Positions 1-64,000 of a stretch of DNA of 64,000 nt are shown one piece after another (the first letter of the stretch is position 1; the number at the start of each line of letters is the position of its first letter). Source of the stretch: an uncultured Anaerolineae bacterium (GTDB lineage: Bacteria > Chloroflexota > Anaerolineae > JACIWP01). The notes under the pieces were generated by a model, which had not been told where the DNA came from, made no database searches, and saw nothing but the letters and a program-made list of their open reading frames with translations. The translations under genes and the position numbers were made by a program. The stretch lies in contig CALIBQ010000012.1 of the NCBI GenBank assembly GCA_938049385.1, forward strand, positions 74,131 through 138,130, in the 5' to 3' direction.

Positions 1-73
1 AGCCCAGCAGAGCGAAAAGCACGATAAGCACAAATGCCACTCGCCAGAATAGCTGCCCTGCAAGGGTGCGCAT
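1..73 (-). CDS. Partial CDS (N-terminus only, runs off the left edge): putative membrane protein
   Basis: Minus-strand ATG at 73..71 with AGGAGG 6 nt upstream (plus 74-85 cgctcacctcct); translated N-terminus MRTLAGQLFWRVAFVLIVLFALLG is hydrophobic and continues past position 1. Confidence 0.35.
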   Translation of the reverse strand, partial: MRTLAGQLFWRVAFVLIVLFALLG

Positions 74-101
74 CGCTCACCTCCTGTTGGCGGTACAAGC
101 G

Positions 102-131
102 GAAAAAATCAGGCGCCCAATCAGGGCGCCT
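102..131 (-). terminator. Rho-independent terminator downstream of the zinc-peptidase gene
   Basis: Hairpin aggcgccc-aatca-gggcgcct (111-131) followed on the minus strand by a U-run (plus A6 at 103-108), just 3' of the stop at 151-153. Confidence 0.5.
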
Positions 132-150
132 GTGTGCTGCGTCAGGGACG

Positions 151-846
151 TCAATCGCGCCGGCGGAAGCCGCCGAGCAGGAAGATGTAGTACAGCAGGG
201 TGGAAAGGGTCTGTGCCAGGGCCGCCACGTAGGTCAGGGCGGCGGCATCCAGCACGCTCTTGGCGGCGGCCAGCTCGCGGTTGTCCACCAGGCTGTACGT
301 GCGCAAAAGCTGGAGACCGCGCTGACTAGCGTTGAATTCCACTGGCAGGGTAACCAGGGCGAAGACCGCGCCGGCGGAGAATGCCAGCACGCCGGCCCAG
401 GCCAGGTTCGGCGAGCCGAACAGCAGTCCGATGAAGAAGAGCACCGGCCCGACCCAGGCCGCCACGGTCACCGCCGGCACCAGGCCAGAGCGGATGCGCA
501 AAGGCACATACCCCTGCGCGTCCTGCAGGGCATGCCCCACCTCATGAGCGACGATGCTCAGCGCCGCCACAGAGCGGCTCCGGGCCACCGCTGGAGACAG
601 GCGCAGGGTCTTACTGCGCGGGTCGTAGTGGTCGGTCAGCTCGCCCGGCGTGCCTTCAATGGAGATATGGTCCAGGCCCTGGCCGCGCAGTAATGCTTCG
701 GCCGCTTCTACCCCGCTGATGCCGCGGAAGTTCGGCTCTCGCAGATAGCGTGCATAGGCGGCCCGCACCTTCCACTGAGCGTACATGGCCAGCAGAAGCG
801 CCGGCAGTGCGAACACGAAGTACATCGGGTCCCACCAGAATACCAT
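151..846 (-). CDS. Putative zinc metallopeptidase (HEVGH motif, membrane-associated Zn-peptidase family)
   Basis: 231-aa ORF with HEVGHALQ zinc-binding motif and N- and C-terminal hydrophobic segments; AGGAGG upstream of start at 846. Confidence 0.8.
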   Translation of the reverse strand: MVFWWDPMYFVFALPALLLAMYAQWKVRAAYARYLREPNFRGISGVEAAEALLRGQGLDHISIEGTPGELTDHYDPRSKTLRLSPAVARSRSVAALSIVAHEVGHALQDAQGYVPLRIRSGLVPAVTVAAWVGPVLFFIGLLFGSPNLAWAGVLAFSAGAVFALVTLPVEFNASQRGLQLLRTYSLVDNRELAAAKSVLDAAALTYVAALAQTLSTLLYYIFLLGGFRRRD

Positions 847-900
847 GCTTCACTAATCCTCCTTCACAGCCTTCAGCTCATCTTATCCTGGCTTTCAGCT

Positions 901-1034
901 CGGACGCGGCTTGACGGCTGAAGCCACGGCAACAACTGCAAAGCCTGTGCAGACAGGCTTCGCGAAATCGGCGCAGGATGACTTCGCAGGCACAGCCGCA
1001 GTTTCAACTGCCAGGTGACTTTTTCCACACCCCC
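901..1034 (-). repeat. Copy A of a ~130-220-bp intergenic palindromic repeat family (4 copies in window; same orientation as copy D, inverted relative to B and C)
   Basis: Contains core ggctgaagccacggcaacaactgcaaagcctgtgcagacaggcttcgcgaaatcggcgcaggatgacttcgcaggcacagccgcagtttcaactgccagg and terminal ctttttccacaccc; near-identical to 62983-63138 and to the reverse complement of 46040-46245 and 51835-51980. Confidence 0.85.
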
Positions 1035-1047
1035 ATGATATAACAAA

Positions 1048-1085
1048 GCGCCAGTCTGGACAAGTTCCGCTTGTCCAGACTGGCG
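1048..1085 (-). terminator. Hairpin terminator downstream of dnaK
   Basis: 14-bp perfect stem ccagtctggacaag / cttgtccagactgg with loop ttccgc, 12 nt after the dnaK stop (1097-1099). Confidence 0.5.
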
Positions 1086-1096
1086 TTGGGACGGCG

Positions 1097-3007
<1,911 letters not shown>

Positions 3008-3073
3008 AGTGTATCCCTCCTATCTGATAACCATGATATGATTGCTATCCTGTGTCATGCCGGCGGGATGGTC

Positions 3074-3310
3074 TCAAGTCCGAGTGTCATCCGCGGTGTC
3101 CGCGCCCGGGTCTCGCCGCGGTACAATGTGGCCCTGCCCGCTGGCCCGGGCCAGTGGCAGGTTCTGATCCATGGCCGGCAGACGCGCGTAATCGCACGTG
3201 CACGGCCCCCCGCGACTGCATCCCACACAGCAGTAGACGGTGCCGCGGATGACCGTGGGACGCCAGGAAAAGACGATACCGCAGTTGGCACACTGCCATC
3301 TCGGCGTCAT
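3074..3310 (-). CDS. Small Cys-rich protein, bacterial metallothionein (SmtA/BmtA)-like
   Basis: QCANCG…YCCVGCSRGGPCTC resembles the YCCxxC…CxC hallmark of prokaryotic metallothioneins; start chosen at MTPRWQ (GAGGTGGAG just upstream); an alternative start is at 3331. Confidence 0.4.
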   Translation of the reverse strand: MTPRWQCANCGIVFSWRPTVIRGTVYCCVGCSRGGPCTCDYARLPAMDQNLPLARASGQGHIVPRRDPGADTADDTRT

Positions 3311-3377
3311 GCTCCACCTCTTCGCCGGCATGCGAAACTTCGCCCGCAGTGGGCTATTCCCATTGTATGCGGATGGT

Positions 3378-3419
3378 GTTAGAAGTATGCTAGAGATTTG
3401 TTAGAATTTCATTAGAGTT
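3378..3419. promoter_or_regulatory. AT-rich tandem ~22-bp direct repeat (GTTAGAA…TAGAG x2) upstream of the metallothionein-like/dnaK transcription unit
   Basis: gttagaagtatgctagagattt / gttagaatttcattagagttgc; an AT-rich island in a 67% GC genome, immediately downstream of the response-regulator gene and upstream of minus-strand genes. Confidence 0.3.
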
Positions 3420-3432
3420 GCAGAGGATACCG

Positions 3433-4170
3433 TCAGCCGGCCTCGGTCGGTTCGCGGCCGCGGCCGGCGCGCCGGCCGCGAAAGTCCACGAAACGGTACC
3501 CGATGCCGTGCTCCGTGAGGATGTATTTGGGGTTGGCTGGGTCCGGCTCGATTTTCTGGCGGAGATAGGTGATATACAGGCGCAAAAGCTGGTGATCATC
3601 GCGGTACTCGTGCCCCCACACTTTGGAAAGCAGCATCTCGTGGGTCATTACCCAGCCGGCGTTGTTGACCAGATGGTATAAAAGCCGGTATTCCGTCGGG
3701 CGGAGCTTGACCCGGTTTCCGCACACGATCACCTCGCGCTGGTCGAAGTCAATCTGCAGATCGTCATCTACCACTACCAGCCCCTGGGAGGCCGGCATGG
3801 CCGCTTCCGTACGCCGCAGTACCGCCTTGATCCTGCTGACCAGCTCGCGCGGGCTGAACGGCTTGGTGATGTAGTCATCCGCTCCCAAATCCAGCCCGCG
3901 CACGCGATCCTCCTCCTCGCCTTTGACCGTCAGCATGATGACCGGCACCGTGGAGAAACTGCGGATTTCCTTCAGCACCTCGAACCCGTCCATGTCGGGG
4001 AGCATGACGTCCAGCAGGACCAGGTCCGGCAGTTCGTTGCGCACCTTTTCGACGGCCTCGCGGCCGGCGTTCGCCTCGCTAACGCGAAAGCCCTCCAGCT
4101 CCAGGTTCATGCGCACGAAGCGCACGATGCGGGATTCGTCATCCACTACCAGGATATGACGCCTCTCCAT
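3433..4170 (-). CDS. OmpR-family response regulator (receiver + winged-helix)
   Basis: [12 protein letters not shown]…[13 protein letters not shown]…[17 protein letters not shown]; GGGAG RBS. Confidence 0.9.
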
Positions 4171-4203
4171 CTTGACTCCCTTCCGCCCTCCGAGCAGGCC
4201 GCG

Positions 4204-5784
4204 TTATTCGGTGATGCGCGGCAGGGTGAAGTAGAAAGTAGCGCCCTTGCCGGCCTCGCTCTCCACCCAAATGCGCCCGCCGTGGGCCTCGATGATGGCC
4301 CGGCTGAGATACAGCCCCAGGCCGACGCCAGGAGTTTGCCGGCGCAGGCCGGAATCCACGCGGTAGAAACGCTGAAACAGGCGGTTCTGCTCCTCTTTCG
4401 GTATGCCGATGCCCTCGTCCGAGACGTACACCATCACCTCATGATCCAGCACGCGGCCGCCCACGCGAATGGTGCCGCCGCGCGGGGAGTACTTCACCGC
4501 ATTGTTCAGCAAGTTGTACAGCACCTGGCTGATGCGCTCCTCATCGGCGAAGACCGGCGGGAAGTCAGGCGGGAAGGCAAGCTCGAAGCGGTGCACGGAA
4601 GTCTGGGTACGCAGGCGGTTCACGATTTTCTCCGCCAGACGCGGCAGGGAAACGTCGGTCAGCTCCAGCTTCAGGCCGCCGGCCTGGATGCGCGAGGCGT
4701 CCAGCAGGTTGCTGATAAGCTGGTCCAGCCGATCGCTTTCCTCCTCAATGATGCGCAGTCCCTCGCGCACTGTCGCCTCGTCCCAATGTGCATCTTCCCG
4801 GCGCAGTGTGCTGGCGTAGCCTTTGATGAGCGCCACCGGCGTCTTCAGCTCATGGGAGATGACCGAGATAAAGGTGGACTGCAGTTCCTCGGCCTGGCGA
4901 AAGCGGGTGATGTCGTGCACATCCAGGATGATGTTCAGCAGACGGCCTTCCTCGTCCCAGAGCAGGGAATGGTTGATGCCCACGGAGACCTTACTGCCGT
5001 CCGGGCGGACGATATCTCCCTCTAGGTAAAGCGTCTCTTCGGCGCCGGCCGGCTCCTCCGCCTGCTCCAGCGCGGCGCAGACCCTGCCGCACAGCGGCTG
5101 TCCCTGGGCATTGACCGCATTCAGCACCTCCGCGCAGTGCCGGCCGACCGCATCGCCGGAACGCCAGCCGGTCATGCGCTCCAGCGCCCGGTTGATGACC
5201 TCTACCCGGCAGTAGGCGTCCAGGATCATGATGCCGTCGGCGCTGTGTTCGATGATGGCATCCAGCCGGCGCTTCTCCGCCAGCAACTGCTGGTACAAGC
5301 GGGCGTTCTGGATGGCGATGGCCGCCTGGTCGGCGAAGCTGGCCAGCACCTGCCGGTCATCCTCGGAGAATGCCAGGCCGGTGAGCCGAAAGACGTAGAT
5401 GACGCCGATAAGTTGGTCGCCGATCATCATGGGCAGGGCTACGACCTGACGCAGGGGCAGGCCGACGGCGGTGCTGACAAGATGGAGCCGCCAGGACAGG
5501 TCGGGGATGGTCCAGCCGGCCGATACGCCGGCGCCGGGAAGGACCGGGATATTTTCCAGCAGGGGAGTAAACAGGTGGAGCATCTGGGATGGAATGCCGT
5601 ACGCGGCCCGAATGCGGAACGCATCCTGGTTATCCCGCACAGCGATGAAGGCCGCATCGGCACCCAGGAGTTCCGCCGCGCTTTCCAGGACCAGCCGGAG
5701 CACGGCGCGCACATCCAGCCGGGAGGTCATAGCCCGGCTGATGGCCAGCAGATAATCTCGCTGTCGCAGTCGGTAATCGAGCAT
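4204..5784 (-). CDS. Sensor histidine kinase with GAF and PAS domains
   Basis: H-box SHELKTPV, N/G1/G2 boxes (LLNNAVKYS, DEGIGIP, GVGLGL); an alternative GTG start is at 5808. Confidence 0.85.
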   Translation of the reverse strand: MLDYRLRQRDYLLAISRAMTSRLDVRAVLRLVLESAAELLGADAAFIAVRDNQDAFRIRAAYGIPSQMLHLFTPLLENIPVLPGAGVSAGWTIPDLSWRLHLVSTAVGLPLRQVVALPMMIGDQLIGVIYVFRLTGLAFSEDDRQVLASFADQAAIAIQNARLYQQLLAEKRRLDAIIEHSADGIMILDAYCRVEVINRALERMTGWRSGDAVGRHCAEVLNAVNAQGQPLCGRVCAALEQAEEPAGAEETLYLEGDIVRPDGSKVSVGINHSLLWDEEGRLLNIILDVHDITRFRQAEELQSTFISVISHELKTPVALIKGYASTLRREDAHWDEATVREGLRIIEEESDRLDQLISNLLDASRIQAGGLKLELTDVSLPRLAEKIVNRLRTQTSVHRFELAFPPDFPPVFADEERISQVLYNLLNNAVKYSPRGGTIRVGGRVLDHEVMVYVSDEGIGIPKEEQNRLFQRFYRVDSGLRRQTPGVGLGLYLSRAIIEAHGGRIWVESEAGKGATFYFTLPRITE

Positions 5785-5987
5785 GGCAGGTCCCCGTCTT
5801 TGGGGCACAGCGCCGCTGTGCCCCTACAGCAAATCCCTATCGCACGACGCTGAGCACTCTAACACCATTCTTTCGCGCTCTCAAAAATCTCCCTTGCCGA
5901 CCGTGCGGATTCATTATACCATAAAGGATATCTGTTGGCGGATTACTGCTGGTGGATGTTTCTGCGCCTCGCGCACAGGAGGTGGAT

Positions 5988-6464
5988 ATGGCTTGGGTGC
6001 GGTTTGACCCGGACGGCATGCCGGCGCCTTCGCTGGACCTGCCGGCGGTTGGCGAGGCGGAGCTTGGGATCGCCGATTTTCGCGGCGTGTCCAGCCTGCT
6101 GGTGTTGTTCAGCCATGGGCCGGCCTGCGCCGGCTGTCAGGAGGCTGTGTCCTGTTTGGCCGAACGGGAAAGGGACCTGGAATTCGCCCGGGCGGAGGTC
6201 ATCATCGTCCTGCCGGCCGCGCCGGCGGAAACCGGAACCCTGCCGGCAGGCCGGCGGCTCCACTGGATCGTTGACGCAGGGGGTGCACTGCGTCAGGCAT
6301 ATGCCGGCCTGCTCCCAGATGCATCGCCAGATGCGGCCATGCTCTTTGTCCTGGACCAGTACGGCGTGCCCTGGGCCGGCTGGCACGGCGCGGAGCCGGC
6401 GGGTGAGCTATGTGCGGAGGGCATTGAGTGGCTGGAGTTCATCGCTCTCCAGTGCCCGGAATGA
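5988..6464 (+). CDS. Thioredoxin-fold protein (redoxin/AhpC-TSA-like, CxxC)
   Basis: LVLFSHGPACAGCQEAV motif; AGGAGG 6 nt before ATG 5988. Confidence 0.65.
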   Translation: MAWVRFDPDGMPAPSLDLPAVGEAELGIADFRGVSSLLVLFSHGPACAGCQEAVSCLAERERDLEFARAEVIIVLPAAPAETGTLPAGRRLHWIVDAGGALRQAYAGLLPDASPDAAMLFVLDQYGVPWAGWHGAEPAGELCAEGIEWLEFIALQCPE

Positions 6465-6605
6465 GGCTCGGCGGAATGGCCCGTGCGGCCATAAGGTGGA
6501 AGAGAGGCTCTCAGCGCCGGCTGGCGGGTTCCCTCATCAGTTCCTCTACCAATGCGCCAAGCGTGCGCACCGCTGGCTCAGCCGCCGGCGACCAGTTGGC
6601 GGCGT

Positions 6606-7964
6606 TCAGGCGGATGAAGTTGCGGTAGCGCTCGCTGGCGGAGAAGAGAAGATGTAGCCCGGGGTGATGGCAGTGCCGGCCCTGAGGGCGCGCCGGTATA
6701 ATTCCAGCGAGTCCACGTGTTCCGGAAGCTGGACCCAGAGGAGGAAGCCGCCGGCCGGCCGAGTGACGCGCGTGCCGCGCGGGAAGTAGCGCGTCACTGC
6801 CAGGGACAGCTCCGCCACGTTACGGGCATATTCGCGGCGGATGTGGCGCAGGTGGTGGTCATAGCTCCCGCTGGCCAGGAACTGGGCGATGGCCAGTTGG
6901 GGCAGGGTGGCGGTAGCCAGAGAAGAGGTATATTTGAGCCACTCCACCGCCGGCGCGAAGCGCCCCGGCGCCGTCCAGCCCACGCGGTAGCCCGGGGACA
7001 GGTCTTTGGAGAACGAGGAGCAGAGCATCACCAGCCCCTTGCGGTCGTAGGCCTTAGCCACGGTGGGGCGCTTCCCCGAGAAGTAAATTTCCCCGAAGAT
7101 GTTGTTCTCGATGAGCGGGATATCGTGTTGGGCCAGCAGGGCCACCAGCTCGCGCTTCTTGGCATCCGGCATACAGCTTCCCAGGGGATTGTTGAAATTG
7201 GAAATGACCAGACAGGCGCGCACTGGCGTGTGTTCCACGGCGAAGCGCAGGGCGTCCAGGCTGATGCCCTCGCGTGGGTGCGTGGGTATCTCCAATGCCT
7301 GCAGGCCGAGCACTTCTAGGGTCTGCAGGGCATCAAAGCAGATGGGTGATTCAATGGCGACGATGTCCCCGGGCCGGCAGACGGCACGCAGACAAAGGGT
7401 GATGGCCTCGGCACAGCCGGAGGTGATGATGATATCCGCCGGCGTGAGGTTACAGCCGGCGGCCACCATCCGCTGGGCGATTTGGACGCGCAGGGCATCA
7501 CAGCCGGCCGGCAGGGCATACACCCCGCTCTGCTCTCCCAGCTCGCGCGCGATGGCGCTCATGATGCGGTTCAGCTTGCGCGTCGCCGTCAGCGCCAGGT
7601 TGGGGTACGCAACACCGAGCTGTACCAGCCTGGGGTTCAGGGCATCGCGCAGAACCATGGTCACCAGGTCGCGCACGCTCACCTCAGCCGGGTCCAGGCT
7701 GGGCGCCGATATCTCTGGCTCAGGCAGGACCGCCGGCAGTGCCGTGCGCACATAAAAGCCCGAGCGAGGACGCGCCTCAATGACCCCGCGTGCCTCCAGC
7801 AGATAATAGGCGGTCAGCACCGTCGTAATGCTGACCTGCTTCTGCTGGCTCAACTGCCGCACCGAGGGCAGGCGGTCGCCGGGGCGGAAGATGCCGCTCT
7901 CGATCCAGCGCGTGATCTCGCCGGCGATTTGTTCATACGCAAAGGACTGCTGTGGATCGCCCAT
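6606..7964 (-). CDS. MocR/GntR-family transcriptional regulator with PLP-dependent aminotransferase-like domain
   Basis: N-terminal GntR HTH (RLPSVRQLSQQKQVSITTV) plus class-I aminotransferase fold (FSKDLSPGYRVGW, putative PLP Lys). Confidence 0.85.
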   Translation of the reverse strand: MGDPQQSFAYEQIAGEITRWIESGIFRPGDRLPSVRQLSQQKQVSITTVLTAYYLLEARGVIEARPRSGFYVRTALPAVLPEPEISAPSLDPAEVSVRDLVTMVLRDALNPRLVQLGVAYPNLALTATRKLNRIMSAIARELGEQSGVYALPAGCDALRVQIAQRMVAAGCNLTPADIIITSGCAEAITLCLRAVCRPGDIVAIESPICFDALQTLEVLGLQALEIPTHPREGISLDALRFAVEHTPVRACLVISNFNNPLGSCMPDAKKRELVALLAQHDIPLIENNIFGEIYFSGKRPTVAKAYDRKGLVMLCSSFSKDLSPGYRVGWTAPGRFAPAVEWLKYTSSLATATLPQLAIAQFLASGSYDHHLRHIRREYARNVAELSLAVTRYFPRGTRVTRPAGGFLLWVQLPEHVDSLELYRRALRAGTAITPGYIFSSPPASATATSSA

Positions 7965-8054
7965 ACTCTCATTATAGCGCAGGCACGGGGTGCTCAAAAG
8001 ATACAGAATCCCCTCGAAAGCATCAGTACAGTTTCCAAACAATCTCTTCTGTTA

Positions 8055-8085
8055 TGTAACAGATAGGATTTTCTGTATCTGTACA
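8055..8085. promoter_or_regulatory. Candidate operator: inverted repeat TGTAACAGATA-N10-TATCTGTACA in the divergent region between the MocR regulator and 8180 gene
   Basis: Imperfect 10/11-bp palindrome; GntR/MocR regulators typically bind such sites in their own divergent promoter region. Confidence 0.3.
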
Positions 8086-8179
8086 CTTCCCCTGGTCCCG
8101 GATACACTGATGATAGGATAGTGCCGTTCCCTATGAACATATTTCAACAGCCGGCGGTGCGGCCGGCAGGAGGTACATA

Positions 8180-8563
8180 ATGACCACATTCAAACCGAAA
8201 ACCAGCCTGGTGCTGACGGTGGCGAAGAAGCCTCGCTCCGAGGGAGTGCAGAGAGAACAATTGAGTGTGCCGGTGGTCAACCTGCGCCAGGGGATGATGG
8301 AGCGGATAGAGCTGTCCGCCGGCGAACTGGTGCGCCTCTCGGGTGCGAACCGCTGGCGCATCCTCGTGTGCCGGCGGGGACGCGTCTGGGTAACCCAGGA
8401 AGCCGATGTCCGGGATTACGTGCTGGAGCCGGGGCAGATGTTCGTCATCGCTCAGCCCGGCACGGTCATCCTCCAGGCGCTGTGCGAGGCGGAGTTGGTA
8501 CTGACGCCGGCCCTGCAGACCATCCCCTATCGCGGCCGGTACGAGGACGCCGTCTTCTCATGA
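8180..8563 (+). CDS. Hypothetical protein (possibly DUF2917-like), divergent from the MocR regulator
   Basis: 127-aa ORF with GGAGG RBS; no confident family assignment. Confidence 0.6.
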   Translation: MTTFKPKTSLVLTVAKKPRSEGVQREQLSVPVVNLRQGMMERIELSAGELVRLSGANRWRILVCRRGRVWVTQEADVRDYVLEPGQMFVIAQPGTVILQALCEAELVLTPALQTIPYRGRYEDAVFS

Positions 8564-8584
8564 CAAAAGGGGTGCGCCGGCCGT

Positions 8585-9205
8585 TCACTGCGCCGGCGCA
8601 CCGATAAACTCCTCATACAAGTCAGCGAACACCGCCGGCGCTACGGCGTATATCTGGCGTAGCATCTCTTTCGCTAGCTCTCGGATCTCCCACTGCGCGT
8701 CCTGCCGACAGCGCACGCGGAAGAAATGCCGCAGTTCGCGGAAGTTCATCGTCACCACGATGCGGGTCGCCGCGGCGTTGGGCAGGAGGAATCTGCTGTC
8801 CTCTTTACGCACCCCCCGTTCTCGCAGTTTGCGGTAGGCTTCCCTGGCCTGCTCCATGAACTCGTTCCAGATTTCCATGGCGGCCGGGTCGCCGGCGACA
8901 GCCGGCGGCACCACAAATTCCGCGTCCGACATATCCACGTAGCGCTGGGATTCCTGGGAATAGCTGGCCAGGCGGTGGCGCACCAGTTGATGCGAGCAGG
9001 CGCGCGAGATGCCCGTGATGTAAAAGGTGGCCGAGGCATGCTCGATGATGGATTCATGCCCCTCGCGCACGCGCTTCATGACGAAATCGCCGGCGTCGCC
9101 GCGCGGCGCACTGCGGTAGCAGACCCGGCCGGCGAACTCCAGCAGTTCCACCGGCGTGCCCCCGCCCTTCAAATAGCGCGTTAAGGCGATCAGCTCAACC
9201 TGCAT
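8585..9205 (-). CDS. thyX: Flavin-dependent thymidylate synthase ThyX
   Basis: ThyX motif RHRLASYSQESQRY; AGGAGG RBS; lies 30 nt downstream of the SdhA-like gene on the same strand. Confidence 0.85.
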   Translation of the reverse strand: MQVELIALTRYLKGGGTPVELLEFAGRVCYRSAPRGDAGDFVMKRVREGHESIIEHASATFYITGISRACSHQLVRHRLASYSQESQRYVDMSDAEFVVPPAVAGDPAAMEIWNEFMEQAREAYRKLRERGVRKEDSRFLLPNAAATRIVVTMNFRELRHFFRVRCRQDAQWEIRELAKEMLRQIYAVAPAVFADLYEEFIGAPAQ

Positions 9206-9234
9206 TATCCTCCTCCTGGCAGAGGGAAGCACCC

Positions 9235-10866
9235 TCAGCGGATCTTGCGCGTGTAGTCGGGCAGGACCTGGGGCGAGGGCTTGGCGGTTTCCAGCAGGCC
9301 GGCCTGCGCCAACTGCTGGTTCCAGGCGCGCACATGCTCCAGGGTCAGCCGGCCCAGGCGCACCTCTTTCGCAAGCTGGCCGGCGGCGCGGCCGGCGCGC
9401 CGGCCGAACACCACCACGTCCAGCAGGGAATTGCCCATCAGGCGGTTGCGGCCGTGCACGCCGCCGGAGGCCTCGCCGGCGACGAACAGGCCCGGGATGC
9501 CGGTGAAGCCGTCCGGCCTGATGGCGACGCCGCCGTTCTGATAGTGCAGGGTTGGGTAGACCAGCATGGGTTCTTTGGTGATATCAATGCCAAAGCGGCC
9601 GAACTGGCGCACCATGGCCGGCAGTGCCCGGGCGATGGTACCCGGACCGTGAATCATGTCAATCATGGGGGAGTCCAGCCAGACGCCCACCATGCCGGTG
9701 GGGGTGCGTACCCCTTTGCCGCGTTCCACACACTCACGGATAATGGCGGAAGCCTCCACATCGCGCGTCTCGCGTGGGAAGACGAACTGCTCGCCGTCCA
9801 CATTCACCACTTGGGCGCCCAGGCCGCGCACCTTTTCCGTGACCAGCAGGCCCAGTATCTGCTCGGGGTACGCCGCGCCAGTGGGGTGATACTGCATGGT
9901 GTCGATGAAGGCCAGCCGCGCGCCGGCGCGGTAGGCCAGCACCAGCCCGTCGCCGGTAGCGCCGTGGTGATTCGTGGTCGGGTATCCCTGATAATGCAGG
10001 CGGCCGCTCCCGCCCGTGGCGATGATGGTCGCCTTGGCGCGCACCACCAGATGTTCGCCGGTCTCCAGGTTTTGGAGCACTGCGCCGGCGACTTGCCCTT
10101 TATCGTCCATCAACAGCTCGATGGCCGGCGAGAATTCCAGCACCGTGATGTCCTCGGGATGACTGCGCACCTCATCCCGCAGAGTGCGCATGATTTCCGC
10201 GCCCGAATAGTCGCGTGCCGAGTGCATGCGCTTGCGCGAGGTGCCGCCGCCGTGGATGGTGATCAGCGTCCCGTCCGGCTCTTTGTCGAACATGCACCCC
10301 AAGCTCTCCAGCCACTGGATGACCAATGGGGCGTCGCGCACCAGCGCCTCCACCAGGTCGGGGTCATTGACGAAATGGCCGCCGCCCATGACGTCCAAGT
10401 AGTGGATGGCCGGCGAGTCGTTCTCCTTGTCCGCCGCCTGGATGCCGCCCTGGGCCATCATGGTGTTGGCGTCGCCGTGGCGGAGTTTTGTGGCGATGAT
10501 GACCTTGGCGCCTTGCTCGCGCGCCAGCAGCGCGGCGGCGGAGCCGGCGCCGCCCCCACCGATGACGAGCACGTCGGTGTCATAATCCACCTGCTCCAGG
10601 TCCAGCTTGTCCGGATCGATCAGCGGCCGGCCTTCCAGCAGATCGGCCAGCTCGTGCGGCGTGCGGTCCCCTTTGTTAGGCCCGATGCGGATTTCGCGGA
10701 AGGCCGAGGCGATATAATCCGGGTGGAAGCGGCGCAGAATCTCCTCCTTCTCCTGGGGGGACATCATGGGGAAGGTCTCATGCAGGCGCGCCGGCCGGCT
10801 CGCTTCCACCTTCTTGATGGATTCTCGCATTTCGGGCGGATAGCCCATCTTGCCATCCCATTCCAT
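9235..10866 (-). CDS. Succinate dehydrogenase/fumarate reductase-family flavoprotein (SdhA/FrdA/TfrA-like) with ~95-aa N-terminal extension
   Basis: VLVIGGGGAGSAAA FAD dinucleotide fold, MQYHPTG, RNRLMGNSLLDVVVFGRRAG signatures of SdhA/FrdA flavoproteins. Confidence 0.85.
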   Translation of the reverse strand: MEWDGKMGYPPEMRESIKKVEASRPARLHETFPMMSPQEKEEILRRFHPDYIASAFREIRIGPNKGDRTPHELADLLEGRPLIDPDKLDLEQVDYDTDVLVIGGGGAGSAAALLAREQGAKVIIATKLRHGDANTMMAQGGIQAADKENDSPAIHYLDVMGGGHFVNDPDLVEALVRDAPLVIQWLESLGCMFDKEPDGTLITIHGGGTSRKRMHSARDYSGAEIMRTLRDEVRSHPEDITVLEFSPAIELLMDDKGQVAGAVLQNLETGEHLVVRAKATIIATGGSGRLHYQGYPTTNHHGATGDGLVLAYRAGARLAFIDTMQYHPTGAAYPEQILGLLVTEKVRGLGAQVVNVDGEQFVFPRETRDVEASAIIRECVERGKGVRTPTGMVGVWLDSPMIDMIHGPGTIARALPAMVRQFGRFGIDITKEPMLVYPTLHYQNGGVAIRPDGFTGIPGLFVAGEASGGVHGRNRLMGNSLLDVVVFGRRAGRAAGQLAKEVRLGRLTLEHVRAWNQQLAQAGLLETAKPSPQVLPDYTRKIR

Positions 10867-10890
10867 AGCGTAAGCTCCTCTCTGGAGGCC

Positions 10891-11571
10891 TTATTCAGGT
10901 TCAATATCGCGAGTGTTGTAGAGCTGGCGCAGTTCGGCGTTGGAAAGCGATTTTAGGCGCTGGATATCCTGGTCGTAGAGGCCGGCCTCGATCTCCTGCA
11001 CGCGCTTGGCCAGGTGCTGGGCGCGCGGGGCGATGTATCTGCCGTACAGCCGGCGGGCCAGGATGAAGATATTGTACTGCGCCTCCTCCGCCGGACAGCG
11101 CGAGACACACATGCCGCACATGATGCAGTCGAAGGATTTGTCGGCCACGCCGGCGATGTCCCCGCGCATGGCGCGCGCCATAATGTCTTTGACATCCAGC
11201 TCCTGCGGGCAGACCTTGGTGCAGGTCCCACAGCCAAGACAGCGCAGTAGCTCCGGATACAGCGAGACCAGCGTCCCAAAGGTGGGCTGTAGTTGGGTGA
11301 TATCGTACTGGGCGCGCGGGGCCGGGTAGAAGGGGATCTGCGCCAGGTACATCCCCGGCTCGACGACCGTCTGACAGGCCAGCCCGACGCGCAGGCGGTA
11401 ATCGCCGGCCAGGCGGTACACCGTGGCGCAGGCGCCGCAGAAGCCGGCGCGGCACCCCACGCCCCGCACCAGACGGTAGCCGGCATACTCCATTGCCTTC
11501 ATGATGGTCAGCCCGGGCGGGACATCATAGCGCTTGCCCATGATATAGACGGGAACCAGCTCCTCAGCCAT
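10891..11571 (-). CDS. SdhB/FrdB-like iron-sulfur subunit (2Fe-2S + 4Fe-4S ferredoxin domains)
   Basis: CRAGFCGAC (plant-type 2Fe-2S), CLGCGTCTKVCP and CIMCGMCVSRCP cluster motifs; GGGAGGAG RBS; stop overlaps the RBS of the next gene. Confidence 0.8.
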   Translation of the reverse strand: MAEELVPVYIMGKRYDVPPGLTIMKAMEYAGYRLVRGVGCRAGFCGACATVYRLAGDYRLRVGLACQTVVEPGMYLAQIPFYPAPRAQYDITQLQPTFGTLVSLYPELLRCLGCGTCTKVCPQELDVKDIMARAMRGDIAGVADKSFDCIMCGMCVSRCPAEEAQYNIFILARRLYGRYIAPRAQHLAKRVQEIEAGLYDQDIQRLKSLSNAELRQLYNTRDIEPE

Positions 11572-11595
11572 TCCAGCACTCCTCCCGAAGCTCGC

Positions 11596-12708
11596 TTATT
11601 TCCCCAAATCCGTCAGCTCATCCTCGCGAAAAGCGGCCAGCGGCAGTTCCTCTTCCAGACTGCGGCCGGCCTCATAGTTGAACAGCGCCTGCACCGACTG
11701 CGCCACCGAGCGGAACAAGGTCGCCACCGGCAGGCGGTTTGGACAGGCGCTCTCGCACAGCCCGCACCCCACACACGAAGTCGCCATGTGATTCAATCGG
11801 GTGATGTGGAACAGCAGTGTATCGGTGGGCATGCGGATGACGCCCCGGCGCTCCGCCCAGCGGAAGTACTGCTCCGGCTCATGGTCGAAGGTCGGGGTGC
11901 GGAAGATGCACTCCTTGCAGTAGCAGATGGGGCAGGCCACCATGCAGTTGTGACAGCGGATACAGGTGGCGAAGCGTTCGGCCAGCCGGCGTAAGTCCGG
12001 CACTTCCGTCCGCCAGGCGGCAAACGCAGTATCCCGCTCCGCAGTGCGCCGCGCCCGCACCTGTTCCAGGACCTCCTGCCGGCGCGCCGGCACATCCGCC
12101 GGCGGCAGTTCCACCGGCAGGGGCTCCTTGCTCTCCACCAGCACCTGCCGCGGGAAATCCAGCCCGATCAGGCCGATGCGGATGTCGGCGTTGGCCGCCG
12201 TCGGATATTCGCACATGCGGCAGGCACTGCGCAGGGCACAGCCGTCCGCCGGCAGTGCCTCCCCCTGGGCCGCGCCCCGCCACAGCTCCGCCGGCTGTTT
12301 GCCGGCACGCACCAGGGCGGCATAGTCCACCACCTCATAGGTGCCCAGGCAGTCCACCGCGATGGTGCGCACATGCTCCAGCGTGGCCTGATGCAGTTTG
12401 GTCAGCTCGATGAGGGCGCGCAGTTCGCAGGGGCGGAGCCAGACGCCCACTCGCCGGCCGGTGTCCATGACGGTCAGCCGGCCGGCCATGGTAGCCATAT
12501 TGTGGGACATCACCGGCGCCAGCGGCTCGCAGGCTTCCAGCGCCTCAGGCGATTCCACCAGCGCCGGCATAACTGCCTCGTCGCCGGCCAGCCGGCAGGG
12601 CACCAGCAGGGCATCCACATATCCCGAGGTCAGCAGTTCCGCCAGGAATTTCCGCAGGGCGCCGGCCGCGTCTTCCCCTTCTACGGGCAACCAGGCTTGT
12701 ATCGTCAT
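11596..12708 (-). CDS. Fe-S/flavin oxidoreductase, FrhB-like (coenzyme F420 hydrogenase/dehydrogenase beta-subunit family) with C-terminal 2x[4Fe-4S] ferredoxin domain
   Basis: C-terminal CIRCHNCMVACP and CVGCGLCESACP; N-terminal ~220 aa resemble the FrhB/FdhB/AsrA-type flavin-binding module (tentative). Confidence 0.6.
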   Translation of the reverse strand: MTIQAWLPVEGEDAAGALRKFLAELLTSGYVDALLVPCRLAGDEAVMPALVESPEALEACEPLAPVMSHNMATMAGRLTVMDTGRRVGVWLRPCELRALIELTKLHQATLEHVRTIAVDCLGTYEVVDYAALVRAGKQPAELWRGAAQGEALPADGCALRSACRMCEYPTAANADIRIGLIGLDFPRQVLVESKEPLPVELPPADVPARRQEVLEQVRARRTAERDTAFAAWRTEVPDLRRLAERFATCIRCHNCMVACPICYCKECIFRTPTFDHEPEQYFRWAERRGVIRMPTDTLLFHITRLNHMATSCVGCGLCESACPNRLPVATLFRSVAQSVQALFNYEAGRSLEEELPLAAFREDELTDLGK

Positions 12709-12739
12709 TGCTTTTCACAACCTCGATGTTCCTGTCCGT

Positions 12740-13162
12740 TCAGCTCATGGGCAGTTCGCGCATGGGGTTAGGACCCAGCCGGCGGAGGTGCTCCACCATC
12801 TCAGTAACTGTGTCGGCAAAGCGCTGGCCCTCGCTGGCGCTGATCCATCTCAGCCAGACCCGCTGGGGGTCAAAGCCCAGCCCGGCCAAAATGGTGTGCA
12901 AGATGGCGATGCGCCGGCGGGCCTTGTAGTTGCCGCTCTGATAGTGGCAGTCGCCGGGATGACACCCACCGATAAGCACCCCATCTGCGCCCTCCAGCAG
13001 GGCTTTGGAGACATAGACCGGGTCCAGGGCGCCGGTGCACATCAGCCGGATGACGCGCACGTTGGGCGGATACTGCAGGCGCGAGGTGCCGGCCAGGTCC
13101 GCCGCTGTGTAGGTGCACCAATTGCACAAGAATGCCACGATGCGCGGCTCAAAATCCGCCAT
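12740..13162 (-). CDS. mvhD: MvhD-like (methyl-viologen-reducing hydrogenase delta subunit family) Fe-S protein
   Basis: RIVAFLCNWCTY…RLMCTG…GGCHPGDCHYQSGN is the MvhD/FlpD signature; start chosen at MADFEPR (GGAGGGG RBS); the listed ORF extends to 13357. Confidence 0.75.
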   Translation of the reverse strand: MADFEPRIVAFLCNWCTYTAADLAGTSRLQYPPNVRVIRLMCTGALDPVYVSKALLEGADGVLIGGCHPGDCHYQSGNYKARRRIAILHTILAGLGFDPQRVWLRWISASEGQRFADTVTEMVEHLRRLGPNPMRELPMS

Positions 13163-13176
13163 ATCCCCTCCCCGGG

Positions 13177-13824
13177 TCAGGTTTCGCGAATATCCAGTAT
13201 CTTCAGCACCGCTGGCTGTAGGGCTTTCTCCAGCTCTTCGATGCCCACGTCTGCTACTTTCATCAGGATTTGTCGGGTCGCCGGGTCCTCGCCCATGAAC
13301 GTCCCCAGGCTGACGATGTTGCCGCCGACGCCGGCGATGATCTCGGCCAGCCGGCACAGTTCACCCTTCTGGTCCAGGATGAGCACCGCGGCGCGCACCC
13401 CATGCTCCCAACCGCCCAGCAGTTCCAGGAAGGTGCGGAACAGGTCGGTTTCGGTGATGATGCCGATAAGCTTGCCGATGTCGTCCACCACCGGCAGGCC
13501 GCCGATCTTATGCTGTACCATCAATCGCGCGGCCTCTTCAATGGTGTTGGACTCCCGCACGGTGATGACATCGCTGGTCATCACATCCTTCACGGTGATG
13601 CGCGTCAGCAGGTACTGCATCTCGTAAAGGCTCAGGGTGGTCGCCGGCGAGGGCGCGGCGTACAGCAAATCCTTTTCCGATACAATGCCGACAAGCCGGC
13701 CGTTCTCATCCACAATCGGCAGACGGCGCACTCGTTTCTCGCGCATCAACCGCAGTGCCTCCGGCAGAGGCAGGTCGGGCGAGACGGCCACAGGCTGGCG
13801 CGACATGCGTTCCGCGACTAGCAT
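13177..13824 (-). CDS. CBS-domain pair protein with C-terminal ACT-like domain
   Basis: Two CBS motifs (…RRLPIVDENGRLVGIVSEKDLL; …GGLPVVDDIGKLIGIITETDLF); tandem paralog of the next gene. Confidence 0.8.
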   Translation of the reverse strand: MLVAERMSRQPVAVSPDLPLPEALRLMREKRVRRLPIVDENGRLVGIVSEKDLLYAAPSPATTLSLYEMQYLLTRITVKDVMTSDVITVRESNTIEEAARLMVQHKIGGLPVVDDIGKLIGIITETDLFRTFLELLGGWEHGVRAAVLILDQKGELCRLAEIIAGVGGNIVSLGTFMGEDPATRQILMKVADVGIEELEKALQPAVLKILDIRET

Positions 13825-13829
13825 CTGTC

Positions 13830-14549
13830 TCACTCCTTTCCAGCCGGCTCGGCTTCGCCAGGGGCTTCGGCGCGGCCGACCGCTTCCGCCGGCGCGCACT
13901 CCCGGATGTCCAGCAGGACGAATCCCCGTTCCTGTACGGCCCGTTCGGCGATCGCCCGCACCTGCTCCAGCGGCACCTCGGCGATGCGCAGGGTGAGCTG
14001 GCGCGTGCCGGGCCGTGGGCCGTGAAACTCGCCGGCGCTGAGGATATTCCCGCCGGCGGCCGCAATGTGCCGGCAGAGATAGGCGATCAGGCCCTTTTCG
14101 TCGGGGATGAGCATGGAAAGCCGCACCGCCGGCACTGGGGTGTCCAGCACTTCCAGGAACACCCGGAAGATATCGGTCTCGGTGATAATGCCCACCAGCT
14201 CCCCCTGGCTGAGCACCGGCAGAGCGTCCAGCTTGTGCTCCACCATCAGCCGGGCCGCTTCTTCCAGCGGGGCGTCGGCGTCCACGGTGATGGGGTTTTC
14301 GGTCATGATGCTGGCGATTTTCACCTGGGCCAGTTGATACAGCATCTCATGCAGGGTGATGGCCGCGGTAGGGGAAGGCGACACCAGGAGCAGGTCGTGC
14401 TCGGCCACAAAGCCCACCAGCCTGCCGGCATAATCCTGGACCGGCAGGTGATGCACCCCTTTCTCATGCATGATGTAGAAGGCGTCCTCCACCGAGGCCG
14501 TCGGCAGGATGGTCACCGGGTTGGGTGTCATATAGTGACGGACTAACAT
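13830..14549 (-). CDS. CBS-domain pair protein with C-terminal ACT-like domain (tandem paralog)
   Basis: HHLPVQDYAGRLVGFVAEHDLL and DALPVLSQGELVGIITETDIF CBS motifs; overlaps the end of the giant HdrA gene. Confidence 0.8.
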   Translation of the reverse strand: MLVRHYMTPNPVTILPTASVEDAFYIMHEKGVHHLPVQDYAGRLVGFVAEHDLLLVSPSPTAAITLHEMLYQLAQVKIASIMTENPITVDADAPLEEAARLMVEHKLDALPVLSQGELVGIITETDIFRVFLEVLDTPVPAVRLSMLIPDEKGLIAYLCRHIAAAGGNILSAGEFHGPRPGTRQLTLRIAEVPLEQVRAIAERAVQERGFVLLDIRECAPAEAVGRAEAPGEAEPAGKE

Positions 14550-17500
14550 GGTTTCTCCTCCTGGCCCGGCGCTTCCCACAGGCTGTCCAGCGCGGCGTCA
14601 ATGACCTGAAGCAGAGCCGGCGTCTCGAACAGCCGCTGTTGGGACGCGCCGTTGGGGCATACCATGGCGCAGGTGCCACAGCCGGCACAGAAGGCCGCCC
14701 GCACCTCCGCCACGTGCCGTTCGACGTTCATGACCCTGGCCTCAAAGGGGCAGGCACGCACGCACAGCTCACAGCCGGAGCAGAGCCGTTCGTTCACAAC
14801 GGCCACGCTCTCGACCGCCGTGCGCCGGCGCTCCCGCTGGGCCAAATATGAGGCCGCATGCGCGGCCGCCGCCTGACCCTGCAGTATTGCCTCTTCGGCG
14901 AAGCAGGGCCCCAGCACCGCGCCGCAGGCGAACAATCCGGGCTTGCCCAGGCTCGATGGGCGCATTTTCGGGTGTTCGGGGATCAGGTAGCCGTCGGCAT
15001 GGACCTGAGCGCCCAGCCCAGCGAGCCAGGACGGCAAGGCCGCCGGCACTGCGCCGACGCTCAGCACGATGGTATCCGCCGGCAGGCGCACTGGCCGGCG
15101 CAGTAGGGCGTCGTGGACCTCGACCTCCAATCCATCAGCGCCGTGCCGGACCAAGGGCGGGTGCTCCGCCTCATAGCGGACAAAGCGCACGCCGGCCCGC
15201 CGTGCCGTCAAATATTCCAGCTCATGCCGGCCGAAGGCGCGCATGTCGCGGTACAGGATGGCCACCTGGCTGGCCGGCTGGACCTCTTTCAGCCGCAGGG
15301 CATTGCGCAGGGCCTGGGCACAGCATGTCCGACTGCAGTACGGCCGCTCCGCGGTGCGCGAATCCACGCACTGCACCATGACCACATGACCGAAGTTTTC
15401 GCCGGCCTCCAGCCGGCGCGCCAGCTCGTCCTGCGTCATCACCCGCGGATCTTGGCCACAGCCAAAGGCGGACGTAGGCGCCGGCCGACTGCCAAGGGCG
15501 GCTATCAGCGCGCCGGCGCGCACCTGCTCCCTTCCAGCGCACGTCTCCAGCTCCAGCAGGTACGTTTCATCGGGCTGGCGGGAGGCGCTGATGACAGTGG
15601 TGCGGGTCAGCACCCGCACGCCGGCCGTCTGCTCCAGCCTGGCGGTGCGCTCCGCCAGCCAGGCCGCCGGGTCCTCGCCGTCGAGCCTGCCAGCAAGCTC
15701 CCGCAGATGCCCGCCCAACTGCGGCGCCTGTTCGACCAGCAGGACGCGCAGACCCAGCTCCGCCACCGCCAGTGCCGCCGAGATGCCGGCCGGCCCGCCC
15801 CCCACCACGACGCAGTCCACGAAGTCCGCCGCTTCGGGCATGGGGACGGCCGGCAGGATGGAACGCGGTGAAATGGGCCGGCGCAGAAGGCCAGCCGCCG
15901 CCATGCGCACGCTGTCCCAAAGGCCGTTAGCGGAATGGGCTGTCAGGTCACAGCCGGCCGGCCAACCTGCCTCGAGGTCCACCAGCTCGACGGCAGAGTC
16001 CGGCAGGCCCAGGGCACGCAGGACCTGCCCAAGGTTTGCCTCCACAGCCGGCGAGAAGCGCAAAGGTGCATCCACGATGACCAGCCGGTTGAGGCCAGCT
16101 TCGCCGGCATGCCGAAGCAAGGCATCGCGGCCGGCCGGCGAGGCCAGCGGAGGAATGCGTTCCACCAGGGCAATACCTCTCAGCCGGCGCAAGCGCCGTT
16201 CCAAGTCCTCCAGGGGTGCGGCATACTGCCGGCCGGCGCCCCCCAGGAAAATGCCCAATCGCGGCGGCTCATCCTCCAGCCCCGGCCGCACCGGTGGAGC
16301 TTCTTCCGCGACCCCAGGGGCGGCCGGCACACACATCGCGGCCAAGGCCGCCGCGGCGCCGGCCTCCACCACGCTGTGGACAATGTCCTTCGGTTCGCGG
16401 AACGCGCCGGCGGCGAACACGCCCGGGCGCGAGCTTTCCGCCGGCCGAAGCGCGATCGTGCGTGCGAATCCCTGGGCATCCAGCTCTATGCCCAGCGCCT
16501 GGGCCAGTTCGGCGGCTTCCGCCGGCGGCCCGAATCCCACCGCCAGCACTGCCAGGTCGAAGGCTTCCTCGTGCCGCTGGCCGGCCTCGTCCCAATATTC
16601 GATGATGACATCCTTACTGCGCTGGGACTGTTTGATGGTGGAGACCTGACAGCGCACGTAGCGGATGCCGGGCGCGTGGATCCGGCCGGCCATGTAATAC
16701 TCATCCTCCCGGCCCTGGGCGCGCAGGTCTATGTAAAACACCATGCATTCCGCATCTGGCTCCAGTTCCCGGGCGGCCGCGGCCTGTTTGACGGTGATGG
16801 TACAGCAGATGGAGGAGCAGTACGGCCGGCCCAGGGCGGGGTCGCGCGAGCCGACACAGCTAATGAACGCCAGCCGGCGTGCCGGCCGCCCATCCGCTGG
16901 GCGCACCAGCCGGCCGCGCGTACTGCCCGAGAAGCTGATCATGCGCTCGAACTGGATGCTGGTCACCACATTGTCCAGCACCCCGAAGCCGTATTCCCCT
17001 TTACGCTCGGCGGGGAAAGGCTCGAAGCCCGGGGAGGCGATCACTGCGCCGGCGCGCAAAGTTAGGGTCTCGGCCGACATCTCCAGGTCAATGGCGCCCT
17101 CCGGACAAGCTTCCACACAGACGCCGCAGTGCGTGCAGAGCGCCGGATCAATGACGAAGGCGCGCGGCACTGCCCGCCAGGGCGGCCGATAAATGGCCTG
17201 GCGCGGGGCCAGAGTGCCCTCATCGAACGAGGGGCCAGAAACGGGGCAAACGGCCAGGCATTCCCCGCAGGCGGTGCACAGGGCTGGGTCCACATAGCGG
17301 GGAAGCCGGCGCAGGGCCAATCGGAAATCGCCAGTCTCGCCCTCCAGCGCGGTCACTTGGGTCAGCGGATAGATGGATAGCAGGGGACTGCGGGCGCTCT
17401 CCAGGGTGGGGCAGTACGTCGGCGAGAGGCCAGCCTCCATAAAGCACAGACCGCATGAATCGGTGGGGAAGGTGCGGTCCAGCAGATGGAATGAACCGCC

Positions 17501-17644
17501 GATCCAGGGAGCAGTATCGAGCAAAGCGACGCGCCGGCCCAGGCTGGTCAGCAGGAAGGCGGCCTGCATGCCGGCGATGCCGGCGCCGACGATGGCTACG
17601 TCCACGCGTTCTACCTCTTGCTCATCCCGAGCAGGCAAAGGCAT
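14543..17644 (-). CDS. hdrA: Giant tandem-HdrA fusion (two heterodisulfide reductase subunit A-like FAD/Fe-S modules in one polypeptide)
   Basis: Module 1: VAIVGAGIAGMQAA, CGLCF…YCP, CTACGECLAVCP, CTHCGVCVEACP, FISCVGSRD…YCSSICC. Pro/Ala-rich linker. Module 2: CVVVGGGPAGISAA, VQCVDSRTAERPYCSRTCC, CSGCELCVRACP, CAGCGTCAMVCP. ATG 17644 chosen (GGGGGA RBS); GTG at 17680 is also possible. Confidence 0.8.
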   Translation of the reverse strand: MPLPARDEQEVERVDVAIVGAGIAGMQAAFLLTSLGRRVALLDTAPWIGGSFHLLDRTFPTDSCGLCFMEAGLSPTYCPTLESARSPLLSIYPLTQVTALEGETGDFRLALRRLPRYVDPALCTACGECLAVCPVSGPSFDEGTLAPRQAIYRPPWRAVPRAFVIDPALCTHCGVCVEACPEGAIDLEMSAETLTLRAGAVIASPGFEPFPAERKGEYGFGVLDNVVTSIQFERMISFSGSTRGRLVRPADGRPARRLAFISCVGSRDPALGRPYCSSICCTITVKQAAAARELEPDAECMVFYIDLRAQGREDEYYMAGRIHAPGIRYVRCQVSTIKQSQRSKDVIIEYWDEAGQRHEEAFDLAVLAVGFGPPAEAAELAQALGIELDAQGFARTIALRPAESSRPGVFAAGAFREPKDIVHSVVEAGAAAALAAMCVPAAPGVAEEAPPVRPGLEDEPPRLGIFLGGAGRQYAAPLEDLERRLRRLRGIALVERIPPLASPAGRDALLRHAGEAGLNRLVIVDAPLRFSPAVEANLGQVLRALGLPDSAVELVDLEAGWPAGCDLTAHSANGLWDSVRMAAAGLLRRPISPRSILPAVPMPEAADFVDCVVVGGGPAGISAALAVAELGLRVLLVEQAPQLGGHLRELAGRLDGEDPAAWLAERTARLEQTAGVRVLTRTTVISASRQPDETYLLELETCAGREQVRAGALIAALGSRPAPTSAFGCGQDPRVMTQDELARRLEAGENFGHVVMVQCVDSRTAERPYCSRTCCAQALRNALRLKEVQPASQVAILYRDMRAFGRHELEYLTARRAGVRFVRYEAEHPPLVRHGADGLEVEVHDALLRRPVRLPADTIVLSVGAVPAALPSWLAGLGAQVHADGYLIPEHPKMRPSSLGKPGLFACGAVLGPCFAEEAILQGQAAAAHAASYLAQRERRRTAVESVAVVNERLCSGCELCVRACPFEARVMNVERHVAEVRAAFCAGCGTCAMVCPNGASQQRLFETPALLQVIDAALDSLWEAPGQEEKPC

Positions 17645-17669
17645 TTCGATGATTCCCCCGACTGTCGGC

Positions 17670-18233
17670 TCAGAACTCACCGCGGTGGTCGGTGAGGTAC
17701 ATCACCAGCACCGCCATATCATACGTCTCCCCGTCATGCGTGATGAAATAATCGCGGTGCTGGTACTCCAGCTTGAAGCCCATTTCCTCGAAGGCGCGGA
17801 TGACCTTGGGCTGGGTGACCGCCACCTCCGCGATGACCTGCTGAAGCCCCATCATACGGGCGATATCGATTTGGGAGCGGATCATGGCGGTGCCGATGCC
17901 GCGCCGGCGGAACTCTTTGTCGAGATAAATATGGATCCAGGCAATGTGCCGTGTGTAATTTTCCCCCACGAATAATGTGGACAGCCCCACAATGCGCTCA
18001 TTCACCAGCGCGATGAGGGGAAAGGTGCGGGAATAATTGATGTTTTTGCACCACTGCGTGATGGAATCGGGCGTGGAAATATCAAAGCGGAAATATTCCT
18101 TGTCCTCCGGGCTGACGCGCGATAGCAAATCCACCAGCTTCTCGGCATCGTTGGCCATCAGCGGGCGGAAGAGCACCCGCGGCCCATCCTTCAGGATTTC
18201 GATGTGGCGGTAGTTCAACAATCGGTCTAACAT
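17670..18233 (-). CDS. GNAT-family N-acetyltransferase embedded in the hdr operon
   Basis: RRRGIGTAMIR acetyl-CoA binding motif; GGGGAGG RBS before ATG 18233. Confidence 0.8.
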   Translation of the reverse strand: MLDRLLNYRHIEILKDGPRVLFRPLMANDAEKLVDLLSRVSPEDKEYFRFDISTPDSITQWCKNINYSRTFPLIALVNERIVGLSTLFVGENYTRHIAWIHIYLDKEFRRRGIGTAMIRSQIDIARMMGLQQVIAEVAVTQPKVIRAFEEMGFKLEYQHRDYFITHDGETYDMAVLVMYLTDHRGEF

Positions 18234-18331
18234 GTCTGCCTCCCCTGGCCTCTTCATGCTCTGCCGTGGTATGACGCCTTCGCCGCGTTGTGCAAATTAT
18301 ACTGCGAGACAGGCAGGGCGCAACTCCCCCG

Positions 18332-19195
18332 TTATGATAACAACCCCAGCCGGCGCAGAAGGGGGCGCGGGTCCACGATGTGCCGGCCAAATAGGCCAGT
18401 CACTTCATCCAATCCCAGCGCCAGGCCCAGCAGTTCCGTAACGTAAAAGACTGGCATTGGCTGGGGACGTCGGCCCTGCCGGCCGTCCAGGTTCGCCTGG
18501 CAGAGGGGGCAGGCGGTCACGATGCAGTTGGCGCCGGCGTCCTCCGCCGCGCTGACCAGCCGGCCCACCAACCGCGCCACAATGTCCCCCCGGTTCAGGG
18601 TCATGCTGGCCCCGCAACAGTCCGTGGCATAGGTCCAGCGGCTTGGTTCCGCCCCCAGCAGTTCCAGCAGGCGGTCCAGCTTGACCGGGTGCTCGGTGTC
18701 GTCCCACGCGCCGGCGATCTGCGGCGGACGCAGGAGCAGACAGCCGTAGTAGCTCACCGGGCGCAGGCCAGTCAGCGGTTTGCGCAGATGGGCGCGTAGT
18801 TCCTCCGGCGGGAAATCGGAGGTCAGGATATCGAGCAGGGCGCGCGGCCTGGCCTGGCCGGCGTACTCCCTGCCGATGACCTGTTCCATCTGCTGGCGGA
18901 AGGCCTCATCCTCCCGCAGGCGGCGGTCGGCGCTGGAGAGTCGGCCGTAGCAGGCGGCGCAGGGGATGGCAATATCGCGGCCCAGCGGCTGTGCCAGCAG
19001 GATGTTGCGTGCCGGCAGGGCATCCGCCAGCTCCCCGCCCAGGCTGTGCGCGGACGAAGCCCCACAGCAATTCCAATCCTCGATCTCGACCAGTTCCACC
19101 CCCAGCGCCCGGCACACGGCCCGCGTGGAGACGCCGTACTCCAGACCGGTGGAGTGCAGGGTACAGCCAGGGTAGAAGGCATAGGAGCGGCTCAT
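18332..19195 (-). CDS. hdrB: Heterodisulfide reductase subunit B-like (two CCG domains), copy 2
   Basis: CCG-domain cysteine patterns (FYPGCTL, WNCCGAS, AACYGRL, YYGCLL, DCCGAS, ACPLCQ). Confidence 0.85.
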   Translation of the reverse strand: MSRSYAFYPGCTLHSTGLEYGVSTRAVCRALGVELVEIEDWNCCGASSAHSLGGELADALPARNILLAQPLGRDIAIPCAACYGRLSSADRRLREDEAFRQQMEQVIGREYAGQARPRALLDILTSDFPPEELRAHLRKPLTGLRPVSYYGCLLLRPPQIAGAWDDTEHPVKLDRLLELLGAEPSRWTYATDCCGASMTLNRGDIVARLVGRLVSAAEDAGANCIVTACPLCQANLDGRQGRRPQPMPVFYVTELLGLALGLDEVTGLFGRHIVDPRPLLRRLGLLS

Positions 19196-19758
19196 TCTCG
19201 CCCCTCCGGTGTTTCAGCGGCATGGGCGCCGGCGGCCTCGAACAGGCGTGCGATCTCCTGCCGGCGGCGGATAACTTGAGGGAGCGGCGGCAGTTTGCGC
19301 GCCAGCAGGAGCCGGGCACCCAGGTCCAAGTTGGACAGCAGGTCGAGGGAGCGCAGTTTGTACTCCACGATCATGGTGATCTCGTGCACCCGGCCGAAGC
19401 GCCGCAGGTTGTTCAGGAAGGCGCGGTGGAATTGGTATATCGCCGGCGCGCCCACCCGTACCCCTTCCTCCGCCGCCATCTGGCGCAGGGCGTCGTTGAT
19501 GCGCCCCACACAAATCCCGTTGGGACAGCGGGTGCCGCAGGTCTCGCACCCGACGCACATCCAGATGGCCTGGCTGGAAAGGAGCGCACGGCGTTCGCCC
19601 ATCTGCACCATATGCACGATTTGCGCCGGGTCATAGTCCATGACGAAGGCGGTGGGACAGCCGGCAGTGCACTTGCGGCACTGGTAGCATGTCGCGATGG
19701 GCTGACCGCTCCGCTCCGCCACGATGTCCATGAAGCGCCAATCTATCGGACTGCTCAT
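19192..19758 (-). CDS. hdrC: Heterodisulfide reductase subunit C-like (2x[4Fe-4S]), copy 2
   Basis: CYQCRKCTAGCP and CVGCETCGTRCP; ATGA start/stop overlap with the upstream hdrA. Confidence 0.8.
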   Translation of the reverse strand: MSSPIDWRFMDIVAERSGQPIATCYQCRKCTAGCPTAFVMDYDPAQIVHMVQMGERRALLSSQAIWMCVGCETCGTRCPNGICVGRINDALRQMAAEEGVRVGAPAIYQFHRAFLNNLRRFGRVHEITMIVEYKLRSLDLLSNLDLGARLLLARKLPPLPQVIRRRQEIARLFEAAGAHAAETPEGRE

Positions 19759-21512
19759 GCGCCCTCCTGCGCCTTCGCCGGCGCGAACAGCACATCCACC
19801 ATGGCGAGCACCTGTTCGGGGGTGTAGTTGCGCAGTTTGCTGGCCTTGTTCGGGCAGACCGTGGCGCAGGCACCGCATCCCTGGCACAGCGCGGCGTTGA
19901 CCGTCACCAGGGGCTTCCAGGGATGGGGCCGGCGGGCCTCGTAGGGACAGGCCGGCACGCAGAGCTGGCAGGCGGAGCACAGCTCCGGGTCTACCCAGGC
20001 GATGGTCGGCTCCTGCACCAGTTCATGGCGCGAGAAGAGGGAGAGCACCTTGGCGGCAGCCGCGCTGGCCTGGGAGAGGGTTTCGGGAATATCCTTCGGG
20101 CCCTGTGCCGCGCCGGCCAGGTAAATGCCGGCGGTCAGGCTCTCCACCGGCCGCAGTTTGGGATGCGCCTCATTGAAAAAGCCGTGCGCATCGGTGCCCA
20201 CCCGCAGGCGCTGGGCCAGGTCACGCGCATCTGCTCGCGGCACCACCGCCGTCGCCAGCACCACCAGGTCCGCGGCGATCTCCACCTGCTGGCCGCTCAA
20301 TGTATCGGCTCCCCAGACGATGACCTTATCGCCGTCGCGGAATATCTTTGATACCTTGCCGCGCAGGTACAGCACGCGCTCCTCTTCCATAGCGGCCTGG
20401 ACGAATTCCTCGGCGCCCTTGCCGCCGGAGCGGATGTCAATATAGAAGACATAGGCCTGGCCGTCAGGAGACTGCCGGCAGAACAGCCGCGCCTGCTTGG
20501 CGGTGTACATACAGCATATCTTGGAGCAGTAGGGCATGGCGTGTTCGGGGTCGCGCGAGCCGGCACACTGCACGAAAACCACCTCTTTGGGCGGCCGGCC
20601 GTCGGAGGGCCGCAGTACCCGCCCACCGGTGGGGCCATCTGGACGCAGGAGAGCCTCCATCTCCAGGCCGGAGATGACGTCGGGGACAGCGCCGGCGCCG
20701 TACTCGGGGAGCTGTTTCATGGGATACAGGTCGAAGCCGGTGGCCACGACGATGGCGCCGACGCTTGCCTCCTGCACCTGGTCCTCGCCCCGCCGGCGGA
20801 TGCGCACCGTGAAGTTCCCCACGTAGCCGTTGAGCGATTCCACCTCGCTCTCTGTCAGGACGGTGATCTCGGGGCGTGCGCGCAAGGCATCCAGCTTCTG
20901 CGCCAGCAGGTCGCCGGCCGATTCGAAATTGAGATAGGTGCCGGAGAGCTGGGCCATGCGTCCGCCCAGTTGCGCCTCGCGCTCCACCAGCAGGACGGGG
21001 AAGCCGGCTTCGGCGATGTCCAGCGCCGCCTGGATGCCGGCAATGCCCCCGCCGATAACCAGGGCACGGCGCACCACCGGCAGGGTGAATGGGAGCAGTT
21101 CCTCATCGTAGCGCACCTTCTCGATGATGGTGCGGATGACCTCGATAGCCTTGCGGGTGGCGGCGTCCGGGTCCTTGGCGTGCACCCAGGAGACCTGCTC
21201 GCGGATGTTGGCGATCTCGACGCGATAGGGGTTCAGGCCGGCGCTCTCGGCGTTGCGCCGGAAGGTGGCCTCGTGCATGGTGGGGGAACAGGCGGCCACG
21301 ACGATGCCGTCCAGCTTCTCCTCGGCGATCTTGCGGCGGATCAGCTCCTGTCCCGGTTCGGAGCACATGTACTTGTAGTCCAGGGCCACCAGCACCGCCG
21401 GCGCATCCTTGAACGCGTCCAGCACCTGCGGGATGTCCACGGTGCCGGCGATGTTCAGACCGCAGTGGCAGACGAACAGACCGATACGGTGGGCCTTAGT
21501 TTTCGCCGGCAT
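19755..21512 (-). CDS. hdrA: Heterodisulfide reductase subunit A-like, full-length (N-terminal CHCG Cys domain + FAD + ferredoxin domains)
   Basis: N-terminal RIGLFVCHCGLNIAG; GGGIAGIQAA; VQCAGSRDPEHAMPYCSKICC; CSACQLCVPACP and CQGCGACATVCP. Confidence 0.85.
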   Translation of the reverse strand: MPAKTKAHRIGLFVCHCGLNIAGTVDIPQVLDAFKDAPAVLVALDYKYMCSEPGQELIRRKIAEEKLDGIVVAACSPTMHEATFRRNAESAGLNPYRVEIANIREQVSWVHAKDPDAATRKAIEVIRTIIEKVRYDEELLPFTLPVVRRALVIGGGIAGIQAALDIAEAGFPVLLVEREAQLGGRMAQLSGTYLNFESAGDLLAQKLDALRARPEITVLTESEVESLNGYVGNFTVRIRRRGEDQVQEASVGAIVVATGFDLYPMKQLPEYGAGAVPDVISGLEMEALLRPDGPTGGRVLRPSDGRPPKEVVFVQCAGSRDPEHAMPYCSKICCMYTAKQARLFCRQSPDGQAYVFYIDIRSGGKGAEEFVQAAMEEERVLYLRGKVSKIFRDGDKVIVWGADTLSGQQVEIAADLVVLATAVVPRADARDLAQRLRVGTDAHGFFNEAHPKLRPVESLTAGIYLAGAAQGPKDIPETLSQASAAAAKVLSLFSRHELVQEPTIAWVDPELCSACQLCVPACPYEARRPHPWKPLVTVNAALCQGCGACATVCPNKASKLRNYTPEQVLAMVDVLFAPAKAQEGA

Positions 21513-22848
21513 GGACCACCTCCGGAACAGCTTGCCAGCGGGCGAAGAGGGCGAGCACCTTGGCGGCCGCGGCGCTGGCCTGCGCGACGGTTTCGGGGAT
21601 ATCGCGCGGGCCGACCGCCGCGCCGGCGATGAACACTCCCGGCCGGCGGGTGCTCACCGGCTCCAGGTTGGGGTTGACCTCCTGCAGGAAGCCGTGCGCA
21701 TCCACGTCAATGCCCAGCAGTTCTGCCAGCCGGCGCGTCTCCGGCCGCGGCACGATGGCCGTTGCCAGCACTACCATGTCCGCGGCGATCTCCACCTGCT
21801 GGCCGCTGAGGGTATCCGCCCCCCAAACCACCACTTTGTCGCCGTCGCGGAAAATCTTGGAGACCTTGCCGCGCAGGTACAGCACGCGGTCCTCCTCGAC
21901 GGCGCGCTGGAGAAACTCCTCATAGCGCCGGCCGGCGGTGCGGATGTCAATGTAAAAGACGTAGGCCTGGCCGTTCGGCACCCGATGGCGGTACAGCATG
22001 GCGTGCTTGGCGGTGTACATACAGCAGATGGTAGAGCAGTAGGGCATGGCCTTTTCCGGGTCGCGCGAGCCGGCACACTGCACGAAAACCACTTCTTTCG
22101 GCTCGCGCCCGTCGGAGGGCCGGCGGATTTTGCCGGCGGTGGGGCCGGAGGCGGACAGCAGTCGCTCGAAGGCCAGGCCGCTGATGACGTCCGGCACCTG
22201 GCCGGCGCCGTACTCGCCCAGGCGCGTTACATCGTACAGGTCATAGCCGGTGGCCAGGATGACGGCGCCGGCCTCAATCTCGAACAGCGCATCCTCCTGG
22301 TCGTAGGCGATAGCACCGGTAGGACAGAACTTCTCGCAGACGCGGCATTTGCCCTGGGTGAAGAAGCGGCAGCGCGCTTTATCAATGATCGGCTTGTTGG
22401 GCACGGCCTGCGGGGAAAGGGTGTAGATGGCCTTGCGCCGGCCCAGGCCCATATCAAAATCGGACTCCACACGCGTCGGGCATTTCTCGATGCACACGCC
22501 GCAGCCGGTGCAGATATCCCAGTTGACGCCGGCCGCGCGCCGGCGGATGCGCGCCCGGAAATGTCCGACCTCCCCCTGGATGTCCTCGACCTCGGCGTAG
22601 GTGATGAGATGGATGTTGGGATGGTGGCCAACCTCAACGGTGCGCGGGGTCAGGATGCACTGGGCGCAGTCCAGGGTGGGGAAGGTCTCCGATAACTGCG
22701 CCATGTGCCCGCCGATGGAGGGGAGCTTCTCCACCAGGGTAACCTCGTAGCCGGAATTGGCGATATCCAGCGCGGCCTGCATGCCGGCGATGCCGGCGCC
22801 GATGATGAGGGCATGCGGGTTCGGCGCACCAGTGTGCCGGGTCATCAT
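21496..22848 (-). CDS. hdrA: Heterodisulfide reductase subunit A-like paralog lacking the N-terminal Cys domain
   Basis: Starts directly at IIGAGIAGMQAA; inserted ferredoxin CTGCGVCIEKCP, CRVCEKFCP; VQCAGSRDPEKAMPYCSTICC; long stretches ~85% nt-identical to 19755-21512. Confidence 0.85.
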   Translation of the reverse strand: MMTRHTGAPNPHALIIGAGIAGMQAALDIANSGYEVTLVEKLPSIGGHMAQLSETFPTLDCAQCILTPRTVEVGHHPNIHLITYAEVEDIQGEVGHFRARIRRRAAGVNWDICTGCGVCIEKCPTRVESDFDMGLGRRKAIYTLSPQAVPNKPIIDKARCRFFTQGKCRVCEKFCPTGAIAYDQEDALFEIEAGAVILATGYDLYDVTRLGEYGAGQVPDVISGLAFERLLSASGPTAGKIRRPSDGREPKEVVFVQCAGSRDPEKAMPYCSTICCMYTAKHAMLYRHRVPNGQAYVFYIDIRTAGRRYEEFLQRAVEEDRVLYLRGKVSKIFRDGDKVVVWGADTLSGQQVEIAADMVVLATAIVPRPETRRLAELLGIDVDAHGFLQEVNPNLEPVSTRRPGVFIAGAAVGPRDIPETVAQASAAAAKVLALFARWQAVPEVVHAGEN

Positions 22849-23747
22849 GGGGCTTTCACCTCTCCCAGAACGCCGGCCTGCGTCAGCACCGGTCGGGGGT
22901 CCACATAATGCTGTTCGAAGCCGTAGCCGCTGGTGTCCAGGCCGAAGGCCAGGCCCATCAACTGGGTGAAGTACAGCACCGGCAGGGGTCGATACGAGGC
23001 ATACTGCTGGCGCAGGCGGGCCTGGAGCCAGTCCAGGTTGAACTGGCACAGCGGGCAGGCGGTGGCAAGCACATGCGCGCCGGCCCGCTCTGCGGCCGAA
23101 AGGATGCGGTACGACATGGGCATGGAGGCCTCAGGGGACTTCACCGTCAGGTATGCCCCACAGCACTCGCCGCGATGGGGGTAGTCCACCACCTCGGCGC
23201 CCAGCGCCGCCAGGAGCTGGTCCATGATGTCCGGGCGCTCCGGGTCATCCAGGGCGATCTCGGCCGCCGGCCGCAGGAGCATACATCCGTAATAGGCGGC
23301 CGCACGCAGACCCCGCAGGCCCGGCACGGCGCACTGTCGGATGGCTTCCAGGCCGATATCATGCACGAAAATGTCCAGCAGATGCCGCACCTCGACCTGG
23401 CCGGCATACGGCTGGGGCCGCTCCAGGAAGGCGTTCAATTTTTCCAGCGTCTCAGGGTTATTGCGGAGGAAGTGGTTGGTGCGGCGCAGGACGTTGAAGC
23501 AGGTGGCACAGGCCACAGCCAGGGTATCGCCGCCGGCCTCGGCCGTGCTGACCAGGTTGCGCGCCGGGCCGGCCAGGTCCAGCACGTTGTCGGTGGAGAG
23601 GGGGAAGGTCGCCCCACAGCAGTTCCATTCGGGCAGGGTGACCAGCTCCACCCCCAGCGCGCCGGCGGCATCCTTCGCGGAGCGGTTGAAGCCCACCGCC
23701 TTGGTCTCCAGCGTACAGCCGGGAAAGTAGAAATAGCGCATCTTCAC
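22845..23747 (-). CDS. hdrB: Heterodisulfide reductase subunit B-like (two CCG domains), copy 1
   Basis: FPGCTL, WNCCGAT, ACATCF, YYGCML, ECCGAY, ACPLCQ; ATGA overlap with the downstream hdrA. Confidence 0.85.
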   Translation of the reverse strand: MKMRYFYFPGCTLETKAVGFNRSAKDAAGALGVELVTLPEWNCCGATFPLSTDNVLDLAGPARNLVSTAEAGGDTLAVACATCFNVLRRTNHFLRNNPETLEKLNAFLERPQPYAGQVEVRHLLDIFVHDIGLEAIRQCAVPGLRGLRAAAYYGCMLLRPAAEIALDDPERPDIMDQLLAALGAEVVDYPHRGECCGAYLTVKSPEASMPMSYRILSAAERAGAHVLATACPLCQFNLDWLQARLRQQYASYRPLPVLYFTQLMGLAFGLDTSGYGFEQHYVDPRPVLTQAGVLGEVKAP

Positions 23748-23777
23748 GCTCCAGTGCGTGTAATGATCTGCTCGGCG

Positions 23778-24185
23778 TCAGGCCGTGTATTTGCGGAAGC
23801 CGGCAATGAATGCCTGCTGAGGGAACTCGGCCAGCGCCTGCACATCCAGCCGGGCGATCTCCAGATGATCGCCTCGCTTCTGCATGGCCAGCTCCCGCAG
23901 GGCCTCCATCAGCCGCGGCAGGTCTACCCCTTTGGGACAGCGCGCGTAGCAGGTCTGGCAGGCCGCGCAGTACCAGATGGTCTGGCTTTCCAACGCGCGC
24001 TCGACCTGGCCCAATTGGACCAGCCGGATGATCTGGTTGGGCAGGAGGTCCATGACCTCCGCGGCCGGACAGCCGGCGGAGCACTTGCCGCAGTGATAGC
24101 AGGCCATCACATCCTGGCCGCTGACCTCCTCAATGCGCCGCACCCATTCGGAACGCACCTGCTCGACAGAAATTGTCACGCGCAT
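23778..24185 (-). CDS. hdrC: Heterodisulfide reductase subunit C-like (2x[4Fe-4S]), copy 1
   Basis: CYHCGKCSAGCP and CAACQTCYARCP. Confidence 0.8.
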   Translation of the reverse strand: MRVTISVEQVRSEWVRRIEEVSGQDVMACYHCGKCSAGCPAAEVMDLLPNQIIRLVQLGQVERALESQTIWYCAACQTCYARCPKGVDLPRLMEALRELAMQKRGDHLEIARLDVQALAEFPQQAFIAGFRKYTA

Positions 24186-24188
24186 GGG

Positions 24189-24785
24189 TTACACCTTCTG
24201 CAGGAGTTTGCGGTACTTTTCCCGCTCCGCAACATAGGCATCGCCGCCGTAGATGTCGTTGATGACAATAGCCGGGAAGTCCACCACTGTCAGTTCTTGG
24301 ATCGCCTCCGGCCCCAGGTCTTCATAGGCGATGACGCGGGCGGCGACGATACTGCGGGAGATGAGCGCGCCGGCGCCGCCGGTAGCGGCGAAGTAGACGC
24401 ACTGATAGCGCTTCATCGCCTCGATGACCTCGGGGGCACGTTCCCCTTTGCCGATCATGCCCTTGATGCCGGCGGCCATCAGGCGCGGGGCATAGGCGTC
24501 CATGCGGTAGCTGGTGGTGGGGCCGGCGGAACCAATGGGGCGGCCGGGCTTGGCCGGCGAAGGGCCCATATAATAAACGACCTGGCCGGCGGGGTCAAAG
24601 GGAAGCGGTTCGCCGCGTTCCAGGGCCTCGACCATGCGCTTGTGCGCCGCGTCGCGCGCCACATAAATGATGCCGTTGATGAGAACCTTGTCGCCGGCGC
24701 GCAGGGGCGTGATCTGCTCCAGGGTGAGGGGTGTAGTCAGGCGAATTCCTGTCTTTTCCATGACCGTGTTCCTTTCGTCGCTCAC
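24189..24785 (-). CDS. Class I fumarate hydratase beta subunit (Fe-S hydro-lyase, tartrate/fumarate family, beta region)
   Basis: 198 aa with the FumA C-terminal/TtdB-like catalytic domain (IKGMIGKGER, ATGGAGAL). Confidence 0.8.
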   Translation of the reverse strand: MSDERNTVMEKTGIRLTTPLTLEQITPLRAGDKVLINGIIYVARDAAHKRMVEALERGEPLPFDPAGQVVYYMGPSPAKPGRPIGSAGPTTSYRMDAYAPRLMAAGIKGMIGKGERAPEVIEAMKRYQCVYFAATGGAGALISRSIVAARVIAYEDLGPEAIQELTVVDFPAIVINDIYGGDAYVAEREKYRKLLQKV

Positions 24786-25627
24786 AAGATAGCTTCTTTA
24801 TGGCGCGCCGCATGGCACTGGATGTTCACCGCCACCGGCATGCTGGCCAGGTGGCATGGATGGGTCTCCACATGCACGGCCAAGGCCGTTGTACGGCCGC
24901 CCAATCCCTGCGGGCCGATGCCGGTGCGGTTGATGCGCTCCAGCAGTTCCCGCTCCAGGTCTGCCACCTCTGGCTCTGGATGGTGTTCGCCCACTGGGCG
25001 GAGCAGGGCGTGTTTCGCCAGCGCCATGGCCTTATCGGCGCTCCCGCCGATGCCAACCCCGACGATGATAGGCGGGCAGGGGTTGGCGCCGGCCTTTTCC
25101 ACGCTTGCCACGACGAAGTCCACGATGCCCTGCCGGCCGGCCGCCGGCGGCATCATCGAGAGGAAGCTCATGTTCTCACTGCCGCCGCCCTTGGGCAGGA
25201 CGATCAGCTTGAGCTGGTCTCCGGGAACAAGCCGCACGTGGATCACTGCCGGCGTGTTATCGCGGGTGTTCTTGCGCGCCCCAAAAGGCGGGTACACCAT
25301 GGACTTACGCAGATAGCCCTCGGTATAGCCCTGACGCACCCCCTCATTGACGGCATCCTCAAACGCACCACCAACAATATGTACATCCTGACCCACTTCA
25401 GCGAAGACCACGGTCAGGCCAGTGTCCTGACAGATGGGGACCTCCTCCTGTCGGGCAATGGCGGCGTTCTCCAGGATTTGGTCGAGGATTTCCCGCCCCA
25501 GCGGTGAAATCTCCTGTTCGCGAGCCTTCTGCAGGGCTTGGACAACGTCCTCTCCCAGGAAGTAATTGGCCTCCATGCAGAGGCGCTTGACCGTCTGTAC
25601 GATGTCTTGAAAGGAGATCTCTTTCAT
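24782..25627 (-). CDS. Class I fumarate hydratase alpha subunit (Fe-S hydro-lyase alpha region)
   Basis: FumA N-terminal/TtdA-like domain with cluster cysteines (…PICQDTG…, …NPCPP…, …QCH…); start chosen at MKEISFQ; first gene of the long minus-strand operon. Confidence 0.8.
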   Translation of the reverse strand: MKEISFQDIVQTVKRLCMEANYFLGEDVVQALQKAREQEISPLGREILDQILENAAIARQEEVPICQDTGLTVVFAEVGQDVHIVGGAFEDAVNEGVRQGYTEGYLRKSMVYPPFGARKNTRDNTPAVIHVRLVPGDQLKLIVLPKGGGSENMSFLSMMPPAAGRQGIVDFVVASVEKAGANPCPPIIVGVGIGGSADKAMALAKHALLRPVGEHHPEPEVADLERELLERINRTGIGPQGLGGRTTALAVHVETHPCHLASMPVAVNIQCHAARHKEAIL

Positions 25628-25694
25628 GGATGGCGTCCTCCCGCCTGCGTATGTAGGATGTGGTACCTGCTCTGCCCTAGGGGGAATAAAACAA

Positions 25695-25758
25695 CAGGAC
25701 ACGTTTGGTCAGACTGCCGGCGCAGTTGGCGGCCGGTCTCCCACGCAAACGTGTCCTG
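25695..25758. promoter_or_regulatory. 13-bp perfect inverted repeat CAGGACACGTTTG-N38-CAAACGTGTCCTG in the leader/promoter region of the fum-hdr-sdh operon
   Basis: Seen directly in sequence, 70-130 nt upstream of the fumarase-alpha start on the minus strand. Confidence 0.35.
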
Positions 25759-25948
25759 TGCGGAAACCCATGTCCTTCCTATGGGTAAACCTCGTTTCCC
25801 GGCACGACCTGCATGCCAACCGACAGCGATTATGGGCCGCATGGATGGTTCATCTTCACCAATAAAAATTGTTCAATATGCTGTCAATGCCAGCCTGTGC
25901 TCCATTATAATACGAGCAAGGCTTTTGTCCAAATGTGAAACAGATTGC

Positions 25949-25977
25949 TTGAACTCTCCAAACTTTTGTGATATAAT
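25949..25977 (+). promoter_or_regulatory. Sigma70-like promoter (TTGAAC-N17-TGaTATAAT, extended -10) for the ABC-transporter operon
   Basis: Consensus-like hexamers in an AT-rich island; gives a ~165-nt structured 5' UTR before the SBP start at 26148. Confidence 0.45.
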
Positions 25978-26147
25978 GGCGTTGGCCGATGAAACATTGA
26001 CGTTTCCTCGCGCGGCGTGCGGTTCCCTTGCGGCCCATTCCTCATCATGACAGTCCGAGAGACAGGTTGTACTGTCTGTTGCGGGTTACTGGCATGGCGG
26101 CCATGCCAATATCATCATTCCCCGAGAGAGAGGGAGGAGGTCTAACC

Positions 26148-27278
26148 ATGGGTCACAAAGTCTGGAAGCTGTTGGTGCTGTTGGTAGTGGCAGTGCTGGT
26201 AGCCGCATGCGCGCCGGCGACACCCACGCCAGCCCCGCAGGCGACTCAGCCGGCGGCCGGCCAGGTGTGCACCGTGGGCTTCATCAACCACCTCACCGGC
26301 GATGCCGCGGCGTATGGCCAAAGTATGAAGAAGGGCGTTGAGCTGGCGCTGGATAAGATCAACGCCAACGGCGAGAAAATCCGCGTCATCTTCGAGGATG
26401 ACCGCCTCTCCGCCGCAGACGCCCAGACGGCCTTCCTGAAACTGGTGGACAGCGACAAGGTTCCCGTCATCCTCGGCTCCGGCTCTAGCACTGTGACGCT
26501 GTCGCTCTGTCCCAAGGCGGAAGAGCGCAAGGTGGTGCTCATTTCCTCTATCTCCACGGCGCCGGCGCTGAAGCAGTGCGGCGACTACGTCTTCTCCGCC
26601 ATGGCATCCGATGATGCCCAAGGCCCCGAATGGGCGAAGGTGGCCGAATATCTGAAGGCCGATGAAGTGGCCGTGATGTACCTCAACAACGACTACGGTA
26701 TCGGCGTCAAGGATGCCTTCCTCGCCTCGTACAAGGGCAAGGTGCTCATCGCTCAGCCCTTTGAGCTGGGCGCCAAGGACTTCCGCACCGAAATCCTGAA
26801 AGTCAAAGCCACCAACCCCAAGGTGGTGTTCATCGTGGACCATGTGGCGGAAGGCAGTATCGTCATCAAGCAGGCCGCCGAGCTGGGCATGAATGTGCAG
26901 TGGGTCACCGACGTTTCCATGGTGGCGAAGGAAGTGATTGACCTGGCCGGCGCGGCCGCCGAGGGCATCATGGGCCTGCGGGCCGGCAGTACCCAGACTC
27001 CGGAGTACAAGGAGTTTGAGGCGGCCTTCCAGAAGAAGTTCAACGAGCCACCCACCATCTGGGCCGACTTCTCCTATGACACCATGATGCTGGTAGCTAT
27101 GGCCATCGACAAGTACGGATGCAACTCCGAGGGCATCCAGAAAGGCCTGATGGAGGTTTCGCAGAGCTACGTTGGCCCGTCCGGCCCCAAGGCCTTCAAC
27201 GAGTACGGCATCTCCCAGGGCGTCTACGAGTGGATGGTGGTCAAGGACGGGAAGTGGGTCCTGTACGAGAAGAAGTAA
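26148..27278 (+). CDS. ABC transporter substrate-binding lipoprotein, Liv (branched-chain amino acid/amide) family
   Basis: Signal peptide + lipobox (LVAACAP), periplasmic binding protein type I fold; GGGAGGAGG RBS. Confidence 0.85.
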   Translation: MGHKVWKLLVLLVVAVLVAACAPATPTPAPQATQPAAGQVCTVGFINHLTGDAAAYGQSMKKGVELALDKINANGEKIRVIFEDDRLSAADAQTAFLKLVDSDKVPVILGSGSSTVTLSLCPKAEERKVVLISSISTAPALKQCGDYVFSAMASDDAQGPEWAKVAEYLKADEVAVMYLNNDYGIGVKDAFLASYKGKVLIAQPFELGAKDFRTEILKVKATNPKVVFIVDHVAEGSIVIKQAAELGMNVQWVTDVSMVAKEVIDLAGAAAEGIMGLRAGSTQTPEYKEFEAAFQKKFNEPPTIWADFSYDTMMLVAMAIDKYGCNSEGIQKGLMEVSQSYVGPSGPKAFNEYGISQGVYEWMVVKDGKWVLYEKK

Positions 27279-27374
27279 CCCTTTCCCAAGCTGTTACAAC
27301 AGGTTGACCCTGCAGATGAGGTGCCAGGCCGGCCGGCCTGGCACCTCAAAACCGCCACGCAACAGGAGTCATGG

Positions 27375-28259
27375 ATGGATATCTTCGCGCAGTTGCTGGT
27401 TAACGGGTTGATTGCCGGCGGTACGTATGCTCTCGCAGCCATCGGCTACTCGATGGTTTACAGCATCCTTAAGTTCATCAACTTCGCCCACGGTTCTATC
27501 GCCATGGTGGGCGCGTACATCACCTTTTTCCTCGCCATTCAAAGCCTGCATTTACCCCTGCCGGCGGCCTTCTTCCTCTCGATGCTCCTCACCGCCCTGC
27601 TGGGCATCAGCGTGGAGCGCATCGCCTACCGCCCCCTGCGGCGCGCCCCCAAACTCGCCACCCTGACCACCGCCATCGCGGTCTCCTTCGTGCTCGATGC
27701 GGCGGTCATGATCCTGATGGGGGCGGATATCAAGACCTTCTCCCTGCCGGTGATGCAGGGATACAGCATCGGGCCGGTGCTCATCACCCCGGTGCAGATC
27801 ATCATCATCGGCGCCAGCCTGCTCTTTATGCTTCTGCTGTACATCCTGCTGACGCGCACGAAGCTGGGCAAGGCCATTCGCGCTGTCGCCGATGACCCCA
27901 GCCTGGCGGAGGCCAGCGGCATCAACGCCAACGTGGTCATCGCCGCGGTGTTCGGCATCGGTTCGGCGCTGGCGGCGGCCGCCGGCTCACTCATCGGCCT
28001 GGACACGAACCTTCAGCCCACGATGGGCTTTCTCATCACCATAAAGGCCTTTGCCGCTGTGGTGCTGGGTGGCCTGGGAAGCGTGTATGGAGCGATCGTT
28101 GGGGGATTCATTATCGGCATCGTGGAGAACCTAGGCGTGTGGGTGATTCCCCCGGTTTGGAAGGACACCATTGCCTACGGCATCCTGATCCTGGTGCTGT
28201 TCGTGTGGCCGGCCGGCCTCTTTGGCTCCGTCGAGGAAGCCGGCGTCCTTCAGCAGTAG
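27375..28259 (+). CDS. livH: ABC transporter permease, LivH-like
   Basis: Multi-TM BPD permease; AGGAG RBS. Confidence 0.8.
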   Translation: MDIFAQLLVNGLIAGGTYALAAIGYSMVYSILKFINFAHGSIAMVGAYITFFLAIQSLHLPLPAAFFLSMLLTALLGISVERIAYRPLRRAPKLATLTTAIAVSFVLDAAVMILMGADIKTFSLPVMQGYSIGPVLITPVQIIIIGASLLFMLLLYILLTRTKLGKAIRAVADDPSLAEASGINANVVIAAVFGIGSALAAAAGSLIGLDTNLQPTMGFLITIKAFAAVVLGGLGSVYGAIVGGFIIGIVENLGVWVIPPVWKDTIAYGILILVLFVWPAGLFGSVEEAGVLQQ

Positions 28260-28284
28260 CCCTGGGAGGGAGGATATACCGAGG

Positions 28285-29160
28285 ATGGAAATTGCGGTCC
28301 ATCTGTTGGTGCTCATCACTATATACGGTATTCTGGCCATCAGCCTGAACCTGATGGTGGGTATGGCGGGCCTCTTTAACCTGGGGCTGGCCGCCTTCTA
28401 CGGCATCGGCGCCTACACCTCGGCCATCTTATCGCGCAACTTCGGCGTGCCGGTGGGGTTGTCCCTGCTGGCCGGCGTGGCCCTGGCGGCCCTGATCGGC
28501 TTTATCATCGGCTTGCCCACGGTGAAGCTGGTGGGGGACTATCTCGCGGTGGTCACCATGGGCCTGGGCGAGATCACCCGCGCCGTCTTCAAGAACTGGG
28601 TGCCGGTGACCCGCGGCCCGATGGGTCTGCCCGGCATCCCCCACATGTCCCTCTTCGGCTTCAAGCTGGACACCGCACCGTTCTTTCTGGCCTTCAGTTT
28701 CCTGATGATCGCCGTCAGCTTCATTCTTGTGGAGCGCATCCGCTTATCGCCGTTCGGGCGGGTACTGCGGGGAGTGCGCGAGGATGAGATGGGCGCTCAG
28801 GCCTTGGGCAAGAACACGTACTGGTACAAGATGACCGCGCTGGTAGTGGGTTCCGGGCTGGCCGGCCTGGCCGGCGGGCTCTTCGCCCATTACATGAACT
28901 TCATTGATCCCTCCAGCTTCGTCATGTGGCTCACCTTCTTCATTTTCCTTGCTATTATGATGGGCGGTCTGGGCAATAACCTGGGCGCGGTGGTTGCTAC
29001 CGGCGTGCTGATGGTCCTGCGCGAGGGCCTGCGCTTTGCCGGCCTGCCGCCGGCGGTTGCCGCCCCCCTTCAGCAACTGATCTTCGGCATCCTGCTCATC
29101 ATCATGACCATCTTCGCCCCGCGCGGGCTGATCCCTGAGCAAAAGCCCAGGTATGATTGA
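28285..29160 (+). CDS. livM: ABC transporter permease, LivM-like
   Basis: Multi-TM permease; GGGAGGGAGG RBS. Confidence 0.8.
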   Translation: MEIAVHLLVLITIYGILAISLNLMVGMAGLFNLGLAAFYGIGAYTSAILSRNFGVPVGLSLLAGVALAALIGFIIGLPTVKLVGDYLAVVTMGLGEITRAVFKNWVPVTRGPMGLPGIPHMSLFGFKLDTAPFFLAFSFLMIAVSFILVERIRLSPFGRVLRGVREDEMGAQALGKNTYWYKMTALVVGSGLAGLAGGLFAHYMNFIDPSSFVMWLTFFIFLAIMMGGLGNNLGAVVATGVLMVLREGLRFAGLPPAVAAPLQQLIFGILLIIMTIFAPRGLIPEQKPRYD

Positions 29161-29175
29161 GGAGGGACCTGCGAC

Positions 29176-29928
29176 GTGCTGCGCATCGAGAACCTCTCCA
29201 AGGATTTTGGCGGTCTGCGAGCGGTGGACCACTGCTCTTTCGAGGTGCCGGCCGGCACCATTTTCGGCCTCATTGGCCCCAACGGGAGCGGCAAAAGCAC
29301 CATCTTCAACCTGGTGACGGGCTTTCTCCTGCCCACTGAGGGGGAGATATACTTCAAGGGGGAGCGCATCACCGGCTGGCCGCCGTATGCGGTTGTGCGC
29401 AAGGGCATTGCCCGCACGTTCCAATTGGTGCGCGTCTTCCGCAACATGACCGTCATGGAGAACATGTTGCTAGGGCCCAAGCACCAGGTGGGGGAGAACT
29501 TCATCGCTGGCGTGCTGAACCTGCCGGCGGTGCGCCGGCAGGAGCGCGAGAACGTGAAAAAAGCCCGCGAACTGCTGGCCATGATGGGCCTGGAGCGCTT
29601 CGAGAACGAGTACGCCGGCAACCTCTCCTACGCGGAGCAGAAGCTGGTCGAGATTGCCCGCGCCCTAATGACCGACCCGGACTTCCTGATGCTGGACGAG
29701 CCGGCCTCCGGCATCAACCCTACGCTGGTGGATAACATCCTCCAGCATATCCGCCGCTTGCGCGACGAGCAGGGCAAGACCATCCTGCTGGTAGAACACG
29801 ATATGAACGTGGTGATGAACCTCTGTGACTGGATCGTAGTGCTCAACTACGGCCAGAAAATCTGCGAGGGCACGCCGGAAACAGTGAGCTGTGATCCGCG
29901 TGTCATTGACGCCTATCTGGGCGTATAG
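29176..29928 (+). CDS. livG: ABC transporter ATP-binding protein, LivG-like
   Basis: Walker A GPNGSGKST, signature LSYAEQK, Walker B LLMLDEP; GTG start. Confidence 0.9.
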   Translation: MLRIENLSKDFGGLRAVDHCSFEVPAGTIFGLIGPNGSGKSTIFNLVTGFLLPTEGEIYFKGERITGWPPYAVVRKGIARTFQLVRVFRNMTVMENMLLGPKHQVGENFIAGVLNLPAVRRQERENVKKARELLAMMGLERFENEYAGNLSYAEQKLVEIARALMTDPDFLMLDEPASGINPTLVDNILQHIRRLRDEQGKTILLVEHDMNVVMNLCDWIVVLNYGQKICEGTPETVSCDPRVIDAYLGV

Positions 29929-29946
29929 CCGGAATGGGAGCAAAGC

Positions 29947-30681
29947 ATGAGCGAACACACCGGTGAGACACTGCTGGAAATCCGCGACCTGGTCGCCGGC
30001 TACGGCAAAATCGAGGTACTGCACGGCATCTCGCTGAAGGTCCAGCGGGGAGAAATCGTGACCCTGGTCGGCGCCAACGGCGCCGGCAAGACCACCACCC
30101 TGCGCTCCATCATGGGCCTGACCGACATCCGCGCCGGCCGCATCATCTTCGACGGCACGGACATTACCGGCTGGTCCCCGCACCGCGTGGCCGCGCGCGG
30201 CATCGCCTTTGTGCCGCAGGAGCGCAGTATCTTCCCCTCCTTGACCGTTTACGAGAACCTGGAAATGGGCGCCTACCAACTGCCGCCGGGGGAATTTGCC
30301 GCCCGGCTGGAGGCCATTTATGCCCGCTTCCCCCGCCTGAAGGAGCGCTACCGCCAGCGCGCCGGCACTCTCTCCGGCGGTGAGCGCCGCATGCTGGCCA
30401 TCGCCCGCGGGCTGATCGCCAACCCGGCCCTGATGCTGGTGGACGAGCCGTCCCTGGGGCTGGCGCCGAAAGTGGTGGAGGCCGTCTTCGAGAACGTGCA
30501 GGGCATCAACCGCGAAGGCACCACCATCCTGCTGGTGGAACAGAACGCTCGGCGCGCATTGGCGATCGCGCACCGCGCCTATGTGATGGAACTGGGGCAT
30601 ATCCGCTACGAGGGCACCGGCCGGCAGTTGCTGGAGGACGAGCAGGTCCAGCGGCTGTATCTCGGCGGCGCCCGCACCTGA
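29947..30681 (+). CDS. livF: ABC transporter ATP-binding protein, LivF-like
   Basis: Walker A GANGAGKTT, LSGGERRM, LMLVDEPS. Confidence 0.9.
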   Translation: MSEHTGETLLEIRDLVAGYGKIEVLHGISLKVQRGEIVTLVGANGAGKTTTLRSIMGLTDIRAGRIIFDGTDITGWSPHRVAARGIAFVPQERSIFPSLTVYENLEMGAYQLPPGEFAARLEAIYARFPRLKERYRQRAGTLSGGERRMLAIARGLIANPALMLVDEPSLGLAPKVVEAVFENVQGINREGTTILLVEQNARRALAIAHRAYVMELGHIRYEGTGRQLLEDEQVQRLYLGGART

Positions 30682-30744
30682 TGCTCAAAGAGCGCCGGCT
30701 CCCGCCAGGCCGGCGTCTGTCTGCACCGCACGGAGGAAAGGAAC

Positions 30745-32199
30745 ATGCGCAGTAACTATCATGCCCAACTGACCCCTGCTGTTCGCGTGTTGTCCCAGGC
30801 ACAAATTGAGGAACTGCATTATGCCACGCTGGAGGTACTGCGGCGCACCGGCGTGCGCGTCCTGGTGGAAGAGGCGCGCGATCTGCTCCGCAAGGCCGGC
30901 TGTTGGGTGGACGGGGACCGCGTGCGCTTCCCCGCCGGCCTGGTGGAGTGGGCGATCCGCACCGCGCCCTCGCGCGTCGTGCTGTGCGATCGGGAAGGCC
31001 GGCCGGCCATGTACCTGGAGGACGGCCGCACCTACTTCGGCACCGGCTCCGACACTCCCTTTGTGATTGACATCCACACGGGGGAGCGCCGGCCCAGCCG
31101 CCTGCAGGATGTGGTGGATATGACGCGCCTGGTGGACGGCCTGCCCAACCTGGATTTTGTCATGTGCATGGGCATCGCCCAGGATGTGGACCAGGCGGTC
31201 TCCGACCTGTACCACTTCCGCGCCATGGTGGAAAACACCACCAAGCCCATCTGCTACACCGCCTGGAACCTGCGCAACCTGAAGGCGATCATCGAGATGT
31301 GCGAGGCGATCGCCGGCGGCGAGGAGGCCTTCCAGCGCAATCCCTTCGCCATCCTGTATGCCGAACCCATCAGCCCGCTCCAGCACATCGTCGAGGGCAC
31401 GGAGAAACTGCTGTACACTTGCCGCAAGCGCCTGCCCATCGTCTATACCCCGGGCATGATGTTCGGCGCCGCCGCGCCCATGACCAGCGCCGGCGGCCTG
31501 GTGGTGGCCAACGCTGAGCTCCTCTCCGGTCTGGTGATGGCGCAGTTGGCCTGCGAGGGGGTGGGCTTCGTGTACGGCGGCGGCGTCACCATCATGGATA
31601 TGCGCACCATGAGCGTTACCTACGCCTCACCGGAGTTCCTGCTGAACATGGTGGCGCTGACGGAGATGGCGCATTATTACCATCTGCCGGTCTTCTCCTT
31701 CGGCGCCTGCTCCGACAGCAAGTGCTTTGACCAGCAGGCCGGCCTGGAGGGGGGCATGTGGACGCTCCTGGCGGCGCTGGCCGGCGGCAACCTCTGCCAC
31801 GACGTCGGATACATTGACTCGGGGCTGACCGCCTCCATGGAGATGGTAGTGCTGGGCGACGAGGCCGCCGGCATGGTGCGGCGCTTCATGCAGGGCATCA
31901 CCATCAACGCCGAGACGCTGGCACTGGATGTCATTGACGCAGTGGGACCGGGCGGCAGTTTCTTGGGCACGGAGCACACTGTGCGCCATGTGCGCGAGAA
32001 TTGGTTCCCGACCCTGCTGGAGCGCGGCAGTTACGAGAACTGGGTGCAGGCCGGCAAACGCACGCTGGGGGATAAGGCCCGCCAGCGCGCCCTGCACATC
32101 CTGGAAACCCATCAACCGAAACCGCTGGAGCCGGCGGTCAAGCAGAAGCTTGATGCCATCATCGCCCGCGTGGAAGCGGAAATCGCCGGCGGGCACTAG
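30745..32199 (+). CDS. MttB-superfamily methyltransferase (non-pyrrolysine member; glycine betaine/quaternary amine:corrinoid methyltransferase-like), copy 1
   Basis: 484-aa uninterrupted ORF with trimethylamine methyltransferase (MttB) family fold; GGAGGAAAGG RBS. Confidence 0.85.
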   Translation: MRSNYHAQLTPAVRVLSQAQIEELHYATLEVLRRTGVRVLVEEARDLLRKAGCWVDGDRVRFPAGLVEWAIRTAPSRVVLCDREGRPAMYLEDGRTYFGTGSDTPFVIDIHTGERRPSRLQDVVDMTRLVDGLPNLDFVMCMGIAQDVDQAVSDLYHFRAMVENTTKPICYTAWNLRNLKAIIEMCEAIAGGEEAFQRNPFAILYAEPISPLQHIVEGTEKLLYTCRKRLPIVYTPGMMFGAAAPMTSAGGLVVANAELLSGLVMAQLACEGVGFVYGGGVTIMDMRTMSVTYASPEFLLNMVALTEMAHYYHLPVFSFGACSDSKCFDQQAGLEGGMWTLLAALAGGNLCHDVGYIDSGLTASMEMVVLGDEAAGMVRRFMQGITINAETLALDVIDAVGPGGSFLGTEHTVRHVRENWFPTLLERGSYENWVQAGKRTLGDKARQRALHILETHQPKPLEPAVKQKLDAIIARVEAEIAGGH

Positions 32200-32231
32200 C
32201 CTTCCCATTGACAGAGGAAAAGGAGGGAGAG

Positions 32232-33698
32232 ATGAACTCGGGATTCCGGTCCCAATGTGTGCCCAGCTACCGCCTGCTGACCGAGGAGCAGATTAAGGAG
32301 ATTCACCTGGCCACCTTGGAGGTGCTGGAGACGGTCGGTGTGCGGGTGATGTGCGAGGAGGGCGTGGAGCTCCTGCAGAGCGCCGGCTGTCGCGTGCGCG
32401 ACGGCAACATCGTGATGATACCGCCTTGGCTGGTGGAAGAATGCATCCACAGCGCACCGCCCCGCATCACCATCTACAACCGCAAAGGCGAGGAGGCGAT
32501 GCTCCTCGAGGGGCGCAAGATTTACTTCGGCATGGGCACCGACCTGACCATGACCTATGACCTCTACACGGGGGAACTGCGCCCCTCGGTCCTGCAGGAT
32601 GTGCGCAACATGGCGCGCGTGGCCGACGCCTGCGAGCATATTGACTTCCTGGCATCCATGGCACTGCCGCACGACGTCCCGACCAACGCCATGTACCTGG
32701 AGTGCGTCAAGGCGCAGATGGAGAACTCCACCAAGCCCATCTTCTTCACCGCCGGCGGGAGTGAGGACCTGGCCTACATCATCCGCATGGCGGAGGTGGT
32801 GGCCGGCGGCCCGGAGGCCCTGCGCGCCAAACCCTTCATCATCCATTACTCCGAACCGACGCCGCCGCTGACCCATTCCTACGGCGCGGTGCGCAAGCTG
32901 TTCCTGTGCGCCGAGCGCGGCATCCCCATCTGCTACCCACCGGGATTGATCCTGGGCGCCAGCGGCCCGGTGACGCTGGCCGGCGGCATTGTCCAGGCCA
33001 ACGCCGAGGCGTTGAGCGGCGTGGTGCTCCATCAGCTCAAGGCTAAGGGTGCGCCCATCATCAGCGGCATCGCCGCTGTACCTATGGACATGTCCACCTC
33101 CACCTTCTGCTACGGCGCGCCGGAGTTCCGGCTGACCAACTCTGCCTTCGCCGACCTGTACCACTGGTACGGACTGCCGATGTGGTCCACCGTGGGGACG
33201 GACGCCCATGCCTTCGACCAGCAGGCGGCCATCGAACATGCCGTCGCCACCTTCATGGCGGCGCTGGACGGGGCCAACCTGATCCACGACGTGGGCTACC
33301 TGGGGCAGGGCCTGATCGGCAACCCGGCCATGGTGCTGATGGGCAACGAGCTGATCAGCTACACCAAGCGGCTCCTGCGGGGTTTTGACATCAACCGCGA
33401 CACCCTGGCGCTGGATGCCATCCGGCGGGTGGGGCCGGGCGGCCATTACCTGGCGGAGGAGCATACCCTGCGGCACTTCCGCCAGGAGCTGTGGCGGCCG
33501 CAGTTCCTGAACCGCGATGACCCCGATACCTGGATCAGCAAGGGGCGCAAGACCTACAGCGACCGGGTGATTCAGGAGACGAAGCGGCTCTTGGAGGCGC
33601 ATCGGCCGGAGCCTCTGCCGGCCGATACCGCCGCGGCTATCGAGGCCATCGCCGCAGAAGCGCGCCAGGCACTGGCCGGCATCCACTTCATCGCCTGA
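32232..33698 (+). CDS. MttB-superfamily methyltransferase (non-pyrrolysine member), copy 2 (tandem paralog, ~45% aa identity to copy 1)
   Basis: Start MNSGFRSQ with AAAGGAGGGAGAG RBS; same family as the preceding gene. Confidence 0.85.
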   Translation: MNSGFRSQCVPSYRLLTEEQIKEIHLATLEVLETVGVRVMCEEGVELLQSAGCRVRDGNIVMIPPWLVEECIHSAPPRITIYNRKGEEAMLLEGRKIYFGMGTDLTMTYDLYTGELRPSVLQDVRNMARVADACEHIDFLASMALPHDVPTNAMYLECVKAQMENSTKPIFFTAGGSEDLAYIIRMAEVVAGGPEALRAKPFIIHYSEPTPPLTHSYGAVRKLFLCAERGIPICYPPGLILGASGPVTLAGGIVQANAEALSGVVLHQLKAKGAPIISGIAAVPMDMSTSTFCYGAPEFRLTNSAFADLYHWYGLPMWSTVGTDAHAFDQQAAIEHAVATFMAALDGANLIHDVGYLGQGLIGNPAMVLMGNELISYTKRLLRGFDINRDTLALDAIRRVGPGGHYLAEEHTLRHFRQELWRPQFLNRDDPDTWISKGRKTYSDRVIQETKRLLEAHRPEPLPADTAAAIEAIAAEARQALAGIHFIA

Positions 33699-33714
33699 CC
33701 CCCTACCCGCAACC

Positions 33715-33766
33715 TCACAGCCCGGGCGGAGAGCGGCTCCCGTTTTTGCGCCCCGTCCCGGGCTGT
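33715..33766 (+). terminator. GC-rich nested hairpin with internal T5 after the MttB pair (putative terminator)
   Basis: cacagcccggg…cccgggctgtg 11-bp outer stem enclosing gcggagagcggctcccgttttt. Confidence 0.3.
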
Positions 33767-33819
33767 GTTATGATGCAGATGTGAAGGCTTGCCAGGCTAA
33801 CGCGCAAATCGGGAGTCAT

Positions 33820-34524
33820 ATGAAAGCCAGAGAAACGGCCGGCCGCGCCGGCTCAACCACCGGGGAGCGCAAACCGCCCGTGGACTATGTGGTGTTCGAC
33901 CTGGACGAGACCATTTATCCCCGCGATGCCGGCGTCATGCAGGCCATTGGCGAGCGCATCACCGAATATCTCCAGCGCTATCTGGGCCTTTCCTTTGAAG
34001 ATGCGGTGGCCCTGCGCCGGCGCTACGTGAGGGAATACGGCACGACCCTGCGGGGACTGCGCCGGCACCATCAGATTGACGCCGACCACTATATGGACTT
34101 CGTCCATGACATTCCCATTGAGCGACTGCTCCACTACGACACCCGCCTGGACCAAGCTCTCTCCCGGATTGATGCCCAGAAAGCGATATTCACCAATGCC
34201 TCGCGCCAGCACGCCGAACGGGTGCTGGAGGCAATGGGCATCCGCCGGCATTTCTCCCGCATCATCGAGGTGCGCGACGTGGGATGGGAGGGCAAGCCCG
34301 ATCCCCAGGCCTACACCCGTCTGGTGGAACTGCTTGGGACCAGGCCGGAGCGCATCATGCTGGTGGAGGACAGCCTGCGCAACCTGCGGCCGGCGGCCCA
34401 GCTGGGCATGATCACCGTGCTGGTGGACGGTGAGGGCTACGGCGAGGTGGATTTCGTCATTGATGAGGTATGGCAGATCGGCGACGTGTACGCGGCCTTG
34501 TGCCAGCGGAGCCAAGAGGAATAA
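33820..34524 (+). CDS. HAD-superfamily hydrolase (pyrimidine 5'-nucleotidase-like)
   Basis: VVFDLDETIY motif I, HAD motifs; GGGAG RBS. Confidence 0.75.
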   Translation: MKARETAGRAGSTTGERKPPVDYVVFDLDETIYPRDAGVMQAIGERITEYLQRYLGLSFEDAVALRRRYVREYGTTLRGLRRHHQIDADHYMDFVHDIPIERLLHYDTRLDQALSRIDAQKAIFTNASRQHAERVLEAMGIRRHFSRIIEVRDVGWEGKPDPQAYTRLVELLGTRPERIMLVEDSLRNLRPAAQLGMITVLVDGEGYGEVDFVIDEVWQIGDVYAALCQRSQEE

Positions 34525-34561
34525 CCCCTGGGGACAATAAAAACGCGACAAGGAGGTTGCG

Positions 34562-35782
34562 ATGTTGAAATCCCCCATGGACGGTCAGTGGACGACCAAT
34601 TGGGAGCTTCAGTATGCCCAGCGCACCCAGGCCATGACGAGCTCCATTATCCGGGATTTGCTGAAGCTCACCCAACAGCCGGATGTCATTTCCTTCGCCG
34701 GCGGACTGCCGGCACCCGAACTGTTCCCCATCCGTGAGTTCAAGGAAGCCTGCGCCTACATCCTTGAGCACGACGGTGCCCGCGCCCTGCAGTACGGCCC
34801 CACCGACGGCTACCCGCCGCTGAAAGAGTTCCTGGTGGAGAAGATGCAGAAGTACGGCGTGCCGGCGGAGATGGAAAACGTGCTCATCACCAACGGCTCC
34901 CAGCAGGCGCTGGACCTCATCGGAAAGGTCTTCATCAACCGCGGCGATGTCATCGTCACCGAAGCGCCGACCTATCTGGGCGCCCTGCAGGCCTGGAACC
35001 TCTTCGGCCCGCGCTATGTGACGGTGCCCAGCGATGATGACGGCATGCAGGTGGACAAGCTGGAAGAGGTGTTGAAGCGGGAGAAGGTCAAGTTCATCTA
35101 TGTACTGCCCAACTTCCACAATCCCGCCGGCGTCACCCTGGCGGAAGAGCGGCGCTACCGGCTGGTGGAGATCGCCGGCAAGTACGGCGTCCCCATCATC
35201 GAGGACGACCCCTACGGCGAACTGCGCTTCGAGGGCAAAGACCTGGTGCCCATCATCGTGCTCCATAAAGAGAACGTCATCTATCTGAGCACCTTCTCTA
35301 AAACGCTGGCGCCCGGCATCCGCCTCGGCTGGGTGACGGCGCCGGGCCGGGTGATTGACCGCCTGATCATGGCCAAGCAGGCGGCAGACCTGCACACCAG
35401 CACCTTCGTGCAGATGGTGGCCAATGATATCTGCCAGCGCGGCATCCTGAAGCGGCATGTGCAGATCATCCGTAAGGTGTACCGCGAACGCCGCGACGTT
35501 ATGCTGGAGGCGATGGAAGAGTTCTTCCCCGAGGGGGTTACCTGGACGCGGCCGCAGGGCGGCATGTTTCTGTGGGTGCGCTTGCCGGAAAAAGTGGATG
35601 CGGCCAAGCTCCTGCGGGTGGCACTGGAAGAAAAGGTGGCCTTCGTGCCGGGCGCGGCTTTCTTCCCCAACGGCGGCGGCCACAACACCATGCGGCTGAA
35701 CTTCTCCAACGCCCAGCCGGAGATGATTCGCGAGGGCATCCGCCGGCTGGGACGCGCCATCGCGCGGGAGATTGACGGATGA
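34562..35782 (+). CDS. PLP-dependent aminotransferase class I/II (2-aminoadipate/aromatic aminotransferase-like)
   Basis: AGGAGG RBS; FSKTLAPGIRLGW with putative PLP lysine; aminotransferase fold. Confidence 0.85.
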   Translation: MLKSPMDGQWTTNWELQYAQRTQAMTSSIIRDLLKLTQQPDVISFAGGLPAPELFPIREFKEACAYILEHDGARALQYGPTDGYPPLKEFLVEKMQKYGVPAEMENVLITNGSQQALDLIGKVFINRGDVIVTEAPTYLGALQAWNLFGPRYVTVPSDDDGMQVDKLEEVLKREKVKFIYVLPNFHNPAGVTLAEERRYRLVEIAGKYGVPIIEDDPYGELRFEGKDLVPIIVLHKENVIYLSTFSKTLAPGIRLGWVTAPGRVIDRLIMAKQAADLHTSTFVQMVANDICQRGILKRHVQIIRKVYRERRDVMLEAMEEFFPEGVTWTRPQGGMFLWVRLPEKVDAAKLLRVALEEKVAFVPGAAFFPNGGGHNTMRLNFSNAQPEMIREGIRRLGRAIAREIDG

Positions 35783-36213
35783 GCGAGGAAGGCGCTCCGA
35801 TCGCCGCGCCGGCGGTCGAGACCAGCCTGCGCGTGCGCTACGCCGAGACCGACGCCCAGGGTGTGGTCTATTACGCCAACTACCTGGTCTGGTTCGAGGT
35901 CGGGCGTGTGGAGTACATCCGCCGGCAAGGCATCTCCTATGCTGACTTGGAGGCCCAGCGCCTGGGCATCATGATCGTGGAAGCGCAGTGCCGCTATTAC
36001 GCGCCGGCCTTTTTCGACGACCTCATCACGATCCGTACCTGGATCGACGAGGCGCGGCGGAGCAGTTTCCGCTTCCGCTATCAGGTGCGGCGTGGAGAAA
36101 CACTGCTGGCGGAGGGATACACCGTGCAGGTGATGGTGGACATGGAGCGGCGGGAGCCGGTGCCCATCCCGCCGGCCCTCCGCCAGCTTTTCCTCGGAGG
36201 TGAAAGCCGGTGA
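35779..36213 (+). CDS. Acyl-CoA thioesterase (YbgC/4HBT hot-dog fold)
   Basis: RVRYAETDAQGVVYYANYLVWFEVGR motif; overlaps the aminotransferase stop by 4 nt. Confidence 0.8.
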   Translation: MSEEGAPIAAPAVETSLRVRYAETDAQGVVYYANYLVWFEVGRVEYIRRQGISYADLEAQRLGIMIVEAQCRYYAPAFFDDLITIRTWIDEARRSSFRFRYQVRRGETLLAEGYTVQVMVDMERREPVPIPPALRQLFLGGESR

Positions 36214-36259
36214 CGGGCACTTCGCTGGAGACTGTCACCGGCTGACGGCTCTCTGGCGG

Positions 36260-37471
36260 TTATCCCCGGGAGCGGCGGCCTGCCCACCAGGCGAGCAGTG
36301 CAAGCACGCCGGCGAACAGTATGGCCCGCGACAGCGAGATACCGCCCTTCGGCTCACGCAGGGCCGGCACATAGCGCGTCATATCATGGATGATGATGTT
36401 GCGCTTTTCCAGCTCCCGCAGGAAGGCGCGCGGGTCAATGCATGCCTCCGGCGCCAGCACCCCTTTCTCCTTAATCTGCCCCGCTCCCAGCATCACTGTA
36501 CCGATGGCCAGCGGGATGCCGGTCAGCCGGTTCATGTGGTCGGCGGCGCCGTAGGAGATGAGCTGGGGCTTGCCGTTCTTGCGGCCGTGGACATCCACGC
36601 GTATCGCCGAACAGGGTTCCTCCGGTGCCCCGATACGCGAGAGAAGCGGCAGGGCCATTTTGATGACCTTGCCCAGGGCATCCTTGCGCGCCGGCGTGCG
36701 GGTCAGTCCAACGCGGTTGAGGAACATCGCCAGGCGGTTCAGCTCATCTTCCGAAAGCCCGCCTTTCAGGGTAACCGTCTTCACCCCCGGCAGGAAGCGC
36801 GGCAGAGTGACCGGTTCCGGATGACCCAGGTGGTAGACGTAGATATCGCCCACCGGGTCGGGGAAGCGCACCAGCTCCCGGCCGGAGCCGGCCGGCACGC
36901 TCACCAGCTCGCCGTTCTGGAAGGACGGCACCATGCCGGTGAAGATGTGAATGGTGTGCAGGATCACGGCATAGCCCTCGCTGTCGGAGGCACTGCCGGC
37001 CCAAGCCACATGGATTTCGTCCACTTCATCGAGCTGGTCGGCGGCGCGGCGCGCCAGCACGTTCGATAACCCCGGCGTCCAGCCCAACCCGGTGATGACG
37101 GTCACCCCCTTTTCCTTCGCCAGGGGGTCCATCTCCAGCACCGCCTGGGCGGCATCGTAATCATCGCACAGGCTGACGTAAGGGACGCCGGCCTCGATGG
37201 CGGCGCGCGCCATTTTGGCCTCGTACTTGTAGAACGGCCCGATGGCGCCGGCGGCCGCATCATGGCCGGCGATGACCTGCACCAGCAGGTCATGGTCGTT
37301 GGCATCCACCCACAGCGCCTGGGCCTTGTCCCCCACCAACTGTGCCAGGCGCTGGGCACCCTCGAAGTTATAATCCGCGATGGTGATGCGCTCCACCTGG
37401 GGCTGTGCGGCCAGGTCCCATACCGCCGCACTGCCCATGTCACCAGCCCCTCCCAACACCACGACCTTCAT
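36260..37471 (-). CDS. Saccharopine dehydrogenase-like NAD(P)-binding oxidoreductase
   Basis: MKVVVLGGAGDMGSAAV Rossmann N-terminus, Sacchrp_dh family architecture. Confidence 0.8.
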   Translation of the reverse strand: MKVVVLGGAGDMGSAAVWDLAAQPQVERITIADYNFEGAQRLAQLVGDKAQALWVDANDHDLLVQVIAGHDAAAGAIGPFYKYEAKMARAAIEAGVPYVSLCDDYDAAQAVLEMDPLAKEKGVTVITGLGWTPGLSNVLARRAADQLDEVDEIHVAWAGSASDSEGYAVILHTIHIFTGMVPSFQNGELVSVPAGSGRELVRFPDPVGDIYVYHLGHPEPVTLPRFLPGVKTVTLKGGLSEDELNRLAMFLNRVGLTRTPARKDALGKVIKMALPLLSRIGAPEEPCSAIRVDVHGRKNGKPQLISYGAADHMNRLTGIPLAIGTVMLGAGQIKEKGVLAPEACIDPRAFLRELEKRNIIIHDMTRYVPALREPKGGISLSRAILFAGVLALLAWWAGRRSRG

Positions 37472-37507
37472 GTGCTCCCTCCTTCCTTGGCGCGAGCAGA
37501 GAACAGG

Positions 37508-37936
37508 TTATGCCAGGGCATGCAGGGCCTGGCGAATGCGTTCCGCCATCTCGTCGAGTTCCGGGCGGGATGCCCGCCGGCCGTAGCCGGATGGGAAGCG
37601 GAAGCCGAAGCCATCCCCCGGATAGCGGGGCAGGAGGTGCAGATGCAGGTGCCAGACCTCCTGGCCGGCGGCCGCCTCATTGGCGATGTGGCAGTTCAGC
37701 CCGGCACAACCGGTGGCCTGACGCAGGGCCGGCGCCAGGCGTGCCGCCGTCTCCATCAGCTTGCCGGTTATTTCCGGCGGCGCATCGAAAACGTTGCGGT
37801 AATGGGCCTTGGGGATGATCAGGAGATGCCCCGGCAGTACCGGGATGATGTCCATGAACGCCATAACCTCGTCATCCTGGTAGACGATGCTGGCCGGCGC
37901 GCGGCCGGCGGCGATCTCGCAGAAAATGCAGTCCAT
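37508..37936 (-). CDS. HIT-family (histidine triad) nucleotide hydrolase
   Basis: CIFCEIAAG…HLHLHLLPR histidine triad. Confidence 0.85.
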   Translation of the reverse strand: MDCIFCEIAAGRAPASIVYQDDEVMAFMDIIPVLPGHLLIIPKAHYRNVFDAPPEITGKLMETAARLAPALRQATGCAGLNCHIANEAAAGQEVWHLHLHLLPRYPGDGFGFRFPSGYGRRASRPELDEMAERIRQALHALA

Positions 37937-38055
37937 GGCCGGCTCCTCGTGTTCGGCAGTGTCAGGTTGATTTCCCGCCTATTATAGCACGGGAGCGCCG
38001 GCGCTACAATACGGCGAACAGCCGTCCCGCTGGCGCGCGGCCGGCCGCGCCTGCA

Positions 38056-38084
38056 TGGACAAAGTGCGCGCATTCCGCTATAAT
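38056..38084 (+). promoter_or_regulatory. Sigma70-like promoter TGGACA-N17-TATAAT upstream of a long structured leader
   Basis: Consensus-like hexamers with 17-nt spacer. Confidence 0.4.
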
Positions 38085-38090
38085 GCAAGC

Positions 38091-38340
38091 TGTGCTCCAT
38101 CCCGCATCTTGCCTGGTGCTGAAGCACCAGGCTCACGGGCCAAGCCCCGCAAGGGCTTTGCTTCGTAGGCCGGCGGCTTCCAGCCGCCGGCGAACCCGCC
38201 GCCCTATGGCACGTGTCAATGCGAATAAGAAGCTGTGGCGCTGGTTAGCCTCGATAAGCACTTGAGACAACAGGTTTGCTGTCAAGATAAAAATATAAAA
38301 ATTTGCACTTCATCAACTGCCAGGCAACCTTTTTCAACAT
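38091..38340 (+). promoter_or_regulatory. Long GC-rich structured 5' leader (candidate cis-regulatory RNA/riboswitch or sRNA) upstream of the cell-wall amidase gene
   Basis: Several perfect hairpins: cctggtgct-gaa-gcaccagg; gccc-cgcaa-gggc (GCAA tetraloop); ccggcggc-ttcca-gccgccgg; second TATAAT at 38345. Confidence 0.3.
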
Positions 38341-38366
38341 CTGTTATAATGGGAGCGCGGGCAGTG

Positions 38367-39374
38367 ATGACGGAGGAGCGGGCGGACATGGACGATCGGG
38401 ATGTGCGCTATCTCGCCGGCGAAATGGACGAAGGGGTTTCCGAAGCCAACGCGGAAACGCTGGGGGCGGAGCTGGCCTGGCTGCGCGAGGAAGTGCGCCG
38501 GCTGAAGGCTGTGCTCCCTGCCCCTCCGTTCGTCGAGGCGCCGGCCATCGAGGACCGCAGTGCGATACTGCCCCGTAATCCTTCCGAGAGCTACGAACGG
38601 CGGTCGCTGGCCGATATCCAGCGGCTGGTCATCCACCACAGCGCCCTGCCGGCCGAGATCGGGCCGGAGACCATCGCCCAGTTTCAGGTGCGTCAGCGCG
38701 GCTGGCCGGCCATCGGCTACCATTACTTTATCACCGCCGACGGTTTGATCATCCAGACCAATCCGCTGGAAACCGTCGCCTTCCACACCCGGGTAGGTAA
38801 TGAGAGCAGTGTGGGCATCTGCCTGGCCGGCCGCTTCCTGGACGATGCCCTGCCGACTCCCGCTCAGCTTGACGCCGCCGCGGCCCTGTGCGCCTATCTC
38901 TGCGGGCGCTTTGGCCTGCACGCCCGCGCCGGCGGCATTGTCGGGCACGGCGAGCTGGTAGATGTGGAATGCCCCGGCTCCCAGTGGAACGAGGGCCTCC
39001 GCTGGCGGGAGGAGCTGTTCCAGCGCGTGGAAGGACTGCAGACCGCCGCCGGCCGCCGGCGTCAGCGCGCCATTGGCCATTACCTGCTCTTCTGGCAGGA
39101 AGCCGGCCGCTGGGACGAGCCGGCCTGGGAGGCCGCCCGCCGCTATATCGCCCGCTTCCAGCCCATCTGCGGATTCTCCATCGAAACAGCGAGCCAGGCG
39201 GAATATGTGACCATCGTGGGGGATGAGAGCAAATTTCCGCCGGCAGTGGAGACCCATCTGCGTGAGGCCGGCTGTATCGTGGAGCGCATCGCTGAGAGCG
39301 ACCCGCACCGCCTGCGCCAGGCCTTTGACCGCATGGTGGAGCAGGATCAGCGTTTCCTGAGCGTGGGCCTATGA
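38367..39374 (+). CDS. N-acetylmuramoyl-L-alanine amidase (amidase_2/PGRP domain) with N- and C-terminal extensions
   Basis: LVIHHSA…GYHYFI…ICLAGRF amidase_2 motifs; GGGAG RBS; 4-nt overlap with scpA. Confidence 0.8.
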   Translation: MTEERADMDDRDVRYLAGEMDEGVSEANAETLGAELAWLREEVRRLKAVLPAPPFVEAPAIEDRSAILPRNPSESYERRSLADIQRLVIHHSALPAEIGPETIAQFQVRQRGWPAIGYHYFITADGLIIQTNPLETVAFHTRVGNESSVGICLAGRFLDDALPTPAQLDAAAALCAYLCGRFGLHARAGGIVGHGELVDVECPGSQWNEGLRWREELFQRVEGLQTAAGRRRQRAIGHYLLFWQEAGRWDEPAWEAARRYIARFQPICGFSIETASQAEYVTIVGDESKFPPAVETHLREAGCIVERIAESDPHRLRQAFDRMVEQDQRFLSVGL

Positions 39375-40195
39375 TGCAGGTGGAAGCAGTGCCGGCCGGC
39401 GAACCGCACAACCTGCCCCCATCCCCCAGGGAATACACCATCTCGCTCCCCGTCTTCGAGGGGCCGCTCGACCTGCTCCTGCACCTCATCGAGCGAGAGG
39501 AGCTGGACATCACTGCCATTTCGCTGGTCCAGATCACTGACCAGTACCTGCAGTACATCGAGCGGATGGAGCGGGTCAATGCCGATTACCTGGCGGATTT
39601 CCTGGTCATCGCCGCGCAGTTGATCTGGATCAAGTCGCGCGCCTTACTGCCCAAGCCGCCGGCGCCGCTGGAAGAGGAGGAAGAGGACCCCGGCGAACAG
39701 CTTGCCCGCCAGCTCCGGGAGTACAAGCGCTTCAAGGAGGTGGCGCGCCAGCTGGGGGAGCGCGAAAAGCAGGGCCTGCGTTCCTACGTGCGGGTGGCTT
39801 CCATCCCTAAGTCGCAGGGCAGTATTGACCTCGGCGGCATCACCCTGGCCGACCTGGTGGCGGCGGTCCGGCAGGCGCTGGCAGTGGCACCGCCGGCGCC
39901 CCCGGTGGACCATGTCGTGCGGCCTTTCACTGTCACCGTGGCTCAGCGCGCCCGCCAAATCCTGGAGAGGGCGCGCGCCGGCGAACCCTTTACCTTCCAC
40001 TCTTTACTGGATGAGGCCGCCTCGCGCATCGAGATCGTGGTGACCCTGCTGGCGGTGCTGGAACTGCTGAAGCGGCAGGCCATCCGCGTCTATCAGGAGG
40101 AGCTGTTCGGGGAGATTATCATCCAGGCCGCCGGCCCCCTGCCGGAAAATGCGCTGGAAGGGTTTCAGTCGGAAATGGACGGGTCGGCGGGATGA
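39371..40195 (+). CDS. scpA: Segregation and condensation protein A (ScpA kleisin)
   Basis: VFEGPLDLLLHLIEREELDITAISLVQITDQYL. Confidence 0.85.
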   Translation: MMQVEAVPAGEPHNLPPSPREYTISLPVFEGPLDLLLHLIEREELDITAISLVQITDQYLQYIERMERVNADYLADFLVIAAQLIWIKSRALLPKPPAPLEEEEEDPGEQLARQLREYKRFKEVARQLGEREKQGLRSYVRVASIPKSQGSIDLGGITLADLVAAVRQALAVAPPAPPVDHVVRPFTVTVAQRARQILERARAGEPFTFHSLLDEAASRIEIVVTLLAVLELLKRQAIRVYQEELFGEIIIQAAGPLPENALEGFQSEMDGSAG

Positions 40196-40614
40196 GGAAC
40201 CGCCCCTTTGTGGGTATCGGGGCACGCGTCCGCGGATGAGGCGCGCCGGCGCTCCCAGCGCCAGACCAGCCACAGCGCAATCAGCGCTCCCAGTCCATCG
40301 AAGCCCAGGTCCATGAGCTGGCCGTGCCGGCCGGGCACAAAGGTCTGATGATACTCGTCGGAGGCGGCATACAGCACCGCCAGGAGCCAGCTCATGCCGG
40401 CTCGCAGGCGCATGGGATGACCGCTCAGAGCACGACAGAACAGGCCGGCCAGCACCCCATAGGCGGCCATGTGCAGTCCTTTTTTCAATATCAGGTCCAG
40501 CAGGGTATCCGGCGCCTGCGGCAGGCTGGATTGGGAAGAGACGAAGAAGATGGCCCCCATCCAGGCTACCGCCGGCCCCCATTGAAACAGCCAACCTCGG
40601 AGTCTTACAAGCAT
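40165..40614 (-). CDS. VanZ-family membrane protein
   Basis: Multi-TM protein with DEYHQ…GR motif; convergent with scpA and overlapping it by 31 nt. Confidence 0.6.
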   Translation of the reverse strand: MLVRLRGWLFQWGPAVAWMGAIFFVSSQSSLPQAPDTLLDLILKKGLHMAAYGVLAGLFCRALSGHPMRLRAGMSWLLAVLYAASDEYHQTFVPGRHGQLMDLGFDGLGALIALWLVWRWERRRASSADACPDTHKGAVPHPADPSISD

Positions 40615-40628
40615 CTGGAACCGTGCCC

Positions 40629-41873
40629 TTATTGGCGTGTGATGGGGACATTGTAGCGCAAAGTGTGCCGACGCCAAATCCGCGTGTAGAACCCTTCCAG
40701 CTCCTCTGCCAGCCGGCCCCAGGCGAAGCGCTCCCGCGCATGCGCCGCGGCTTTTTCCCCCATTCGCATCCGTGCCGCTTCATCCCGCAGGGCACCGCAG
40801 GCAGTGGCGACAAAAGCCTGCCCATCCCCTGGCGGCACCAACCAGCCGGTCTCGCCCGGAGCGATATACATGCCGGCCTCGCCCACGTCCTCGGCGACCA
40901 CGGGCAGGCCGGCGGCCAGCATGTGGGGCAGTCTGGCCGGACAGCGCGCCCGGTTGATGAGAGTATCATCCTGTGGGAAGAGACCCAGGTTGCTGGCGAT
41001 GACAGCATCCTCCCAGTCCGCCGGCGCCAGCAGGCCCAGGTACCGGCTTTGCTGGCGCAGATGTGCATCCGCCCCCACCAGCTCCTGCCACAGCCGCTCT
41101 TCGCCGGCCAGGCCGGCGCCGGCGACCAGCAGGGTCAGCTCCGGCACGGCCGCACACAGCGCCGAGAAAAGCCGCGCCGCGCGGGTAAGCGCTATCTCGT
41201 GAAAGCGCGTGCTCCACAGGGCAACCGTGCCATCCGCCGGCAGTGTCCAGCGCTGGCGCGCCCGTGCGCGGCGCTCCCGCCAGGCCGGCGTGAAGGGAGC
41301 CGGCAGGTCTGCCGGGCATCCATTGGGGAGATACAGGATTTCCTCGGGAGCACGGCCGGCCTCCAGCGCCCGGGAATACAAGAGTCGGCTGGCGGTGGTC
41401 AGCCCGTCGGCATGTTTCAGCGCCCAACGCTCCAGGAACTCACGCAGGAGCGCCTCTCCCGGCCAGCGGCTAATGCGGCCGGCCCAGCCGGCACACCCCT
41501 CCCAATCATCCAGGTCGAAGATGACGACCGGCCGGCGGCGCTGGGTCATCAGCCGCATTCCCACGACGGTGCCGTGCCCCACCGGCTTGAAAATATGCAC
41601 GATGTCGGGCCGATAGACTGCAACCTGTTGAAAGGCGCGCCGCGCCAGGCGGGGAGAAATTCGGGAGCACCGCAGGTCGTCCACCCGCAGATGATGCACC
41701 GTTACGCCGGCGTCCTGGTACGTGCGGCCGGAGTCCGCCGGCGTATCCCAAGGCGGGATGACCAGCATCACCTCATGGCCGCGCTGTGCCAGCGCCTGCC
41801 CTAGCGGCAGAGTACGGGCGGAGGCCGTGCCCCGCACGCCCAGCCCGAACGGCGCCAGGAGCAGGATGCGCAT
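40629..41873 (-). CDS. Glycosyltransferase family 4 (GT-B fold)
   Basis: MRILLLAPFGLG N-terminus, EX7E-type C-terminal motif region. Confidence 0.85.
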   Translation of the reverse strand: MRILLLAPFGLGVRGTASARTLPLGQALAQRGHEVMLVIPPWDTPADSGRTYQDAGVTVHHLRVDDLRCSRISPRLARRAFQQVAVYRPDIVHIFKPVGHGTVVGMRLMTQRRRPVVIFDLDDWEGCAGWAGRISRWPGEALLREFLERWALKHADGLTTASRLLYSRALEAGRAPEEILYLPNGCPADLPAPFTPAWRERRARARQRWTLPADGTVALWSTRFHEIALTRAARLFSALCAAVPELTLLVAGAGLAGEERLWQELVGADAHLRQQSRYLGLLAPADWEDAVIASNLGLFPQDDTLINRARCPARLPHMLAAGLPVVAEDVGEAGMYIAPGETGWLVPPGDGQAFVATACGALRDEAARMRMGEKAAAHARERFAWGRLAEELEGFYTRIWRRHTLRYNVPITRQ

Positions 41874-41882
41874 AGATGCCTT

Positions 41883-42437
41883 TCAGCGCCAGCGGCGGGC
41901 CAGCAGGAGGGCCGGCGCACCCAGCGCCAGCTTCAGGACATCGCCGATGAGGAAGGGGAAAAGGCCGAGGGACAGCGCCTTCTCCGGGCCGACGAAGCGC
42001 GCCAGCCAGAGCAGGCCGGGCAGGTAAATGGCCAGGTTGCCCAGCGCCAGCATGCCCAGCGCGGACAGCGGCCGGCAGTCCCAGCCGCGGTCCTTCAGCC
42101 ACCCAGTGACGAACGCGGCCAGCAGGAAGCCGGCCAGATACCCGCCGGTCGGCCCCAGCATATAGGGCAAACCTGCCGCGCCGCCGGCGAAAACCGGCAA
42201 TCCGGCCGCGCCCTCGGCCAGGTACGCCAGCACCGCCAGGGTGCCGCGCCGGCGGCCCAGCAGGGCGCCGGCCATCAGCACCGCCAGCGTCTGCGCGGTG
42301 ATGGGCACCGGCGTGAAGGGCAGGCGCACCGCTGTCTGGGCGCTCAGCACCAGGCTGATGTTGGCTAGTGCGGTCAGCGCCAGCTCTTCCATCCACTGCG
42401 TTACACGTGCAGGTTGCAAAATTCGGGTCCGAGACAT
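41883..42437 (-). CDS. bioY: Biotin transporter BioY (ECF S-component)
   Basis: BioY family TM pattern (TAQTLAVLMAGALLG…LPYMLGPTGGYLAGF). Confidence 0.8.
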   Translation of the reverse strand: MSRTRILQPARVTQWMEELALTALANISLVLSAQTAVRLPFTPVPITAQTLAVLMAGALLGRRRGTLAVLAYLAEGAAGLPVFAGGAAGLPYMLGPTGGYLAGFLLAAFVTGWLKDRGWDCRPLSALGMLALGNLAIYLPGLLWLARFVGPEKALSLGLFPFLIGDVLKLALGAPALLLARRWR

Positions 42438-42530
42438 AGCCGCGCTCCCCAGGCCGGTGGGATATTCGGAGGTGCCGGCCCGCCAGGAGATAAAACCCTG
42501 CCGGCGGGCCGGCGTCGCGGGATGCCGGCC

Positions 42531-44372
<1,842 letters not shown>

Positions 44373-44439
44373 GGTGGAATCCCTCCTGTGTGGTGAGATG
44401 AATTTGGAGCATGCTGTACGCCACTGCCCATCCTTTTGT

Positions 44440-44640
44440 CCCGGCGGTCGCCCGCGGGCGTTGTGGAAGGGCTTTCGTTACGCTCAGGAGGGGAAGCGTG
44501 AGGGACGTGGCCATCCCTGGAGGCATCCGCTGATCCTTCGATTTTCTCCGCCGGCCTGGCGGATTAGCCCTGGCTCGCGTCAGGGAACCTCCCCCTCGTC
44601 AGCTCACCCGCTTGCGCAGATGAGCCCGTGCGCTGTCGCT
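44440..44640 (-). ncRNA. glmS ribozyme: glmS ribozyme (GlcN6P-responsive self-cleaving ribozyme) in the glmS 5' UTR
   Basis: Minus-strand RNA …GACA^GCGCACGGGCUCAUCUGCGCAAGCGGGUGAGCUGACGAGGGGGAGGUU…AUCGAAGGAUCAGCGGAUGCCUCCAGGG…CGUAACGAAAG matches the conserved glmS ribozyme core (AGCGCC P1, UGACGAGG-GGAGGUU, AUCGAA…CGGAUGCCUCC, CGUAAGGA) as remembered from the Bacillus subtilis ribozyme; sits directly upstream of glmS. Confidence 0.75.
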
Positions 44641-44701
44641 TCCCCACTGCGTCTTTGGAATATCTACATACACCGGCCCTCCTTTCCTCGAGGCTAACCG
44701 T

Positions 44702-44729
44702 ACTATACCACAAATCGCGCCGTTCAGCA
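44702..44729 (-). promoter_or_regulatory. Putative glmS promoter (TTGCTG-N17-TATAGT on the minus strand)
   Basis: Hexamers read on the minus strand ~60 nt upstream of the ribozyme cleavage site. Confidence 0.3.
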
Positions 44730-44737
44730 ACGCATGT

Positions 44738-44791
44738 ACCACGGACGATGGTCTATCGTTCGTCTATGGTCTGTGGTTCCATCGTCCACAG
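44738..44791. promoter_or_regulatory. Operator-like cluster: inverted repeats CCACGGACGATGG / CCATCGTCCACAG flanking three tandem ~9-bp repeats GTCT(A/G)T(C/G)GT
   Basis: Seen in sequence between the divergent glmS promoter (minus) and the TATAAT (44821) of the + strand Asp23-like gene. Confidence 0.3.
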
Positions 44792-44919
44792 TTTACCTCT
44801 GGACGCACGGCCCGGCCTAGTGTATAATGGAATCAGCATCGGAGGAACGCGTTCACGGCCAGGCCGGCGAAAGGAGGAATTGCCCGATGAACGTTTTCAA
44901 CCGTATCATGATGGTGCTG

Positions 44920-45507
44920 TTATTCATCGCCATCATCGCGCTGGTGGTCGTTACTTTGCGCTGGCCCTTCGCCACGATTGCTGTCGTCCGCAACTTCCTG
45001 GATTGGGCGGAGGCCCAGATTACCCCCTATACCTGGCCTATCATGCTGGCCGGCGGCATCCTCATCGGCCTGCTGTGTCTCCTGCTCATTATCCTGGAAC
45101 TGCGCCGGCCGCGCCGCAAGATGGTGCCCATCCGCAAGGTCAGCGGGGGCAAGGCCTTCCTGCTGACCGAATCGGTGGCCCGTCGGCTGGGCTGGTACAT
45201 CGGCCGGCTGTCCGATATCTCTCGCGTCACGCCCATGGTCTGGGCGCGCGGCAGTGGGGTGGATGTGCGCATTGACCTGGAAACCGCGCCCCAGGTGGAT
45301 GTGCCGATGAAGACGGAGGAAGTGCTGGCTGTGGTGCGCGAGCAGGTGGAGGATAAGATGGGGTTGAAACTGCGCCGCGTGCGGGTACAAGTGCGCAGTG
45401 CCCCCTTTCCGAAGGAGCCGGCGGTGATCGCCGCGCCCCCTCCGCCCCCACTAGTGCCGGCCCCCTCAACGCCGCCGGCCGGCGAACTCGACCAGCCCCC
45501 CGGATAA
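44920..45507 (+). CDS. Asp23/Gls24-family (alkaline-shock-like) protein with N-terminal membrane anchor and Pro-rich tail
   Basis: AGGAGG RBS; TM helix then LTESVARRLGWYIGRLSDISRV…VDVRIDLE…VLAVVREQVEDKMGLKLRRVRVQV Asp23-type pattern. Confidence 0.5.
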   Translation, partial: LFIAIIALVVVTLRWPFATIAVVRNFLDWAEAQITPYTWPIMLAGGILIGLLCLLLIILELRRPRRKMVPIRKVSGGKAFLLTESVARRLGWYIGRLSDISRVTPMVWARGSGVDVRIDLETAPQVDVPMKTEEVLAVVREQVEDKMGLKLRRVRVQVRSAPFPKEPAVIAAPPPPPLVPAPSTPPAGELDQPPG

Positions 45508-45990
45508 TTCCAGACGCTGGATATCCCAGCTTGGAATCACCCGCTCTTCCCACCACTGGGTGGCCCGACGAGAGAGCAGTCGGCACAGAAAGGGCGGCAT
45601 TCTCCGCCGGCCCATACGCATTTCCGCGCATACCCATCGCAAGCGGCCGGCACTGCCCCCTTCCAGGCGCCAGCGCATGCGCATGCACACCGGCCAGGCC
45701 AGGATGTGCCGAAGCCGCAGGGCGAAGGCGAATTCCCACGGGGCGAATTCGACCTGCAGGCCGGCCAGCACAGCGCGATCGGGAACCACTACCAGACAGC
45801 GGGCGAGGGCCTGGAACTGCGCCGGCGTCAGCGATACGGCAGTCTCCTGGCCGGCGGACAGGCTGTTCAGAATCTGCCGGCTTTCCGCAGAGCAGGGCAT
45901 GCTCCGCCAATCAGGGGGACAGTCGGCCGGCGCGAGCGCGCCGAACCACAGCGCCGCCAGGGCCAGCGCCGCCGCGATTCCTATCCACAT
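45466..45990 (-). CDS. Hypothetical exported protein (uncertain)
   Basis: ORF with predicted signal peptide MWIGIAAALALAALWFG; overlaps the 3' end of the previous gene; no family assignment; high-GC context makes a spurious ORF possible. Confidence 0.3.
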   Translation of the reverse strand: MWIGIAAALALAALWFGALAPADCPPDWRSMPCSAESRQILNSLSAGQETAVSLTPAQFQALARCLVVVPDRAVLAGLQVEFAPWEFAFALRLRHILAWPVCMRMRWRLEGGSAGRLRWVCAEMRMGRRRMPPFLCRLLSRRATQWWEERVIPSWDIQRLELSGGLVEFAGRRR

Positions 45991-46039
45991 CCATTTCCCG
46001 CTTTCCCCAGGCATGACTCCCATGTTCCGCGACAGGGAT

Positions 46040-46245
46040 GTCCCTCGCTGAAGAATGTTGAAAAAGTCTCTCGATTTGCGGGTATTGGCTCATCGCCTGA
46101 CAGTTGAAACTGCGGCTGTGCCTGCGAAGTCGGTGCAGGCCGACTTCGCGAAGCCTGCGCAGACAGGCTTCGCAGTTGTTGCCGCGGCTTCAGCCGCCGG
46201 GAAGCTCTTCCACAGAGTATGTTTGGACCCTTTCAACACCCTCCC
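46040..46245 (+). repeat. Copy B of the intergenic palindromic repeat family (longest copy), immediately upstream of scpB
   Basis: tgttgaaaaag…cagttgaaactgcggctgtgcctgcgaagtcggtgcaggccgacttcgcgaagcctgcgcagacaggcttcgcagttgttgccgcggcttcagccgcc…ctttcaacaccctcc; its reverse complement matches copies A and D. Confidence 0.85.
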
Positions 46246-46332
46246 CACCGTCCATTTTGTCCTTTGGCCAATCTATTGTAATATATCGCCAATAACTGGC
46301 AATGCCCCGGCAGGGGAGGGAGCAAGCCCTGG

Positions 46333-46944
46333 ATGTCCCAGGAGGAAATCCAGCACCAGGAGAGCACGCCGGCGCCGGCCGGCGAAGCGGAGAAAAGGCC
46401 GGCGGCCGCCGCGCCGGCGGAGCTGGTGCCGTTCATCGAAGCCATCCTGTTCGTCGCCGACGAGCCGGTCTCGGTCGAGCGCCTCGCCGCTACCCTGATG
46501 GTGGATCAGGACATGGTCGCGCAGGCGCTGGACATCCTGCGCGGGCAGTGCGCGGCGCGCGGGGTGCGCCTCCAGCGCAAGGGGCACCGCGTCCAGATGG
46601 TCACAGCGCCGGAGACCGCGGAAGTGGTCGAGCGCTTCCTGGGGCTGGATGTGACCAGCCGGCTCTCGCCGGCGGCGCTGGAGACCCTGGCCATCGTGGC
46701 CTACCGCCAGCCCATCACCCGCGCCGAAGTGGATGCCATCCGCGGCGTGCAGTCCGATTCCGTCCTGCGCACCCTGGTGAGCCGAGGATTGATCGAGGAA
46801 GTTGGCCGGCTGGAGCAGGCCGGCCGGCCCATCCTCTACGGCACTACCTTTGAGTTCCTCCAGTACTTTGGGCTGGAGGACCTTTCCCAGCTCCCACCGC
46901 TGGAGCCGGAGGAAAGCGCCCCGGCGGAGGCACCGGAGAGCTGA
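46333..46944 (+). CDS. scpB: Segregation and condensation protein B (ScpB)
   Basis: ELVPFIEAILFVADEPVSVERLA…two winged-helix ScpB repeats. Confidence 0.85.
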   Translation: MSQEEIQHQESTPAPAGEAEKRPAAAAPAELVPFIEAILFVADEPVSVERLAATLMVDQDMVAQALDILRGQCAARGVRLQRKGHRVQMVTAPETAEVVERFLGLDVTSRLSPAALETLAIVAYRQPITRAEVDAIRGVQSDSVLRTLVSRGLIEEVGRLEQAGRPILYGTTFEFLQYFGLEDLSQLPPLEPEESAPAEAPES

Positions 46945-46949
46945 ACACT

Positions 46950-48041
46950 ATGACGGTACGCCGGCGCTGGCTGTGGGGCCTTCTCATCGGGCTGGCCGCC
47001 CTGCTGAACGTGGGCTTCGGCCCGGTCCTGCGCACCTCGGACACCGCCGGCGCCGCGCTGTATCCGGAGCAAGCGCGGCTCTTGGCTGAGACCTGGGCGG
47101 GGCCGGCGATTTCCGCGCCGGCGGCGGTGATCTACGACGTGGATGCCGGCCAGGTGCTCTTCGGACGCAGTGCACATCAGCGCCGGCCGCCGGCCAGCCT
47201 GACCAAAATCGCCACAGCCCTGCTGGCCCTGCGCCGGCTGGAGCTCTCGCAGTCCGTAACAGTGGGCGACGAGGTGCAGGTCGAGGGCATGCGCATCGGG
47301 CTGGCCCCCGGCGATACGCTGACCGTGGAAGCTCTGCTCTACGGCACACTGCTCAACTCGGGCAACGATGCGGCGGCGGCCCTGGCAGTGGCGGCCGCCG
47401 GTTCCCAGGAGCGTTTTGTCGAGGAGATGAACGCCCTGGCCGCTGAGCTGGGCCTCCGGGACACGCACTTCGTCAATCCACACGGCCTGGACAGCGCAGA
47501 GCATTATTCCAGCGCCTATGACCTGGCTCTGCTGGCCAAGGCCGCGCTGGACAATCCGACCTTTGCCGCTATTGTCGCGACGCCGGCGAAAGAGCTAGAG
47601 GGCTGGCAGTTCCGCACCACCAATCAGCTCCTCGGTGCTTATCCGGGGGTGGATGGGGTGAAGACCGGCACCACCGATGACGCCGGCGAGTGCCTGGTCG
47701 CCTCCGCCGCGCGGCACGGGCATCGCGTCATCACCGTCGTGCTGGGGAGCGCCGATCGCTACGCGGATACCCGGGCACTGCTGGACTTTTACTACCGCCA
47801 TTACCAGTGGGTGCGTCTGGAACTGCCGGCCGGCCGGCTGAGCACGGAAACCGATGCAGGGGGTCATTTCCTGCGCTACGCGCTCCCAGCCGCGATGGAA
47901 GTATTGCTGGCGCGCTGGGAACGGCCCTGGCTGGGCATGACCTGGCAGGGCGATGGATGGGGGAACTGGCAAGCTGTGCGCTTCTGGGTTGGGGGCCGGC
48001 TGATCACGGAACAGCCCGTGCAGGTCTATCAGGTATATTAG
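46950..48041 (+). CDS. D-alanyl-D-alanine carboxypeptidase (serine-type, PBP5/DacA-like)
   Basis: SxxK (PASLTKIAT), SGN (LNSGND), KTG (VKTGTT) motifs; N-terminal signal/TM. Confidence 0.85.
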   Translation: MTVRRRWLWGLLIGLAALLNVGFGPVLRTSDTAGAALYPEQARLLAETWAGPAISAPAAVIYDVDAGQVLFGRSAHQRRPPASLTKIATALLALRRLELSQSVTVGDEVQVEGMRIGLAPGDTLTVEALLYGTLLNSGNDAAAALAVAAAGSQERFVEEMNALAAELGLRDTHFVNPHGLDSAEHYSSAYDLALLAKAALDNPTFAAIVATPAKELEGWQFRTTNQLLGAYPGVDGVKTGTTDDAGECLVASAARHGHRVITVVLGSADRYADTRALLDFYYRHYQWVRLELPAGRLSTETDAGGHFLRYALPAAMEVLLARWERPWLGMTWQGDGWGNWQAVRFWVGGRLITEQPVQVYQVY

Positions 48042-48049
48042 GTCGGGCT

Positions 48050-48934
48050 ATGGCAGAAGAGCGACTGCAAAAAGTGCTGGCCAATGCCGGCATCGCCTCG
48101 CGGCGCACCGCGGAGGAAATGATCAAAGCCGGCCGCGTCACCGTCAACGGCCAGGTGGTCACCCAGTTGGGCACCAAAGTGGACCCTGACCGCGATATCA
48201 TCGCGGTGGACGGCAGTATCGTCGCGGTGGGCGCCGGCCGCATTTATATCCTGCTGAACAAGCCGGTGGGCGTGATTTCCGCGGTCAGCGACCGCTGGGG
48301 CCGGAAGACGGTGCTGGACCTGGTGGAGCTCCCTGGGCGGGTATACCCGGTGGGCCGGCTGGACCTGGACAGCGAAGGGCTGGTACTGCTGACCAACGAT
48401 GGGGAGGTCACGAATGTGCTGACCCATCCCCGCTACGGCCAGCCGAAGACCTACCTGGTGCTGGTGCGCGGCGAGCCGAACGATGCGGTGCTGGAGAAGA
48501 TGACGCGCGGCGTGGAACTGCCTGACGGTGTGGCGAAAGCTCAGCAGGTCCAGCGTATCGCCGGCGTTCCTACTAGCACTCCCGGCATGACCCTGCGCAA
48601 ACCGGAGGGGATGACCTGGCTGGAGATCAGCATGGTGGAGGGGCGCAAGCGTGAGGTCCGGCGAATGCTGGAACAGCTCGGCCACCCCGTGGAGCGGCTC
48701 ATCCGCATCCGCATGGGGCCGCTGTCGCTGGGCCGGCTGGCACCGGGGGAATGGCGTCATCTGACGCCGGCGGAGGTGCGGGCACTGCGGGCATTGGTGG
48801 GGAAAGCTCTCCTGCCGCAGAAAGAGCGCAAGCTGTCCCGGCCGGTCAGCCCGCCGGCGCGGAGGACGTCTGGCCCGTCCACCCGCAGAAACTCACTACC
48901 ACGTAAGGAACGAGGGGGAAAGAGACAGCGTTGA
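48050..48934 (+). CDS. rluB: 23S rRNA pseudouridine synthase RluB-like (S4 domain + RsuA family) with basic C-terminal tail
   Basis: S4 domain (RLQKVLANAGIASRRTAEEMIKAGRVTVNG), GRLDLDSEGLVLLTNDGE catalytic Asp motif. Confidence 0.85.
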   Translation: MAEERLQKVLANAGIASRRTAEEMIKAGRVTVNGQVVTQLGTKVDPDRDIIAVDGSIVAVGAGRIYILLNKPVGVISAVSDRWGRKTVLDLVELPGRVYPVGRLDLDSEGLVLLTNDGEVTNVLTHPRYGQPKTYLVLVRGEPNDAVLEKMTRGVELPDGVAKAQQVQRIAGVPTSTPGMTLRKPEGMTWLEISMVEGRKREVRRMLEQLGHPVERLIRIRMGPLSLGRLAPGEWRHLTPAEVRALRALVGKALLPQKERKLSRPVSPPARRTSGPSTRRNSLPRKERGGKRQR

Positions 48935-49620
48935 ACAGGACGCCTTCGACCATTGCCATCGATGGGCCATCTGCCTCGGGCAAGAGCACGCTCGGCGGCC
49001 TGCTGGCAGAACACCTGAGATATATCTATTTCGATACTGGCGTCATGTACCGGGCGGTAACGTGGGAGGCTATCCGCCGCGGCATTCCCATTGAGGATGA
49101 GGCGGCGCTGACGCGCTTGGCGGAAGAAATCGTCATAGATGTTACCCGACCGACGGCGGCCGACGGCCGGCAGTATTCCGTGTTCGTTGACGGCGAGGAT
49201 GTGACCTGGGATTTGCGGCGCGACGAGGTGGATAAGGCCGTCTCGCCGGTGTCCGCCTACCCGGGCGTGCGCACTGCGCTGACCCAACAACAGCGCCGCA
49301 TCGGCCAGGGCGGTCATATTGTCATGGTGGGGCGCGATATCGGCACCGTCGTGCTCCCCGAAGCGGAGCTGAAGCTCTATCTGACCGCCTCACTGGAGGA
49401 ACGGGCACGCCGGCGCTACCTGGAGAAGCTGGGCAGGGGCGAGCAGGTCTCTTATGAAGAAGTGCTGGAGACCCTGCGCCGGCGGGATGAGATAGACAGC
49501 TCGCGCGCCGTGGCCCCCTTGCGGCCGGCGGACGACGCCGTGATCATAGACACCGAGAACCTGGGCATCCAGGAAGTGTTCCAATGTGTGCTGGGGATTA
49601 TCCATGATCCGGAAACCTGA
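48931..49620 (+). CDS. cmk: Cytidylate kinase
   Basis: IAIDGPSASGKST P-loop; TTG start overlapping the rluB stop. Confidence 0.9.
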   Translation: MNRTPSTIAIDGPSASGKSTLGGLLAEHLRYIYFDTGVMYRAVTWEAIRRGIPIEDEAALTRLAEEIVIDVTRPTAADGRQYSVFVDGEDVTWDLRRDEVDKAVSPVSAYPGVRTALTQQQRRIGQGGHIVMVGRDIGTVVLPEAELKLYLTASLEERARRRYLEKLGRGEQVSYEEVLETLRRRDEIDSSRAVAPLRPADDAVIIDTENLGIQEVFQCVLGIIHDPET

Positions 49621-50365
49621 ACGCGAGGTGGTGACCAGAAAACAGGGACTGCGGCGCCGCATCTACCGCATACCCTATCTGACGCGTTCGGTGCTGAACC
49701 GCCTGCTTCGCTTCCTGACCCGCCATCTGATTCGCTTTGAGATCACCGGTAAGGAGCATATCCCCCGCCAGGGGCCGCTGATCGTCTATATCAACCACGT
49801 GAACTTCCTGGACCCGGTGCTGGCCTGCGCGCTGGTACCGCGCGATGTGGTGCCGCTCTCCAAGGTGGAAAACCTGCGCCATCCGCTGATTGGCCCGCTG
49901 GCCAAGGCCTACGGTGCTATCCCGGTGCGGCGCGGCGAGCCGGATATGTACGCCTACCGCAGTGCGCTCTCGGTGCTGGAACAGGGCAAGGTGCTTCTCA
50001 TCGCGCCGGAGGGCACGCGCAGTGGGCACGGCCGGCTCCAGGAGGGCAAGGACGGCATGACCCTGCTGGCCCTGCGCACGGGGGCAGTGCTGGTGCCCAT
50101 CGGGCTGGTGGGCCAACAGCACTTCCGCCGCCGGCTTCAGCGCCTGCGCCGCACCCATGTGCGCGCCGCCGTCGGCCGGCCCTTCCGCTTCCACGCGCCG
50201 GCCGGCGTGGAAATCACCCGCGAGGTGGTGCGCGAGATGACGCGCGAGGCCATGGGCGAGCTGGCCCGGCTCCTGCCGGCCGAGTGGCGCGGCGTCTACG
50301 CCGATGCCGCAGAGGCCCCGCGCAAATGGATACGCTATGAAGACGTTTCCGCAACCAGCACCTGA
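49604..50365 (+). CDS. plsC: 1-acyl-sn-glycerol-3-phosphate acyltransferase (LPLAT/PlsC family)
   Basis: HVNFLD (HX4D) and PEGTRS motifs. Confidence 0.8.
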   Translation: MIRKPEREVVTRKQGLRRRIYRIPYLTRSVLNRLLRFLTRHLIRFEITGKEHIPRQGPLIVYINHVNFLDPVLACALVPRDVVPLSKVENLRHPLIGPLAKAYGAIPVRRGEPDMYAYRSALSVLEQGKVLLIAPEGTRSGHGRLQEGKDGMTLLALRTGAVLVPIGLVGQQHFRRRLQRLRRTHVRAAVGRPFRFHAPAGVEITREVVREMTREAMGELARLLPAEWRGVYADAAEAPRKWIRYEDVSATST

Positions 50366-51674
50366 AGCCTGCGGGAGAATCACCGGGGTGGCCGCCGGCA
50401 GTCTGGCCGCGCGCGCCGGCCTGCGCGCCGGCGACTGCCTGGTGGAGGTCAACGGCCTGCGGGTGCGTGATATCATTGATGTGCAGTACGCCGCCGCCGA
50501 GGAGTGGGTGGAGTTCGTGGTCTGGCGCGAGGGCCGGCTCCTGCGCAAAGAGGCGGAGCGCCGCTACGGCGAGGATATCGGCCTGCGCTTCGCGGATGAT
50601 CTCTTCGACGGCCTGCGCCAGTGCGACAATCACTGCCCCTTCTGCTTTGTCAAACAGCTCCCCGCCGGCCTGCGCCCCAGCCTCTACATCCAGGACGACG
50701 ACTACCGTCTGTCCTTCTTGCAGGGCAGTTTCATCACCCTGACCAATTTGACGGAGGAAGACTGGGAGCGGCTGGAGGAACAGCGCCTCAGCCCCTTATA
50801 CGTTTCCGTGCACGCCACACAGGAGGAAATCCGCCGGCGCCTGCTGGGCCGCCGCGACGCTCCACCGATTATGGCACAGCTCCGCCGGCTCATCGAGCTG
50901 GACATCACCGTGCACACCCAGATTGTCGTCGTGCCAGGGGTGAACGATGGGCATGTGCTGGAGCAGAGCTTGCACGACCTGGCGGGATTGTATCCCGGCG
51001 TGGCTTCCATCGGGGTGGTGCCGGTGGGGCTGACGCGCTTTGCCCGGCCGGCCCTGCGCCGGCCGACCCCGGAGGAAGCGCGGGAGGTGCTGGAGCAGGT
51101 GGAGCGCTTTCAGGAGAACTGCCGGCGCTGGTATGGGGTGGGCTTAGCGTATGCCGCGGACGAGTGGTACCTCACGGCCGGCCGGGATGTTCCGCCGGCG
51201 CAGGCATACGATGATTTCCCTCAGGTGGAGAACGGCATCGGACTGGTGCGGCTGTTCCTGGACGATTGGGCGGAGGTAAAAGCGCTCATCCGGCCGCCGG
51301 CCGGCGAACCGCCGGCGCTGTGCGGTGTCACCGGCCGGCTGTTCGCGCCCGTGCTGGCGCCCGTGCTGGAGGAATTCTCGCGGCTCACTGGTATCCCAGC
51401 GCGGCTGATGGCGGTGGAAAACGGTCTGCTGGGGGAGGCGGTGATGGTGGCCGGCCTGCTGGCCGGCGCGGATGTGGTGCAGGCCTATCGGAGCACTGGA
51501 CATGCGGCACCTTTGGTAGCCCTGCCGCGCCGCATGTTCGACGCACAGGGGGTATACACGCTAGATGACTGGACGCCGGCCCGGCTGGAGGCTGAGCTGG
51601 AGGCGCGCGTATGCCTCGTGGACTCTATGCGCGACCTGGCGAAGTGCGTGGGAGCGCTTGGATACCGCAGGTGA
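50337..51674 (+). CDS. PDZ + DUF512 domain protein (putative Fe-S/radical-SAM-like)
   Basis: N-terminal PDZ-like region, CDNHCPFCF cysteine cluster, DUF512-like remainder. Confidence 0.7.
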   Translation: MKTFPQPAPEACGRITGVAAGSLAARAGLRAGDCLVEVNGLRVRDIIDVQYAAAEEWVEFVVWREGRLLRKEAERRYGEDIGLRFADDLFDGLRQCDNHCPFCFVKQLPAGLRPSLYIQDDDYRLSFLQGSFITLTNLTEEDWERLEEQRLSPLYVSVHATQEEIRRRLLGRRDAPPIMAQLRRLIELDITVHTQIVVVPGVNDGHVLEQSLHDLAGLYPGVASIGVVPVGLTRFARPALRRPTPEEAREVLEQVERFQENCRRWYGVGLAYAADEWYLTAGRDVPPAQAYDDFPQVENGIGLVRLFLDDWAEVKALIRPPAGEPPALCGVTGRLFAPVLAPVLEEFSRLTGIPARLMAVENGLLGEAVMVAGLLAGADVVQAYRSTGHAAPLVALPRRMFDAQGVYTLDDWTPARLEAELEARVCLVDSMRDLAKCVGALGYRR

Positions 51675-51821
51675 TAGTGCTGGAGCAAAGGAGCAAGCTC
51701 GATACAGCCAATGCCGGCTCTACATGTAGTAGCCCTACCCCTGGCCCATTCCCCGCATGCAGGGAAGGGGGTTCGGGGATGGAGCTTCTGGGCCGGATTC
51801 ACCAGCTATACTCTTCCAGCG

Positions 51822-51989
51822 CCCTCGCAGTCAGAGGGTGTTGAAAAAGCTTGACAGTTAAACCGCAGGCCTGCGCCGACTTCGAGAAGCCTGCGCAGGC
51901 AGGCTTTGCAGTCGTTGCCGTGGCTTCAGCCGCCAGGCCGCTCTTCCCCAGATTGTATGGCTGGACTTTTCCGGCACCCTCGCAGTCAG
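51822..51989 (+). repeat. Copy C of the intergenic palindromic repeat family (short variant) flanked by 13-bp direct repeat CCCTCGCAGTCAG
   Basis: agggtgttgaaaaagcttgacagttaaaccgcaggcctgcgccgacttcgagaagcctgcgcaggcaggctttgcagtcgttgccgtggcttcagccgcc…cttttccggcaccct; direct repeat at 51822-51834 and 51977-51989. Confidence 0.8.
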
Positions 51990-52090
51990 CAATTTGGTCA
52001 AACGGTGCACATGGGATATAATATAGGATGCGCCGGCGGCCGGGCCGTTCGCACCGCCGGCGAGTAACGTCTGCACGAGGTTGATGACGC

Positions 52091-53188
52091 GTGGCACCAC
52101 TGTTCCCATTCACGGCCATCGTTGGCCAGGAGAAAATGAAGCGGGCGTTGATCCTCAACGCCATTAACCCGCAGATTGGCGGGGTTCTGATACGCGGGGA
52201 ACGCGGCACCGCCAAATCCACCGCGGCGCGCGCCCTGGCGGCTCTCCTGCCGGAGATCCGCGTGGTGGCGGACTGCCGCTTTAGCTGTGATCCCGATCAT
52301 CCGGAGACCTTCTGCGATGAGTGCAAGGCCAGAGCCGCCGCCGGCGAGGCCCTGCCCGTCACCACCCGCCGCATCCGCTTTGTGGATCTGCCCGTCAGCG
52401 CTACCGAGGACCGCGTCGTTGGCACATTGGACCTGGAGCGCGCTATCCAGAAAGGCGAGCGCCATTTCGAGCCGGGCGTGCTGGCCGCCGCCAACCGCGG
52501 CCTGCTCTATGTGGACGAGGTCAACTTGCTCGATGACCATGTGGTGGACCTCCTGCTGGATTCGGCGGCCATGGGCATCAACGTGGTGGAGCGGGAAGGC
52601 ATTTCCTTTTCTCACCCAGCGCGCTTTATCCTGGTGGGCACCATGAACCCGGAGGAAGGGGAACTGCGGCCCCAACTGCTGGACCGCTTTGCCCTGTGCG
52701 TGGAAATCACCGGCATCCGCGACCCGCATGACCGCGTGCTTATCATGGAGCGCTATGTGGAGTATGAGGCAGACCCCGCCGGCTTCTATCAGAAATGGCT
52801 CCCGCAGGAACAGCGCCTCTCGCGCGAGATTGACGAGGCCCGCCGGCGTCTGCCCCGGGTCACGTATACCGACGATGACCTTTACACCATTGCCAGCCTG
52901 ACCAGCTCCTTCCAGGTGGACGGCCATCGCGCCGATATCGTCATCCTGAAGACAGCCATCGCCAATGCCGCCTTTGAGGGCCGGCTCAGCGTCACCGAAC
53001 ACGATATCGCCTGCGCCGCCGAGCTGGCGCTCCCCCATCGGCTCAAGCGCCAGCCCTTCCAGGAGAGCGAGGTGGCCCAGCAGGAGCTGGAACAGCGGGT
53101 GGCGGAGATCGTCCAGCGAACCGCCGCCCGGCGCGACGACCTGGCGGTGGCCGGCGACCGCCAGCCGGCGGAAAAAAAAACGATGTAG
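52091..53188 (+). CDS. AAA+ ATPase, magnesium-chelatase ChlI/BchI-like
   Basis: Walker A GERGTAKST, Cys insertion CRFSCDPDHPETFCDEC typical of ChlI, Walker B LLYVDEVNLL, sensor/arginine finger region; ends …PAEKKTM immediately after an A9 tract. Confidence 0.85.
   Translation: MAPLFPFTAIVGQEKMKRALILNAINPQIGGVLIRGERGTAKSTAARALAALLPEIRVVADCRFSCDPDHPETFCDECKARAAAGEALPVTTRRIRFVDLPVSATEDRVVGTLDLERAIQKGERHFEPGVLAAANRGLLYVDEVNLLDDHVVDLLLDSAAMGINVVEREGISFSHPARFILVGTMNPEEGELRPQLLDRFALCVEITGIRDPHDRVLIMERYVEYEADPAGFYQKWLPQEQRLSREIDEARRRLPRVTYTDDDLYTIASLTSSFQVDGHRADIVILKTAIANAAFEGRLSVTEHDIACAAELALPHRLKRQPFQESEVAQQELEQRVAEIVQRTAARRDDLAVAGDRQPAEKKTM
53172..53180 (+). other. A9 homopolymer at the ChlI-like/vWA gene junction (candidate slippage or frameshift site)
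   Basis: gcggaaaaaaaaacgatgtag; A10 would continue the AAA+ ORF in-frame into the vWA ORF through a Pro-rich linker DVAPDAPGTPGPSGH. Confidence 0.6.
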
Positions 53189-53226
53189 CCCCTGACGCAC
53201 CCGGCACACCAGGCCCGAGCGGCCAT

Positions 53227-54180
53227 GTGCTGAAAGGGCATCGGGCGGACCCGCTCGGGCAGGGGCATTTCGGCCAGGCCGTTGTGCCGGTGAAGACGGG
53301 CGAGGTATTCAAACCCCGCCGGCTGGAATCCCCGCTGGACCGGCTGGTGCGGCGCACCGCCGGCAAACGCAGTTATACTTTGACTTCGCGCAAGCGCGGC
53401 CGCTATATTGGGAGCCGGCCGGCGAGCGGTCGGGTCACCGACCTGGCCCTCGATGCCACCATCCGCGAGGCCGCCCCCCATCAGGTGTATCGCCGGCACA
53501 TCTCTACCGCCTTCATTATTCAAAAACAGGACCTGCGCCAGAAGGTGCGCGTGCGCCGCGCCTCCAACGCCATCCTTTTCGTGGTGGACGCGAGCTGGTC
53601 CATGGCCGCCGCCAAACGCATGGAAGCCACGAAGGGCGCTATCCTCTCCCTGCTCATTGACGCCTACCAGCGCCGCGATTACGTGGGCCTGGTCGTCTTC
53701 CAGAAGGAGCGGGCGCGGCTGGTCCTGCCGCTGACCAACAGCGTGGAGCTGGCCCAGAAGGCGTTGAAGGACATTCCCGTCGGCGGCAAGACGCCTTTAT
53801 CCAGCGCCCTCCTGCTGGCGTACCGCGTGCTGATGCGGGAGAAGCGCCGGCATCCGGAGACTATGCCCATGATGATCCTGCTGACAGACGGCGCCGGCAA
53901 CGTCTCCCTCACCGACATCCCGGCGCAGGAAGAGGCCCTCATGCTGGCCCGCTATATCCGGCACAGCCCCATCCATTCGGTGGTGATTAACATGGAACAT
54001 ACGGCATTCGATCGCGGCCTGGCACAGGAGCTGGCGGATGCCTTGAACGCCCCTTGCTACTGCTTGCACGAGCTGAAGGCCTCCGACCTGTACGCCACCG
54101 TGCGCCGCGAGATCGAACAGAAGCAACCGCATGCCCAGGGAACGCCCCATGCCGGCACAACAAACACCTGCTCTGCCTAA
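53227..54180 (+). CDS. von Willebrand factor A domain protein (ChlD/BchD C-terminal-like); probably the 3' part of a frameshifted ChlD-like gene
   Basis: ILFVVDASWSM MIDAS-type vWA motif; annotated start is a GTG with no SD; the frame is open upstream back into the A9 tract. Confidence 0.7.
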   Translation: MLKGHRADPLGQGHFGQAVVPVKTGEVFKPRRLESPLDRLVRRTAGKRSYTLTSRKRGRYIGSRPASGRVTDLALDATIREAAPHQVYRRHISTAFIIQKQDLRQKVRVRRASNAILFVVDASWSMAAAKRMEATKGAILSLLIDAYQRRDYVGLVVFQKERARLVLPLTNSVELAQKALKDIPVGGKTPLSSALLLAYRVLMREKRRHPETMPMMILLTDGAGNVSLTDIPAQEEALMLARYIRHSPIHSVVINMEHTAFDRGLAQELADALNAPCYCLHELKASDLYATVRREIEQKQPHAQGTPHAGTTNTCSA

Positions 54181-55093
54181 ACAGCTCATCGCTGATTGCG
54201 CGCTCCTGCTGGTTACCGCGATCTGGGGCGCGACCTTCGTCATGGTCAAAGGAGCGGTACAGGCTTTCCCGGTGTTCGCCTTCCTGAGCATCCGCTTCGC
54301 CCTGGCCCTGCTGTTCCTACTGCCGGCACTGCTGTGGCGCTGGCGCGCCGGCCGGCAGTCCTGGCATCGGCCGACGCTCCGGGCAGGCATGCTGGTGGGG
54401 CTGGCCCTCTTCGCCGGCTACGCGTTCCAGACCTTCGGCCTGCAGTACACCACGCCGGCCAAGGCCGGCTTTATCACCGGCCTCTCGGTAGTTATGGTGC
54501 CGCTCTTCTCCGCCGCGCTCCTGCGGCAGGCCCCCGACCGCGCCGCCGTCGCCGGCGTCATCATGGCCACCGCCGGCTTGGCCCTGCTCACCTGGCAGGG
54601 CGAGCTGACAGTGGTGCTGGGGGACATCCTGGTGCTGGCCTGTGCGCTGTCCTTCGCCATGCATATTATCGCGCTGGGAGCATTTTCCCCGCGCATGGAC
54701 AGCCTGACCCTGCTGGCCGTACAGATTGCCACCGTCATGATCCTCAGCCTGGGGATTTCCCTGCTGACCGAATGGCCCTGGCCGGCCCTGCCGGCGGAGG
54801 TGCTGGGCGCGGCGGCCTTCACCGGCGTGGCCGCCACGACGGTGGCCTTCGGCATTCAGACAGCGGCCCAGCGCTTCACCTCCCCGACCCATACGGCGCT
54901 GATATTTGCGATGGAGCCGGTCTGGGCAGGGCTGTTCAGCTTCTGGCTGATCGGTGAGCGTTTGGGAGCGCGTGCCCTCGCCGGCGCCGGCCTCATCCTA
55001 GCCGGCATGCTGGTGGCGGAGCTGATGCCGGCACTCCTGGCGGCCAGGCGCCGGCAAGGCCGCTTCTCCTCAGGGGAGCGGTGCGCGGGATAA
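54149..55093 (+). CDS. EamA/DMT-family transporter
   Basis: 10-TM duplicated EamA architecture. Confidence 0.8.
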   Translation: MPAQQTPALPKQLIADCALLLVTAIWGATFVMVKGAVQAFPVFAFLSIRFALALLFLLPALLWRWRAGRQSWHRPTLRAGMLVGLALFAGYAFQTFGLQYTTPAKAGFITGLSVVMVPLFSAALLRQAPDRAAVAGVIMATAGLALLTWQGELTVVLGDILVLACALSFAMHIIALGAFSPRMDSLTLLAVQIATVMILSLGISLLTEWPWPALPAEVLGAAAFTGVAATTVAFGIQTAAQRFTSPTHTALIFAMEPVWAGLFSFWLIGERLGARALAGAGLILAGMLVAELMPALLAARRRQGRFSSGERCAG

Positions 55094-55136
55094 CGGAAAC
55101 GCTTGACCCGATTTCTCATCTCATAAGGAGCGAGGA

Positions 55137-56306
55137 ATGTCCCAATCTACGGCAAGTTCATACCAAGAACTGATGAATCAAGCGGTTCAATACCTCCGAG
55201 CGAGAGAATATGACAAAGCGGTTGAGATGCTGGACAGGATCAGCAAAAGCCTCAACCGGCTGAGCTACGAGGCACTGCGCAAGCGGCCAGACCTATGGGC
55301 ACTCTTCGTCATGGCCTGCACAGAGGGTTTGCAGATTGCGGGGGAACACGGCCTGGTGGAACGGGTGCGCTCCTTTCGAGACCGCATTCAACGGGTCATG
55401 CCGGCGGAGGACCGCGTTACCCAGCTTGTACTGGCCTTCGCTGAGGTATATTTGGGGGAAATGGATGAGGCCAGGAAACATATTGCCGGCCTGGTGGATG
55501 CCCCCGACTTGACGTTCGGACAGCGCCTTGAGCTGGCCGGCTTTGCGCTGAAGGCTTTCTCGCCGGAGCTGGCACTGCAGGTGCTGGAACATGCGGTGAT
55601 GCCGGCACTGCCGCAGGAAGACGATCCCCAGAGAGAAGAGATAGAGTGGAATATCATCCGCTACTGGAGGACCTATATCGAGGCCCTGCTCCAGGCCGGC
55701 CGGCTGGACGAGATTGATGAACCCCTTCGCCAGTTGGAGAAAATCGCGCCCCGCCGCATCCCCTATCCCTTTATCACCCATGCCTTTTTGAAGCGGAAAG
55801 ATTATGCTCGGGCGATCGAGTACGCGGACCGCACGCCGGAGCTGGCCGGCCGAGGTCTGCTCCGGGGATTGGTGGCCGCCGACCAGGGCAAAATGGATTG
55901 GGCGCGGGACGAGTGGTGGCGGGTGGTGCGCGAGCCGCTGGACGTCAAGGGCGAACGGCTGAATTTCGATGCCTGGATGGAGTGTGCCCTGCGCATGGAT
56001 GACCAGGAAAAGATGGCGTCGGCGCTGGAGGCCGGCACGCCGGCACTGGAAGACGCGGCCTGGTTCCGCCTGTATCGGTCCCTGTATCGAGCCAAGCAGG
56101 GCGAACCAGCGGAGGCCTTACCGCTCTTCCGGGAGGCGTTCCGGGACATGCTCGATATGACGGATGTGCCGGTCGCCAGGGAATGGGTGATTTGGCATAT
56201 CTCCGGCCTGGTGGAACAGGTCCTGCCCGAGGATGTCCGCGGCGATTTCCTGACGGCTGTACAGGAAGTGGGGGGTACACTGCCGGCCGAACCGCAGGAG
56301 GCGTGA
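55137..56306 (+). CDS. Hypothetical alpha-helical (TPR-like) protein
   Basis: AAGGAG RBS; helical repeat composition; no specific family. Confidence 0.6.
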
Positions 56307-56313
56307 GAGGGCT

Positions 56314-56751
56314 ATGCGGGCAGTCGTACAGCGGGTGGTGCGCTCATCGGTAAGCGTGGACGGAAGGGTGGTCGGGCAGATCGGCAGGGGTCTGAATGTG
56401 CTCATCGGCGTGCGCCAGGGCGATACCGAGGAACAGGCGCGCTGGCTGGCCCACAAGATCGCCGGCCTGCGCATCTTCGAGGACGAACAGGGCAAGATGA
56501 ACCTCTCCGTGCGAGACGTGGGCGGCGAGGCGCTGGTCATCTCGCAGTTCACCCTGTACGGCGACGCGCGCAAGGGCTTCCGCCCGAGCTTCGTGGATGC
56601 CGCGCCGCCGGAAATCGCTTCGCCGCTTATTGACCGCTTCGTGGAATTTCTGCGCGAGGAAGGGGTCCCTGTCCAGACCGGTGTGTTCCAGGCGATGATG
56701 CTGGTGGAAATTCTCAATGACGGTCCGGTAACGATTATTCTGGAGAGGTGA
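56314..56751 (+). CDS. dtd: D-aminoacyl-tRNA deacylase
   Basis: MRAVVQRV…SQFTLYGD…NDGPVT motifs. Confidence 0.9.
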
Positions 56752-56754
56752 ACC

Positions 56755-57591
56755 ATGATCACTCAGGAACGGACGTTCGAGGGTGCGAAGGGTTTGCGCA
56801 TTTTCTACCGGTATTGGGCGCCGGAGGGCCGGCCGCCCCGGGCCATCATCCTGCTGATTCACGGGTATGCAGAACACGCCGGCCGCTATCTTGCCCTGGC
56901 CGAGTACCTCACCGGGAGAGGCTACGGCATCTATGCCCCCGACCTGCGCTCTCATGGCCGCTCCCAGGGGGAGAAGGCGCTCATTGACAGCATGGATTAC
57001 ATGCTGGAGGACCTGCGCGCACTGCTGGATATCGCCCAAGCGGAGCATCCCGGCCTAAAGACCTTCGTCATCGGCCATTCTATGGGCGGCTTGCTGGCGG
57101 TATGCTTCACCATCCTGCACCAGAGCCGGCTCGCCGGCGTGGTGCTGTCCGGCGCCGGGCTGATGCCGGGGGCCGGCGTGTCCCCGTTGCTCAAACTCGT
57201 CAGCCGGCTCCTGGGTACCCTGTCCCCGCGCATGCCCCTCCAGGAACTGGACAGCGCCTGGCTCTCTCATGACCCCAACATTGCCCGTGACTACGACACC
57301 GCCCCGTTGAATTATCGGGGGAAAGTGATGGCCCGCACCGCCGCGGAGATGCTGCGCAAAGCCGATTGGGCGCTCCCGCGGGTGTCGGAAATCCGCATCC
57401 CCCTGCTGTGCCTGCACGGCGGGGAGGACAAGCTGGTCAGCCCGGAAGCCGGCCGCTACGTTTACGAACATGCCGGCTCAAGCGACAAGACATTGCGCAT
57501 CTTTGACGGCCTCTATCACGAGGTCTTCAACGAGATCGGCAAAGAGGGAATCTACGCGCTGGTCGCCGACTGGCTGGATGCGCGATGCTGA
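56755..57591 (+). CDS. Alpha/beta hydrolase (lysophospholipase/monoacylglycerol lipase-like)
   Basis: GHSMGG nucleophile elbow, HG oxyanion motif LLIHGYAEH. Confidence 0.85.
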   Translation: MITQERTFEGAKGLRIFYRYWAPEGRPPRAIILLIHGYAEHAGRYLALAEYLTGRGYGIYAPDLRSHGRSQGEKALIDSMDYMLEDLRALLDIAQAEHPGLKTFVIGHSMGGLLAVCFTILHQSRLAGVVLSGAGLMPGAGVSPLLKLVSRLLGTLSPRMPLQELDSAWLSHDPNIARDYDTAPLNYRGKVMARTAAEMLRKADWALPRVSEIRIPLLCLHGGEDKLVSPEAGRYVYEHAGSSDKTLRIFDGLYHEVFNEIGKEGIYALVADWLDARC

Positions 57592-57597
57592 TGCGGT

Positions 57598-57632
57598 CAG
57601 GTGACAGTCACCTCATCGGTGACTGTCACCTG
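57598..57632. terminator. Bidirectional hairpin between convergent genes (tandem self-palindromic 13-mers GGTGACAGTCACC / GGTGACTGTCACC)
   Basis: caggtgacagtcacc-tcatc-ggtgactgtcacctg; lies between the stop at 57589-91 (+) and the stop at 57636-38 (-). Confidence 0.5.
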
Positions 57633-57635
57633 CAG

Positions 57636-59870
57636 TTACCGGCTGTTCACTAGTTCGCGAAGCTGTTCCAACCAGTGCAGGAAGGGATTGCGAGGCACGG
57701 CCGGCTTCACTGCCGGCAGTTGCTCCGAAACAACATCCCCGCCTGGCTGAGAAACCACCTGAAACGCCTTTCCGCCCACCACGAAGATGACGTCCTGCCC
57801 CAGGGCCAGGTACGCCGCGCATTCCGGGTACTGCTCCAGGAGCTGGAAATAGGCCGGCGAGGCGAACGCCACCTTCACAGCCGTCATCCGGGATGGGTCA
57901 TAGCGGGTATCGGTCCAGACCCCCTGCCGCAGGATGAACGCCTTATCGCCCACATATCGCACCTCTGCCGGCGCCGCCTGCACCACCTGCTCCACACCCC
58001 GCAGGGCCTGCACGGCCATGCTTTTCTCCACCGCGCCGGCGCCTACCGCCGGCTCCGGCGCCATCAGGCGCAGTTCGTCCTGCGCAATTTGCGCACGCCC
58101 CTCTTCTGTCAGCACATATTCCGGCTCTTCCACCAGGAAAGCGGTATAGGGCGTGATAATGCCGTAGCGCACGCTCAGGTCAATGAGTTCCTCCACCAGT
58201 TCGCGGTTCTCCCCATGCAGGCGAATCTGGTCCAGCAAGTAGCCGACCTTGCGCGTGGCCCACAGCCGCGCAACGAACGCCGGCCCGCCGGCGTCGGTGA
58301 ACCGCAGACCCTCGTACACGTATTCCTCCAGCCGGCCGTTCACCTCCCCGCGCAGGGTGATGGTGGTTGTCCCGCCGGCACGATAGCGGCCGGCGACCAC
58401 CAACTGCGAGCCGAGGAAGATATCCGGTAGTGGGTCGGGATACAGCTCCATCACGTGCAGGTCCCCGAAGTCCAGCGCCGGCGCGACCAGCAGAGGGGCG
58501 TTAATCTTGGCGTACAGCGCGGAGACCTTCTCGTCAATGCGCTCCTCCGGCAGGACATAGGTGGCGACCCCGCCGTGCCGTTGGGTGATGGTGTCCAGGA
58601 GCAGGGTGTTGACGTCATAGCCGACGCCGAAGGCGAAGATGCGCGCCTGTTTGCCGGCCGCCTCGTCCACCGCCTGGATGATGCGGTCAATGTCGGTTAC
58701 CCCCTCAGTGGGCAGGCCGTCGGTCAGGAACAGCACCACGAAGGGCCGGCGGGTATCCTCTGCCAGCGCCAGCGCCTCCAGCAGGGCACGGTGGATGTTC
58801 GTTCCGCCGGCGGCTCGCAGTCCCTCGACGTAGCGTACAGCCTCTGACGCCTTGCCCGCCGGCTCCAGCCGGCGGGAGAAGCTGCGCACGCCGGTGCTGA
58901 AATCAATGATGTTGAAGCGGTCCTCGGACCGCAACTGCTCCAGGATGTAGCGCGCCGCGGCCTTGGCCTGTTCGATCTTCTGACCCTGCATACTGCTGGA
59001 GGTATCCAGCACCAGCACCACATCGCGCGGGACGATTTCCTCCTGGGGCCGGCGGTCGTCCGGCGTGATGAAGAGGAGGAAGAAGCCGTCCTCGCCGGCC
59101 GGCCGATAGCTGATGAGATTCACGGCGAACGGGTCATCGGCCGTGCTGAAGTAAAGGGCAAAATCCTGGTTCGGCAGGACGTTGTTCGCCTCGTAGCCGA
59201 TGCGCGCACGCCGCTCGTCGAGACGCTCGACGGCCACCTCGTGGCTGGGAGAATATACCGCCCGCAGGGGGGCGTCCGTCGAAAGCTCCACCGCGATGCT
59301 CACGCTCTGAATGGGGCGGGCGGAGAAGCGCTCCGTGTCCAGTGGGTAGACGTACTGGTACAGGCCGTTTTCCCGGCGCAGGGTCTGGGTGTAGGAGATT
59401 TGCACGCGGCGCTCGCCGCCGGCGGGGATGGGGAAAATGCGCGCCTGGAACGCGCCGCGCCCTACGTACTCCAGCAGGGCAGGGTCGCGCTGCCGGCGCA
59501 CGATTTCCTCATAGATGCGCCGCGCCTCCTCCCGGTCCAACAGCTTCCCTTCCAGCCGCTGGCCGTCCACGATGAGGTCGAACTGCGAGATGGCGGCGTC
59601 CTCCGGCAGGGGGAAGACGTAGGTGCCCTCAACCGGGAAGCGGGACTCATTGACGAAGACCTGGTCCACTTTGGTCTCCGCCACCATGCCTTCAATGTGC
59701 ACTTCCACATGATGGTAGCGGATGGTCAGTGCCGGCGGCTCCGGGATAGGCGGTATAATGGGCGGCGGGTCCGGGATAATGATGCCGTCGGCCAGGGCCG
59801 GCGGAGCCAGCATCAGACATAGCACCAGCGCCATGCATCCGATCAGCCAGCGGCGCATTATGCGCTTCAT
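57636..59870 (-). CDS. Secreted VIT (vault inter-alpha-trypsin) + vWA domain protein
   Basis: Signal peptide MKRIMRRWLIGCMALVLCLMLAPPALA, N-terminal VIT domain, vWA MIDAS VVLVLDTSSSM. Confidence 0.85.
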   Translation of the reverse strand: MKRIMRRWLIGCMALVLCLMLAPPALADGIIIPDPPPIIPPIPEPPALTIRYHHVEVHIEGMVAETKVDQVFVNESRFPVEGTYVFPLPEDAAISQFDLIVDGQRLEGKLLDREEARRIYEEIVRRQRDPALLEYVGRGAFQARIFPIPAGGERRVQISYTQTLRRENGLYQYVYPLDTERFSARPIQSVSIAVELSTDAPLRAVYSPSHEVAVERLDERRARIGYEANNVLPNQDFALYFSTADDPFAVNLISYRPAGEDGFFLLFITPDDRRPQEEIVPRDVVLVLDTSSSMQGQKIEQAKAAARYILEQLRSEDRFNIIDFSTGVRSFSRRLEPAGKASEAVRYVEGLRAAGGTNIHRALLEALALAEDTRRPFVVLFLTDGLPTEGVTDIDRIIQAVDEAAGKQARIFAFGVGYDVNTLLLDTITQRHGGVATYVLPEERIDEKVSALYAKINAPLLVAPALDFGDLHVMELYPDPLPDIFLGSQLVVAGRYRAGGTTTITLRGEVNGRLEEYVYEGLRFTDAGGPAFVARLWATRKVGYLLDQIRLHGENRELVEELIDLSVRYGIITPYTAFLVEEPEYVLTEEGRAQIAQDELRLMAPEPAVGAGAVEKSMAVQALRGVEQVVQAAPAEVRYVGDKAFILRQGVWTDTRYDPSRMTAVKVAFASPAYFQLLEQYPECAAYLALGQDVIFVVGGKAFQVVSQPGGDVVSEQLPAVKPAVPRNPFLHWLEQLRELVNSR

Positions 59871-59971
59871 CTCTCTCCTCCGTCACCTCGTAAAAGGCTA
59901 TCGGCGCGTTTCTGCATATCAGACGCCGGCAAATTGCGCTTCGTTCCCCGAAACCGGCCGACGCGAACGCA

Positions 59972-60001
59972 TTTCGCCCCGCAGAAGTTTCGTGGTAGAA
60001 T
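59972..60001 (+). promoter_or_regulatory. Putative promoter with extended -10 (TGgTAGAAT) upstream of the AOR gene
   Basis: tggtagaat at 59993-60001; weak -35 tttcgc. Confidence 0.3.
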
Positions 60002-60030
60002 AGCACCAGCTACTGCACGGAGAGAACGCC

Positions 60031-62025
60031 ATGCGCGAATGGTTCGGCTGGGTCGGGAAATTCCTCTGGGTGGACCTCTCCGCCGGCAGGGTGGAGGAGA
60101 TGGACACCGCCCCGTATACGGAAGCGTACATCGGGGGGCGGGGCATCGAGGCGCGCCTGGCCTGGGAGAAGATGCCGGCCGGCATCGGTGCCTTCGATGA
60201 AGCCAACCTGCTGATGTTCTTCCCTGGGCCGCTGACCGGCACCATCGCACCCTTTTCCGGCCGCACCAGTGTGGCCAGCCACGCTCCCCAGGGTTATCCC
60301 CATGAGTGGTTCAGCCGCGCCAACTTCGGCGCGCATTGGGGCGCCTCGCTGAAATACGCCGGCTACGACGGGCTGGTGATCGCCGGCAAAGCGGAACAGC
60401 CGGTCTACCTGTGCATCGAGGATGGTCGGGCCGAGGTCCGGCCGGCCGAGCACCTGTGGGGCAAGGGCATCCTGACAACCCAGCAGATGCTCCAGGAGGA
60501 GCTGGGCAAGGGCTGGCGCATCCTGTGCATCGGGCCGGCCGGCGAACACCGCAGTCGCATCGCCGTCATCCAGACCGAGACGGAATCGGCGGCTGGCCAG
60601 GGCGGTTTCGGCGCTGTCATGGGGGATAAACGGCTGAAAGCGGTTGCTGTGCGCGGCACCGGCCCGGTGCGGGCGGCGCATCCCGATCTGCTCTGGGAAC
60701 GGACGAAGGCGATACTGGAGGAAGCGCGGCAGGGATGCCGGCTGGCGCAGGGCAAGCTTGACCCCGAGCGGGTGAAGCGCTACGGCCTGCGCTATCACGC
60801 CTGCACCCAGCAGTGCGGCATCGAATGCGGCGGCGGCTCGTACTATTACCGGGATGTGCCCGGCCCGCTGAGTGGCCGCAAGCTCTCCGGGCATATGCAC
60901 TGCGTCGCCCCCATTTTCCCGGGACTGCCCGGCACCTTCTACGATTGGAAGCTGGGGTTCGAGGCCGGCTTCGAACTGGCACAGATGTCCAACGACTACG
61001 GCATCAACCATTGGGACCTGGTTTTCGGCATCCTCCCCCTCCTGCGCTACTGGCGGGAGAGCGGCCTGCGGTCAGAGATTGACGGCCTGCTTATTGACCT
61101 GGATGAACCGCGCTTCTGGGCGGAGCTGTTCCGCAAGATCGCCTATCGGGAGGGCATTGGGGATGTGCTGGCCGAGGGTGGCTGGCGGGCGGCCAAGCAG
61201 TTGGGGCTGGCGGAGGATTTCGCCGACGGCTTATACCAGGCCTGGGGGTACGCCGGCCATATGGATTCCCGCGGCGACCGCGCCAACCGAGTGATGTTCC
61301 CCTTCTGGATCGTGCCGGCATTGCAGTGGGCCATTGACACCCGCGACCCTATGGGAGGGAGCCATGGGTACATCACCGGCGCGCTGGGGTATTCCCCGCT
61401 GGCACATAACGGGCAAGGGCCTTCGTGGGAGCAGTTGATGGCCGGCGCGGAGAAGCTGTACGGCACGCGCTTGGCGCTGGACCCGTATTCAGGCTACGAG
61501 GGAAAGGCGCCGGCGGCACGCTGGCACTGCATCCGCGGCGCGCTCAAGGACAGCCTGACGGTGGACGACAACGTCTTCCCCATGTTGTGGAGCTACCGCA
61601 CCGAGGACGGCATGGCGCGCGCCGGCGGTATGGAAGGCTACGCGTTCGAATACCACCTCTTCACAGCGGCTACCGGCCTGGAGCTGAGCGAAGAAGAGTT
61701 CAACCGCTGTGGGGAGCGCATCGTGAGCCTGGAGCGCGCCCTGCAGGTGCGCGATTTCGCCCGCTCGCGTCAGGACGACGAGGTCATCATCCCACATTTC
61801 ACCGAGCAGGAGGACTTCCTGCCCAGCCCGTATTTGGGCGGGACCCAGCGGGGGGATGCGGAGAAACTGCGCGCTGCGTTGAGCGAGTTCTACGCGCTGT
61901 GGGGGTGGGATGTGGAGAGCGGCCGGCCGACCGCCGAGGCTCTGCGCCGGCTGGATATGAAGGATGTCGCCGAGGTCCTGCTGGCCCGCCGGCTCATCCG
62001 CGACCCTCAGCACTCCCCGGCATAA
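60031..62025 (+). CDS. Aldehyde:ferredoxin oxidoreductase family protein (tungsten/molybdopterin AOR)
   Basis: AFOR N-terminal domain (LWVDLS…YIGGRG…), cluster Cys region CTQQCGIECGGG, large C-terminal AOR domain. Confidence 0.85.
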   Translation: MREWFGWVGKFLWVDLSAGRVEEMDTAPYTEAYIGGRGIEARLAWEKMPAGIGAFDEANLLMFFPGPLTGTIAPFSGRTSVASHAPQGYPHEWFSRANFGAHWGASLKYAGYDGLVIAGKAEQPVYLCIEDGRAEVRPAEHLWGKGILTTQQMLQEELGKGWRILCIGPAGEHRSRIAVIQTETESAAGQGGFGAVMGDKRLKAVAVRGTGPVRAAHPDLLWERTKAILEEARQGCRLAQGKLDPERVKRYGLRYHACTQQCGIECGGGSYYYRDVPGPLSGRKLSGHMHCVAPIFPGLPGTFYDWKLGFEAGFELAQMSNDYGINHWDLVFGILPLLRYWRESGLRSEIDGLLIDLDEPRFWAELFRKIAYREGIGDVLAEGGWRAAKQLGLAEDFADGLYQAWGYAGHMDSRGDRANRVMFPFWIVPALQWAIDTRDPMGGSHGYITGALGYSPLAHNGQGPSWEQLMAGAEKLYGTRLALDPYSGYEGKAPAARWHCIRGALKDSLTVDDNVFPMLWSYRTEDGMARAGGMEGYAFEYHLFTAATGLELSEEEFNRCGERIVSLERALQVRDFARSRQDDEVIIPHFTEQEDFLPSPYLGGTQRGDAEKLRAALSEFYALWGWDVESGRPTAEALRRLDMKDVAEVLLARRLIRDPQHSPA

Positions 62026-62040
62026 AGGACTGCGGCCGGC

Positions 62041-62988
62041 ATGCCAGCTTCCGCCCCTCCTTCCGCCTCTCCTAGAACGCGCGGCCGGCTCTGGCGTCTG
62101 GCCCAAATTCTCGTCGTCGTCGCCGTCCTGTTCTTCTGGGGACGCGCTGTCTGGAACAACTGGCCGGCCTTCGCCGCGCAGGAGTGGCATGTTCAGCCGG
62201 CGTACCTGCTCGCTTCCTTCGCGCTGGTGCTGGCCCAGCTTTTCCTGCTGGCGGCTGTCTGGCACTGGACGCTGGTGCGGCTGGGGGTACGCCGGCCGTG
62301 GCAGGAGGCCGCACGCATCTGGGCATTATCGCAGATCGCGCGCTACCTGCCGGGCGGCATCTGGGACGTGGCCGGCCGCTTCGCCATGGGGACGCGGGCC
62401 GGCTATCCGACGCTGGCGCTTTCCTTCAGCATCCTGCTGGAAATGGCCCTGCAGGCGCTGACGGCCGCCCTCGCCTTTGTGCTGAGCCTGCCGTTCTGGC
62501 CCCAACTGCCGCCAGCAGATGGCCTGCGCTGGGCTATCCCACTGAGCCTGCTGGGCCTGGCGGCGCTCCATCCCCGGGTGATCCAGTTCGGCCTACGGGC
62601 AGGCGCGCGCCTGCTCCACGTGGAACTGCCGGCGGTCACCCTGCGCTATCGGGACATGCTCTTCCTGCTCCTCGGCCACATGCTCACCCAGGTCTGCATC
62701 GGTACCGGCTTTCACCTGTTCATGCGAGCGGTGTATCCCGCCTGGCCGGCGCATCAGTGGCCGGTGGCGGTTGGCACCTATACTGCCGCCTGGCTGATCG
62801 GCTTCCTCATTGTCTTCGTCCCTATGGGCATCGGGGTGCGGGAAGGCATCATCGTGATACTGCTGGCGCCTTTTGTGCCGTTCGCGCCGGCGAACGCCGT
62901 TGCCATCGGCTTCCGCCTCTGGATCGCCTTGCGCGACGCTCTCTTCGCCGGCATCGGCGCCCTTTTGAAGACGCGGCCTGGCGGCTGA
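62041..62988 (+). CDS. UPF0104/lysylphosphatidylglycerol-synthase-TM-like membrane protein (flippase-like)
   Basis: 8-TM protein of the LPG_synthase_TM family; stop codon lies inside repeat copy D. Confidence 0.75.
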   Translation: MPASAPPSASPRTRGRLWRLAQILVVVAVLFFWGRAVWNNWPAFAAQEWHVQPAYLLASFALVLAQLFLLAAVWHWTLVRLGVRRPWQEAARIWALSQIARYLPGGIWDVAGRFAMGTRAGYPTLALSFSILLEMALQALTAALAFVLSLPFWPQLPPADGLRWAIPLSLLGLAALHPRVIQFGLRAGARLLHVELPAVTLRYRDMLFLLLGHMLTQVCIGTGFHLFMRAVYPAWPAHQWPVAVGTYTAAWLIGFLIVFVPMGIGVREGIIVILLAPFVPFAPANAVAIGFRLWIALRDALFAGIGALLKTRPGG

Positions 62989-63138
62989 AGCCGCGGCAAC
63001 ACCTGCGAAGCCTGTCCGCGCAGGCTTCGCGAAGTCGGCGCCGGCCGACTTCGCAGGCACAGCCGCAGTTTCAACTGCCAGGCGATGAACCAATACCCGC
63101 AAATCGACAGACAATCTTGATTTTTTCAACACCCTCCC
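62970..63138 (-). repeat. Copy D of the intergenic palindromic repeat family
   Basis: gacgcggcctggcggctgaagccgcggcaacacctgcgaagcctgtccgcgcaggcttcgcgaagtcggcgccggccgacttcgcaggcacagccgcagtttcaactgccagg…ttttttcaacaccctccc; reverse complement of copy B. Confidence 0.85.
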
Positions 63139-63146
63139 GGCGGTTT

Positions 63147-63176
63147 TTGGAAAACGCCGCAGGGCTGTGGTATACT
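63147..63176 (+). promoter_or_regulatory. Sigma70-like promoter TTGGAA-N18-TATACT for efp, immediately abutting repeat copy D
   Basis: Hexamers and spacing; GGAGG RBS before efp ATG 63224. Confidence 0.4.
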
Positions 63177-63223
63177 ATTGGGTGTAGATTGATATTTGTC
63201 TGACTACGGAGGAACACAACTCT

Positions 63224-63781
63224 ATGATCGGCGTGACAGAACTGCGCAAAGGGGTTACATTCGAGCTGGACGGCGAATTGTATAAAGTCCTGGAATATCA
63301 GCACCACAAGCCCGGGCGCGGCAACGCCATTATCCGCACCAAACTGCGCAACCTGCGCACCGGCGCCCTCATCGAGCGCACCTTCATTTCTGGGGACCGG
63401 GTCCAGGATGTGCGGCTGGAGCATAAGACCGTCCAGTACATGTATAACGACGGCGATATGTACTATTTCTTGGATACCGAGACTTACGAACAGCCGGCCC
63501 TGCCCCGGAAGGCGTTGGGGGATGCGGTCAATTACCTGACCGATGGGCTGACGTTGGACCTTTCCCTGTACGAGGGGGAACCCATTGACATCGAACTGCC
63601 CATCACCGTGGACCTGAAGGTGGTGGAGGCGGAGCCCGGGGTGCGCGGCGACACCGCGCAGGGCGGCACGAAGAAGGCCAAGCTGGAGACCGGGCTGGTC
63701 ATCAATGTGCCGCTGTTCGTGGAGGCCGGCGACGTGGTGCGGGTGGACACGCGCACGGGTGAGTACATCACGCGCGTGTAA
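63224..63781 (+). CDS. efp: Translation elongation factor P
   Basis: MIGVTELRKGVTFELDGELYKVLEYQHHKPGRGNAIIRTKLRNLRTG…; loop-tip residue is Arg (KPGRG). Confidence 0.95.
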   Translation: MIGVTELRKGVTFELDGELYKVLEYQHHKPGRGNAIIRTKLRNLRTGALIERTFISGDRVQDVRLEHKTVQYMYNDGDMYYFLDTETYEQPALPRKALGDAVNYLTDGLTLDLSLYEGEPIDIELPITVDLKVVEAEPGVRGDTAQGGTKKAKLETGLVINVPLFVEAGDVVRVDTRTGEYITRV

Positions 63782-63813
63782 GGATAAGGGGTACTGGCTG
63801 GCCGCGTCAGAAT

Positions 63814-63842
63814 TTGCGCCGGCGGCCCCTTTGCGATATAAT
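63814..63842 (+). promoter_or_regulatory. Putative promoter TTGCGC-N17-TATAAT for tRNA-Thr
   Basis: Consensus -10 at 63837-63842, ~17 nt before the mature tRNA 5' end. Confidence 0.35.
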
Positions 63843-63858
63843 AGAATCTCGCAAGCGA

Positions 63859-63934
63859 GCCACCGTAGCTCAATCGGCAGAGCAGGCGCTTCGTAAGCGT
63901 CTGGTTATCGGTTCAAGTCCGATCGGTGGCTCCA
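63859..63934 (+). tRNA. tRNA-Thr (anticodon CGU)
   Basis: Manual cloverleaf: acceptor GCCACCG/CGGTGGC, D-stem GCTC/GAGC, anticodon stem GGCGC/GCGTC with loop TTCGTAA (anticodon CGT), T-arm ATCGG-TTCAAGT-CCGAT, discriminator U, encoded CCA. Confidence 0.85.
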
Positions 63935-64000
63935 ACCTATTGTATCTAGTAGCCAAAGTCTCCCTGACTACTACACCGAGTAGTCGAGGAGGCTTCGCTA

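Follow-up and report, generated by a model that had tools for sequence, protein, structure and literature searches.

In the canonical complexes MvhAGD-HdrABC, Fdh-Hdr and Elp-Hdr (5ODC, 7BKB, 8RVU), HdrA is a homodimer that carries 12 clusters and two equivalent electron paths. The MvhD arm forms the donor side of such complexes, and ElpB/ElpC serve as the Hdr arm. The low-potential branch has its first relay in the cluster of the HdrA N-terminal domain (N-domain), as it also does in BamE, a component of the class II benzoyl-CoA reductase of Geobacter metallireducens that was described by cryo-EM as a “fused HdrA dimer” (bioRxiv 10.64898/2026.04.10.717634). Electrons enter BamE via a C-terminal ferredoxin from an MvhD-like adaptor, the bifurcating FAD lies in the first thioredoxin reductase-like core (TrxR1) with a lysine at N5, the non-bifurcating FAD lies in TrxR2, and the low-potential exit runs via an N-domain-type cluster and an inserted ferredoxin (10.64898/2026.04.10.717634).

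Fused type II HdrA proteins have also been published for methane-oxidising archaea. Fusions of two HdrA classes comprise ANME HdrA groups 3 and 4 and archaeal type II HdrA (PMC12054007, PMC9012536), and duplicated HdrA fusions occur in Asgard/TACK archaea (PMC11237513). In the ANME proteins one half supplies the N-domain and the other Cys197, and the chain has been read as “its own heterodimeric partner” (PMC9012536, PMC12054007). Split HdrA pairs such as ANME HdrA5/6 and 12/13 show the same division of labour on separate polypeptides. Soluble fumarate reductase (Frd) flavoproteins are genetically tied to Hdr-type subunits in methanogen TfrAB, where TfrB fuses SdhB-like and HdrB-like parts and no HdrA is needed, and in the bifurcating FrdAB plus Flx-Hdr complex proposed for Ca. 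Endoriftia persephone (Rubin-Blum 2019, cited in PMC13147460). As cited there, the latter employs an NADH-oxidising Flx module and an ordinary HdrA; neither system is known to contain a fused HdrA.

Here we analyse a fused hdrA gene in a 64,000-nucleotide stretch of DNA (the window) from an uncultured Anaerolineae bacterium (Chloroflexota). We consider it fairly probable that the product is an asymmetric HdrA pseudo-heterodimer, akin to archaeal type II HdrA and BamE, which forms the core of a fumarate-linked complex.

A double HdrA encoded by one gene

The gene and the domains of its product are as follows (residues counted from GTG 17680).

14543..17680, minus strand: double HdrA fused in one gene; 1045 codons when read from GTG 17680, ATG 17644 being the likely start
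16331..17608, minus strand: module 1 (aa 25-450), TrxR-like FAD core 1 plus inserted ferredoxin domain; alignment to HdrA
17396..17470, minus strand: FPTDSC76GLC79...YC90P loop (aa 71-95); its CxxC pair matches HdrA C194/C197 and BamE C59/C62
17081..17299, minus strand: ferredoxin domain, 2x[4Fe-4S], inserted in module 1 (aa 128-200); motifs, Pfam, alignment
16787..16858, minus strand: TrxR1 [4Fe-4S] site C275-x-G-S-R-D...Y-C288-S-x-x-C292-C293, then K298; mapped onto 5odc
16265..16330, minus strand: Pro/Ala-rich linker (aa 451-472); read from sequence
15881..16264, minus strand: cysteine-less HdrA N-domain fold, part of module 2 (aa 473-600); structure alignment
14831..15829, minus strand: TrxR-like FAD core 2 of module 2 (aa 618-950) with its own [4Fe-4S] site
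14636..14809, minus strand: C-terminal ferredoxin domain, 2x[4Fe-4S] (aa 958-1015); motifs, Pfam, alignment

The first-pass annotation of this DNA had reported one uninterrupted frame with duplicated HdrA hallmarks, and both points are borne out. No stop codon interrupts the 1045 codons, and GxGxxG FAD folds (aa 32-37 and 627-632), CxxSR...YCSxxCC sites (C275/288/292/293 and C771/782/786/787) and CxxCxxCxxxCP pairs (aa 135-192 and 967-1008) occur twice each. The translated chain thus holds two TrxR-like FAD cores, each with its own four-cysteine motif predicted to bind a [4Fe-4S] cluster. Translation probably starts at ATG 17644 to give a 1033-aa product, since M13 is kept in at least 90% of homologues, an 83%-identical relative (locus L001) begins at the equivalent ATG, and GGGGGA sits upstream.

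Both halves align to the HdrA structures 8rvu and 5odc (E 1e-109 to 1e-113). Modelled as a whole, the chain forms a single body with high confidence (mean pLDDT 86.3, pTM 0.87), and its best Foldseek matches are HdrA chains (E 9e-45, TM 0.90). Its NCBIfam score lies under the HdrA and HdrA2 cut-offs (577.6 vs 1100).

An assembly or frameshift error might have joined two adjacent hdrA paralogues, and a split pair with the same domain complementarity, hdrAa/hdrAb, is indeed present at a distance of 2 kb, its genes overlapping by 17 nt. Yet collinear BLASTP matches module 1 to hdrAa at only 39% identity (418 aa) and module 2 to hdrAb at 33% (428 aa), too little for the fused gene to be a chimera of that pair. 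A search for homologous fusions in related genomes yielded more than 120 full-length Chloroflexota homologues (42-89% identity, 95-99% coverage; 989-1086 aa in the 120 that were aligned), and two cores are present in 135 of the 149 best 50%-identity cluster representatives retrieved. Homologues with 82-89% identity were assembled independently, namely P0002, P0003 (16 member sequences) and MAG RSWS7. Together with the intact reading frame, these findings refute a joining error for practical purposes, and the two modules do share one gene. The fusion is not unusual either, as had been assumed; the two-module design is common and already described in archaea and BamE, and the Chloroflexota protein is a bacterial example.

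Division of labour between the modules

The initial view of two complete HdrA modules does not hold. Module 1 aligns to residues 154-578 of 8rvu HdrA and 147-574 of 5odc (34-36% identity to canonical HdrA; Foldseek TM 0.90 vs 8rwn_A) and comprises the core, the CxxC pair and the inserted ferredoxin, but lacks an N-domain and a C-terminal ferredoxin. Its E245/K298 pair corresponds to 5odc E356/K409, located at the flavin N5 in HdrA, and is kept in 119 of the 120 full-length homologues whose alignment underlies all conservation counts, and its FAD site is accordingly predicted to be of the bifurcation type. Invariant throughout this alignment are C76, C79 and C90, the 16 ferredoxin cysteines (eight per domain), K298 and both four-cysteine core sites, that of TrxR1 matching C386/C399/C403/C404 of 5odc. 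Cys90 is family-specific, and position 95 is Ser here and Cys in 99 homologues; the FPTDSC76GLC79 loop is modelled at low confidence (pLDDT 56-77). The inserted domain, with its two CxxCxxCxxxCP motifs (Pfam Fer4_7, aa 135-196), has an aligned counterpart in the insertion of 8rvu HdrA.

A Pro/Ala-rich stretch does join the modules, as noted earlier, and is the least conserved region of the family alignment (0.41, 21% gaps; pLDDT 69-80). The connector goes beyond this linker, however, and continues into a folded N-domain. This fold opens module 2 (aa 473-1015), aligns to residues 2-101 of 5odc and 11-109 of 8rvu, and is predicted as beta-alpha-beta (pLDDT mostly 75-95). The earlier statement that neither half has a CHCG Cys domain is hence correct for the cysteines, not for the fold. 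Cysteine occupies columns 480/482/513/538 in 110/90/87/91 homologues, and all four are present in 87; the protein reads G/A/A/A. All four are likewise lost in P0002 and P0003, the relatives P0004-P0008 retain at most one, and two further groups (16 sequences) retain only the first.

Core 2 aligns to 5odc 371-574, and G627/G629/G632/E650/G656/G657 are invariant. The alignment to HdrA reveals neither an FPTxxCxxC motif or CxxC pair nor an inserted ferredoxin in this core, and the equivalents of E356/K409 are A754/R792 (E/K in only 51 homologues). The C-terminal ferredoxin (Pfam Fer4_10/Fer4_21) aligns to its 8rvu and 5odc counterparts. An identity of only about 30% between the halves, their complementary domains, a Glu/Lys pair in module 1 only and the high pTM uphold the proposal of a covalent pseudo-dimer with fixed stoichiometry and asymmetric halves.

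Because the accessory domains are split between the modules, only one canonical HdrA electron path can be formed. As judged from the sequence, the chain would thus provide six cluster sites, one path and a spare FAD core. That it instead contains two equivalent units, each bifurcating, as suggested for archaeal type II HdrA (PMC12054007), would fit the dinucleotide-binding motifs and four-cysteine sites of both cores, the homologues that keep Glu/Lys in module 2, and the archaeal survey, which finds both key residues in both cores (PMC12054007). We judge this improbable in view of what each module lacks and of BamE, where the second FAD lies off any branch point.

Like BamE, the protein is a single chain with two TrxR cores, each with FAD and [4Fe-4S], a CxxC pair and N5 lysine in core 1, a non-lysine in core 2, an inserted and a C-terminal ferredoxin, an MvhD-like adaptor and an HdrBC-like partner. 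BamE C59/C62/K280/Q768, four published residue numbers, correspond to C64/C67/K286/R780 (counted from M13), 5-12 positions apart. BamE, however, holds seven clusters including the N-domain-type E3, whereas ligands for six are found here. As in archaeal type II HdrA and ANME HdrA3/4, one class lacks the N-domain and C-terminal ferredoxin. In ANME HdrA3/4 the N-terminal unit bears the N-domain and the C-terminal unit Cys197, an order that is reversed in the Chloroflexota protein, and it is this bacterial protein, in contrast to the archaeal ones, that has lost the N-domain cysteines.

The conserved gene cluster

The fused gene belongs to a 14-gene cluster with fumarase, two hdrCB sets, the split hdrA pair, MvhD, an FdhB/ElpB-like subunit and an Frd-like flavoprotein (L-numbers denote related loci).

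24189..25702, minus strand: putative fumarate hydratase class I alpha and beta genes, cluster head (ORFs); Fumerase and Fumerase_C genes at the same position in L004, L006
23778-24185, minus strand: putative small hdrC1, 135 aa; ferredoxin-like gene of 134-135 aa at the same position in L002, L004, L005, L006
22845-23747, minus strand: hdrB1; CCG domains, HdrB match
21496-22848, minus strand: hdrAa, module 1-like; no N-domain, FPTLDCAQC, inserted ferredoxin (translation, Pfam/NCBIfam)
19755-21512, minus strand: hdrAb, module 2-like; CHCG N-domain, no inserted ferredoxin, C-terminal ferredoxin (translation, Pfam/NCBIfam)
19192-19758, minus strand: hdrC2; HdrC NCBIfam/Pfam CCG matches
18332-19195, minus strand: hdrB2; HdrB NCBIfam/Pfam CCG matches
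13177..14579, minus strand: two genes for CBS-pair proteins, located between fused hdrA and mvhD; ACT domain in the second (Pfam CBS, TTHA0829-like ACT)
12740..13162, minus strand: MvhD/FlpD-type adaptor, ~140 aa from ATG 13162 (Pfam FlpD E 1.9e-53; NCBIfam VhuD, HdrA2 C-terminal domain)
11596..12708, minus strand: Fe-S subunit of 370 aa, FdhB/ElpB-like; matches 8rvu_E (ElpB) over its full length
10891-11571, minus strand: SdhB/TfrB-N-like Fe-S protein (within 9235..11571)
9235-10866, minus strand: SdhA/FrdA/TfrA-like flavoprotein, 543 aa, non-covalent FAD predicted (NCBIfam, PDB comparison)

Six loci at 43-83% identity share this gene context. Each has hdrCB, the fused hdrA and mvhD, together with the genes for the FdhB-like subunit, the Fe-S protein and the Frd-like flavoprotein, and five of them also have the CBS genes (conserved in L001, L002, L004 and L006). 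The hdrC2-hdrB2 genes lie directly upstream of the fused hdrA, save for a GNAT gene in between, a position kept in L001, L002, L004, L005 and L006. Both units of the split pair carry the lysine, the N-domain cysteines are kept, and the C-terminal core halves are 68% identical.

The adaptor measures 140-142 aa across all related loci. Residues 14-356 of the FdhB/ElpB-like subunit match 19-372 of 8rvu_E (E 2.7e-21), with further matches to 9t1s_M and 7bkb_E (FdhB), and the L006 orthologue weakly matches FrhB_FdhB_C. Archaeal type II hdrA genes likewise cluster with genes for an FdhB-like F420 dehydrogenase; the arm partner there is a degenerate molybdopterin subunit, whereas here it is the Frd-like flavoprotein. 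The best NCBIfam match of this flavoprotein is TfrA (358.6 bits, under the cut-off of 718); it also falls below the Frd family cut-offs and matches SdhA/FrdA/NadB structures in the PDB at E 1e-50 to 1e-71. Its fold and catalytic core are common to L-aspartate oxidase. The histidine that binds FAD covalently in E. coli FrdA (“SHT”) is replaced by Asn (“ANT”). Loss of the covalent link in E. coli FrdA H44 variants reportedly abolished succinate oxidation and left fumarate reduction intact (Blaut et al. 1989).

The shared fused architecture and the collinear landmark residues might suggest a BamE orthologue acting in a class II benzoyl-CoA reductase. BamE, however, partners with the BamBC tungsten module and BamGHI, and in the window cluster and the five related loci no genes for an AOR-type tungsten subunit (BamB), BamC or NuoEF/HydBC-like BamGHI were found; fumarase, the FdhB-like subunit and the Frd-like flavoprotein are present instead. 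Such a role is thus very improbable. BamD is fused in the Bam system; HdrB and HdrC are separate proteins here.

A putative fumarate-linked complex

By analogy with the structures of HdrA and BamE, the FAD of module 1 would be the sole branching flavin, either bifurcating or confurcating. The C-terminal ferredoxin of module 2 would link it to the neighbouring adaptor MvhD and to the FdhB/ElpB-like arm. The [4Fe-4S] cluster of module 1 would lead to HdrC2B2, and the inserted ferredoxin would be the low-potential port; FAD and cluster of module 2 may be mainly structural or act as a relay. The initial term “electron-entry module” is imprecise in this respect, as the protein would be the branching core, with entry or exit via MvhD and its arm. 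The conserved cluster suggests a soluble complex around the fused HdrA. Its MvhD arm would end in an Frd-type flavoprotein with non-covalent FAD, and thus electrons would most likely flow toward fumarate, a high-potential acceptor whose placement on the MvhD arm has no structural precedent.

Since all N-domain cluster ligands are lost, the ferredoxin branch is probably weakened or rewired in this clade, and bifurcation may not operate in the fused HdrA studied here. Taken further, the protein would be a non-bifurcating scaffold between HdrC2B2 and the MvhD/FdhB-like/Frd arm, a thiol:fumarate reductase-like system with a vestigial ferredoxin branch. The N-domain losses in the clade and in the two other groups, the altered bifurcation residues of module 2 and a structural relative, the HdrA-like protein of sulfur oxidisers (6tjr), are in line with this reading. 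Electron flow from thiols to fumarate is exergonic without ferredoxin, cf. methanogen TfrAB. We nevertheless regard a pure scaffold as rather unlikely, since E245, K298, the CxxC pair and the eight inserted-ferredoxin cysteines are invariant in the very clade without the N-domain cluster, which argues that branch point and low-potential port are still under selection.

Under the preferred reading of an asymmetric pseudo-heterodimer, fumarate reduction would be linked to a putative HdrBC-type thiol/disulfide (or other) couple and, in most family members, also to ferredoxin. The conserved 14-gene cluster may be novel.

The reading frame and domain architecture

The fused hdrA gene occupies positions 14543-17680 of the minus strand and reads without interruption for 1045 codons from a GTG. 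With a G+C content of 61-68%, the window contains many long spurious antisense ORFs. At approximately 65% G+C such frames are expected, and those of 409-802 aa lying antisense to real genes at 22908-25316, 9334-10956 and 12398-13627 (all plus strand) illustrate how misleading a bare ORF list can be. Length is therefore no proof of a gene, and homology decides instead: in a search of PDB sequences, the protein matches the solved HdrA chains 8rvu, 8rvv and 5odc with E values of 1e-109 to 1e-113. The true start is probably the ATG at 17644, which corresponds to Met13 when counting from the GTG, as is done here throughout unless stated otherwise. Met13 is conserved in at least 90% of the relatives, the 83%-identical gene in the MAG RSWS7 begins at the equivalent ATG, and a GGGGGA sequence lies upstream of the codon; the GTG start overlaps the stop of the preceding GNAT gene.

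The first-pass annotation described the protein as two complete HdrA modules joined by a Pro/Ala-rich linker. Alignment to HdrA yields the following partition.

Domain layout of the fused HdrA
aa 25-450: module 1, thioredoxin-reductase (TrxR)-like FAD core with inserted ferredoxin domain
aa 451-472: linker, Pro/Ala-rich, poorly conserved
aa 473-600: N-domain fold of module 2, HdrA N-terminal domain without its cysteines
aa 618-950: core of module 2, second FAD core with its own cluster site
aa 958-1015: C-terminal ferredoxin of module 2, 2x[4Fe-4S] domain

Residues 25-460 align to HdrA residues ~147-578, comprising the TrxR-like FAD core and the inserted ferredoxin domain. If aa 471-1045 are searched alone, the alignment begins at the first residues of HdrA: aa 473-573 match the N-terminal domain (5odc 2-101), followed by the GxGxxG region. 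HdrA 190-370, with the FPTLDCxxC motif and the inserted ferredoxin domain, has no counterpart, and the alignment continues at 5odc 371-647 with the latter half of the core and the C-terminal ferredoxin domain. A canonical HdrA protomer possesses both ferredoxin domains, whereas here the inserted domain is found in module 1 only and the C-terminal domain in module 2 only. The accessory domains are complementary: module 1 supplies the CxxC pair and the inserted ferredoxin, module 2 the N-domain fold as well as the C-terminal ferredoxin; neither half is a complete HdrA. The linker is real and represents the least conserved part of the chain in the family alignment, yet it leads into the folded N-domain and not directly into the second FAD fold. 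A simple linker between two complete HdrAs was rejected on the grounds that module 2 aligns end to end with HdrA, N-terminal domain included.

The GxGxxG dinucleotide fold claimed for both halves is present at aa 32-37 and 627-632, with invariant or nearly invariant glycines, and the two cores share ~30% identity. The protein scores below the NCBIfam equivalog cut-offs for HdrA2 (577.6 bits versus 1100) and HdrA (420 versus 1400). An AlphaFold2 model of the whole 1045-residue chain, built on a 72-sequence alignment, reaches a mean pLDDT of 86.3 and a pTM of 0.87, with low confidence only at aa 1-19, at aa 1037-1045, in the C76-C95 loop, in the linker and at aa 574-582. A pTM this high suggests that the two predicted halves are held in a fixed arrangement, and the cores may pack as a pseudo-dimer resembling the HdrA dimer. 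The best Foldseek matches are HdrA chains (8rwn_A, E 9e-45, TM 0.90, 435 columns), followed by an HdrA-like protein of a sulfur oxidiser (6tjr).

The fusion had been considered unusual and in need of a check for homologues in related genomes. Such homologues are abundant in Chloroflexota MAGs: the 90%-clustered database holds more than 120 full-length relatives, the best 120 of which are 989-1086 aa in length, are covered to 95-99%, derive, where named, from Anaerolineae, Anaerolineales, Thermoflexales or Chloroflexota MAGs, and are annotated as “heterodisulfide reductase subunit A” or “FAD-dependent oxidoreductase”. A library clustered at 50% identity contributes 1567 matches at E <= 1e-30, and 135 of the 149 best representatives among these carry two C[SAT]xxCC core motifs (median length 1016 aa). 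Given the full-length homologues and the prevalence of two cores among the best representatives, the fusion is neither an assembly artefact nor rare. Misassembly or a frameshift was rejected, since the full-length homologues occur in independent assemblies. The gene falls in a bacterial branch of the fused double HdrA that is large and apparently undescribed.

Some members of the representative library (P0138, P0135 and P0231) combine the same double-core scaffold with extra parts. A variant of ~1300-1530 aa (P0138, ~1500 aa) bears a GltD/NfnB-like insertion of ~450 aa in the first ferredoxin region, and P0231 carries a C-terminal MvhD domain. These extended forms resemble the HdrL and ANME HdrA9-11 types.

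Flavin sites and iron-sulfur ligands

Conservation was assessed by aligning the fused HdrA with 119 homologues (120 sequences). Invariant in 120/120 are C76 and C79 (5odc C194/C197), the eight cysteines of each ferredoxin domain and both four-cysteine core sites (C275/288/292/293 and C771/782/786/787), which map onto 5ODC C386/399/403/404 and bear out the CxGSRD…YCSxxCC motif noted for both halves. K298 (5odc Lys409 by alignment) is likewise invariant in 120/120, and E245 corresponds to Glu356. This Glu/Lys pair is the signature of bifurcation at the flavin N5 (PMC12054007). Module 1 keeps the pair in 119/120 sequences and module 2 in 51/120, the fused HdrA having Ala754/Arg792 instead. In module 2, G627, G629, G632, E650, G656 and G657 are invariant, and with its dinucleotide-binding glycines and acidic residue conserved in this way, the module likely binds a second FAD. 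Judged by its residues, however, this FAD site is not of the bifurcating type.

A family-specific insertion directly follows the CxxC pair (aa 76-95, window 17396-17455). It contains Cys90, invariant in 120/120, and Cys95, present in 99/120 and replaced by Ser in the fused HdrA. The resulting pattern C-x2-C-x10-C-x4-C could form an extra metal or cluster site; nowhere else in module 1 is the AlphaFold2 model less confident than in the C76-C95 loop.

The N-domain presents a different picture. It had been stated that neither half contains the CHCG Cys domain; the cysteines are indeed absent, but the fold of the domain is present at aa 473-600. The four columns concerned (480, 482, 513 and 538) hold Cys in 110, 90, 87 and 91 of the 120 sequences, and all four together in 87. 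The fused HdrA and its two closest relatives have Gly, Ala, Ala and Ala in these columns; none of the relatives P0004-P0008 (50-58% identical) retains more than one of the four cysteines, and in two additional groups (16 sequences, CHLY or CHFY) the first cysteine alone remains. The partner cysteine, equivalent to Cys197 (C79), is retained in module 1. A search for replacement cysteines among the clade-restricted positions of the family alignment revealed only C312, C577, C926 and C1045, which are scattered and form no motif. The ligands of the fused HdrA accordingly amount to six complete four-cysteine [4Fe-4S] sites plus two FAD, while most of the family has seven clusters. The cluster number also varies within archaeal type II HdrA (PMC12054007). 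The Glu/Lys pair of module 2 occurs in 48/87 sequences with the N-domain cysteines versus 3/33 without them, a joint loss that may reflect shared ancestry rather than functional coupling. The alignments establish the fused HdrA as a two-core chain with one full set of HdrA accessory domains and one flavin site of predicted bifurcation type.

A conserved gene cluster with split and fused HdrA

The fused hdrA gene lies within a cluster of ~14 genes (9235-25702), the assignments of which derive from translated window ORFs and Pfam/NCBIfam profile matches.

Genes of the cluster and the adjoining thyX
25702-24189, minus: putative fumarase alpha/beta
24185-23778, minus: putative small hdrC1
23747-22845, minus: hdrB1
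22848-21496, minus: hdrAa
21512-19755, minus: hdrAb
19758-19192, minus: hdrC2
19195-18332, minus: hdrB2
18257-17670, minus: GNAT acetyltransferase
17680-14543, minus: fused hdrA
14579-13177, minus: two CBS-pair proteins, one with an ACT domain
13162-12740, minus: mvhD
12708-11596, minus: 370-aa Fe-S protein
11571-10891, minus: 226-aa SdhB/TfrB-N-like protein
10866-9235, minus: 543-aa Frd/Sdh/NadB-family flavoprotein
9232-8585, minus: thyX

The cluster is conserved in Chloroflexota MAGs at fused HdrA identities of 43-83% (loci L001, L002 and L004-L006), and no published description of it was found in the literature searched. The order from hdrC1 to the flavoprotein gene recurs in L002, L004 and L006 (43-51% identical) and in the close relative L001, with fumarase at the head in L004 and L006. 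In the window and all five related loci, hdrC2B2 is located upstream and mvhD downstream of the fused hdrA. L005, from an Anaerolineae MAG, is more rearranged and adjoins folD and a pterin-binding methyltransferase gene; an additional hdrA pair and an HdrD-like gene separate its fused hdrA from mvhD, and its Frd-like gene is followed by a second fused hdrA of 1032 aa (L005 21655-23021 and 13113-17310).

The split genes hdrAa and hdrAb, which overlap by 17 nt (19755-22848, minus strand), mirror the two halves of the fusion. HdrAa resembles module 1 in having FPTLDCAQC and the inserted ferredoxin but no N-domain (39% identity over 418 aa), and HdrAb resembles module 2 in having a CHCG N-domain and the C-terminal ferredoxin but no inserted ferredoxin (33% over 428 aa). 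The split pair is collinear with the fused halves, and thus the cluster encodes two asymmetric HdrA dimers, one split and the other fused. The C-terminal core halves of HdrAa and HdrAb are 68% identical over 259 aa, compared to 30% for the fused halves, which suggests recent gene conversion or duplication.

The 370-aa Fe-S protein matches ElpB/FdhB over its full length (8rvu_E, E 2.7e-21). ElpB and FdhB form an arm that, jointly with MvhD/ElpC, docks on HdrA (PMC12350162). ElpB/FdhB is the F420H2-oxidising FAD subunit of Hdr donor arms. While ElpB/FdhB is partnered with ElpA/FdhA, the partner here is a fumarate-reductase-like module. The 543-aa flavoprotein has methanogen TfrA as its best family match (358.6 bits versus a cut-off of 718), and its sequence is also compatible with L-aspartate oxidase. 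In addition, it carries an N-terminal extension of ~90 aa without any match. Where E. coli FrdA has its covalent-FAD histidine (“SHT”), the flavoprotein has Asn (“ANT”). FrdA His44 variants with non-covalent FAD are reported to reduce fumarate, but not to oxidise succinate. Given the putative fumarase in the operon and the presumably non-covalent FAD of the flavoprotein, a fumarate reductase serving as an electron sink is the most likely terminus of the arm. L001, L002, L004 and L006 all retain the CBS genes (13177-14579), and L001, L005 and L006 the GNAT gene (17670-18257). Within a redox operon, their products may be metabolite-sensing or regulatory parts.

Elsewhere in the window, a glmS ribozyme (Rfam RF00234, 48.5 bits; 44416-44645, minus strand) lies directly upstream of a glmS-like gene with GATase and SIS domains (42531-44372). 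An MttB-family methyltransferase homologue (30745-32199, plus strand; Pfam MTTB E 8e-97) is found in a bacterial, non-methanogen context.

Comparison with known fused HdrAs and a proposed mechanism

Fused HdrAs are known from archaea. ANME homologues of more than 1000 aa have been described as two fused HdrA genes (Chadwick et al. 2022, PMC9012536), along with tandem hdrA gene pairs that follow the same complementarity logic (PMC9012536). Type II HdrA is a fusion in which a class without N-domain and C-terminal ferredoxin is joined to another class (PMC12054007), and duplicated HdrA fusions occur across Asgard and TACK archaea (PMC11237513); a 2024 bioRxiv preprint on HdrA evolution contains nothing on fusions. 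The ANME proteins show the same complementarity between units as the Chloroflexota fused HdrA, but with the units in reverse order.

The closest structural reference is BamE, the fused HdrA of class II benzoyl-CoA reductase, for which a cryo-EM preprint is available (10.64898/2026.04.10.717634). There, each core places an FAD beside a [4Fe-4S] cluster; the core 1 FAD, with Lys280 at N5, bifurcates, and the core 2 FAD, with Gln768, is regarded as structural. The MvhD-like BamF feeds electrons into the clusters of the C-terminal ferredoxin. On the high-potential side, the electron exits through the core 1 cluster to the HdrBC-like BamD; on the low-potential side, it passes a Cys59-Cys62 pair on its way out through the N-domain-type cluster E3 and the clusters of the inserted ferredoxin (10.64898/2026.04.10.717634). 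In both BamE and the fused HdrA, lysine occupies the N5 position of core 1 and a different residue that of core 2 (K280/Q768 and K298/R792, respectively). Counted from Met13, the fused HdrA residues C64/C67, K286 and R780 are offset by 5-12 from BamE C59/C62, K280 and Q768, a comparison based on published numbers only. In contrast, BamE has seven [4Fe-4S] clusters including E3, whereas the fused HdrA has six sites and lacks the E3-type ligands found in most relatives (87/120). The genes bamB (AOR-type tungsten enzyme), bamC and bamGHI (HydBC/NuoEF-like) are absent from the cluster genes in the window and in L002, L004, L005 and L006, and orthology to BamE in benzoyl-CoA reduction was rejected on this gene context.

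The tandem HdrA reported in the first-pass annotation is real but over-stated, since its halves are not both complete. The idea of an asymmetric, covalently fused pseudo-dimer is right in spirit, and such a design had already been published for archaea and for BamE. On the protein alone, the finding is confirmatory and adds a further bacterial example of a known fused design.

By analogy with HdrA and BamE, electrons would branch at the module 1 FAD. The C-terminal ferredoxin of module 2 would connect this flavin to the arm formed by MvhD and the FdhB-like protein, the module 1 cluster would lead to HdrC2B2, and the inserted ferredoxin domain would act as the low-potential port; the FAD and cluster of module 2 would be structural or serve as a relay. 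With lower confidence, the gene context suggests that the complex couples fumarate reduction to an HdrB-type thiol/disulfide (or other) couple and to ferredoxin. Two features fit this mechanism poorly. A high-potential acceptor on the MvhD arm is without structural precedent, and the clade of the fused HdrA has lost the cluster ligands of the low-potential branch, but kept the CxxC pair, E245/K298 and all cysteines of the inserted ferredoxin. In this clade, either the low-potential branch has been rewired, or a simpler, non-bifurcating reaction of the thiol:fumarate type takes place. In the literature searched, the only account of a bifurcating fumarate reductase with HdrA is an unproven proposal for Ca. 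Endoriftia, which would employ Flx-Hdr (PMC13147460).

The conserved Chloroflexota cluster might encode an uncharacterised soluble supercomplex, in which two asymmetric HdrA dimers, split and fused, link the reduction of fumarate with ferredoxin and a thiol/disulfide couple, a reading that we regard as rather unlikely. If true, the complex would be a bifurcating or confurcating fumarate reductase of the Hdr type whose high-potential acceptor sits on the MvhD arm, and the clade in the window would be a natural variant without the first low-potential relay cluster, offering a built-in comparison for that branch.

The points of interest are a conserved fumarate-reductase-linked operon with split and fused HdrA dimers, and a natural loss of the N-domain cluster. 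In at least one case, that of BamE, the fused double HdrA is known to serve as the branching core of an enzyme attaining extreme reducing power (10.64898/2026.04.10.717634), and archaeal fused HdrAs have been proposed to reverse electron flow in methane oxidisers. With the N-domain cluster and the second-core Glu/Lys pair each present in some members and absent from others, the family provides natural contrasts for what bifurcation needs. Should the operon act as one functional unit, it would account for the way in which anaerobic, quinone-independent Chloroflexota discharge electrons onto fumarate in an energy-saving manner.

Follow-up and report, generated by a model that had tools for sequence, protein, structure and literature searches.

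Two tandem hdrA genes flanked by two hdrC-hdrB pairs in an uncultured Anaerolineae bacterium raise the question of which electron-transfer system the locus encodes, and whether its two HdrA proteins are a recent duplicate pair or complementary parts of one enzyme. We addressed it in the window, the whole 64,000-nucleotide stretch of DNA analysed here. The order hdrC-hdrB-hdrA-hdrA'-hdrC'-hdrB' given in an earlier note on this DNA holds, with all six genes on the minus strand between 24185 and 18332.

Operon layout and gene content

The six hdr genes form the middle of a ~16.5-kb operon comprising fumarase αβ at its start, HdrC1B1, HdrAa/HdrAb, HdrC2B2, a 1020-aa fused double HdrA (HdrAA), MvhD, an FdhB-like protein and, at its far end, a TfrAB-like soluble fumarate reductase. 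Overlaps of 4–17 nt at the B1/Aa, Aa/Ab, Ab/C2 and C2/B2 junctions point to translational coupling.

25949-25977, plus strand: divergent promoter-like site for an ABC-transporter operon (pattern match only)
25904..25931, minus: promoter-like site on the operon side (11 of 12 consensus matches; pattern match only)
24782..25627, minus: fumarate hydratase alpha, class I Fe-S (Pfam Fumerase 398 bits; NCBIfam NF004885 420 bits, cut-off 276); the ORF reaches 25702, and the ATG at 25627 gives 281 aa (orthologs 281-283 aa)
24189..24785, minus: fumarate hydratase beta (Pfam Fumerase_C 187 bits; NF005310 269 bits, cut-off 238), overlapping alpha by 4 nt
23778..24185, minus: HdrC1, short HdrC-like protein with 2x[4Fe-4S], 135 aa (Fer4_8/Fer4_17; TIGR03290 HdrC 72 bits, below cut-off; 8 Cys in two CxxCxxCxxxC motifs)
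22845..23747, minus: HdrB1 (Pfam CCG x2 at residues 11-83 and 155-234, both motifs complete, ligands of noncubane [4Fe-4S] clusters; top PDB matches are methanogen HdrB, 1e-46 to 1e-41)
21496..22848, minus: HdrAa, 450 aa (aligned with residues 152-571 of 8rvu HdrA, E = 5e-132)
19755..21512, minus: HdrAb, 585 aa (aligned with 5odc_A in two blocks, residues 239-312 skipped), sharing a 17-nt overlap with the HdrAa gene
19192..19758, minus: HdrC2, full-length HdrC-like protein, 188 aa (Pfam and NCBIfam; eight ligand Cys)
18332..19195, minus: HdrB2 (two CCG motifs, both complete)
17670..18257, minus: GNAT acetyltransferase inserted in the operon (Pfam Acetyltransf_1), outside the conserved set: not at this position in L003, elsewhere in L004
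14543..17605, minus: HdrAA, fused double HdrA (NCBIfam and Pfam), 1020 aa in the public call (P0121, 100% identical); the ORF reaches 17680
13830..14549, minus: CBS-pair protein 1 (Pfam CBS x2; start uncertain, the ORF reaching 14579)
13177..13899, minus: CBS-pair and ACT-like protein 2 (Pfam CBS x2 and TTHA0829-like ACT; start uncertain), with an ortholog at the same place in L003 and L084-L086
12740..13162, minus: MvhD/FlpD-type [2Fe-2S] electron-transfer subunit (Pfam FlpD 180 bits; NCBIfam VhuD 146 bits)
11596..12708, minus: FdhB/FrhB-like flavin/Fe-S protein, 370 aa (PDB 8rvu_E FdhB, 2.7e-21 over residues 14-356; 9t1s_M, 1.7e-23; weak Pfam FrhB_FdhB_C match)
10891..11571, minus: FrdB-like Fe-S subunit (Pfam Fer2 and Fer4; NCBIfam TfrB N-terminal match)
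9235..10866, minus: FrdA-like flavoprotein (Pfam FAD_binding_2 243 bits; best NCBIfam match TfrA, 358.6 bits, cut-off 718)

Complementary domain architecture of HdrAa and HdrAb

The two HdrA proteins had been described as one full-length and one N-terminally truncated copy, a description that does not hold in detail: neither is full-length, and each lacks what the other keeps. HdrAa combines the FAD/thioredoxin-reductase core and the core [4Fe-4S] motif with the Cys197-type CxxC (C56, C59) and an inserted 2x[4Fe-4S] ferredoxin domain, but is missing the N-terminal domain as well as the C-terminal ferredoxin domain. HdrAb also has the FAD core and the core [4Fe-4S] motif, together with the N-terminal Cys domain (C15, C17, C50, C75) and a 2x[4Fe-4S] ferredoxin domain at the C-terminus; it has no inserted ferredoxin domain, and Ser/Asp take the place of the Cys197 motif. 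This complementarity was established from a Cys table, domain BLAST and PDB alignments. Equivalents of the flavin residues E356/K409 and the core-cluster Cys are retained in both proteins; both are intact, with every ligand of the retained domains still present, and public records hold identical 450-aa and 585-aa gene calls.

The tandem (HdrA5/6, 12/13) and fused (HdrA3/4) HdrA of ANME archaea follow the same pattern: one copy keeps the N-terminal cluster and lacks Cys197, the other is the reverse, the C-terminal ferredoxin domain is likewise complementary, and a heterodimer breaking the two-fold symmetry has been proposed (Chadwick et al. 2022, PMC9012536). Because the domains of HdrAa and HdrAb are complementary in this way, they most likely form an asymmetric heterodimer. 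The present pair is bacterial rather than archaeal, its N-domain copy also lacks the inserted ferredoxin domain, its fused protein places the Cys197-type module first whereas Chadwick et al. describe the N-domain module first, and its context is fumarase and fumarate reductase instead of methane metabolism. The type II HdrA of methane-metabolizing archaea is a related known system (PMC12054007).

Origin of the pair and the sHdr question

Pairwise nucleotide and amino acid alignment confirmed the paralogy of the two hdrA genes: BLASTP aligns their products at E = 8e-133 with an overall identity of 50%, rising to ~69% in the C-terminal half of the flavin domain, and the peptide block quoted earlier, from RPSDGR to CCMYTAK, is found in both. 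Long nucleotide stretches of ~85% identity had also been claimed; high identity was recovered, but the example offered (20541-20640 against 22046-22145) is 5 nt out of register. Correctly paired, 20541-20640 and 22051-22150 share 77% identity, the most similar window of 100 nt (20491-20590 against 22001-22100) is 90% identical, and 159 such windows lie at or above 80%, compared with ~25–43% for unrelated sequence of the same composition.

The earlier note read these blocks as an in-place duplication followed by domain loss. A duplication origin may stand as an ancestral event, whereas a local, recent event and a one-sided loss do not: orthologous HdrAa and HdrAb fall into separate clades across Chloroflexota (bootstrap 92% and 89%, respectively), and the copies of the window are sisters in only 0–1% of replicates. 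As judged from this phylogeny, the pair is ancient and no local duplication is involved. As an ancestral scenario, tandem duplication within a C1B1-A-C2B2 cluster is reasonable: the Bacillota relative L074 carries a single canonical HdrA there. The history includes a mosaic signal, since trees of coreC only join some partner pairs (L073 58%, L039 70%).

That the locus is of the sHdr sulfur-oxidation type, or that a local duplication happened recently and one copy is decaying, is exceedingly improbable, even though the flanking C/B pairs recall shdrC1B1A-hyp-C2B2, nucleotide blocks reach 90% per 100 nt and identical residues of the pair use the same codon in 70.5% of cases against 51% expected. 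The codon excess also occurs between anciently diverged HdrA modules (0.63), and the intact copies have orthologs across phyla. Both HdrA score 444–522 bits against methanogen bifurcating HdrA and only 166–178 bits against sHdrA (6TJR), a short FAD and one-cluster protein of 349 aa. No GcvH/LbpA, DsrE or TusA domain was found by Pfam in 53 of the 56 called genes of the window (all but three ABC-transporter ORFs at 27321-29928), and no sHdrH accompanies the locus. The earlier view that lipoate-binding protein, DsrE and TusA genes do not accompany the locus, and that a sHdr role is unsupported, was borne out, and we rejected the sHdr reading.

Conservation of the operon and probable assignment of HdrC2B2

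Orthologous HdrAa/HdrAb pairs are spread across Anaerolineae/Thermoflexia and reach into other phyla; the best 120 HdrAb homologs listed, mostly from Anaerolineae MAGs, are all 565–596 aa long and at least 63% identical. Across loci L001-L083, the two module types, '-cI-' and 'N--F', numbered 111 and 112, respectively. The operon order recurs in Chloroflexota (L003, L073, L004) and outside the phylum (L005, L009, L010, L011, L063, L039, L074), and the operon is also present in Thermodesulfobacteriota/'Deltaproteobacteria' MAGs. Reduced loci L085 and L086 contain only FumAB, C1B1, Aa/Ab, a CBS protein and FrdBA, while L084 adds MvhD and the FdhB-like protein. The earlier proposal that the substrate is linked to flanking fumarase and Sdh genes is upheld as to the link, given synteny kept across several phyla, but not as to adjacency: the 'Sdh' genes are FrdB (11571..10891) and FrdA (10866..9235), 8.5–9 kb downstream, where this operon ends.

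Module 1 of HdrAA is Aa-like and module 2 Ab-like, joined in the window by an N-domain-like linker lacking all four Cys. In relatives, C2B2 was found only together with a downstream fused HdrAA, also in loci without the Aa/Ab pair, and is missing from the three relatives without HdrAA. Of 93 non-edge HdrAA genes, 29 have an HdrC-HdrB pair immediately upstream, some of them in loci without Fum/Frd. Since the reduced loci retain just fumarase, C1B1, Aa/Ab and FrdBA, this co-occurrence suggests that C2B2 probably serves HdrAA. The sHdr-like order C1-B1-A-x-C2-B2 pointed out earlier is real; its symmetry is probably superficial, as C2B2 tracks HdrAA.

Putative fumarate reductase and probable electron input

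Both fumarase subunits score above curated NCBIfam cut-offs. FrdA scores under every one, and L-aspartate oxidase is nearly as similar, which counts against a fumarate reductase. Its dicarboxylate-site His and Arg residues are kept: the HPT His, HY..GG His, HG.NRL Arg and catalytic Arg all have aligned counterparts in Sdh/Frd. In place of the covalent-FAD His of the SdhA 'AHT'/'SHT' motifs FrdA has Asn, and it carries an N-terminal extension of ~95 aa. FrdB, with one [2Fe-2S] motif and two of the form CxxCxxCxxxCP, looks like the N-terminal half of TfrB, for which PMC11223495 gives the same pattern of one [2Fe-2S] and two [4Fe-4S] motifs. The FdhB-like protein and MvhD resemble the subunits that deliver electrons to HdrA in solved Fdh-Hdr complexes, and the former is the probable electron-input subunit.

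Comparison with known systems

We found no paper in the literature describing this operon. The closest solved relatives of HdrAa, HdrAb and HdrB1 are the methanogenic HdrABC-MvhAGD and Fdh-Hdr complexes (PDB 5ODC, 7BKB, 8RVU), which share MvhD, FdhB-like input, CCG motifs, HdrC clusters and E356/K409 with the window. Canonical HdrA is, however, one 650-aa chain forming a homodimer with two full wirings, whereas these features are split here over two chains; unlike in the methanogen complexes, no catalytic subunit of hydrogenase or formate dehydrogenase is encoded, and CoM-S-S-CoB is unlikely to be the substrate.

Methanothermobacter TfrAB is, like FrdA/FrdB, soluble without membrane anchors, and TfrA is the best family of FrdA, although the scores lie below the family cut-offs. 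TfrB carries its own CCG domains, whereas the 226-aa FrdB has none and separate HdrB genes encode the CCG proteins. Tubeworm symbionts and Thioflavicoccus have rTCA gene clusters in which tfrAB is interspersed with flxABCD-hdrABC, and a complex feeding electrons directly to fumarate reductase has been proposed (Rubin-Blum et al. 2019, PMC6315080). That system shares the genetic linkage of a Tfr-like fumarate reductase to a bacterial Hdr; it has a Flx NADH-dehydrogenase input, a single HdrABC and an rTCA/ACL/OGOR context, whereas the window combines MvhD and FdhB-like input, a split HdrA pair with a fused double HdrA, and fumarase, with no rTCA genes. In the HdrABC/HdrL-MvhD clusters of sulfate reducers (Sfum_0819-0824) and in Moorella MetFV-HdrABC-MvhD, hdrCB is likewise followed by genes for a large double HdrA-like protein, for MvhD and for an FdhB-like Fe-S protein, comparable to the C2-B2-HdrAA-MvhD-FdhB-like segment, but their partners differ (DsrC-linked or methylene-THF reductase), and HdrL has NAD(P)H-binding domains, none of which were found here. 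The sHdr loci share two different HdrC/HdrB pairs flanking the flavoprotein gene(s).

Proposed mechanism and alternatives

Our best reading, to which as a whole we assign a probability of roughly 0.5, is an Hdr-type electron-bifurcating, quinone-independent fumarate reductase. Malate would be dehydrated to fumarate, which would serve as the high-potential acceptor driving ferredoxin reduction, with electrons from F420H2 or NAD(P)H entering via the FdhB-like protein and MvhD. The HdrAa/HdrAb heterodimer, served by HdrB1C1, would hold one complete bifurcation wiring where the canonical homodimer holds two: one N-domain/Cys197 cluster between the subunits, one exit on the ferredoxin side and one entry on the MvhD side. 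HdrAa/HdrAb form the core of the conserved operon, alongside fumarase and a soluble, anchor-less TfrAB-like enzyme that would be the physically coupled fumarate reductase; hdrC2-hdrB2 would most likely belong to the adjacent HdrAA, a second pseudo-heterodimer made of a single chain. The absence of MvhD and the FdhB-like gene from L085 and L086 counts against the proposed electron entry.

The six genes might instead encode one pseudo-symmetric unit, an A2(B1C1)(B2C2)-like heterohexamer as proposed for sHdr, with HdrB1C1 on one side of HdrAa/HdrAb, HdrB2C2 on the other and HdrAA separate. The C1-B1-Aa-Ab-C2-B2 order recurring in 10 loci, stop/start overlaps continuing through Ab/C2 and C2/B2, the core [4Fe-4S] leading to HdrC in both Aa and Ab, and the C1B1-A-C2B2 arrangement of L074 all suit this possibility. 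We nevertheless hold it doubtful: C2B2 is dispensable in L084, L085 and L086, where Aa/Ab occurs with C1B1 only; C2B2-type pairs directly precede HdrAA where Aa/Ab is absent (L012, L014, L024, L049, L055, L070, L071); and the heterodimer offers a single N-domain/Cys197 site and a single ferredoxin domain of each kind, inserted and C-terminal.

All four CCG motifs of HdrB1 and HdrB2 are intact, as in 46 of 47 orthologs, and therefore favour a real disulfide-type substrate at HdrB over a simple electron relay to FrdB. They also suit a separate Hdr and Tfr-like fumarate reductase between which a thiol/disulfide couple would diffuse, as in methanogens; here one HdrBC with FrdAB (a split thiol:fumarate reductase) would make the disulfide and the HdrA complex would re-reduce it while reducing ferredoxin. 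FrdB indeed looks like TfrB minus its CCG half, two HdrBC pairs are present, and PMC11223495 places the oxidation of CoM-SH and CoB-SH at the CCG part of methanogen TfrB. This arrangement is unlikely, as neither operon nor window contains a gene for a thiol cofactor or carrier protein (LbpA, DsrC/TusA-like) and the minimal clusters hold one HdrBC only, too few for both roles; CoM and CoB are not known to occur in Chloroflexota. Operation in reverse, as a confurcating succinate dehydrogenase in which reduced ferredoxin pulls succinate oxidation, might be needed by syntrophic oxidizers; flavin-based bifurcating enzymes are in principle reversible, fumarase fits both directions, and Thermodesulfobacteriota/'Deltaproteobacteria' MAGs share the operon. 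We consider it quite improbable, given that a non-covalent flavin, expected from the Asn of FrdA, supports fumarate reduction but succinate oxidation only poorly, and that the closest family, TfrA, reduces fumarate. If the bifurcating fumarate reductase is the correct reading, the operon would represent a candidate route by which anaerobic Chloroflexi might gain energy by reducing fumarate.

Operon organization and gene calls

Every gene of interest lies on the minus strand of the window (G+C content 65%), and identities were assigned by Pfam, NCBIfam and PDB sequence searches.

Features of the operon in window coordinates, in order of transcription, with the supporting evidence
25931..25904, minus, promoter-like site upstream of the fumarase gene (11/12 pattern matches)
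25627..24782, minus, fumarate hydratase alpha (Pfam/NCBIfam)
24785..24189, minus, fumarate hydratase beta (Pfam/NCBIfam)
24185..23778, minus, HdrC1 (Pfam/NCBIfam, Cys motifs)
23747..22845, minus, HdrB1 (Pfam/NCBIfam/PDB, CCG motifs)
22848..21496, minus, HdrAa, 450 aa (Pfam/NCBIfam/PDB)
21512..19755, minus, HdrAb, 585 aa (Pfam/NCBIfam/PDB)
19758..19192, minus, HdrC2 (Pfam/NCBIfam, Cys motifs)
19195..18332, minus, HdrB2 (Pfam/NCBIfam, CCG motifs)
18257..17670, minus, GNAT acetyltransferase, between HdrB2 and HdrAA
17605..14543, minus, HdrAA, fused double HdrA, 1020 aa
14549..13830 (ORF to 14579), minus, CBS-domain protein 1
about 13899..13177, minus, CBS-domain protein 2
13162..12740, minus, MvhD/FlpD (Pfam/NCBIfam)
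12708..11596, minus, FdhB/FrhB-like protein, 370 aa (PDB alignment)
11571..10891, minus, FrdB-like Fe-S protein, 226 aa (Pfam/NCBIfam)
10866..9235, minus, FrdA-like flavoprotein, 543 aa (Pfam/NCBIfam/PDB)

Adjacent genes overlap by 4–17 nt or are separated by gaps of <75 nt, a layout that makes the six-gene hdr block the middle third of one ~16.5-kb operon. A terminator scan returned sites no more numerous than in shuffled sequence. As called here, HdrAa, HdrAb and FrdA (450, 585 and 543 aa, respectively) are identical to public protein sequences, the near relatives of which are labelled as Anaerolineae MAGs.

Several genes in and around the operon vary in position or have less certain roles. 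The GNAT gene lies between HdrAb and HdrC2 in the Thermoflexia locus L004 and is missing from L003; it may serve either in regulatory acetylation or as a passenger. The two CBS-pair proteins between HdrAA and MvhD (13177–14579, minus), one with an ACT-like domain, have one or two counterparts at the same site in all Anaerolineae versions (L003, L084–L086), and none was seen in a BLAST map of the 'delta'-type operons; they may act as adenine-nucleotide or energy-charge sensors for the complex. The thyX gene for flavin-dependent thymidylate synthase (8585–9232, minus) starts 2 nt after the FrdA stop and is probably co-transcribed, though functionally unrelated. Divergent from the operon, on the plus strand, are a branched-chain-amino-acid-type ABC transporter (binding protein 26028–27278, ATPase 29947–30681) and, next to it, two tandem, uninterrupted full-length MttB-family methyltransferase genes (30745–32199 and 32208–33698), the products of which probably act on quaternary amines and belong to the non-pyrrolysine type. 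A glmS ribozyme (Rfam RF00234, 48.5 bits; 44416–44645, minus) lies upstream of glmS (42531–44372).

Complementary domain content of HdrAa and HdrAb

The C-B-A-A'-C'-B' gene order and the paralogous relation between the hdrA copies, both proposed in an earlier note made from the sequence alone, were confirmed (BLASTP E = 8e-133). The proteins share 50% identity overall; within the flavin domain, identity rises from ~45% in the N-terminal portion to ~69% over the C-terminal 230 residues. At the nucleotide level, the pairing quoted in that note was 5 nt out of register, as 20541–20640 pairs with 22051–22150 at 77%; identity peaks at 90% over 100 nt, and exact matches extend to 35 nt at most.

The description of one hdrA as full-length and the other as N-terminally truncated had to be revised, because PDB alignments and Cys columns reveal that each gene lacks some domains. 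HdrAa covers residues ~150–571 of the solved methanogen HdrA and nothing beyond, and HdrAb aligns with 5ODC chain A in two blocks that skip residues 239–312, the inserted ferredoxin domain. Comparison of Cys columns with canonical full-length relatives gave the following distribution.

Cluster ligands of HdrAa and HdrAb
CxxC pair including the Cys197 equivalent: HdrAa, yes (C56, C59); HdrAb, no (Ser/Asp at the Cys195/198 columns)
Inserted 2x[4Fe-4S] domain, 8 Cys: HdrAa, yes; HdrAb, no
Core cluster, 4 Cys: HdrAa, yes; HdrAb, yes
N-terminal domain, 4 Cys: HdrAa, no; HdrAb, yes (C15, C17, C50, C75)
C-terminal ferredoxin domain, 8 Cys: HdrAa, no; HdrAb, yes

Thus, neither chain holds all four parts of a canonical single-chain HdrA (N-domain, FAD core, inserted and C-terminal ferredoxin domains), and together they supply one copy of each accessory feature where the canonical homodimer has two. 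Both retain GxGxxG, as well as residues equivalent to E356 and K409; this residue pair serves to recognise flavin sites competent for bifurcation (PMC12054007).

Tandem HdrA genes have been reported in ANME archaea by Chadwick et al. 2022 (PMC9012536), with one copy carrying Cys197 and lacking the N-terminal domain and with complementary C-terminal ferredoxin domains. In a solved complex, the N-terminal cluster of one HdrA protomer is completed by Cys197 of the other, on which basis those authors proposed obligate heterodimers, and the same logic was noted for fused double HdrA proteins, including that of the Moorella MetFV-HdrABC-MvhD system (PMC9012536). A 2025 survey lists the fused form as type II HdrA, with no biochemical study (PMC12054007). 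The window encodes both forms, HdrAa/HdrAb being split and HdrAA fused. The split pair displays the N-domain/Cys197 split, the C-terminal ferredoxin split and the retained FAD-binding residues, and we regard it as a new bacterial member of the class described in ANME, with extra domain loss. HdrAa and HdrAb are predicted to form a physical heterodimer, in keeping with the 17-nt gene overlap and the conserved adjacency of the two module types in 21 loci.

Age and evolution of the pair

Phylogeny rejects a recent local duplication as the origin of the two genes. The best 120 HdrAb homologs listed are all 565–596 aa long and 63–95% identical, and the named ones come from Anaerolineae/Chloroflexi MAGs. 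Orthologous Aa/Ab pairs occur in the same operon in other Anaerolineales (L001, L003, L073) and Thermoflexia (L004) and, beyond Chloroflexota, in 'Deltaproteobacteria'/Thermodesulfobacteriota MAGs (L005, L009–L011), an unclassified bacterium (L039) and a MAG carrying a Pseudomonadota label (L063). The concatenated flavin core was used for neighbour-joining trees, which were built on short alignments (312 columns, 300 bootstraps); they recovered separate Chloroflexota Aa and Ab clades (92 and 89%, respectively) and placed all Ab sequences together in 76% of replicates, whereas the window Aa and Ab were sisters in 0–1%. Similarity between the window Aa and Ab (0.69) is slightly below that between orthologs (0.73 for window Aa against L003 Aa; 0.72 for window Ab against L001 Ab). 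Given the trees and these values, the blocks of high identity between the two genes are attributed to constraint on an old pair, not to recent copying.

Trees of the C-terminal core alone joined the partners in L073 (58%) and L039 (70%), though not in the window, a hint that Aa and Ab may now and then have undergone conversion in those two loci. In the window pair, the codon is also the same for 70.5% of identical residues, where 51% would be expected (p < 1e-4); anciently diverged controls were also raised (Aa against HdrAA module 1, 0.63, p = 0.0007; C1 against C2, 0.67), so this codon identity is not decisive for conversion.

A plausible series, read from extant operons, would lead from a single HdrA through Aa plus a near-full Ab to the complementary pair. 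In the corresponding operon of a Bacillota MAG (L074), C1B1 and C2B2 flank a single canonical full-length HdrA; the 'delta'-type operons combine Aa with an Ab that has the inserted ferredoxin domain without Cys197; and Chloroflexota Ab lacks the inserted domain too. Extended to the fused HdrAA, this series would be a clean natural example of a homodimer subfunctionalised into a presumably obligate heterodimer.

Some Chloroflexota carry a second Aa/Ab pair in the same operon (L073, 14561–18736; L004, 12985–17147), located between FrdB and either the FdhB-like gene (L073) or HdrAA (L004); C-terminal-core similarity of partners is 0.74 and 0.60 in these loci, against 0.43–0.53 across pairs. In L085 (9166–9947) and L086 (9440–9970), unrelated small ORFs break the Aa-Ab junction, comprising 173- and 176-aa ORFs that are mutually 89% identical, plus 55- and 84-aa ORFs. 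These have no recorded Pfam hit and no counterpart in the window; they look like insertions and may be selfish modules.

HdrB, HdrC and the fused HdrAA

HdrB1 and HdrB2 each contain two CX31-39CCX35-36CXXC motifs, and HdrC1 and HdrC2 each contain eight ligand Cys in two [4Fe-4S] motifs, as in canonical HdrABC. All scores against the curated NCBIfam HdrA, HdrB and HdrC models fell below cut-off; HdrB1 and HdrB2 matched methanogen HdrB at 187 and 145 bits and, almost as well, the CCG-type SdhE of methylmenaquinol:fumarate reductase at 160 and 138 bits.

The modules of HdrAA are ordered Aa-like, then Ab-like. In its N-domain-like linker (residues ~448–560; gene at 14543–17605, minus), the four cluster Cys are replaced by Gly, Ala, Ala and Ala, a loss common to the closest relatives (P0121–P0128, 51–100% identical), whereas more distant homologs (P0129, P0130, P0139, P0145 and that of L003) keep them. 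Module 1 still has the Cys197-type CxxC, and module 2 has Ala at the E356 equivalent and Arg at the K409 position. The inter-module cluster appears to be gone in this sublineage. Larger HdrAA-like proteins of ~1,460–1,530 aa occur in L074 (9839–14383), L034, L054, L058 and L071; that of L074 carries in module 1 a ~370-aa insertion between the inserted ferredoxin domain and the C-terminal core, which may be GltD/NfnB-like, as in 'type III' HdrA.

Proposed core and inserted modules of the operon

In a module census of the first 83 of 86 fetched loci, we counted 111 modules of the 'Cys197 + inserted ferredoxin domain' type and 112 of the 'N-domain + C-terminal ferredoxin domain' type, with 79 complementary pairs fused in a single chain and both types present as adjacent genes in 21 loci; as the sample was seeded with the fused HdrAA, these counts show recurrence, not frequency. 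Three further Anaerolineae loci (L084–L086) were found via HdrAb homologs instead. Two of them (L085, L086) are limited to fumarase alpha/beta, HdrC1, HdrB1, Aa, Ab, FrdB and FrdA along with a single CBS protein; in L084 this set is joined by MvhD, the FdhB-like protein and another CBS protein. HdrC2, HdrB2 and HdrAA are absent from all three. Elsewhere, an HdrC-HdrB pair lies immediately upstream of 29 of 93 non-edge HdrAA genes, including some in loci without fumarase, Frd or Aa/Ab, and MvhD lies downstream of HdrAA in 79/103.

On the strength of the reduced operons and of the C/B pairs found upstream of HdrAA elsewhere, we read the operon as a core (FumAB, HdrC1B1, HdrAa/Ab, FrdBA) with an inserted second Hdr module (HdrC2B2-HdrAA), and MvhD with the FdhB-like protein as the input module. 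This reading would assign one HdrBC to each asymmetric HdrA unit, split or fused, which fits the single N-domain/Cys197 site and the one inserted and one C-terminal ferredoxin domain per unit. Its main rival is a single C1B1-Aa/Ab-C2B2 heterohexamer, an arrangement that the gene order itself invites, with C/B pairs flanking the flavoproteins; C2B2, however, co-varies with the downstream HdrAA. The order also recalls the C1-B1-A-hyp-C2-B2 loci of sulfur oxidisers (sHdr), with a second HdrA as the middle gene here, but on our reading the mirror symmetry of the C/B pairs is probably coincidental.

An sHdr assignment was rejected on the flavoproteins, both of which score 444–522 bits against methanogen HdrA and only 166–178 bits against sHdrA (6TJR). 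The sHdrA type is about 340–350 aa long, with FAD and one [4Fe-4S] cluster and without ferredoxin or N-terminal domains, whereas HdrAa and HdrAb each carry an extra Fe-S domain. Pfam searches of 53 of the 56 called genes in the 64-kb window (all but three ABC-transporter ORFs at 27321–29928) found no sHdr accessory lbpA (GcvH-like), dsrE or tusA and no lipoate-maturation genes, in line with the earlier view that an sHdr role is unsupported. A Qmo-type complex was likewise rejected: the HdrC N-termini are weakly QmoC-like (54–59 bits against a cut-off of 300), and no QmoA or QmoB model is among the top NCBIfam hits.

The fumarate end and putative electron input

Both fumarase subunits score above curated NCBIfam cut-offs. 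The top NCBIfam match of FrdA is TfrA (358.6 bits, cut-off 718), with Sdh/Frd and NadB (L-aspartate oxidase) models at 216–298 bits. FrdA retains the dicarboxylate-site residues YHPT at 326, LHYQNGG (HYxxGG) and HGRNRL (HGxNRL), and its catalytic Arg aligns with the 'PRD' of SdhA and NadB; these site residues are common to L-aspartate oxidase too. At the covalent-FAD His position FrdA has Asn ('DANTMMAQGG' against 'KAHTVMAEGG' in 7d6v and 'RSHTGAAQGG' in 6lum). Attachment of 8-alpha-FAD to His is needed for efficient succinate oxidation, and a non-covalent flavin in Frd/Sdh favours fumarate reduction over succinate oxidation. Residues 1–95 of FrdA (gene at 9235–10866, minus) form an N-terminal extension that no Frd, Sdh, TfrA or NadB profile or PDB alignment covers, all matches starting at 91–98; ortholog lengths of 537–546 aa suggest that the extension is conserved, and it may serve to dock FrdA onto the Hdr part.

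FrdB combines a plant-type [2Fe-2S] motif with two CxxCxxCxxxCP motifs (Fer2 plus two Fer4), the cluster set reported for TfrB, but its 226 residues lack the fused C-terminal CCG domains of TfrB, which are the thiol-oxidation site of that enzyme; the CCG proteins are here separate, as HdrB1 and HdrB2. The operon encodes no membrane anchor for Frd. The whole of the 370-aa FdhB-like protein can be aligned with FdhB, which acts together with MvhD to supply HdrA in solved Fdh-Hdr complexes. As catalytic subunits of a hydrogenase or formate dehydrogenase are missing, the donor is likely to be a hydride carrier that diffuses freely, either F420H2 or NAD(P)H.

Proposed reaction and significance

To our knowledge, biochemical demonstrations of Hdr-type flavin-based bifurcation are almost confined to the methanogen heterodisulfide as the acceptor, and many bacterial Hdr-like clusters have no assigned substrate. 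The link to the flanking fumarase and fumarate reductase genes suspected from the sequence holds up, in that the Hdr genes sit between those for fumarase and for an anchor-less fumarate reductase in eleven or more of the loci fetched; these come from MAGs with at least four phylum-level labels and include the stripped-down eight- or nine-gene form. There is one precedent for genetic linkage of a Tfr-like fumarate reductase to bacterial Hdr: in the rTCA clusters of sulfur-oxidising Gammaproteobacteria, Rubin-Blum et al. 2019 observed tfrAB intermingled with flxABCD-hdrABC and proposed that the products share a complex (PMC6315080). In the full-text literature searched, which leaves out most subscription journals, no paper describes the present operon.

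We propose, with a probability of roughly one in three, that the core (fumarase, HdrC1B1, split HdrAa/HdrAb and soluble Tfr-like FrdBA) is an uncharacterised class of bifurcating enzyme in which fumarate replaces the heterodisulfide. Beyond domains, ligands, phylogeny and synteny, the operon functions that follow are predictions. Fumarase would convert malate to fumarate, and electrons would enter from the FdhB-like protein and MvhD at the C-terminal ferredoxin domain of HdrAb. Bifurcation would occur at one or the other flavin of the Aa/Ab heterodimer. The low-potential electron would reach ferredoxin by way of the cluster shared between the subunits (Ab N-domain plus Aa C56/C59) and then the inserted ferredoxin domain of HdrAa, and the high-potential electron would travel via the core cluster, HdrC1/HdrB1 and FrdB/FrdA to fumarate (E0' = +33 mV). 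A rival in which HdrB electrons pass through a thiol/disulfide instead of directly is kept alive by the CCG motifs, all intact in HdrB1 and HdrB2 and in 46/47 orthologs. Elsewhere in the window, an aldehyde:ferredoxin oxidoreductase gene (AFOR_N/AFOR_C; 60031–62025, plus) is consistent with ferredoxin-based anaerobic metabolism.

Bracketing of the Hdr genes by fumarase and an anchor-less fumarate reductase makes the substrate question testable. The proposed reaction is concrete, namely fumarate-dependent ferredoxin reduction, and ties an orphan bacterial Hdr family to an assayable acceptor. If the proposal is true, the asymmetric heterodimer would represent a minimal one-track bifurcating unit, and fermentative Anaerolineae, as well as the Thermodesulfobacteriota/'Deltaproteobacteria', Bacillota and Pseudomonadota-labelled MAGs, would gain a form of 'fumarate respiration' that needs neither quinones nor a membrane and produces reduced ferredoxin. 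It would also explain how fermentative Anaerolineae, which are abundant in digesters and sediments, could do without quinones in conserving energy from the reductive TCA branch.

Follow-up and report, generated by a model that had tools for sequence, protein, structure and literature searches.

One fs-chlD type chelatase gene with two probable decodings at a conserved A9 run in an uncultured Anaerolineae bacterium

Introduction

The synthesis of two chelatase subunits from a single gene by a change of reading frame is an already published phenomenon, known as 'fs-chlD', in which a poly-A slippery site links an AAA+ ORF to a vWA ORF lying in the -1 frame, so that a small ChlI-like and a medium ChlD-like product are made. 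Chelatase cassettes from other species have been assayed in E. coli, where shifts of 63% (A11), 40% (A9) and 10% (A7) were obtained, figures in which transcription and translation are not separated (Antonov et al. 2013 NAR, PMC3711429); Herpetosiphon belongs to the chelatase cluster of the same study. Among the Anaerolineae, fs-chlD genes are known in Anaerolinea, Ornatilinea, Longilinea, Levilinea and Brevefilum (Kuznetsov et al. 2022, PMC9227772), and the work on fs-chlD genes of Antonov (2020 MBE, doi 10.1093/molbev/msaa081) is taken here as summarised in PMC9227772.

The best known parallel outside this family is dnaX, with its products tau and gamma, for which E. coli uses -1 programmed ribosomal frameshifting at A_AAA_AAG and Thermus thermophilus uses transcriptional slippage at a 9-nt homopolymer (PMC5009743). 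According to the same source, slippage of the bacterial RNA polymerase is efficient on runs of 9 A or T, and the RNA:DNA hybrid held in this enzyme is 9-10 bp long. Finally, the magnesium chelatases supply the structural reference for both products (1g8p, 2x31, 6l8d, 8osf): there, BchI/BchD and ChlI/ChlD are encoded by two genes and are partnered by ChlH.

The locus described here lies in a DNA stretch of 64,000 nucleotides from an uncultured Anaerolineae bacterium, the whole of which is called the window. It agrees with fs-chlD in family, architecture, product pair and phylum, and no essential difference from those genes was found; this uncultured MAG lineage is absent by name from the papers cited. 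As in dnaX, a single gene would, through slippage at an A-run, yield two AAA+ products that have a common N-terminus and enter one complex, and in both cases homologous genes may use either ribosomal or polymerase slippage, the shift making the long or the short form; dnaX belongs to another protein family with another function, however, and the shift leads to the short product in E. coli and Thermus but to the long one here. Unlike the magnesium chelatases, both subunits would come from one gene, with neither ChlH nor CobN in view.

Organisation of the locus

The anatomy of the locus can be read directly from the window, in which all the features given below lie on the + strand. The zero-frame AAA+ ORF (52091-53188), delimited by ORF, Pfam and structure alignment, starts at GTG 52091 with a GAGG 10 nt upstream and encodes a short product of 365 aa (40.7 kDa), a ChlI/BchI-like ATPase with Walker A (52196-52222), Walker B (52502-52531) and a sensor/Arg-finger block (52646-52690). 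Close to its end stands a slippery run of nine A's (53172-53180; context ...ccggcggAAAAAAAAAcgatgtag...), read in the zero frame as GAA AAA AAA ACG, and the TAG found 5 nt past it (53186-53188) closes the product as ...EKKTM*. The initial annotation had described this ending, ...PAEKKTM* just past the run, correctly, while its coordinates for the run (53171-53180) took in the preceding g. It had also called the run anomalous, and indeed no other homopolymer of any base exceeds 6 nt in the whole 64 kb; the two A8 matches observed in the window, overlapping and both inside the A9 run, compare with 0.11 expected per shuffle. The GC content of 67% assumed at that stage has to be lowered, the window giving 64.9%.

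The -1 frame, equivalent to the addition of one A, is already open ahead of the run and meets its first stop at 54178-54180; its translation, ...PAEKKNDVAPDAPGTPGPSGHVLKGHRADPLG..., is exactly the stop-free passage into the vWA ORF that had been given before. This continuation (53179-54180), assigned by translation and by Pfam VWA and VWA_2, comprises the linker NDVAPDAPGTPGPSGH (53179-53226), a conserved block PVKTGEVFKPRRLESPLDRL (53287-53346) and the vWA domain with its MIDAS motif DASWS (53587-53601). Both frames are open over an overlap of 208 nt in the window, inside which the heptamer A_AAA_AAA (53173-53179) is in X_XXY_YYZ phase relative to the zero frame. The long product, made up of AAA+ domain, linker and vWA domain as in ChlD, would have 696 aa and 77.2 kDa, so that the sizes first estimated, ~75 kDa and 40 kDa, needed only refinement; the tryptic peptide spanning the frame junction of the fusion would be NDVAPDAPGTPGPSGHVLK. 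The third (+1) frame meets a TGA (53193-53195) 4 codons past the run (...RCSP*) and, therefore, a transcript minus one A would likewise yield a short product. The expression '+1 slippage', used in the initial annotation, holds for the transcript, where one A is added, whereas for the ribosome the shift is -1.

Protein family of the two products

The short product matches Mg_chelatase, AAA_5 and AAA_lid_2 in Pfam and, in structural terms, aligns along the entire ChlI/BchI, its residues 4-327 corresponding to solved ChlI 8osf (E 3e-107) and also to BchI 1g8p. The vWA part matches the BchD vWA structure 2x31_A, the order of domains in the fusion (AAA+, linker, vWA) is the same as in ChlD, and the Walker A and B motifs, the sensor/Arg-finger block and the MIDAS are all intact. 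A cluster of four Cys is present in addition, relative to BchI/BchD and ChlI/ChlD. The family to which the products belong is unambiguous.

The homology of the fusion extends over its full length. Against the NCBIfam model TIGR02442 ('putative cobaltochelatase') it covers positions 1-640 of 641 and scores 788.2 bits, above the cut-off of 779.45, while the halves alone remain under it with 512.9 and 266.0 bits; the ChlD/BchD-like AAA+-linker-vWA fusion proposed earlier is thus matched end to end. The equivalog models of the magnesium chelatases are not reached, the short product scoring 448.8 against TIGR02030 (BchI/ChlI; cut-off 466.95) and the fusion 424.2 against TIGR02031 (BchD/ChlD; cut-off 499.55).

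Conservation among the Chloroflexota

The orthologue set comprised 79 Chloroflexota loci with 65-98% protein identity, drawn from varied studies and assemblers and with GC contents of 47-66%. The -1 arrangement is kept in 69 of these 79 loci, and all 69 have an A-run inside the overlap (A9 in 51, A10 in 10, A7 in 8), although many of them carry one common motif (GAGGAAAAAAAAACTTAA), so that the observations are not independent. The comparison with orthologues suggested at the outset also revealed a gene fused in frame in 9/79 loci. Three of the in-frame orthologues, L015, L068 and L043, bear A9 or A10, the run of L043 being an A10 within the majority motif. The opposite frame offset is seen in L056, which may be a long-read assembly; for these reasons, some of the tract-length calls among the orthologues may be wrong.

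The signal is conserved together with its surroundings. When the window locus is added to the 69 loci in the -1 arrangement (70 in total), the zero-frame stop falls within 5 nt of the end of the run in 51 of them, and a +1-frame stop within 10 codons is present in 94% of the A9 loci, vs 29% of random in-gene sites; hence, both non-fusion frames end a few codons past the run. The conservation of the -1-frame peptide starts at the run itself. As regards codon choice, the genes of the window favour AAG (90 times) over AAA (49 times) for Lys.

The window locus therefore shares with the published fs-chlD genes a -1 vWA ORF with overlap, an in-phase A_AAA_AAR, a conserved signal and full-length homology of the fusion. 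It very probably represents one gene for a chelatase medium subunit of the fs-chlD type with two decodings, a reading drawn from sequence comparison.

One gene, two genes or a broken gene

Programmed recoding is preferred to an error or to a pair of genes because of the homology of the fusion, the conservation of the A-run and of the -1 arrangement, the lack of conservation of the GTG and the uniformity of A9 in the assemblies. Public records do split the gene, into an 'ATP-binding protein/ChlI' and a 'VWA domain-containing protein/subunit D', the latter annotated from GTG 53227-53229, and two genes could be imagined if the vWA protein were made from this codon, 38 nt past the upstream stop, by coupling or re-initiation, the A-run just coding for Lys-Lys. 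Nevertheless, no GGAGG, GAGG or GGAG was found 5-16 nt upstream of GTG 53227, in line with the missing Shine-Dalgarno pointed out in the initial annotation; L024 and L050 have Pro codons in its place, although they retain the downstream LKGH.AD motif; and, in the -1 frame, the peptide encoded ahead of this GTG is conserved too. Separately initiated vWA genes with a good ribosome binding site, which had been named as a test of recoding, are rare: the 150 nt past the run contain a start codon preceded by an SD-like motif in only 4/70 loci, and recoding is not refuted by them. Two genes would, furthermore, leave unexplained the unbroken A7-A10 run in 69/69 loci, and are at odds with the 9 orthologues fused in frame and with a TIGR02442 cut-off passed by the fusion only. 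GTG 53227 is probably no genuine start, as judged from these sequence features, and the two-gene reading as a whole is very unlikely.

Homopolymers are classic sites of sequencing and assembly error, and the four discordant orthologues (L015, L068, L043 and L056) could be cited in favour of an error, or of a recent pseudogene of a normal fused chlD, at the window locus too. A gene broken or mis-sequenced in this way, the other outcome envisaged at the start, is hardly credible and was rejected: 69/79 loci agree whatever the study, the assembler or the GC content (47-66%), the motifs are intact with conservation of a coding type in both halves, and A9 was found throughout the assemblies retrieved. 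The latter comprise 16 independent assemblies of the same species group or sister population, a sample skewed toward A9 since it was fetched via the split product, and 1 further contig found by a flank-pattern scan of metagenomes alone. Heritable phase variation at the level of DNA, with a contingency tract toggling between A9 (split) and A10 (fused) and so turning the long product on and off, would accommodate tract lengths of 7, 9 and 10 among the orthologues and the in-frame A10 of L043. It is nevertheless improbable, only a little less so than an error: the -1 state is kept over deep divergence, where mixed states would be expected, and no polymorphism of tract length was seen among the 17 near-identical assemblies, 16 of which were selected via the split product. 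With programmed recoding, in turn, the I-like and D-like products which the initial annotation had imagined from one locus are supported by the full-length TIGR02442 match, the shared -1 arrangement and the A9 assemblies.

Ribosome or RNA polymerase

In the mechanism proposed, standard decoding would end at TAG 53186 and give the 365-aa ChlI-like AAA+ ATPase, while in a fraction of the expression events a one-base change of frame at A9 would lead to the 696-aa ChlD-like protein. Such a change in vivo could come about by two routes, either by RNA polymerase inserting an extra A on the 9-nt homopolymer or by the ribosome moving back one base on A_AAA_AAA. We think that both contribute. Given an A9 run and no proven 3' stimulator, the chances that polymerase slippage accounts for the larger share appear to be about even; the uninterrupted A/T run of ~9 nt, the length of the RNA polymerase hybrid, which serves as criterion for transcriptional slippage in PMC5009743, is present in this A9.

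If recoding is real, it might also be ribosomal only, with a -1 shift on A_AAA_AAA aided by a structure at 53188-53266 and no part for RNA polymerase. An A_AAA_AAR shift site is the published reading of the chelatase family, the heptamer of the window is correctly phased, and the A7 orthologues, in which the heptamer is in phase without exception, carry a hairpin 7 nt past the run (mean z -1.9), 3/6 of whose pairs show compensatory changes; a structure is clear in these A7 orthologues only. The clade of the window keeps a potential stem at the same spacing: the predicted fold at 53188-53266, whose outer stem GCCCCUG/CAGGGGC begins 7 nt past the run, is shared as a consensus by the window, L001 and L002 (3 sequences, 94% identical, with 1 compensatory pair), and a stem so placed would favour the ribosomal route. 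Against this, the fold of the window (MFE -43.2 kcal/mol) is not supported as significant by shuffling, with z = -1.86 and 10/200 shuffles folding equally well, and covariation amounts to the 1 compensatory pair among sequences 94% identical. A role of this modelled structure as stimulator is possible. Moreover, 61/69 orthologues have A9 or A10, matching the hybrid length of RNA polymerase, and show no consistent 3' structure (mean z -0.7 for A9 and -0.2 for A10), and at 9 A/T the bacterial enzyme slips efficiently (PMC5009743). It is this division, between A9/A10 loci devoid of a consistent 3' structure and A7 loci with a covarying hairpin, that favours a contribution of the polymerase, and purely ribosomal shifting is ranked below polymerase slippage, as a plausible but weaker candidate, other routes taking the remainder.

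Function and genomic neighbourhood

By analogy with BchI/BchD, both products of the proposed recoding would join in a mixed AAA+ complex, in which case the frequency of the shift would set their ratio. The name 'cobaltochelatase subunit' is unsupported here because no cobN/chlH or B12 gene was found in the window, and the surroundings of the orthologues gave none either. In the same sense, CobN/ChlH matches were absent from the neighbours scanned, the largest ORF of the window (1045 aa) being an Fe-S flavoprotein, and in the 417-nt gap that precedes the gene Rfam gave neither a cobalamin riboswitch nor any other known RNA. The 'stage 1' genomes of the fs-chlD literature (PMC9227772) likewise have no adjacent large-subunit gene.

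The next gene after the chelatase gene encodes an EamA protein in 12 loci. Neighbour clusters over all loci (S1-domain protein, M19 dipeptidase, ClpB-like proteins and others) were considered as a clue to function and discarded as uninformative. Elsewhere in the window, the matches in Rfam are a glmS ribozyme and one tRNA only.

Tentatively, a wider scenario can be sketched, in which orthologues of the Chloroflexota may have swapped a ribosomal -1 shift (A7 with a covarying 3' hairpin) for stimulator-free slippage of RNA polymerase (A9/A10, the type of the window), a few lineages having flipped to a fused default with the short form made by slippage. The ChlI/ChlD-like pair, with its conserved four-Cys cluster, might then act without CobN/ChlH, as an orphan AAA+/vWA motor on a non-tetrapyrrole substrate; we regard this scenario as a doubtful possibility.

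Implications

With respect to the existing literature on fs-chlD, the split between A7 with a hairpin and A9/A10 without one, as well as the closure of both off-frames, are possible additions. Because automated annotation splits the gene, hundreds of Chloroflexota genomes are represented in protein databases without the 77-kDa product, and the locus is a clean example for mending such split fs-chlD annotation. It would also be a further well-conserved case of a two-subunit AAA+ machine whose stoichiometry is set by homopolymer slippage, and the family offers a natural system in which ribosomal and polymerase slippage may be compared.

The probable frameshift junction and its products

The window sequence at 53160-53240 (...GCCAGCCGGCGG AAAAAAAAA CGATGTAGCCCCTGACG...) includes, by direct reading, a run of nine adenines (A9; 53172-53180, + strand), the only homopolymer of any base longer than six in the 64 kb; the GC content of the window is 64.9%, and 0.11 matches to A8 are expected from its dinucleotide shuffle. 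The AAA+ ORF (52091-53188, +) ends as ...PAEKKTM*, with the codons GAA AAA AAA ACG ATG TAG over the run, and translation of the -1 frame, already open 5' of the run, meets no stop until 54178-54180 (+). This open continuation into the vWA ORF had been described in the initial annotation, and both sequence and translation agree with it. Joining of the two frames at the run gives a 696-aa protein (...PAEKKNDVAPDAPGTPGPSGHVLKGHRADPLG...), which needs a -1 ribosomal shift or, equivalently, one additional A in the mRNA; the calculated masses are 40.7 kDa for the short product and 77.2 kDa for the fusion. Closing stops are found at 53181-53195, two codons past the run in the zero frame (that of the AAA+ ORF) and four codons past it in the +1 frame.

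Domain searches identified Mg_chelatase, AAA_5 and AAA_lid_2 in the upstream ORF and vWA in the downstream one. Against NCBIfam TIGR02442 ('putative cobaltochelatase'; curated cut-off 779.45) the fusion scores 788.2 bits and so passes, covering model positions 1-640 of 641, and the single halves fall short (512.9 and 266.0). The NCBIfam cut-offs for the BchI/ChlI (448.8 vs 466.95) and BchD/ChlD (424.2 vs 499.55) equivalogs were narrowly missed. Residues 4-327 align with the solved ChlI (8osf, E 3e-107) and BchI (1g8p), for the vWA part the alignment is to BchD (2x31_A), and a DxSxS MIDAS motif is present in it. Since the ATPase motifs (Walker A GERGTAKST, Walker B LLYVDEVNLL, and NPEEGELRPQLLDRF) and the MIDAS motif are intact, and given these alignments, both products look functional.

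The AAA+ half also bears a four-Cys cluster, C-x3-C-x8-C-x2-C (CRFSCDPDHPETFCDEC; 52274-52324, +), at a site where the solved ChlI and BchI have no cysteines. At least 73 of the 81 sequences (the window and its 80 orthologues) keep each of these Cys, while L056 and L074, listed as exceptions, have none of the four; the cluster is a possible knuckle for binding Zn or Fe.

Conservation of the signal among orthologues

An ortholog scan with one genome per species yielded 80 loci, all but one labelled Chloroflexota and mostly Anaerolineae, the nearest being L001 (98% identical) and L002 (92%). Frame counts use the 79 loci with both halves on the same contig: the vWA part lies in the -1 frame in 69, fused in frame in nine and at the opposite offset in one. 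An uninterrupted A-run lies within the overlap in all 69 of the -1 loci (A9 in 51, A10 in 10, A7 in eight), in genomes whose GC content spans 47-66%; the genes of the window itself use AAG for 90 lysines and AAA for 49. This retention of the -1 arrangement, each time with an A-run, supports the earlier proposal that one locus is programmed to yield both I-like and D-like subunits.

Moreover, a zero-frame stop occurs within 5 nt past the run in 51 of 70 loci (the 69 plus the window), and 94% of A9 loci close the +1 frame in 10 codons or fewer, vs 29% at random in-gene positions. One motif is common to many loci, so that the locus counts given here are not independent. Such off-frame closure is consistent with selection that keeps the short product clean whenever no fusion is made.

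A9 or A10 is retained in three of the in-frame fused orthologues (L015:1266-1274, L068:5071-5079, L043:1248-1257), with both alternative frames closed 0-5 codons from the run; L043 has the majority motif plus one A. These could represent the mirror arrangement, with the short form made by slippage as in Thermus dnaX, or could be homopolymer assembly errors. In L056 (5073-5081; isolate MFD02979, uncultured Chloroflexia), the vWA part follows A9 in the +1 frame, so that fusion requires one A fewer or two more; as this assembly may be long-read, a homopolymer miscall is possible.

One gene or two

In public annotation (NCBI, JGI) the locus is split, as it is in its near-identical relatives, into one gene for 'ATP-binding protein / Mg-chelatase subunit ChlI' and another for 'VWA domain-containing protein / magnesium chelatase subunit D', and the 696-aa product of 52091-54180 is missing from these databases. 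Against two separate genes, the -1-frame peptide KKND.APD.PG.P..SGHVLKGH is kept from the run onward, thus 5' of the window's GTG, in the window, L001 and L002, and in L024 and L050 that GTG is replaced by a Pro codon, the LKGH.AD motif after it being retained. A separately initiated vWA gene with a good RBS, which the initial annotation had considered for the orthologues, is likewise not borne out: the first 150 nt of the -1 frame past the run contain a start codon (ATG, GTG, TTG) accompanied by an SD-like motif in just four of 70 loci, the window not among them. The two-gene reading is rejected. The sequencing error also envisaged there is rejected, since A9 is found in 16 of 16 independent sister-population assemblies (JGI, ENA, Logan, NCBI), a sample biased to the split state by retrieval via the short product, and in one more contig, found by searching for the flanking patterns alone and leaving the gap between them free.

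Possible mechanisms of the probable shift

The A9 run includes A_AAA_AAA in X_XXY_YYZ phase, so that two Lys-tRNAs could slip back in tandem by one base. The same phase is found in all eight A7 orthologues (L006, L007, L010, L013, L021, L044, L062, L075; e.g. L007:5077-5135), which have a GC-rich hairpin 7 nt 3' of the run (mean z -1.9) with compensatory changes at three of six consensus pairs. An A7 run in phase followed by a hairpin 7 nt on is the classic layout for ribosomal frameshifting. No consistent downstream structure was found at A9 and A10 orthologue sites (mean z -0.7 and -0.2). The window has a multibranch fold starting 7 nt past the run (-43.2 kcal/mol), of ordinary energy for its composition (z -1.86; 10 of 200 shuffles as good) and common to three sequences 94% identical, at which identity covariation is uninformative.

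Furthermore, the RNA:DNA hybrid of bacterial RNA polymerase is 9-10 bp, runs of nine A/T slip efficiently in vivo, and Thermus dnaX makes use of polymerase slippage at such a run (PMC5009743). As the nine-A run matches this hybrid and this known behaviour, the most likely mechanism at the window locus would be mixed ribosome and polymerase slippage, with a substantial polymerase share.

Gene neighbourhood

Within this part of a 139,527-bp contig, the chelatase gene is preceded by a DUF512 gene (PDZ plus radical-SAM-like; 50304-51674, +) and followed by an EamA transporter (54131-55093, +), whose start overlaps the vWA ORF end. This order is kept in the species-level relatives L081-L096, and 12 of the 80 broader loci have EamA next after the chelatase gene; neighbours in other orthologues are unrelated housekeeping genes. 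The 64-kb window has no CobN/ChlH-sized gene, B12 gene or cobalamin riboswitch, so that context at this locus lends no support to the name 'putative cobaltochelatase'. The window also contains a glmS ribozyme/riboswitch (44416-44645, -; 48.5 bits, gathering score 37), a tRNA (63859-63931, +; RNA search) and, 3.5 kb downstream of the chelatase gene, an unrelated second vWA protein (VIT plus vWA, 744 aa; 57636-59870, -) with a hydrophobic signal-like segment at its N-terminal end.

Relation to the known family

Antonov et al. (2013) grouped into one cluster 23 chelatase genes that have a -1 frameshift, from Pseudomonas, Burkholderia, Delftia, Herpetosiphon (Chloroflexi) and methanococci, with E. 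coli reporter shifting of 63% for A11, 40% for A9 and 10% for A7 (PMC3711429), and the A_AAA_AAR site was reviewed as conserved under purifying selection (Atkins et al. 2016). Kuznetsov et al. reported Anaerolineae cases in Anaerolinea thermophila, Ornatilinea, Longilinea, Levilinea and Brevefilum, some such genomes lacking the large subunit and a B12 or chlorophyll pathway (PMC9227772). The window locus is a further orthologue of the documented fs-chlD family (chelatase medium-subunit genes with a programmed -1 frameshift), and the phenomenon is already known. A hairpin at all A7 loci, no consistent structure at A9 or A10 loci, and no A8 run seen among the orthologues together suggest two signal architectures, A7 with a hairpin vs A9/A10 without one, in one orthologous gene within one phylum, possibly reflecting two mechanisms.
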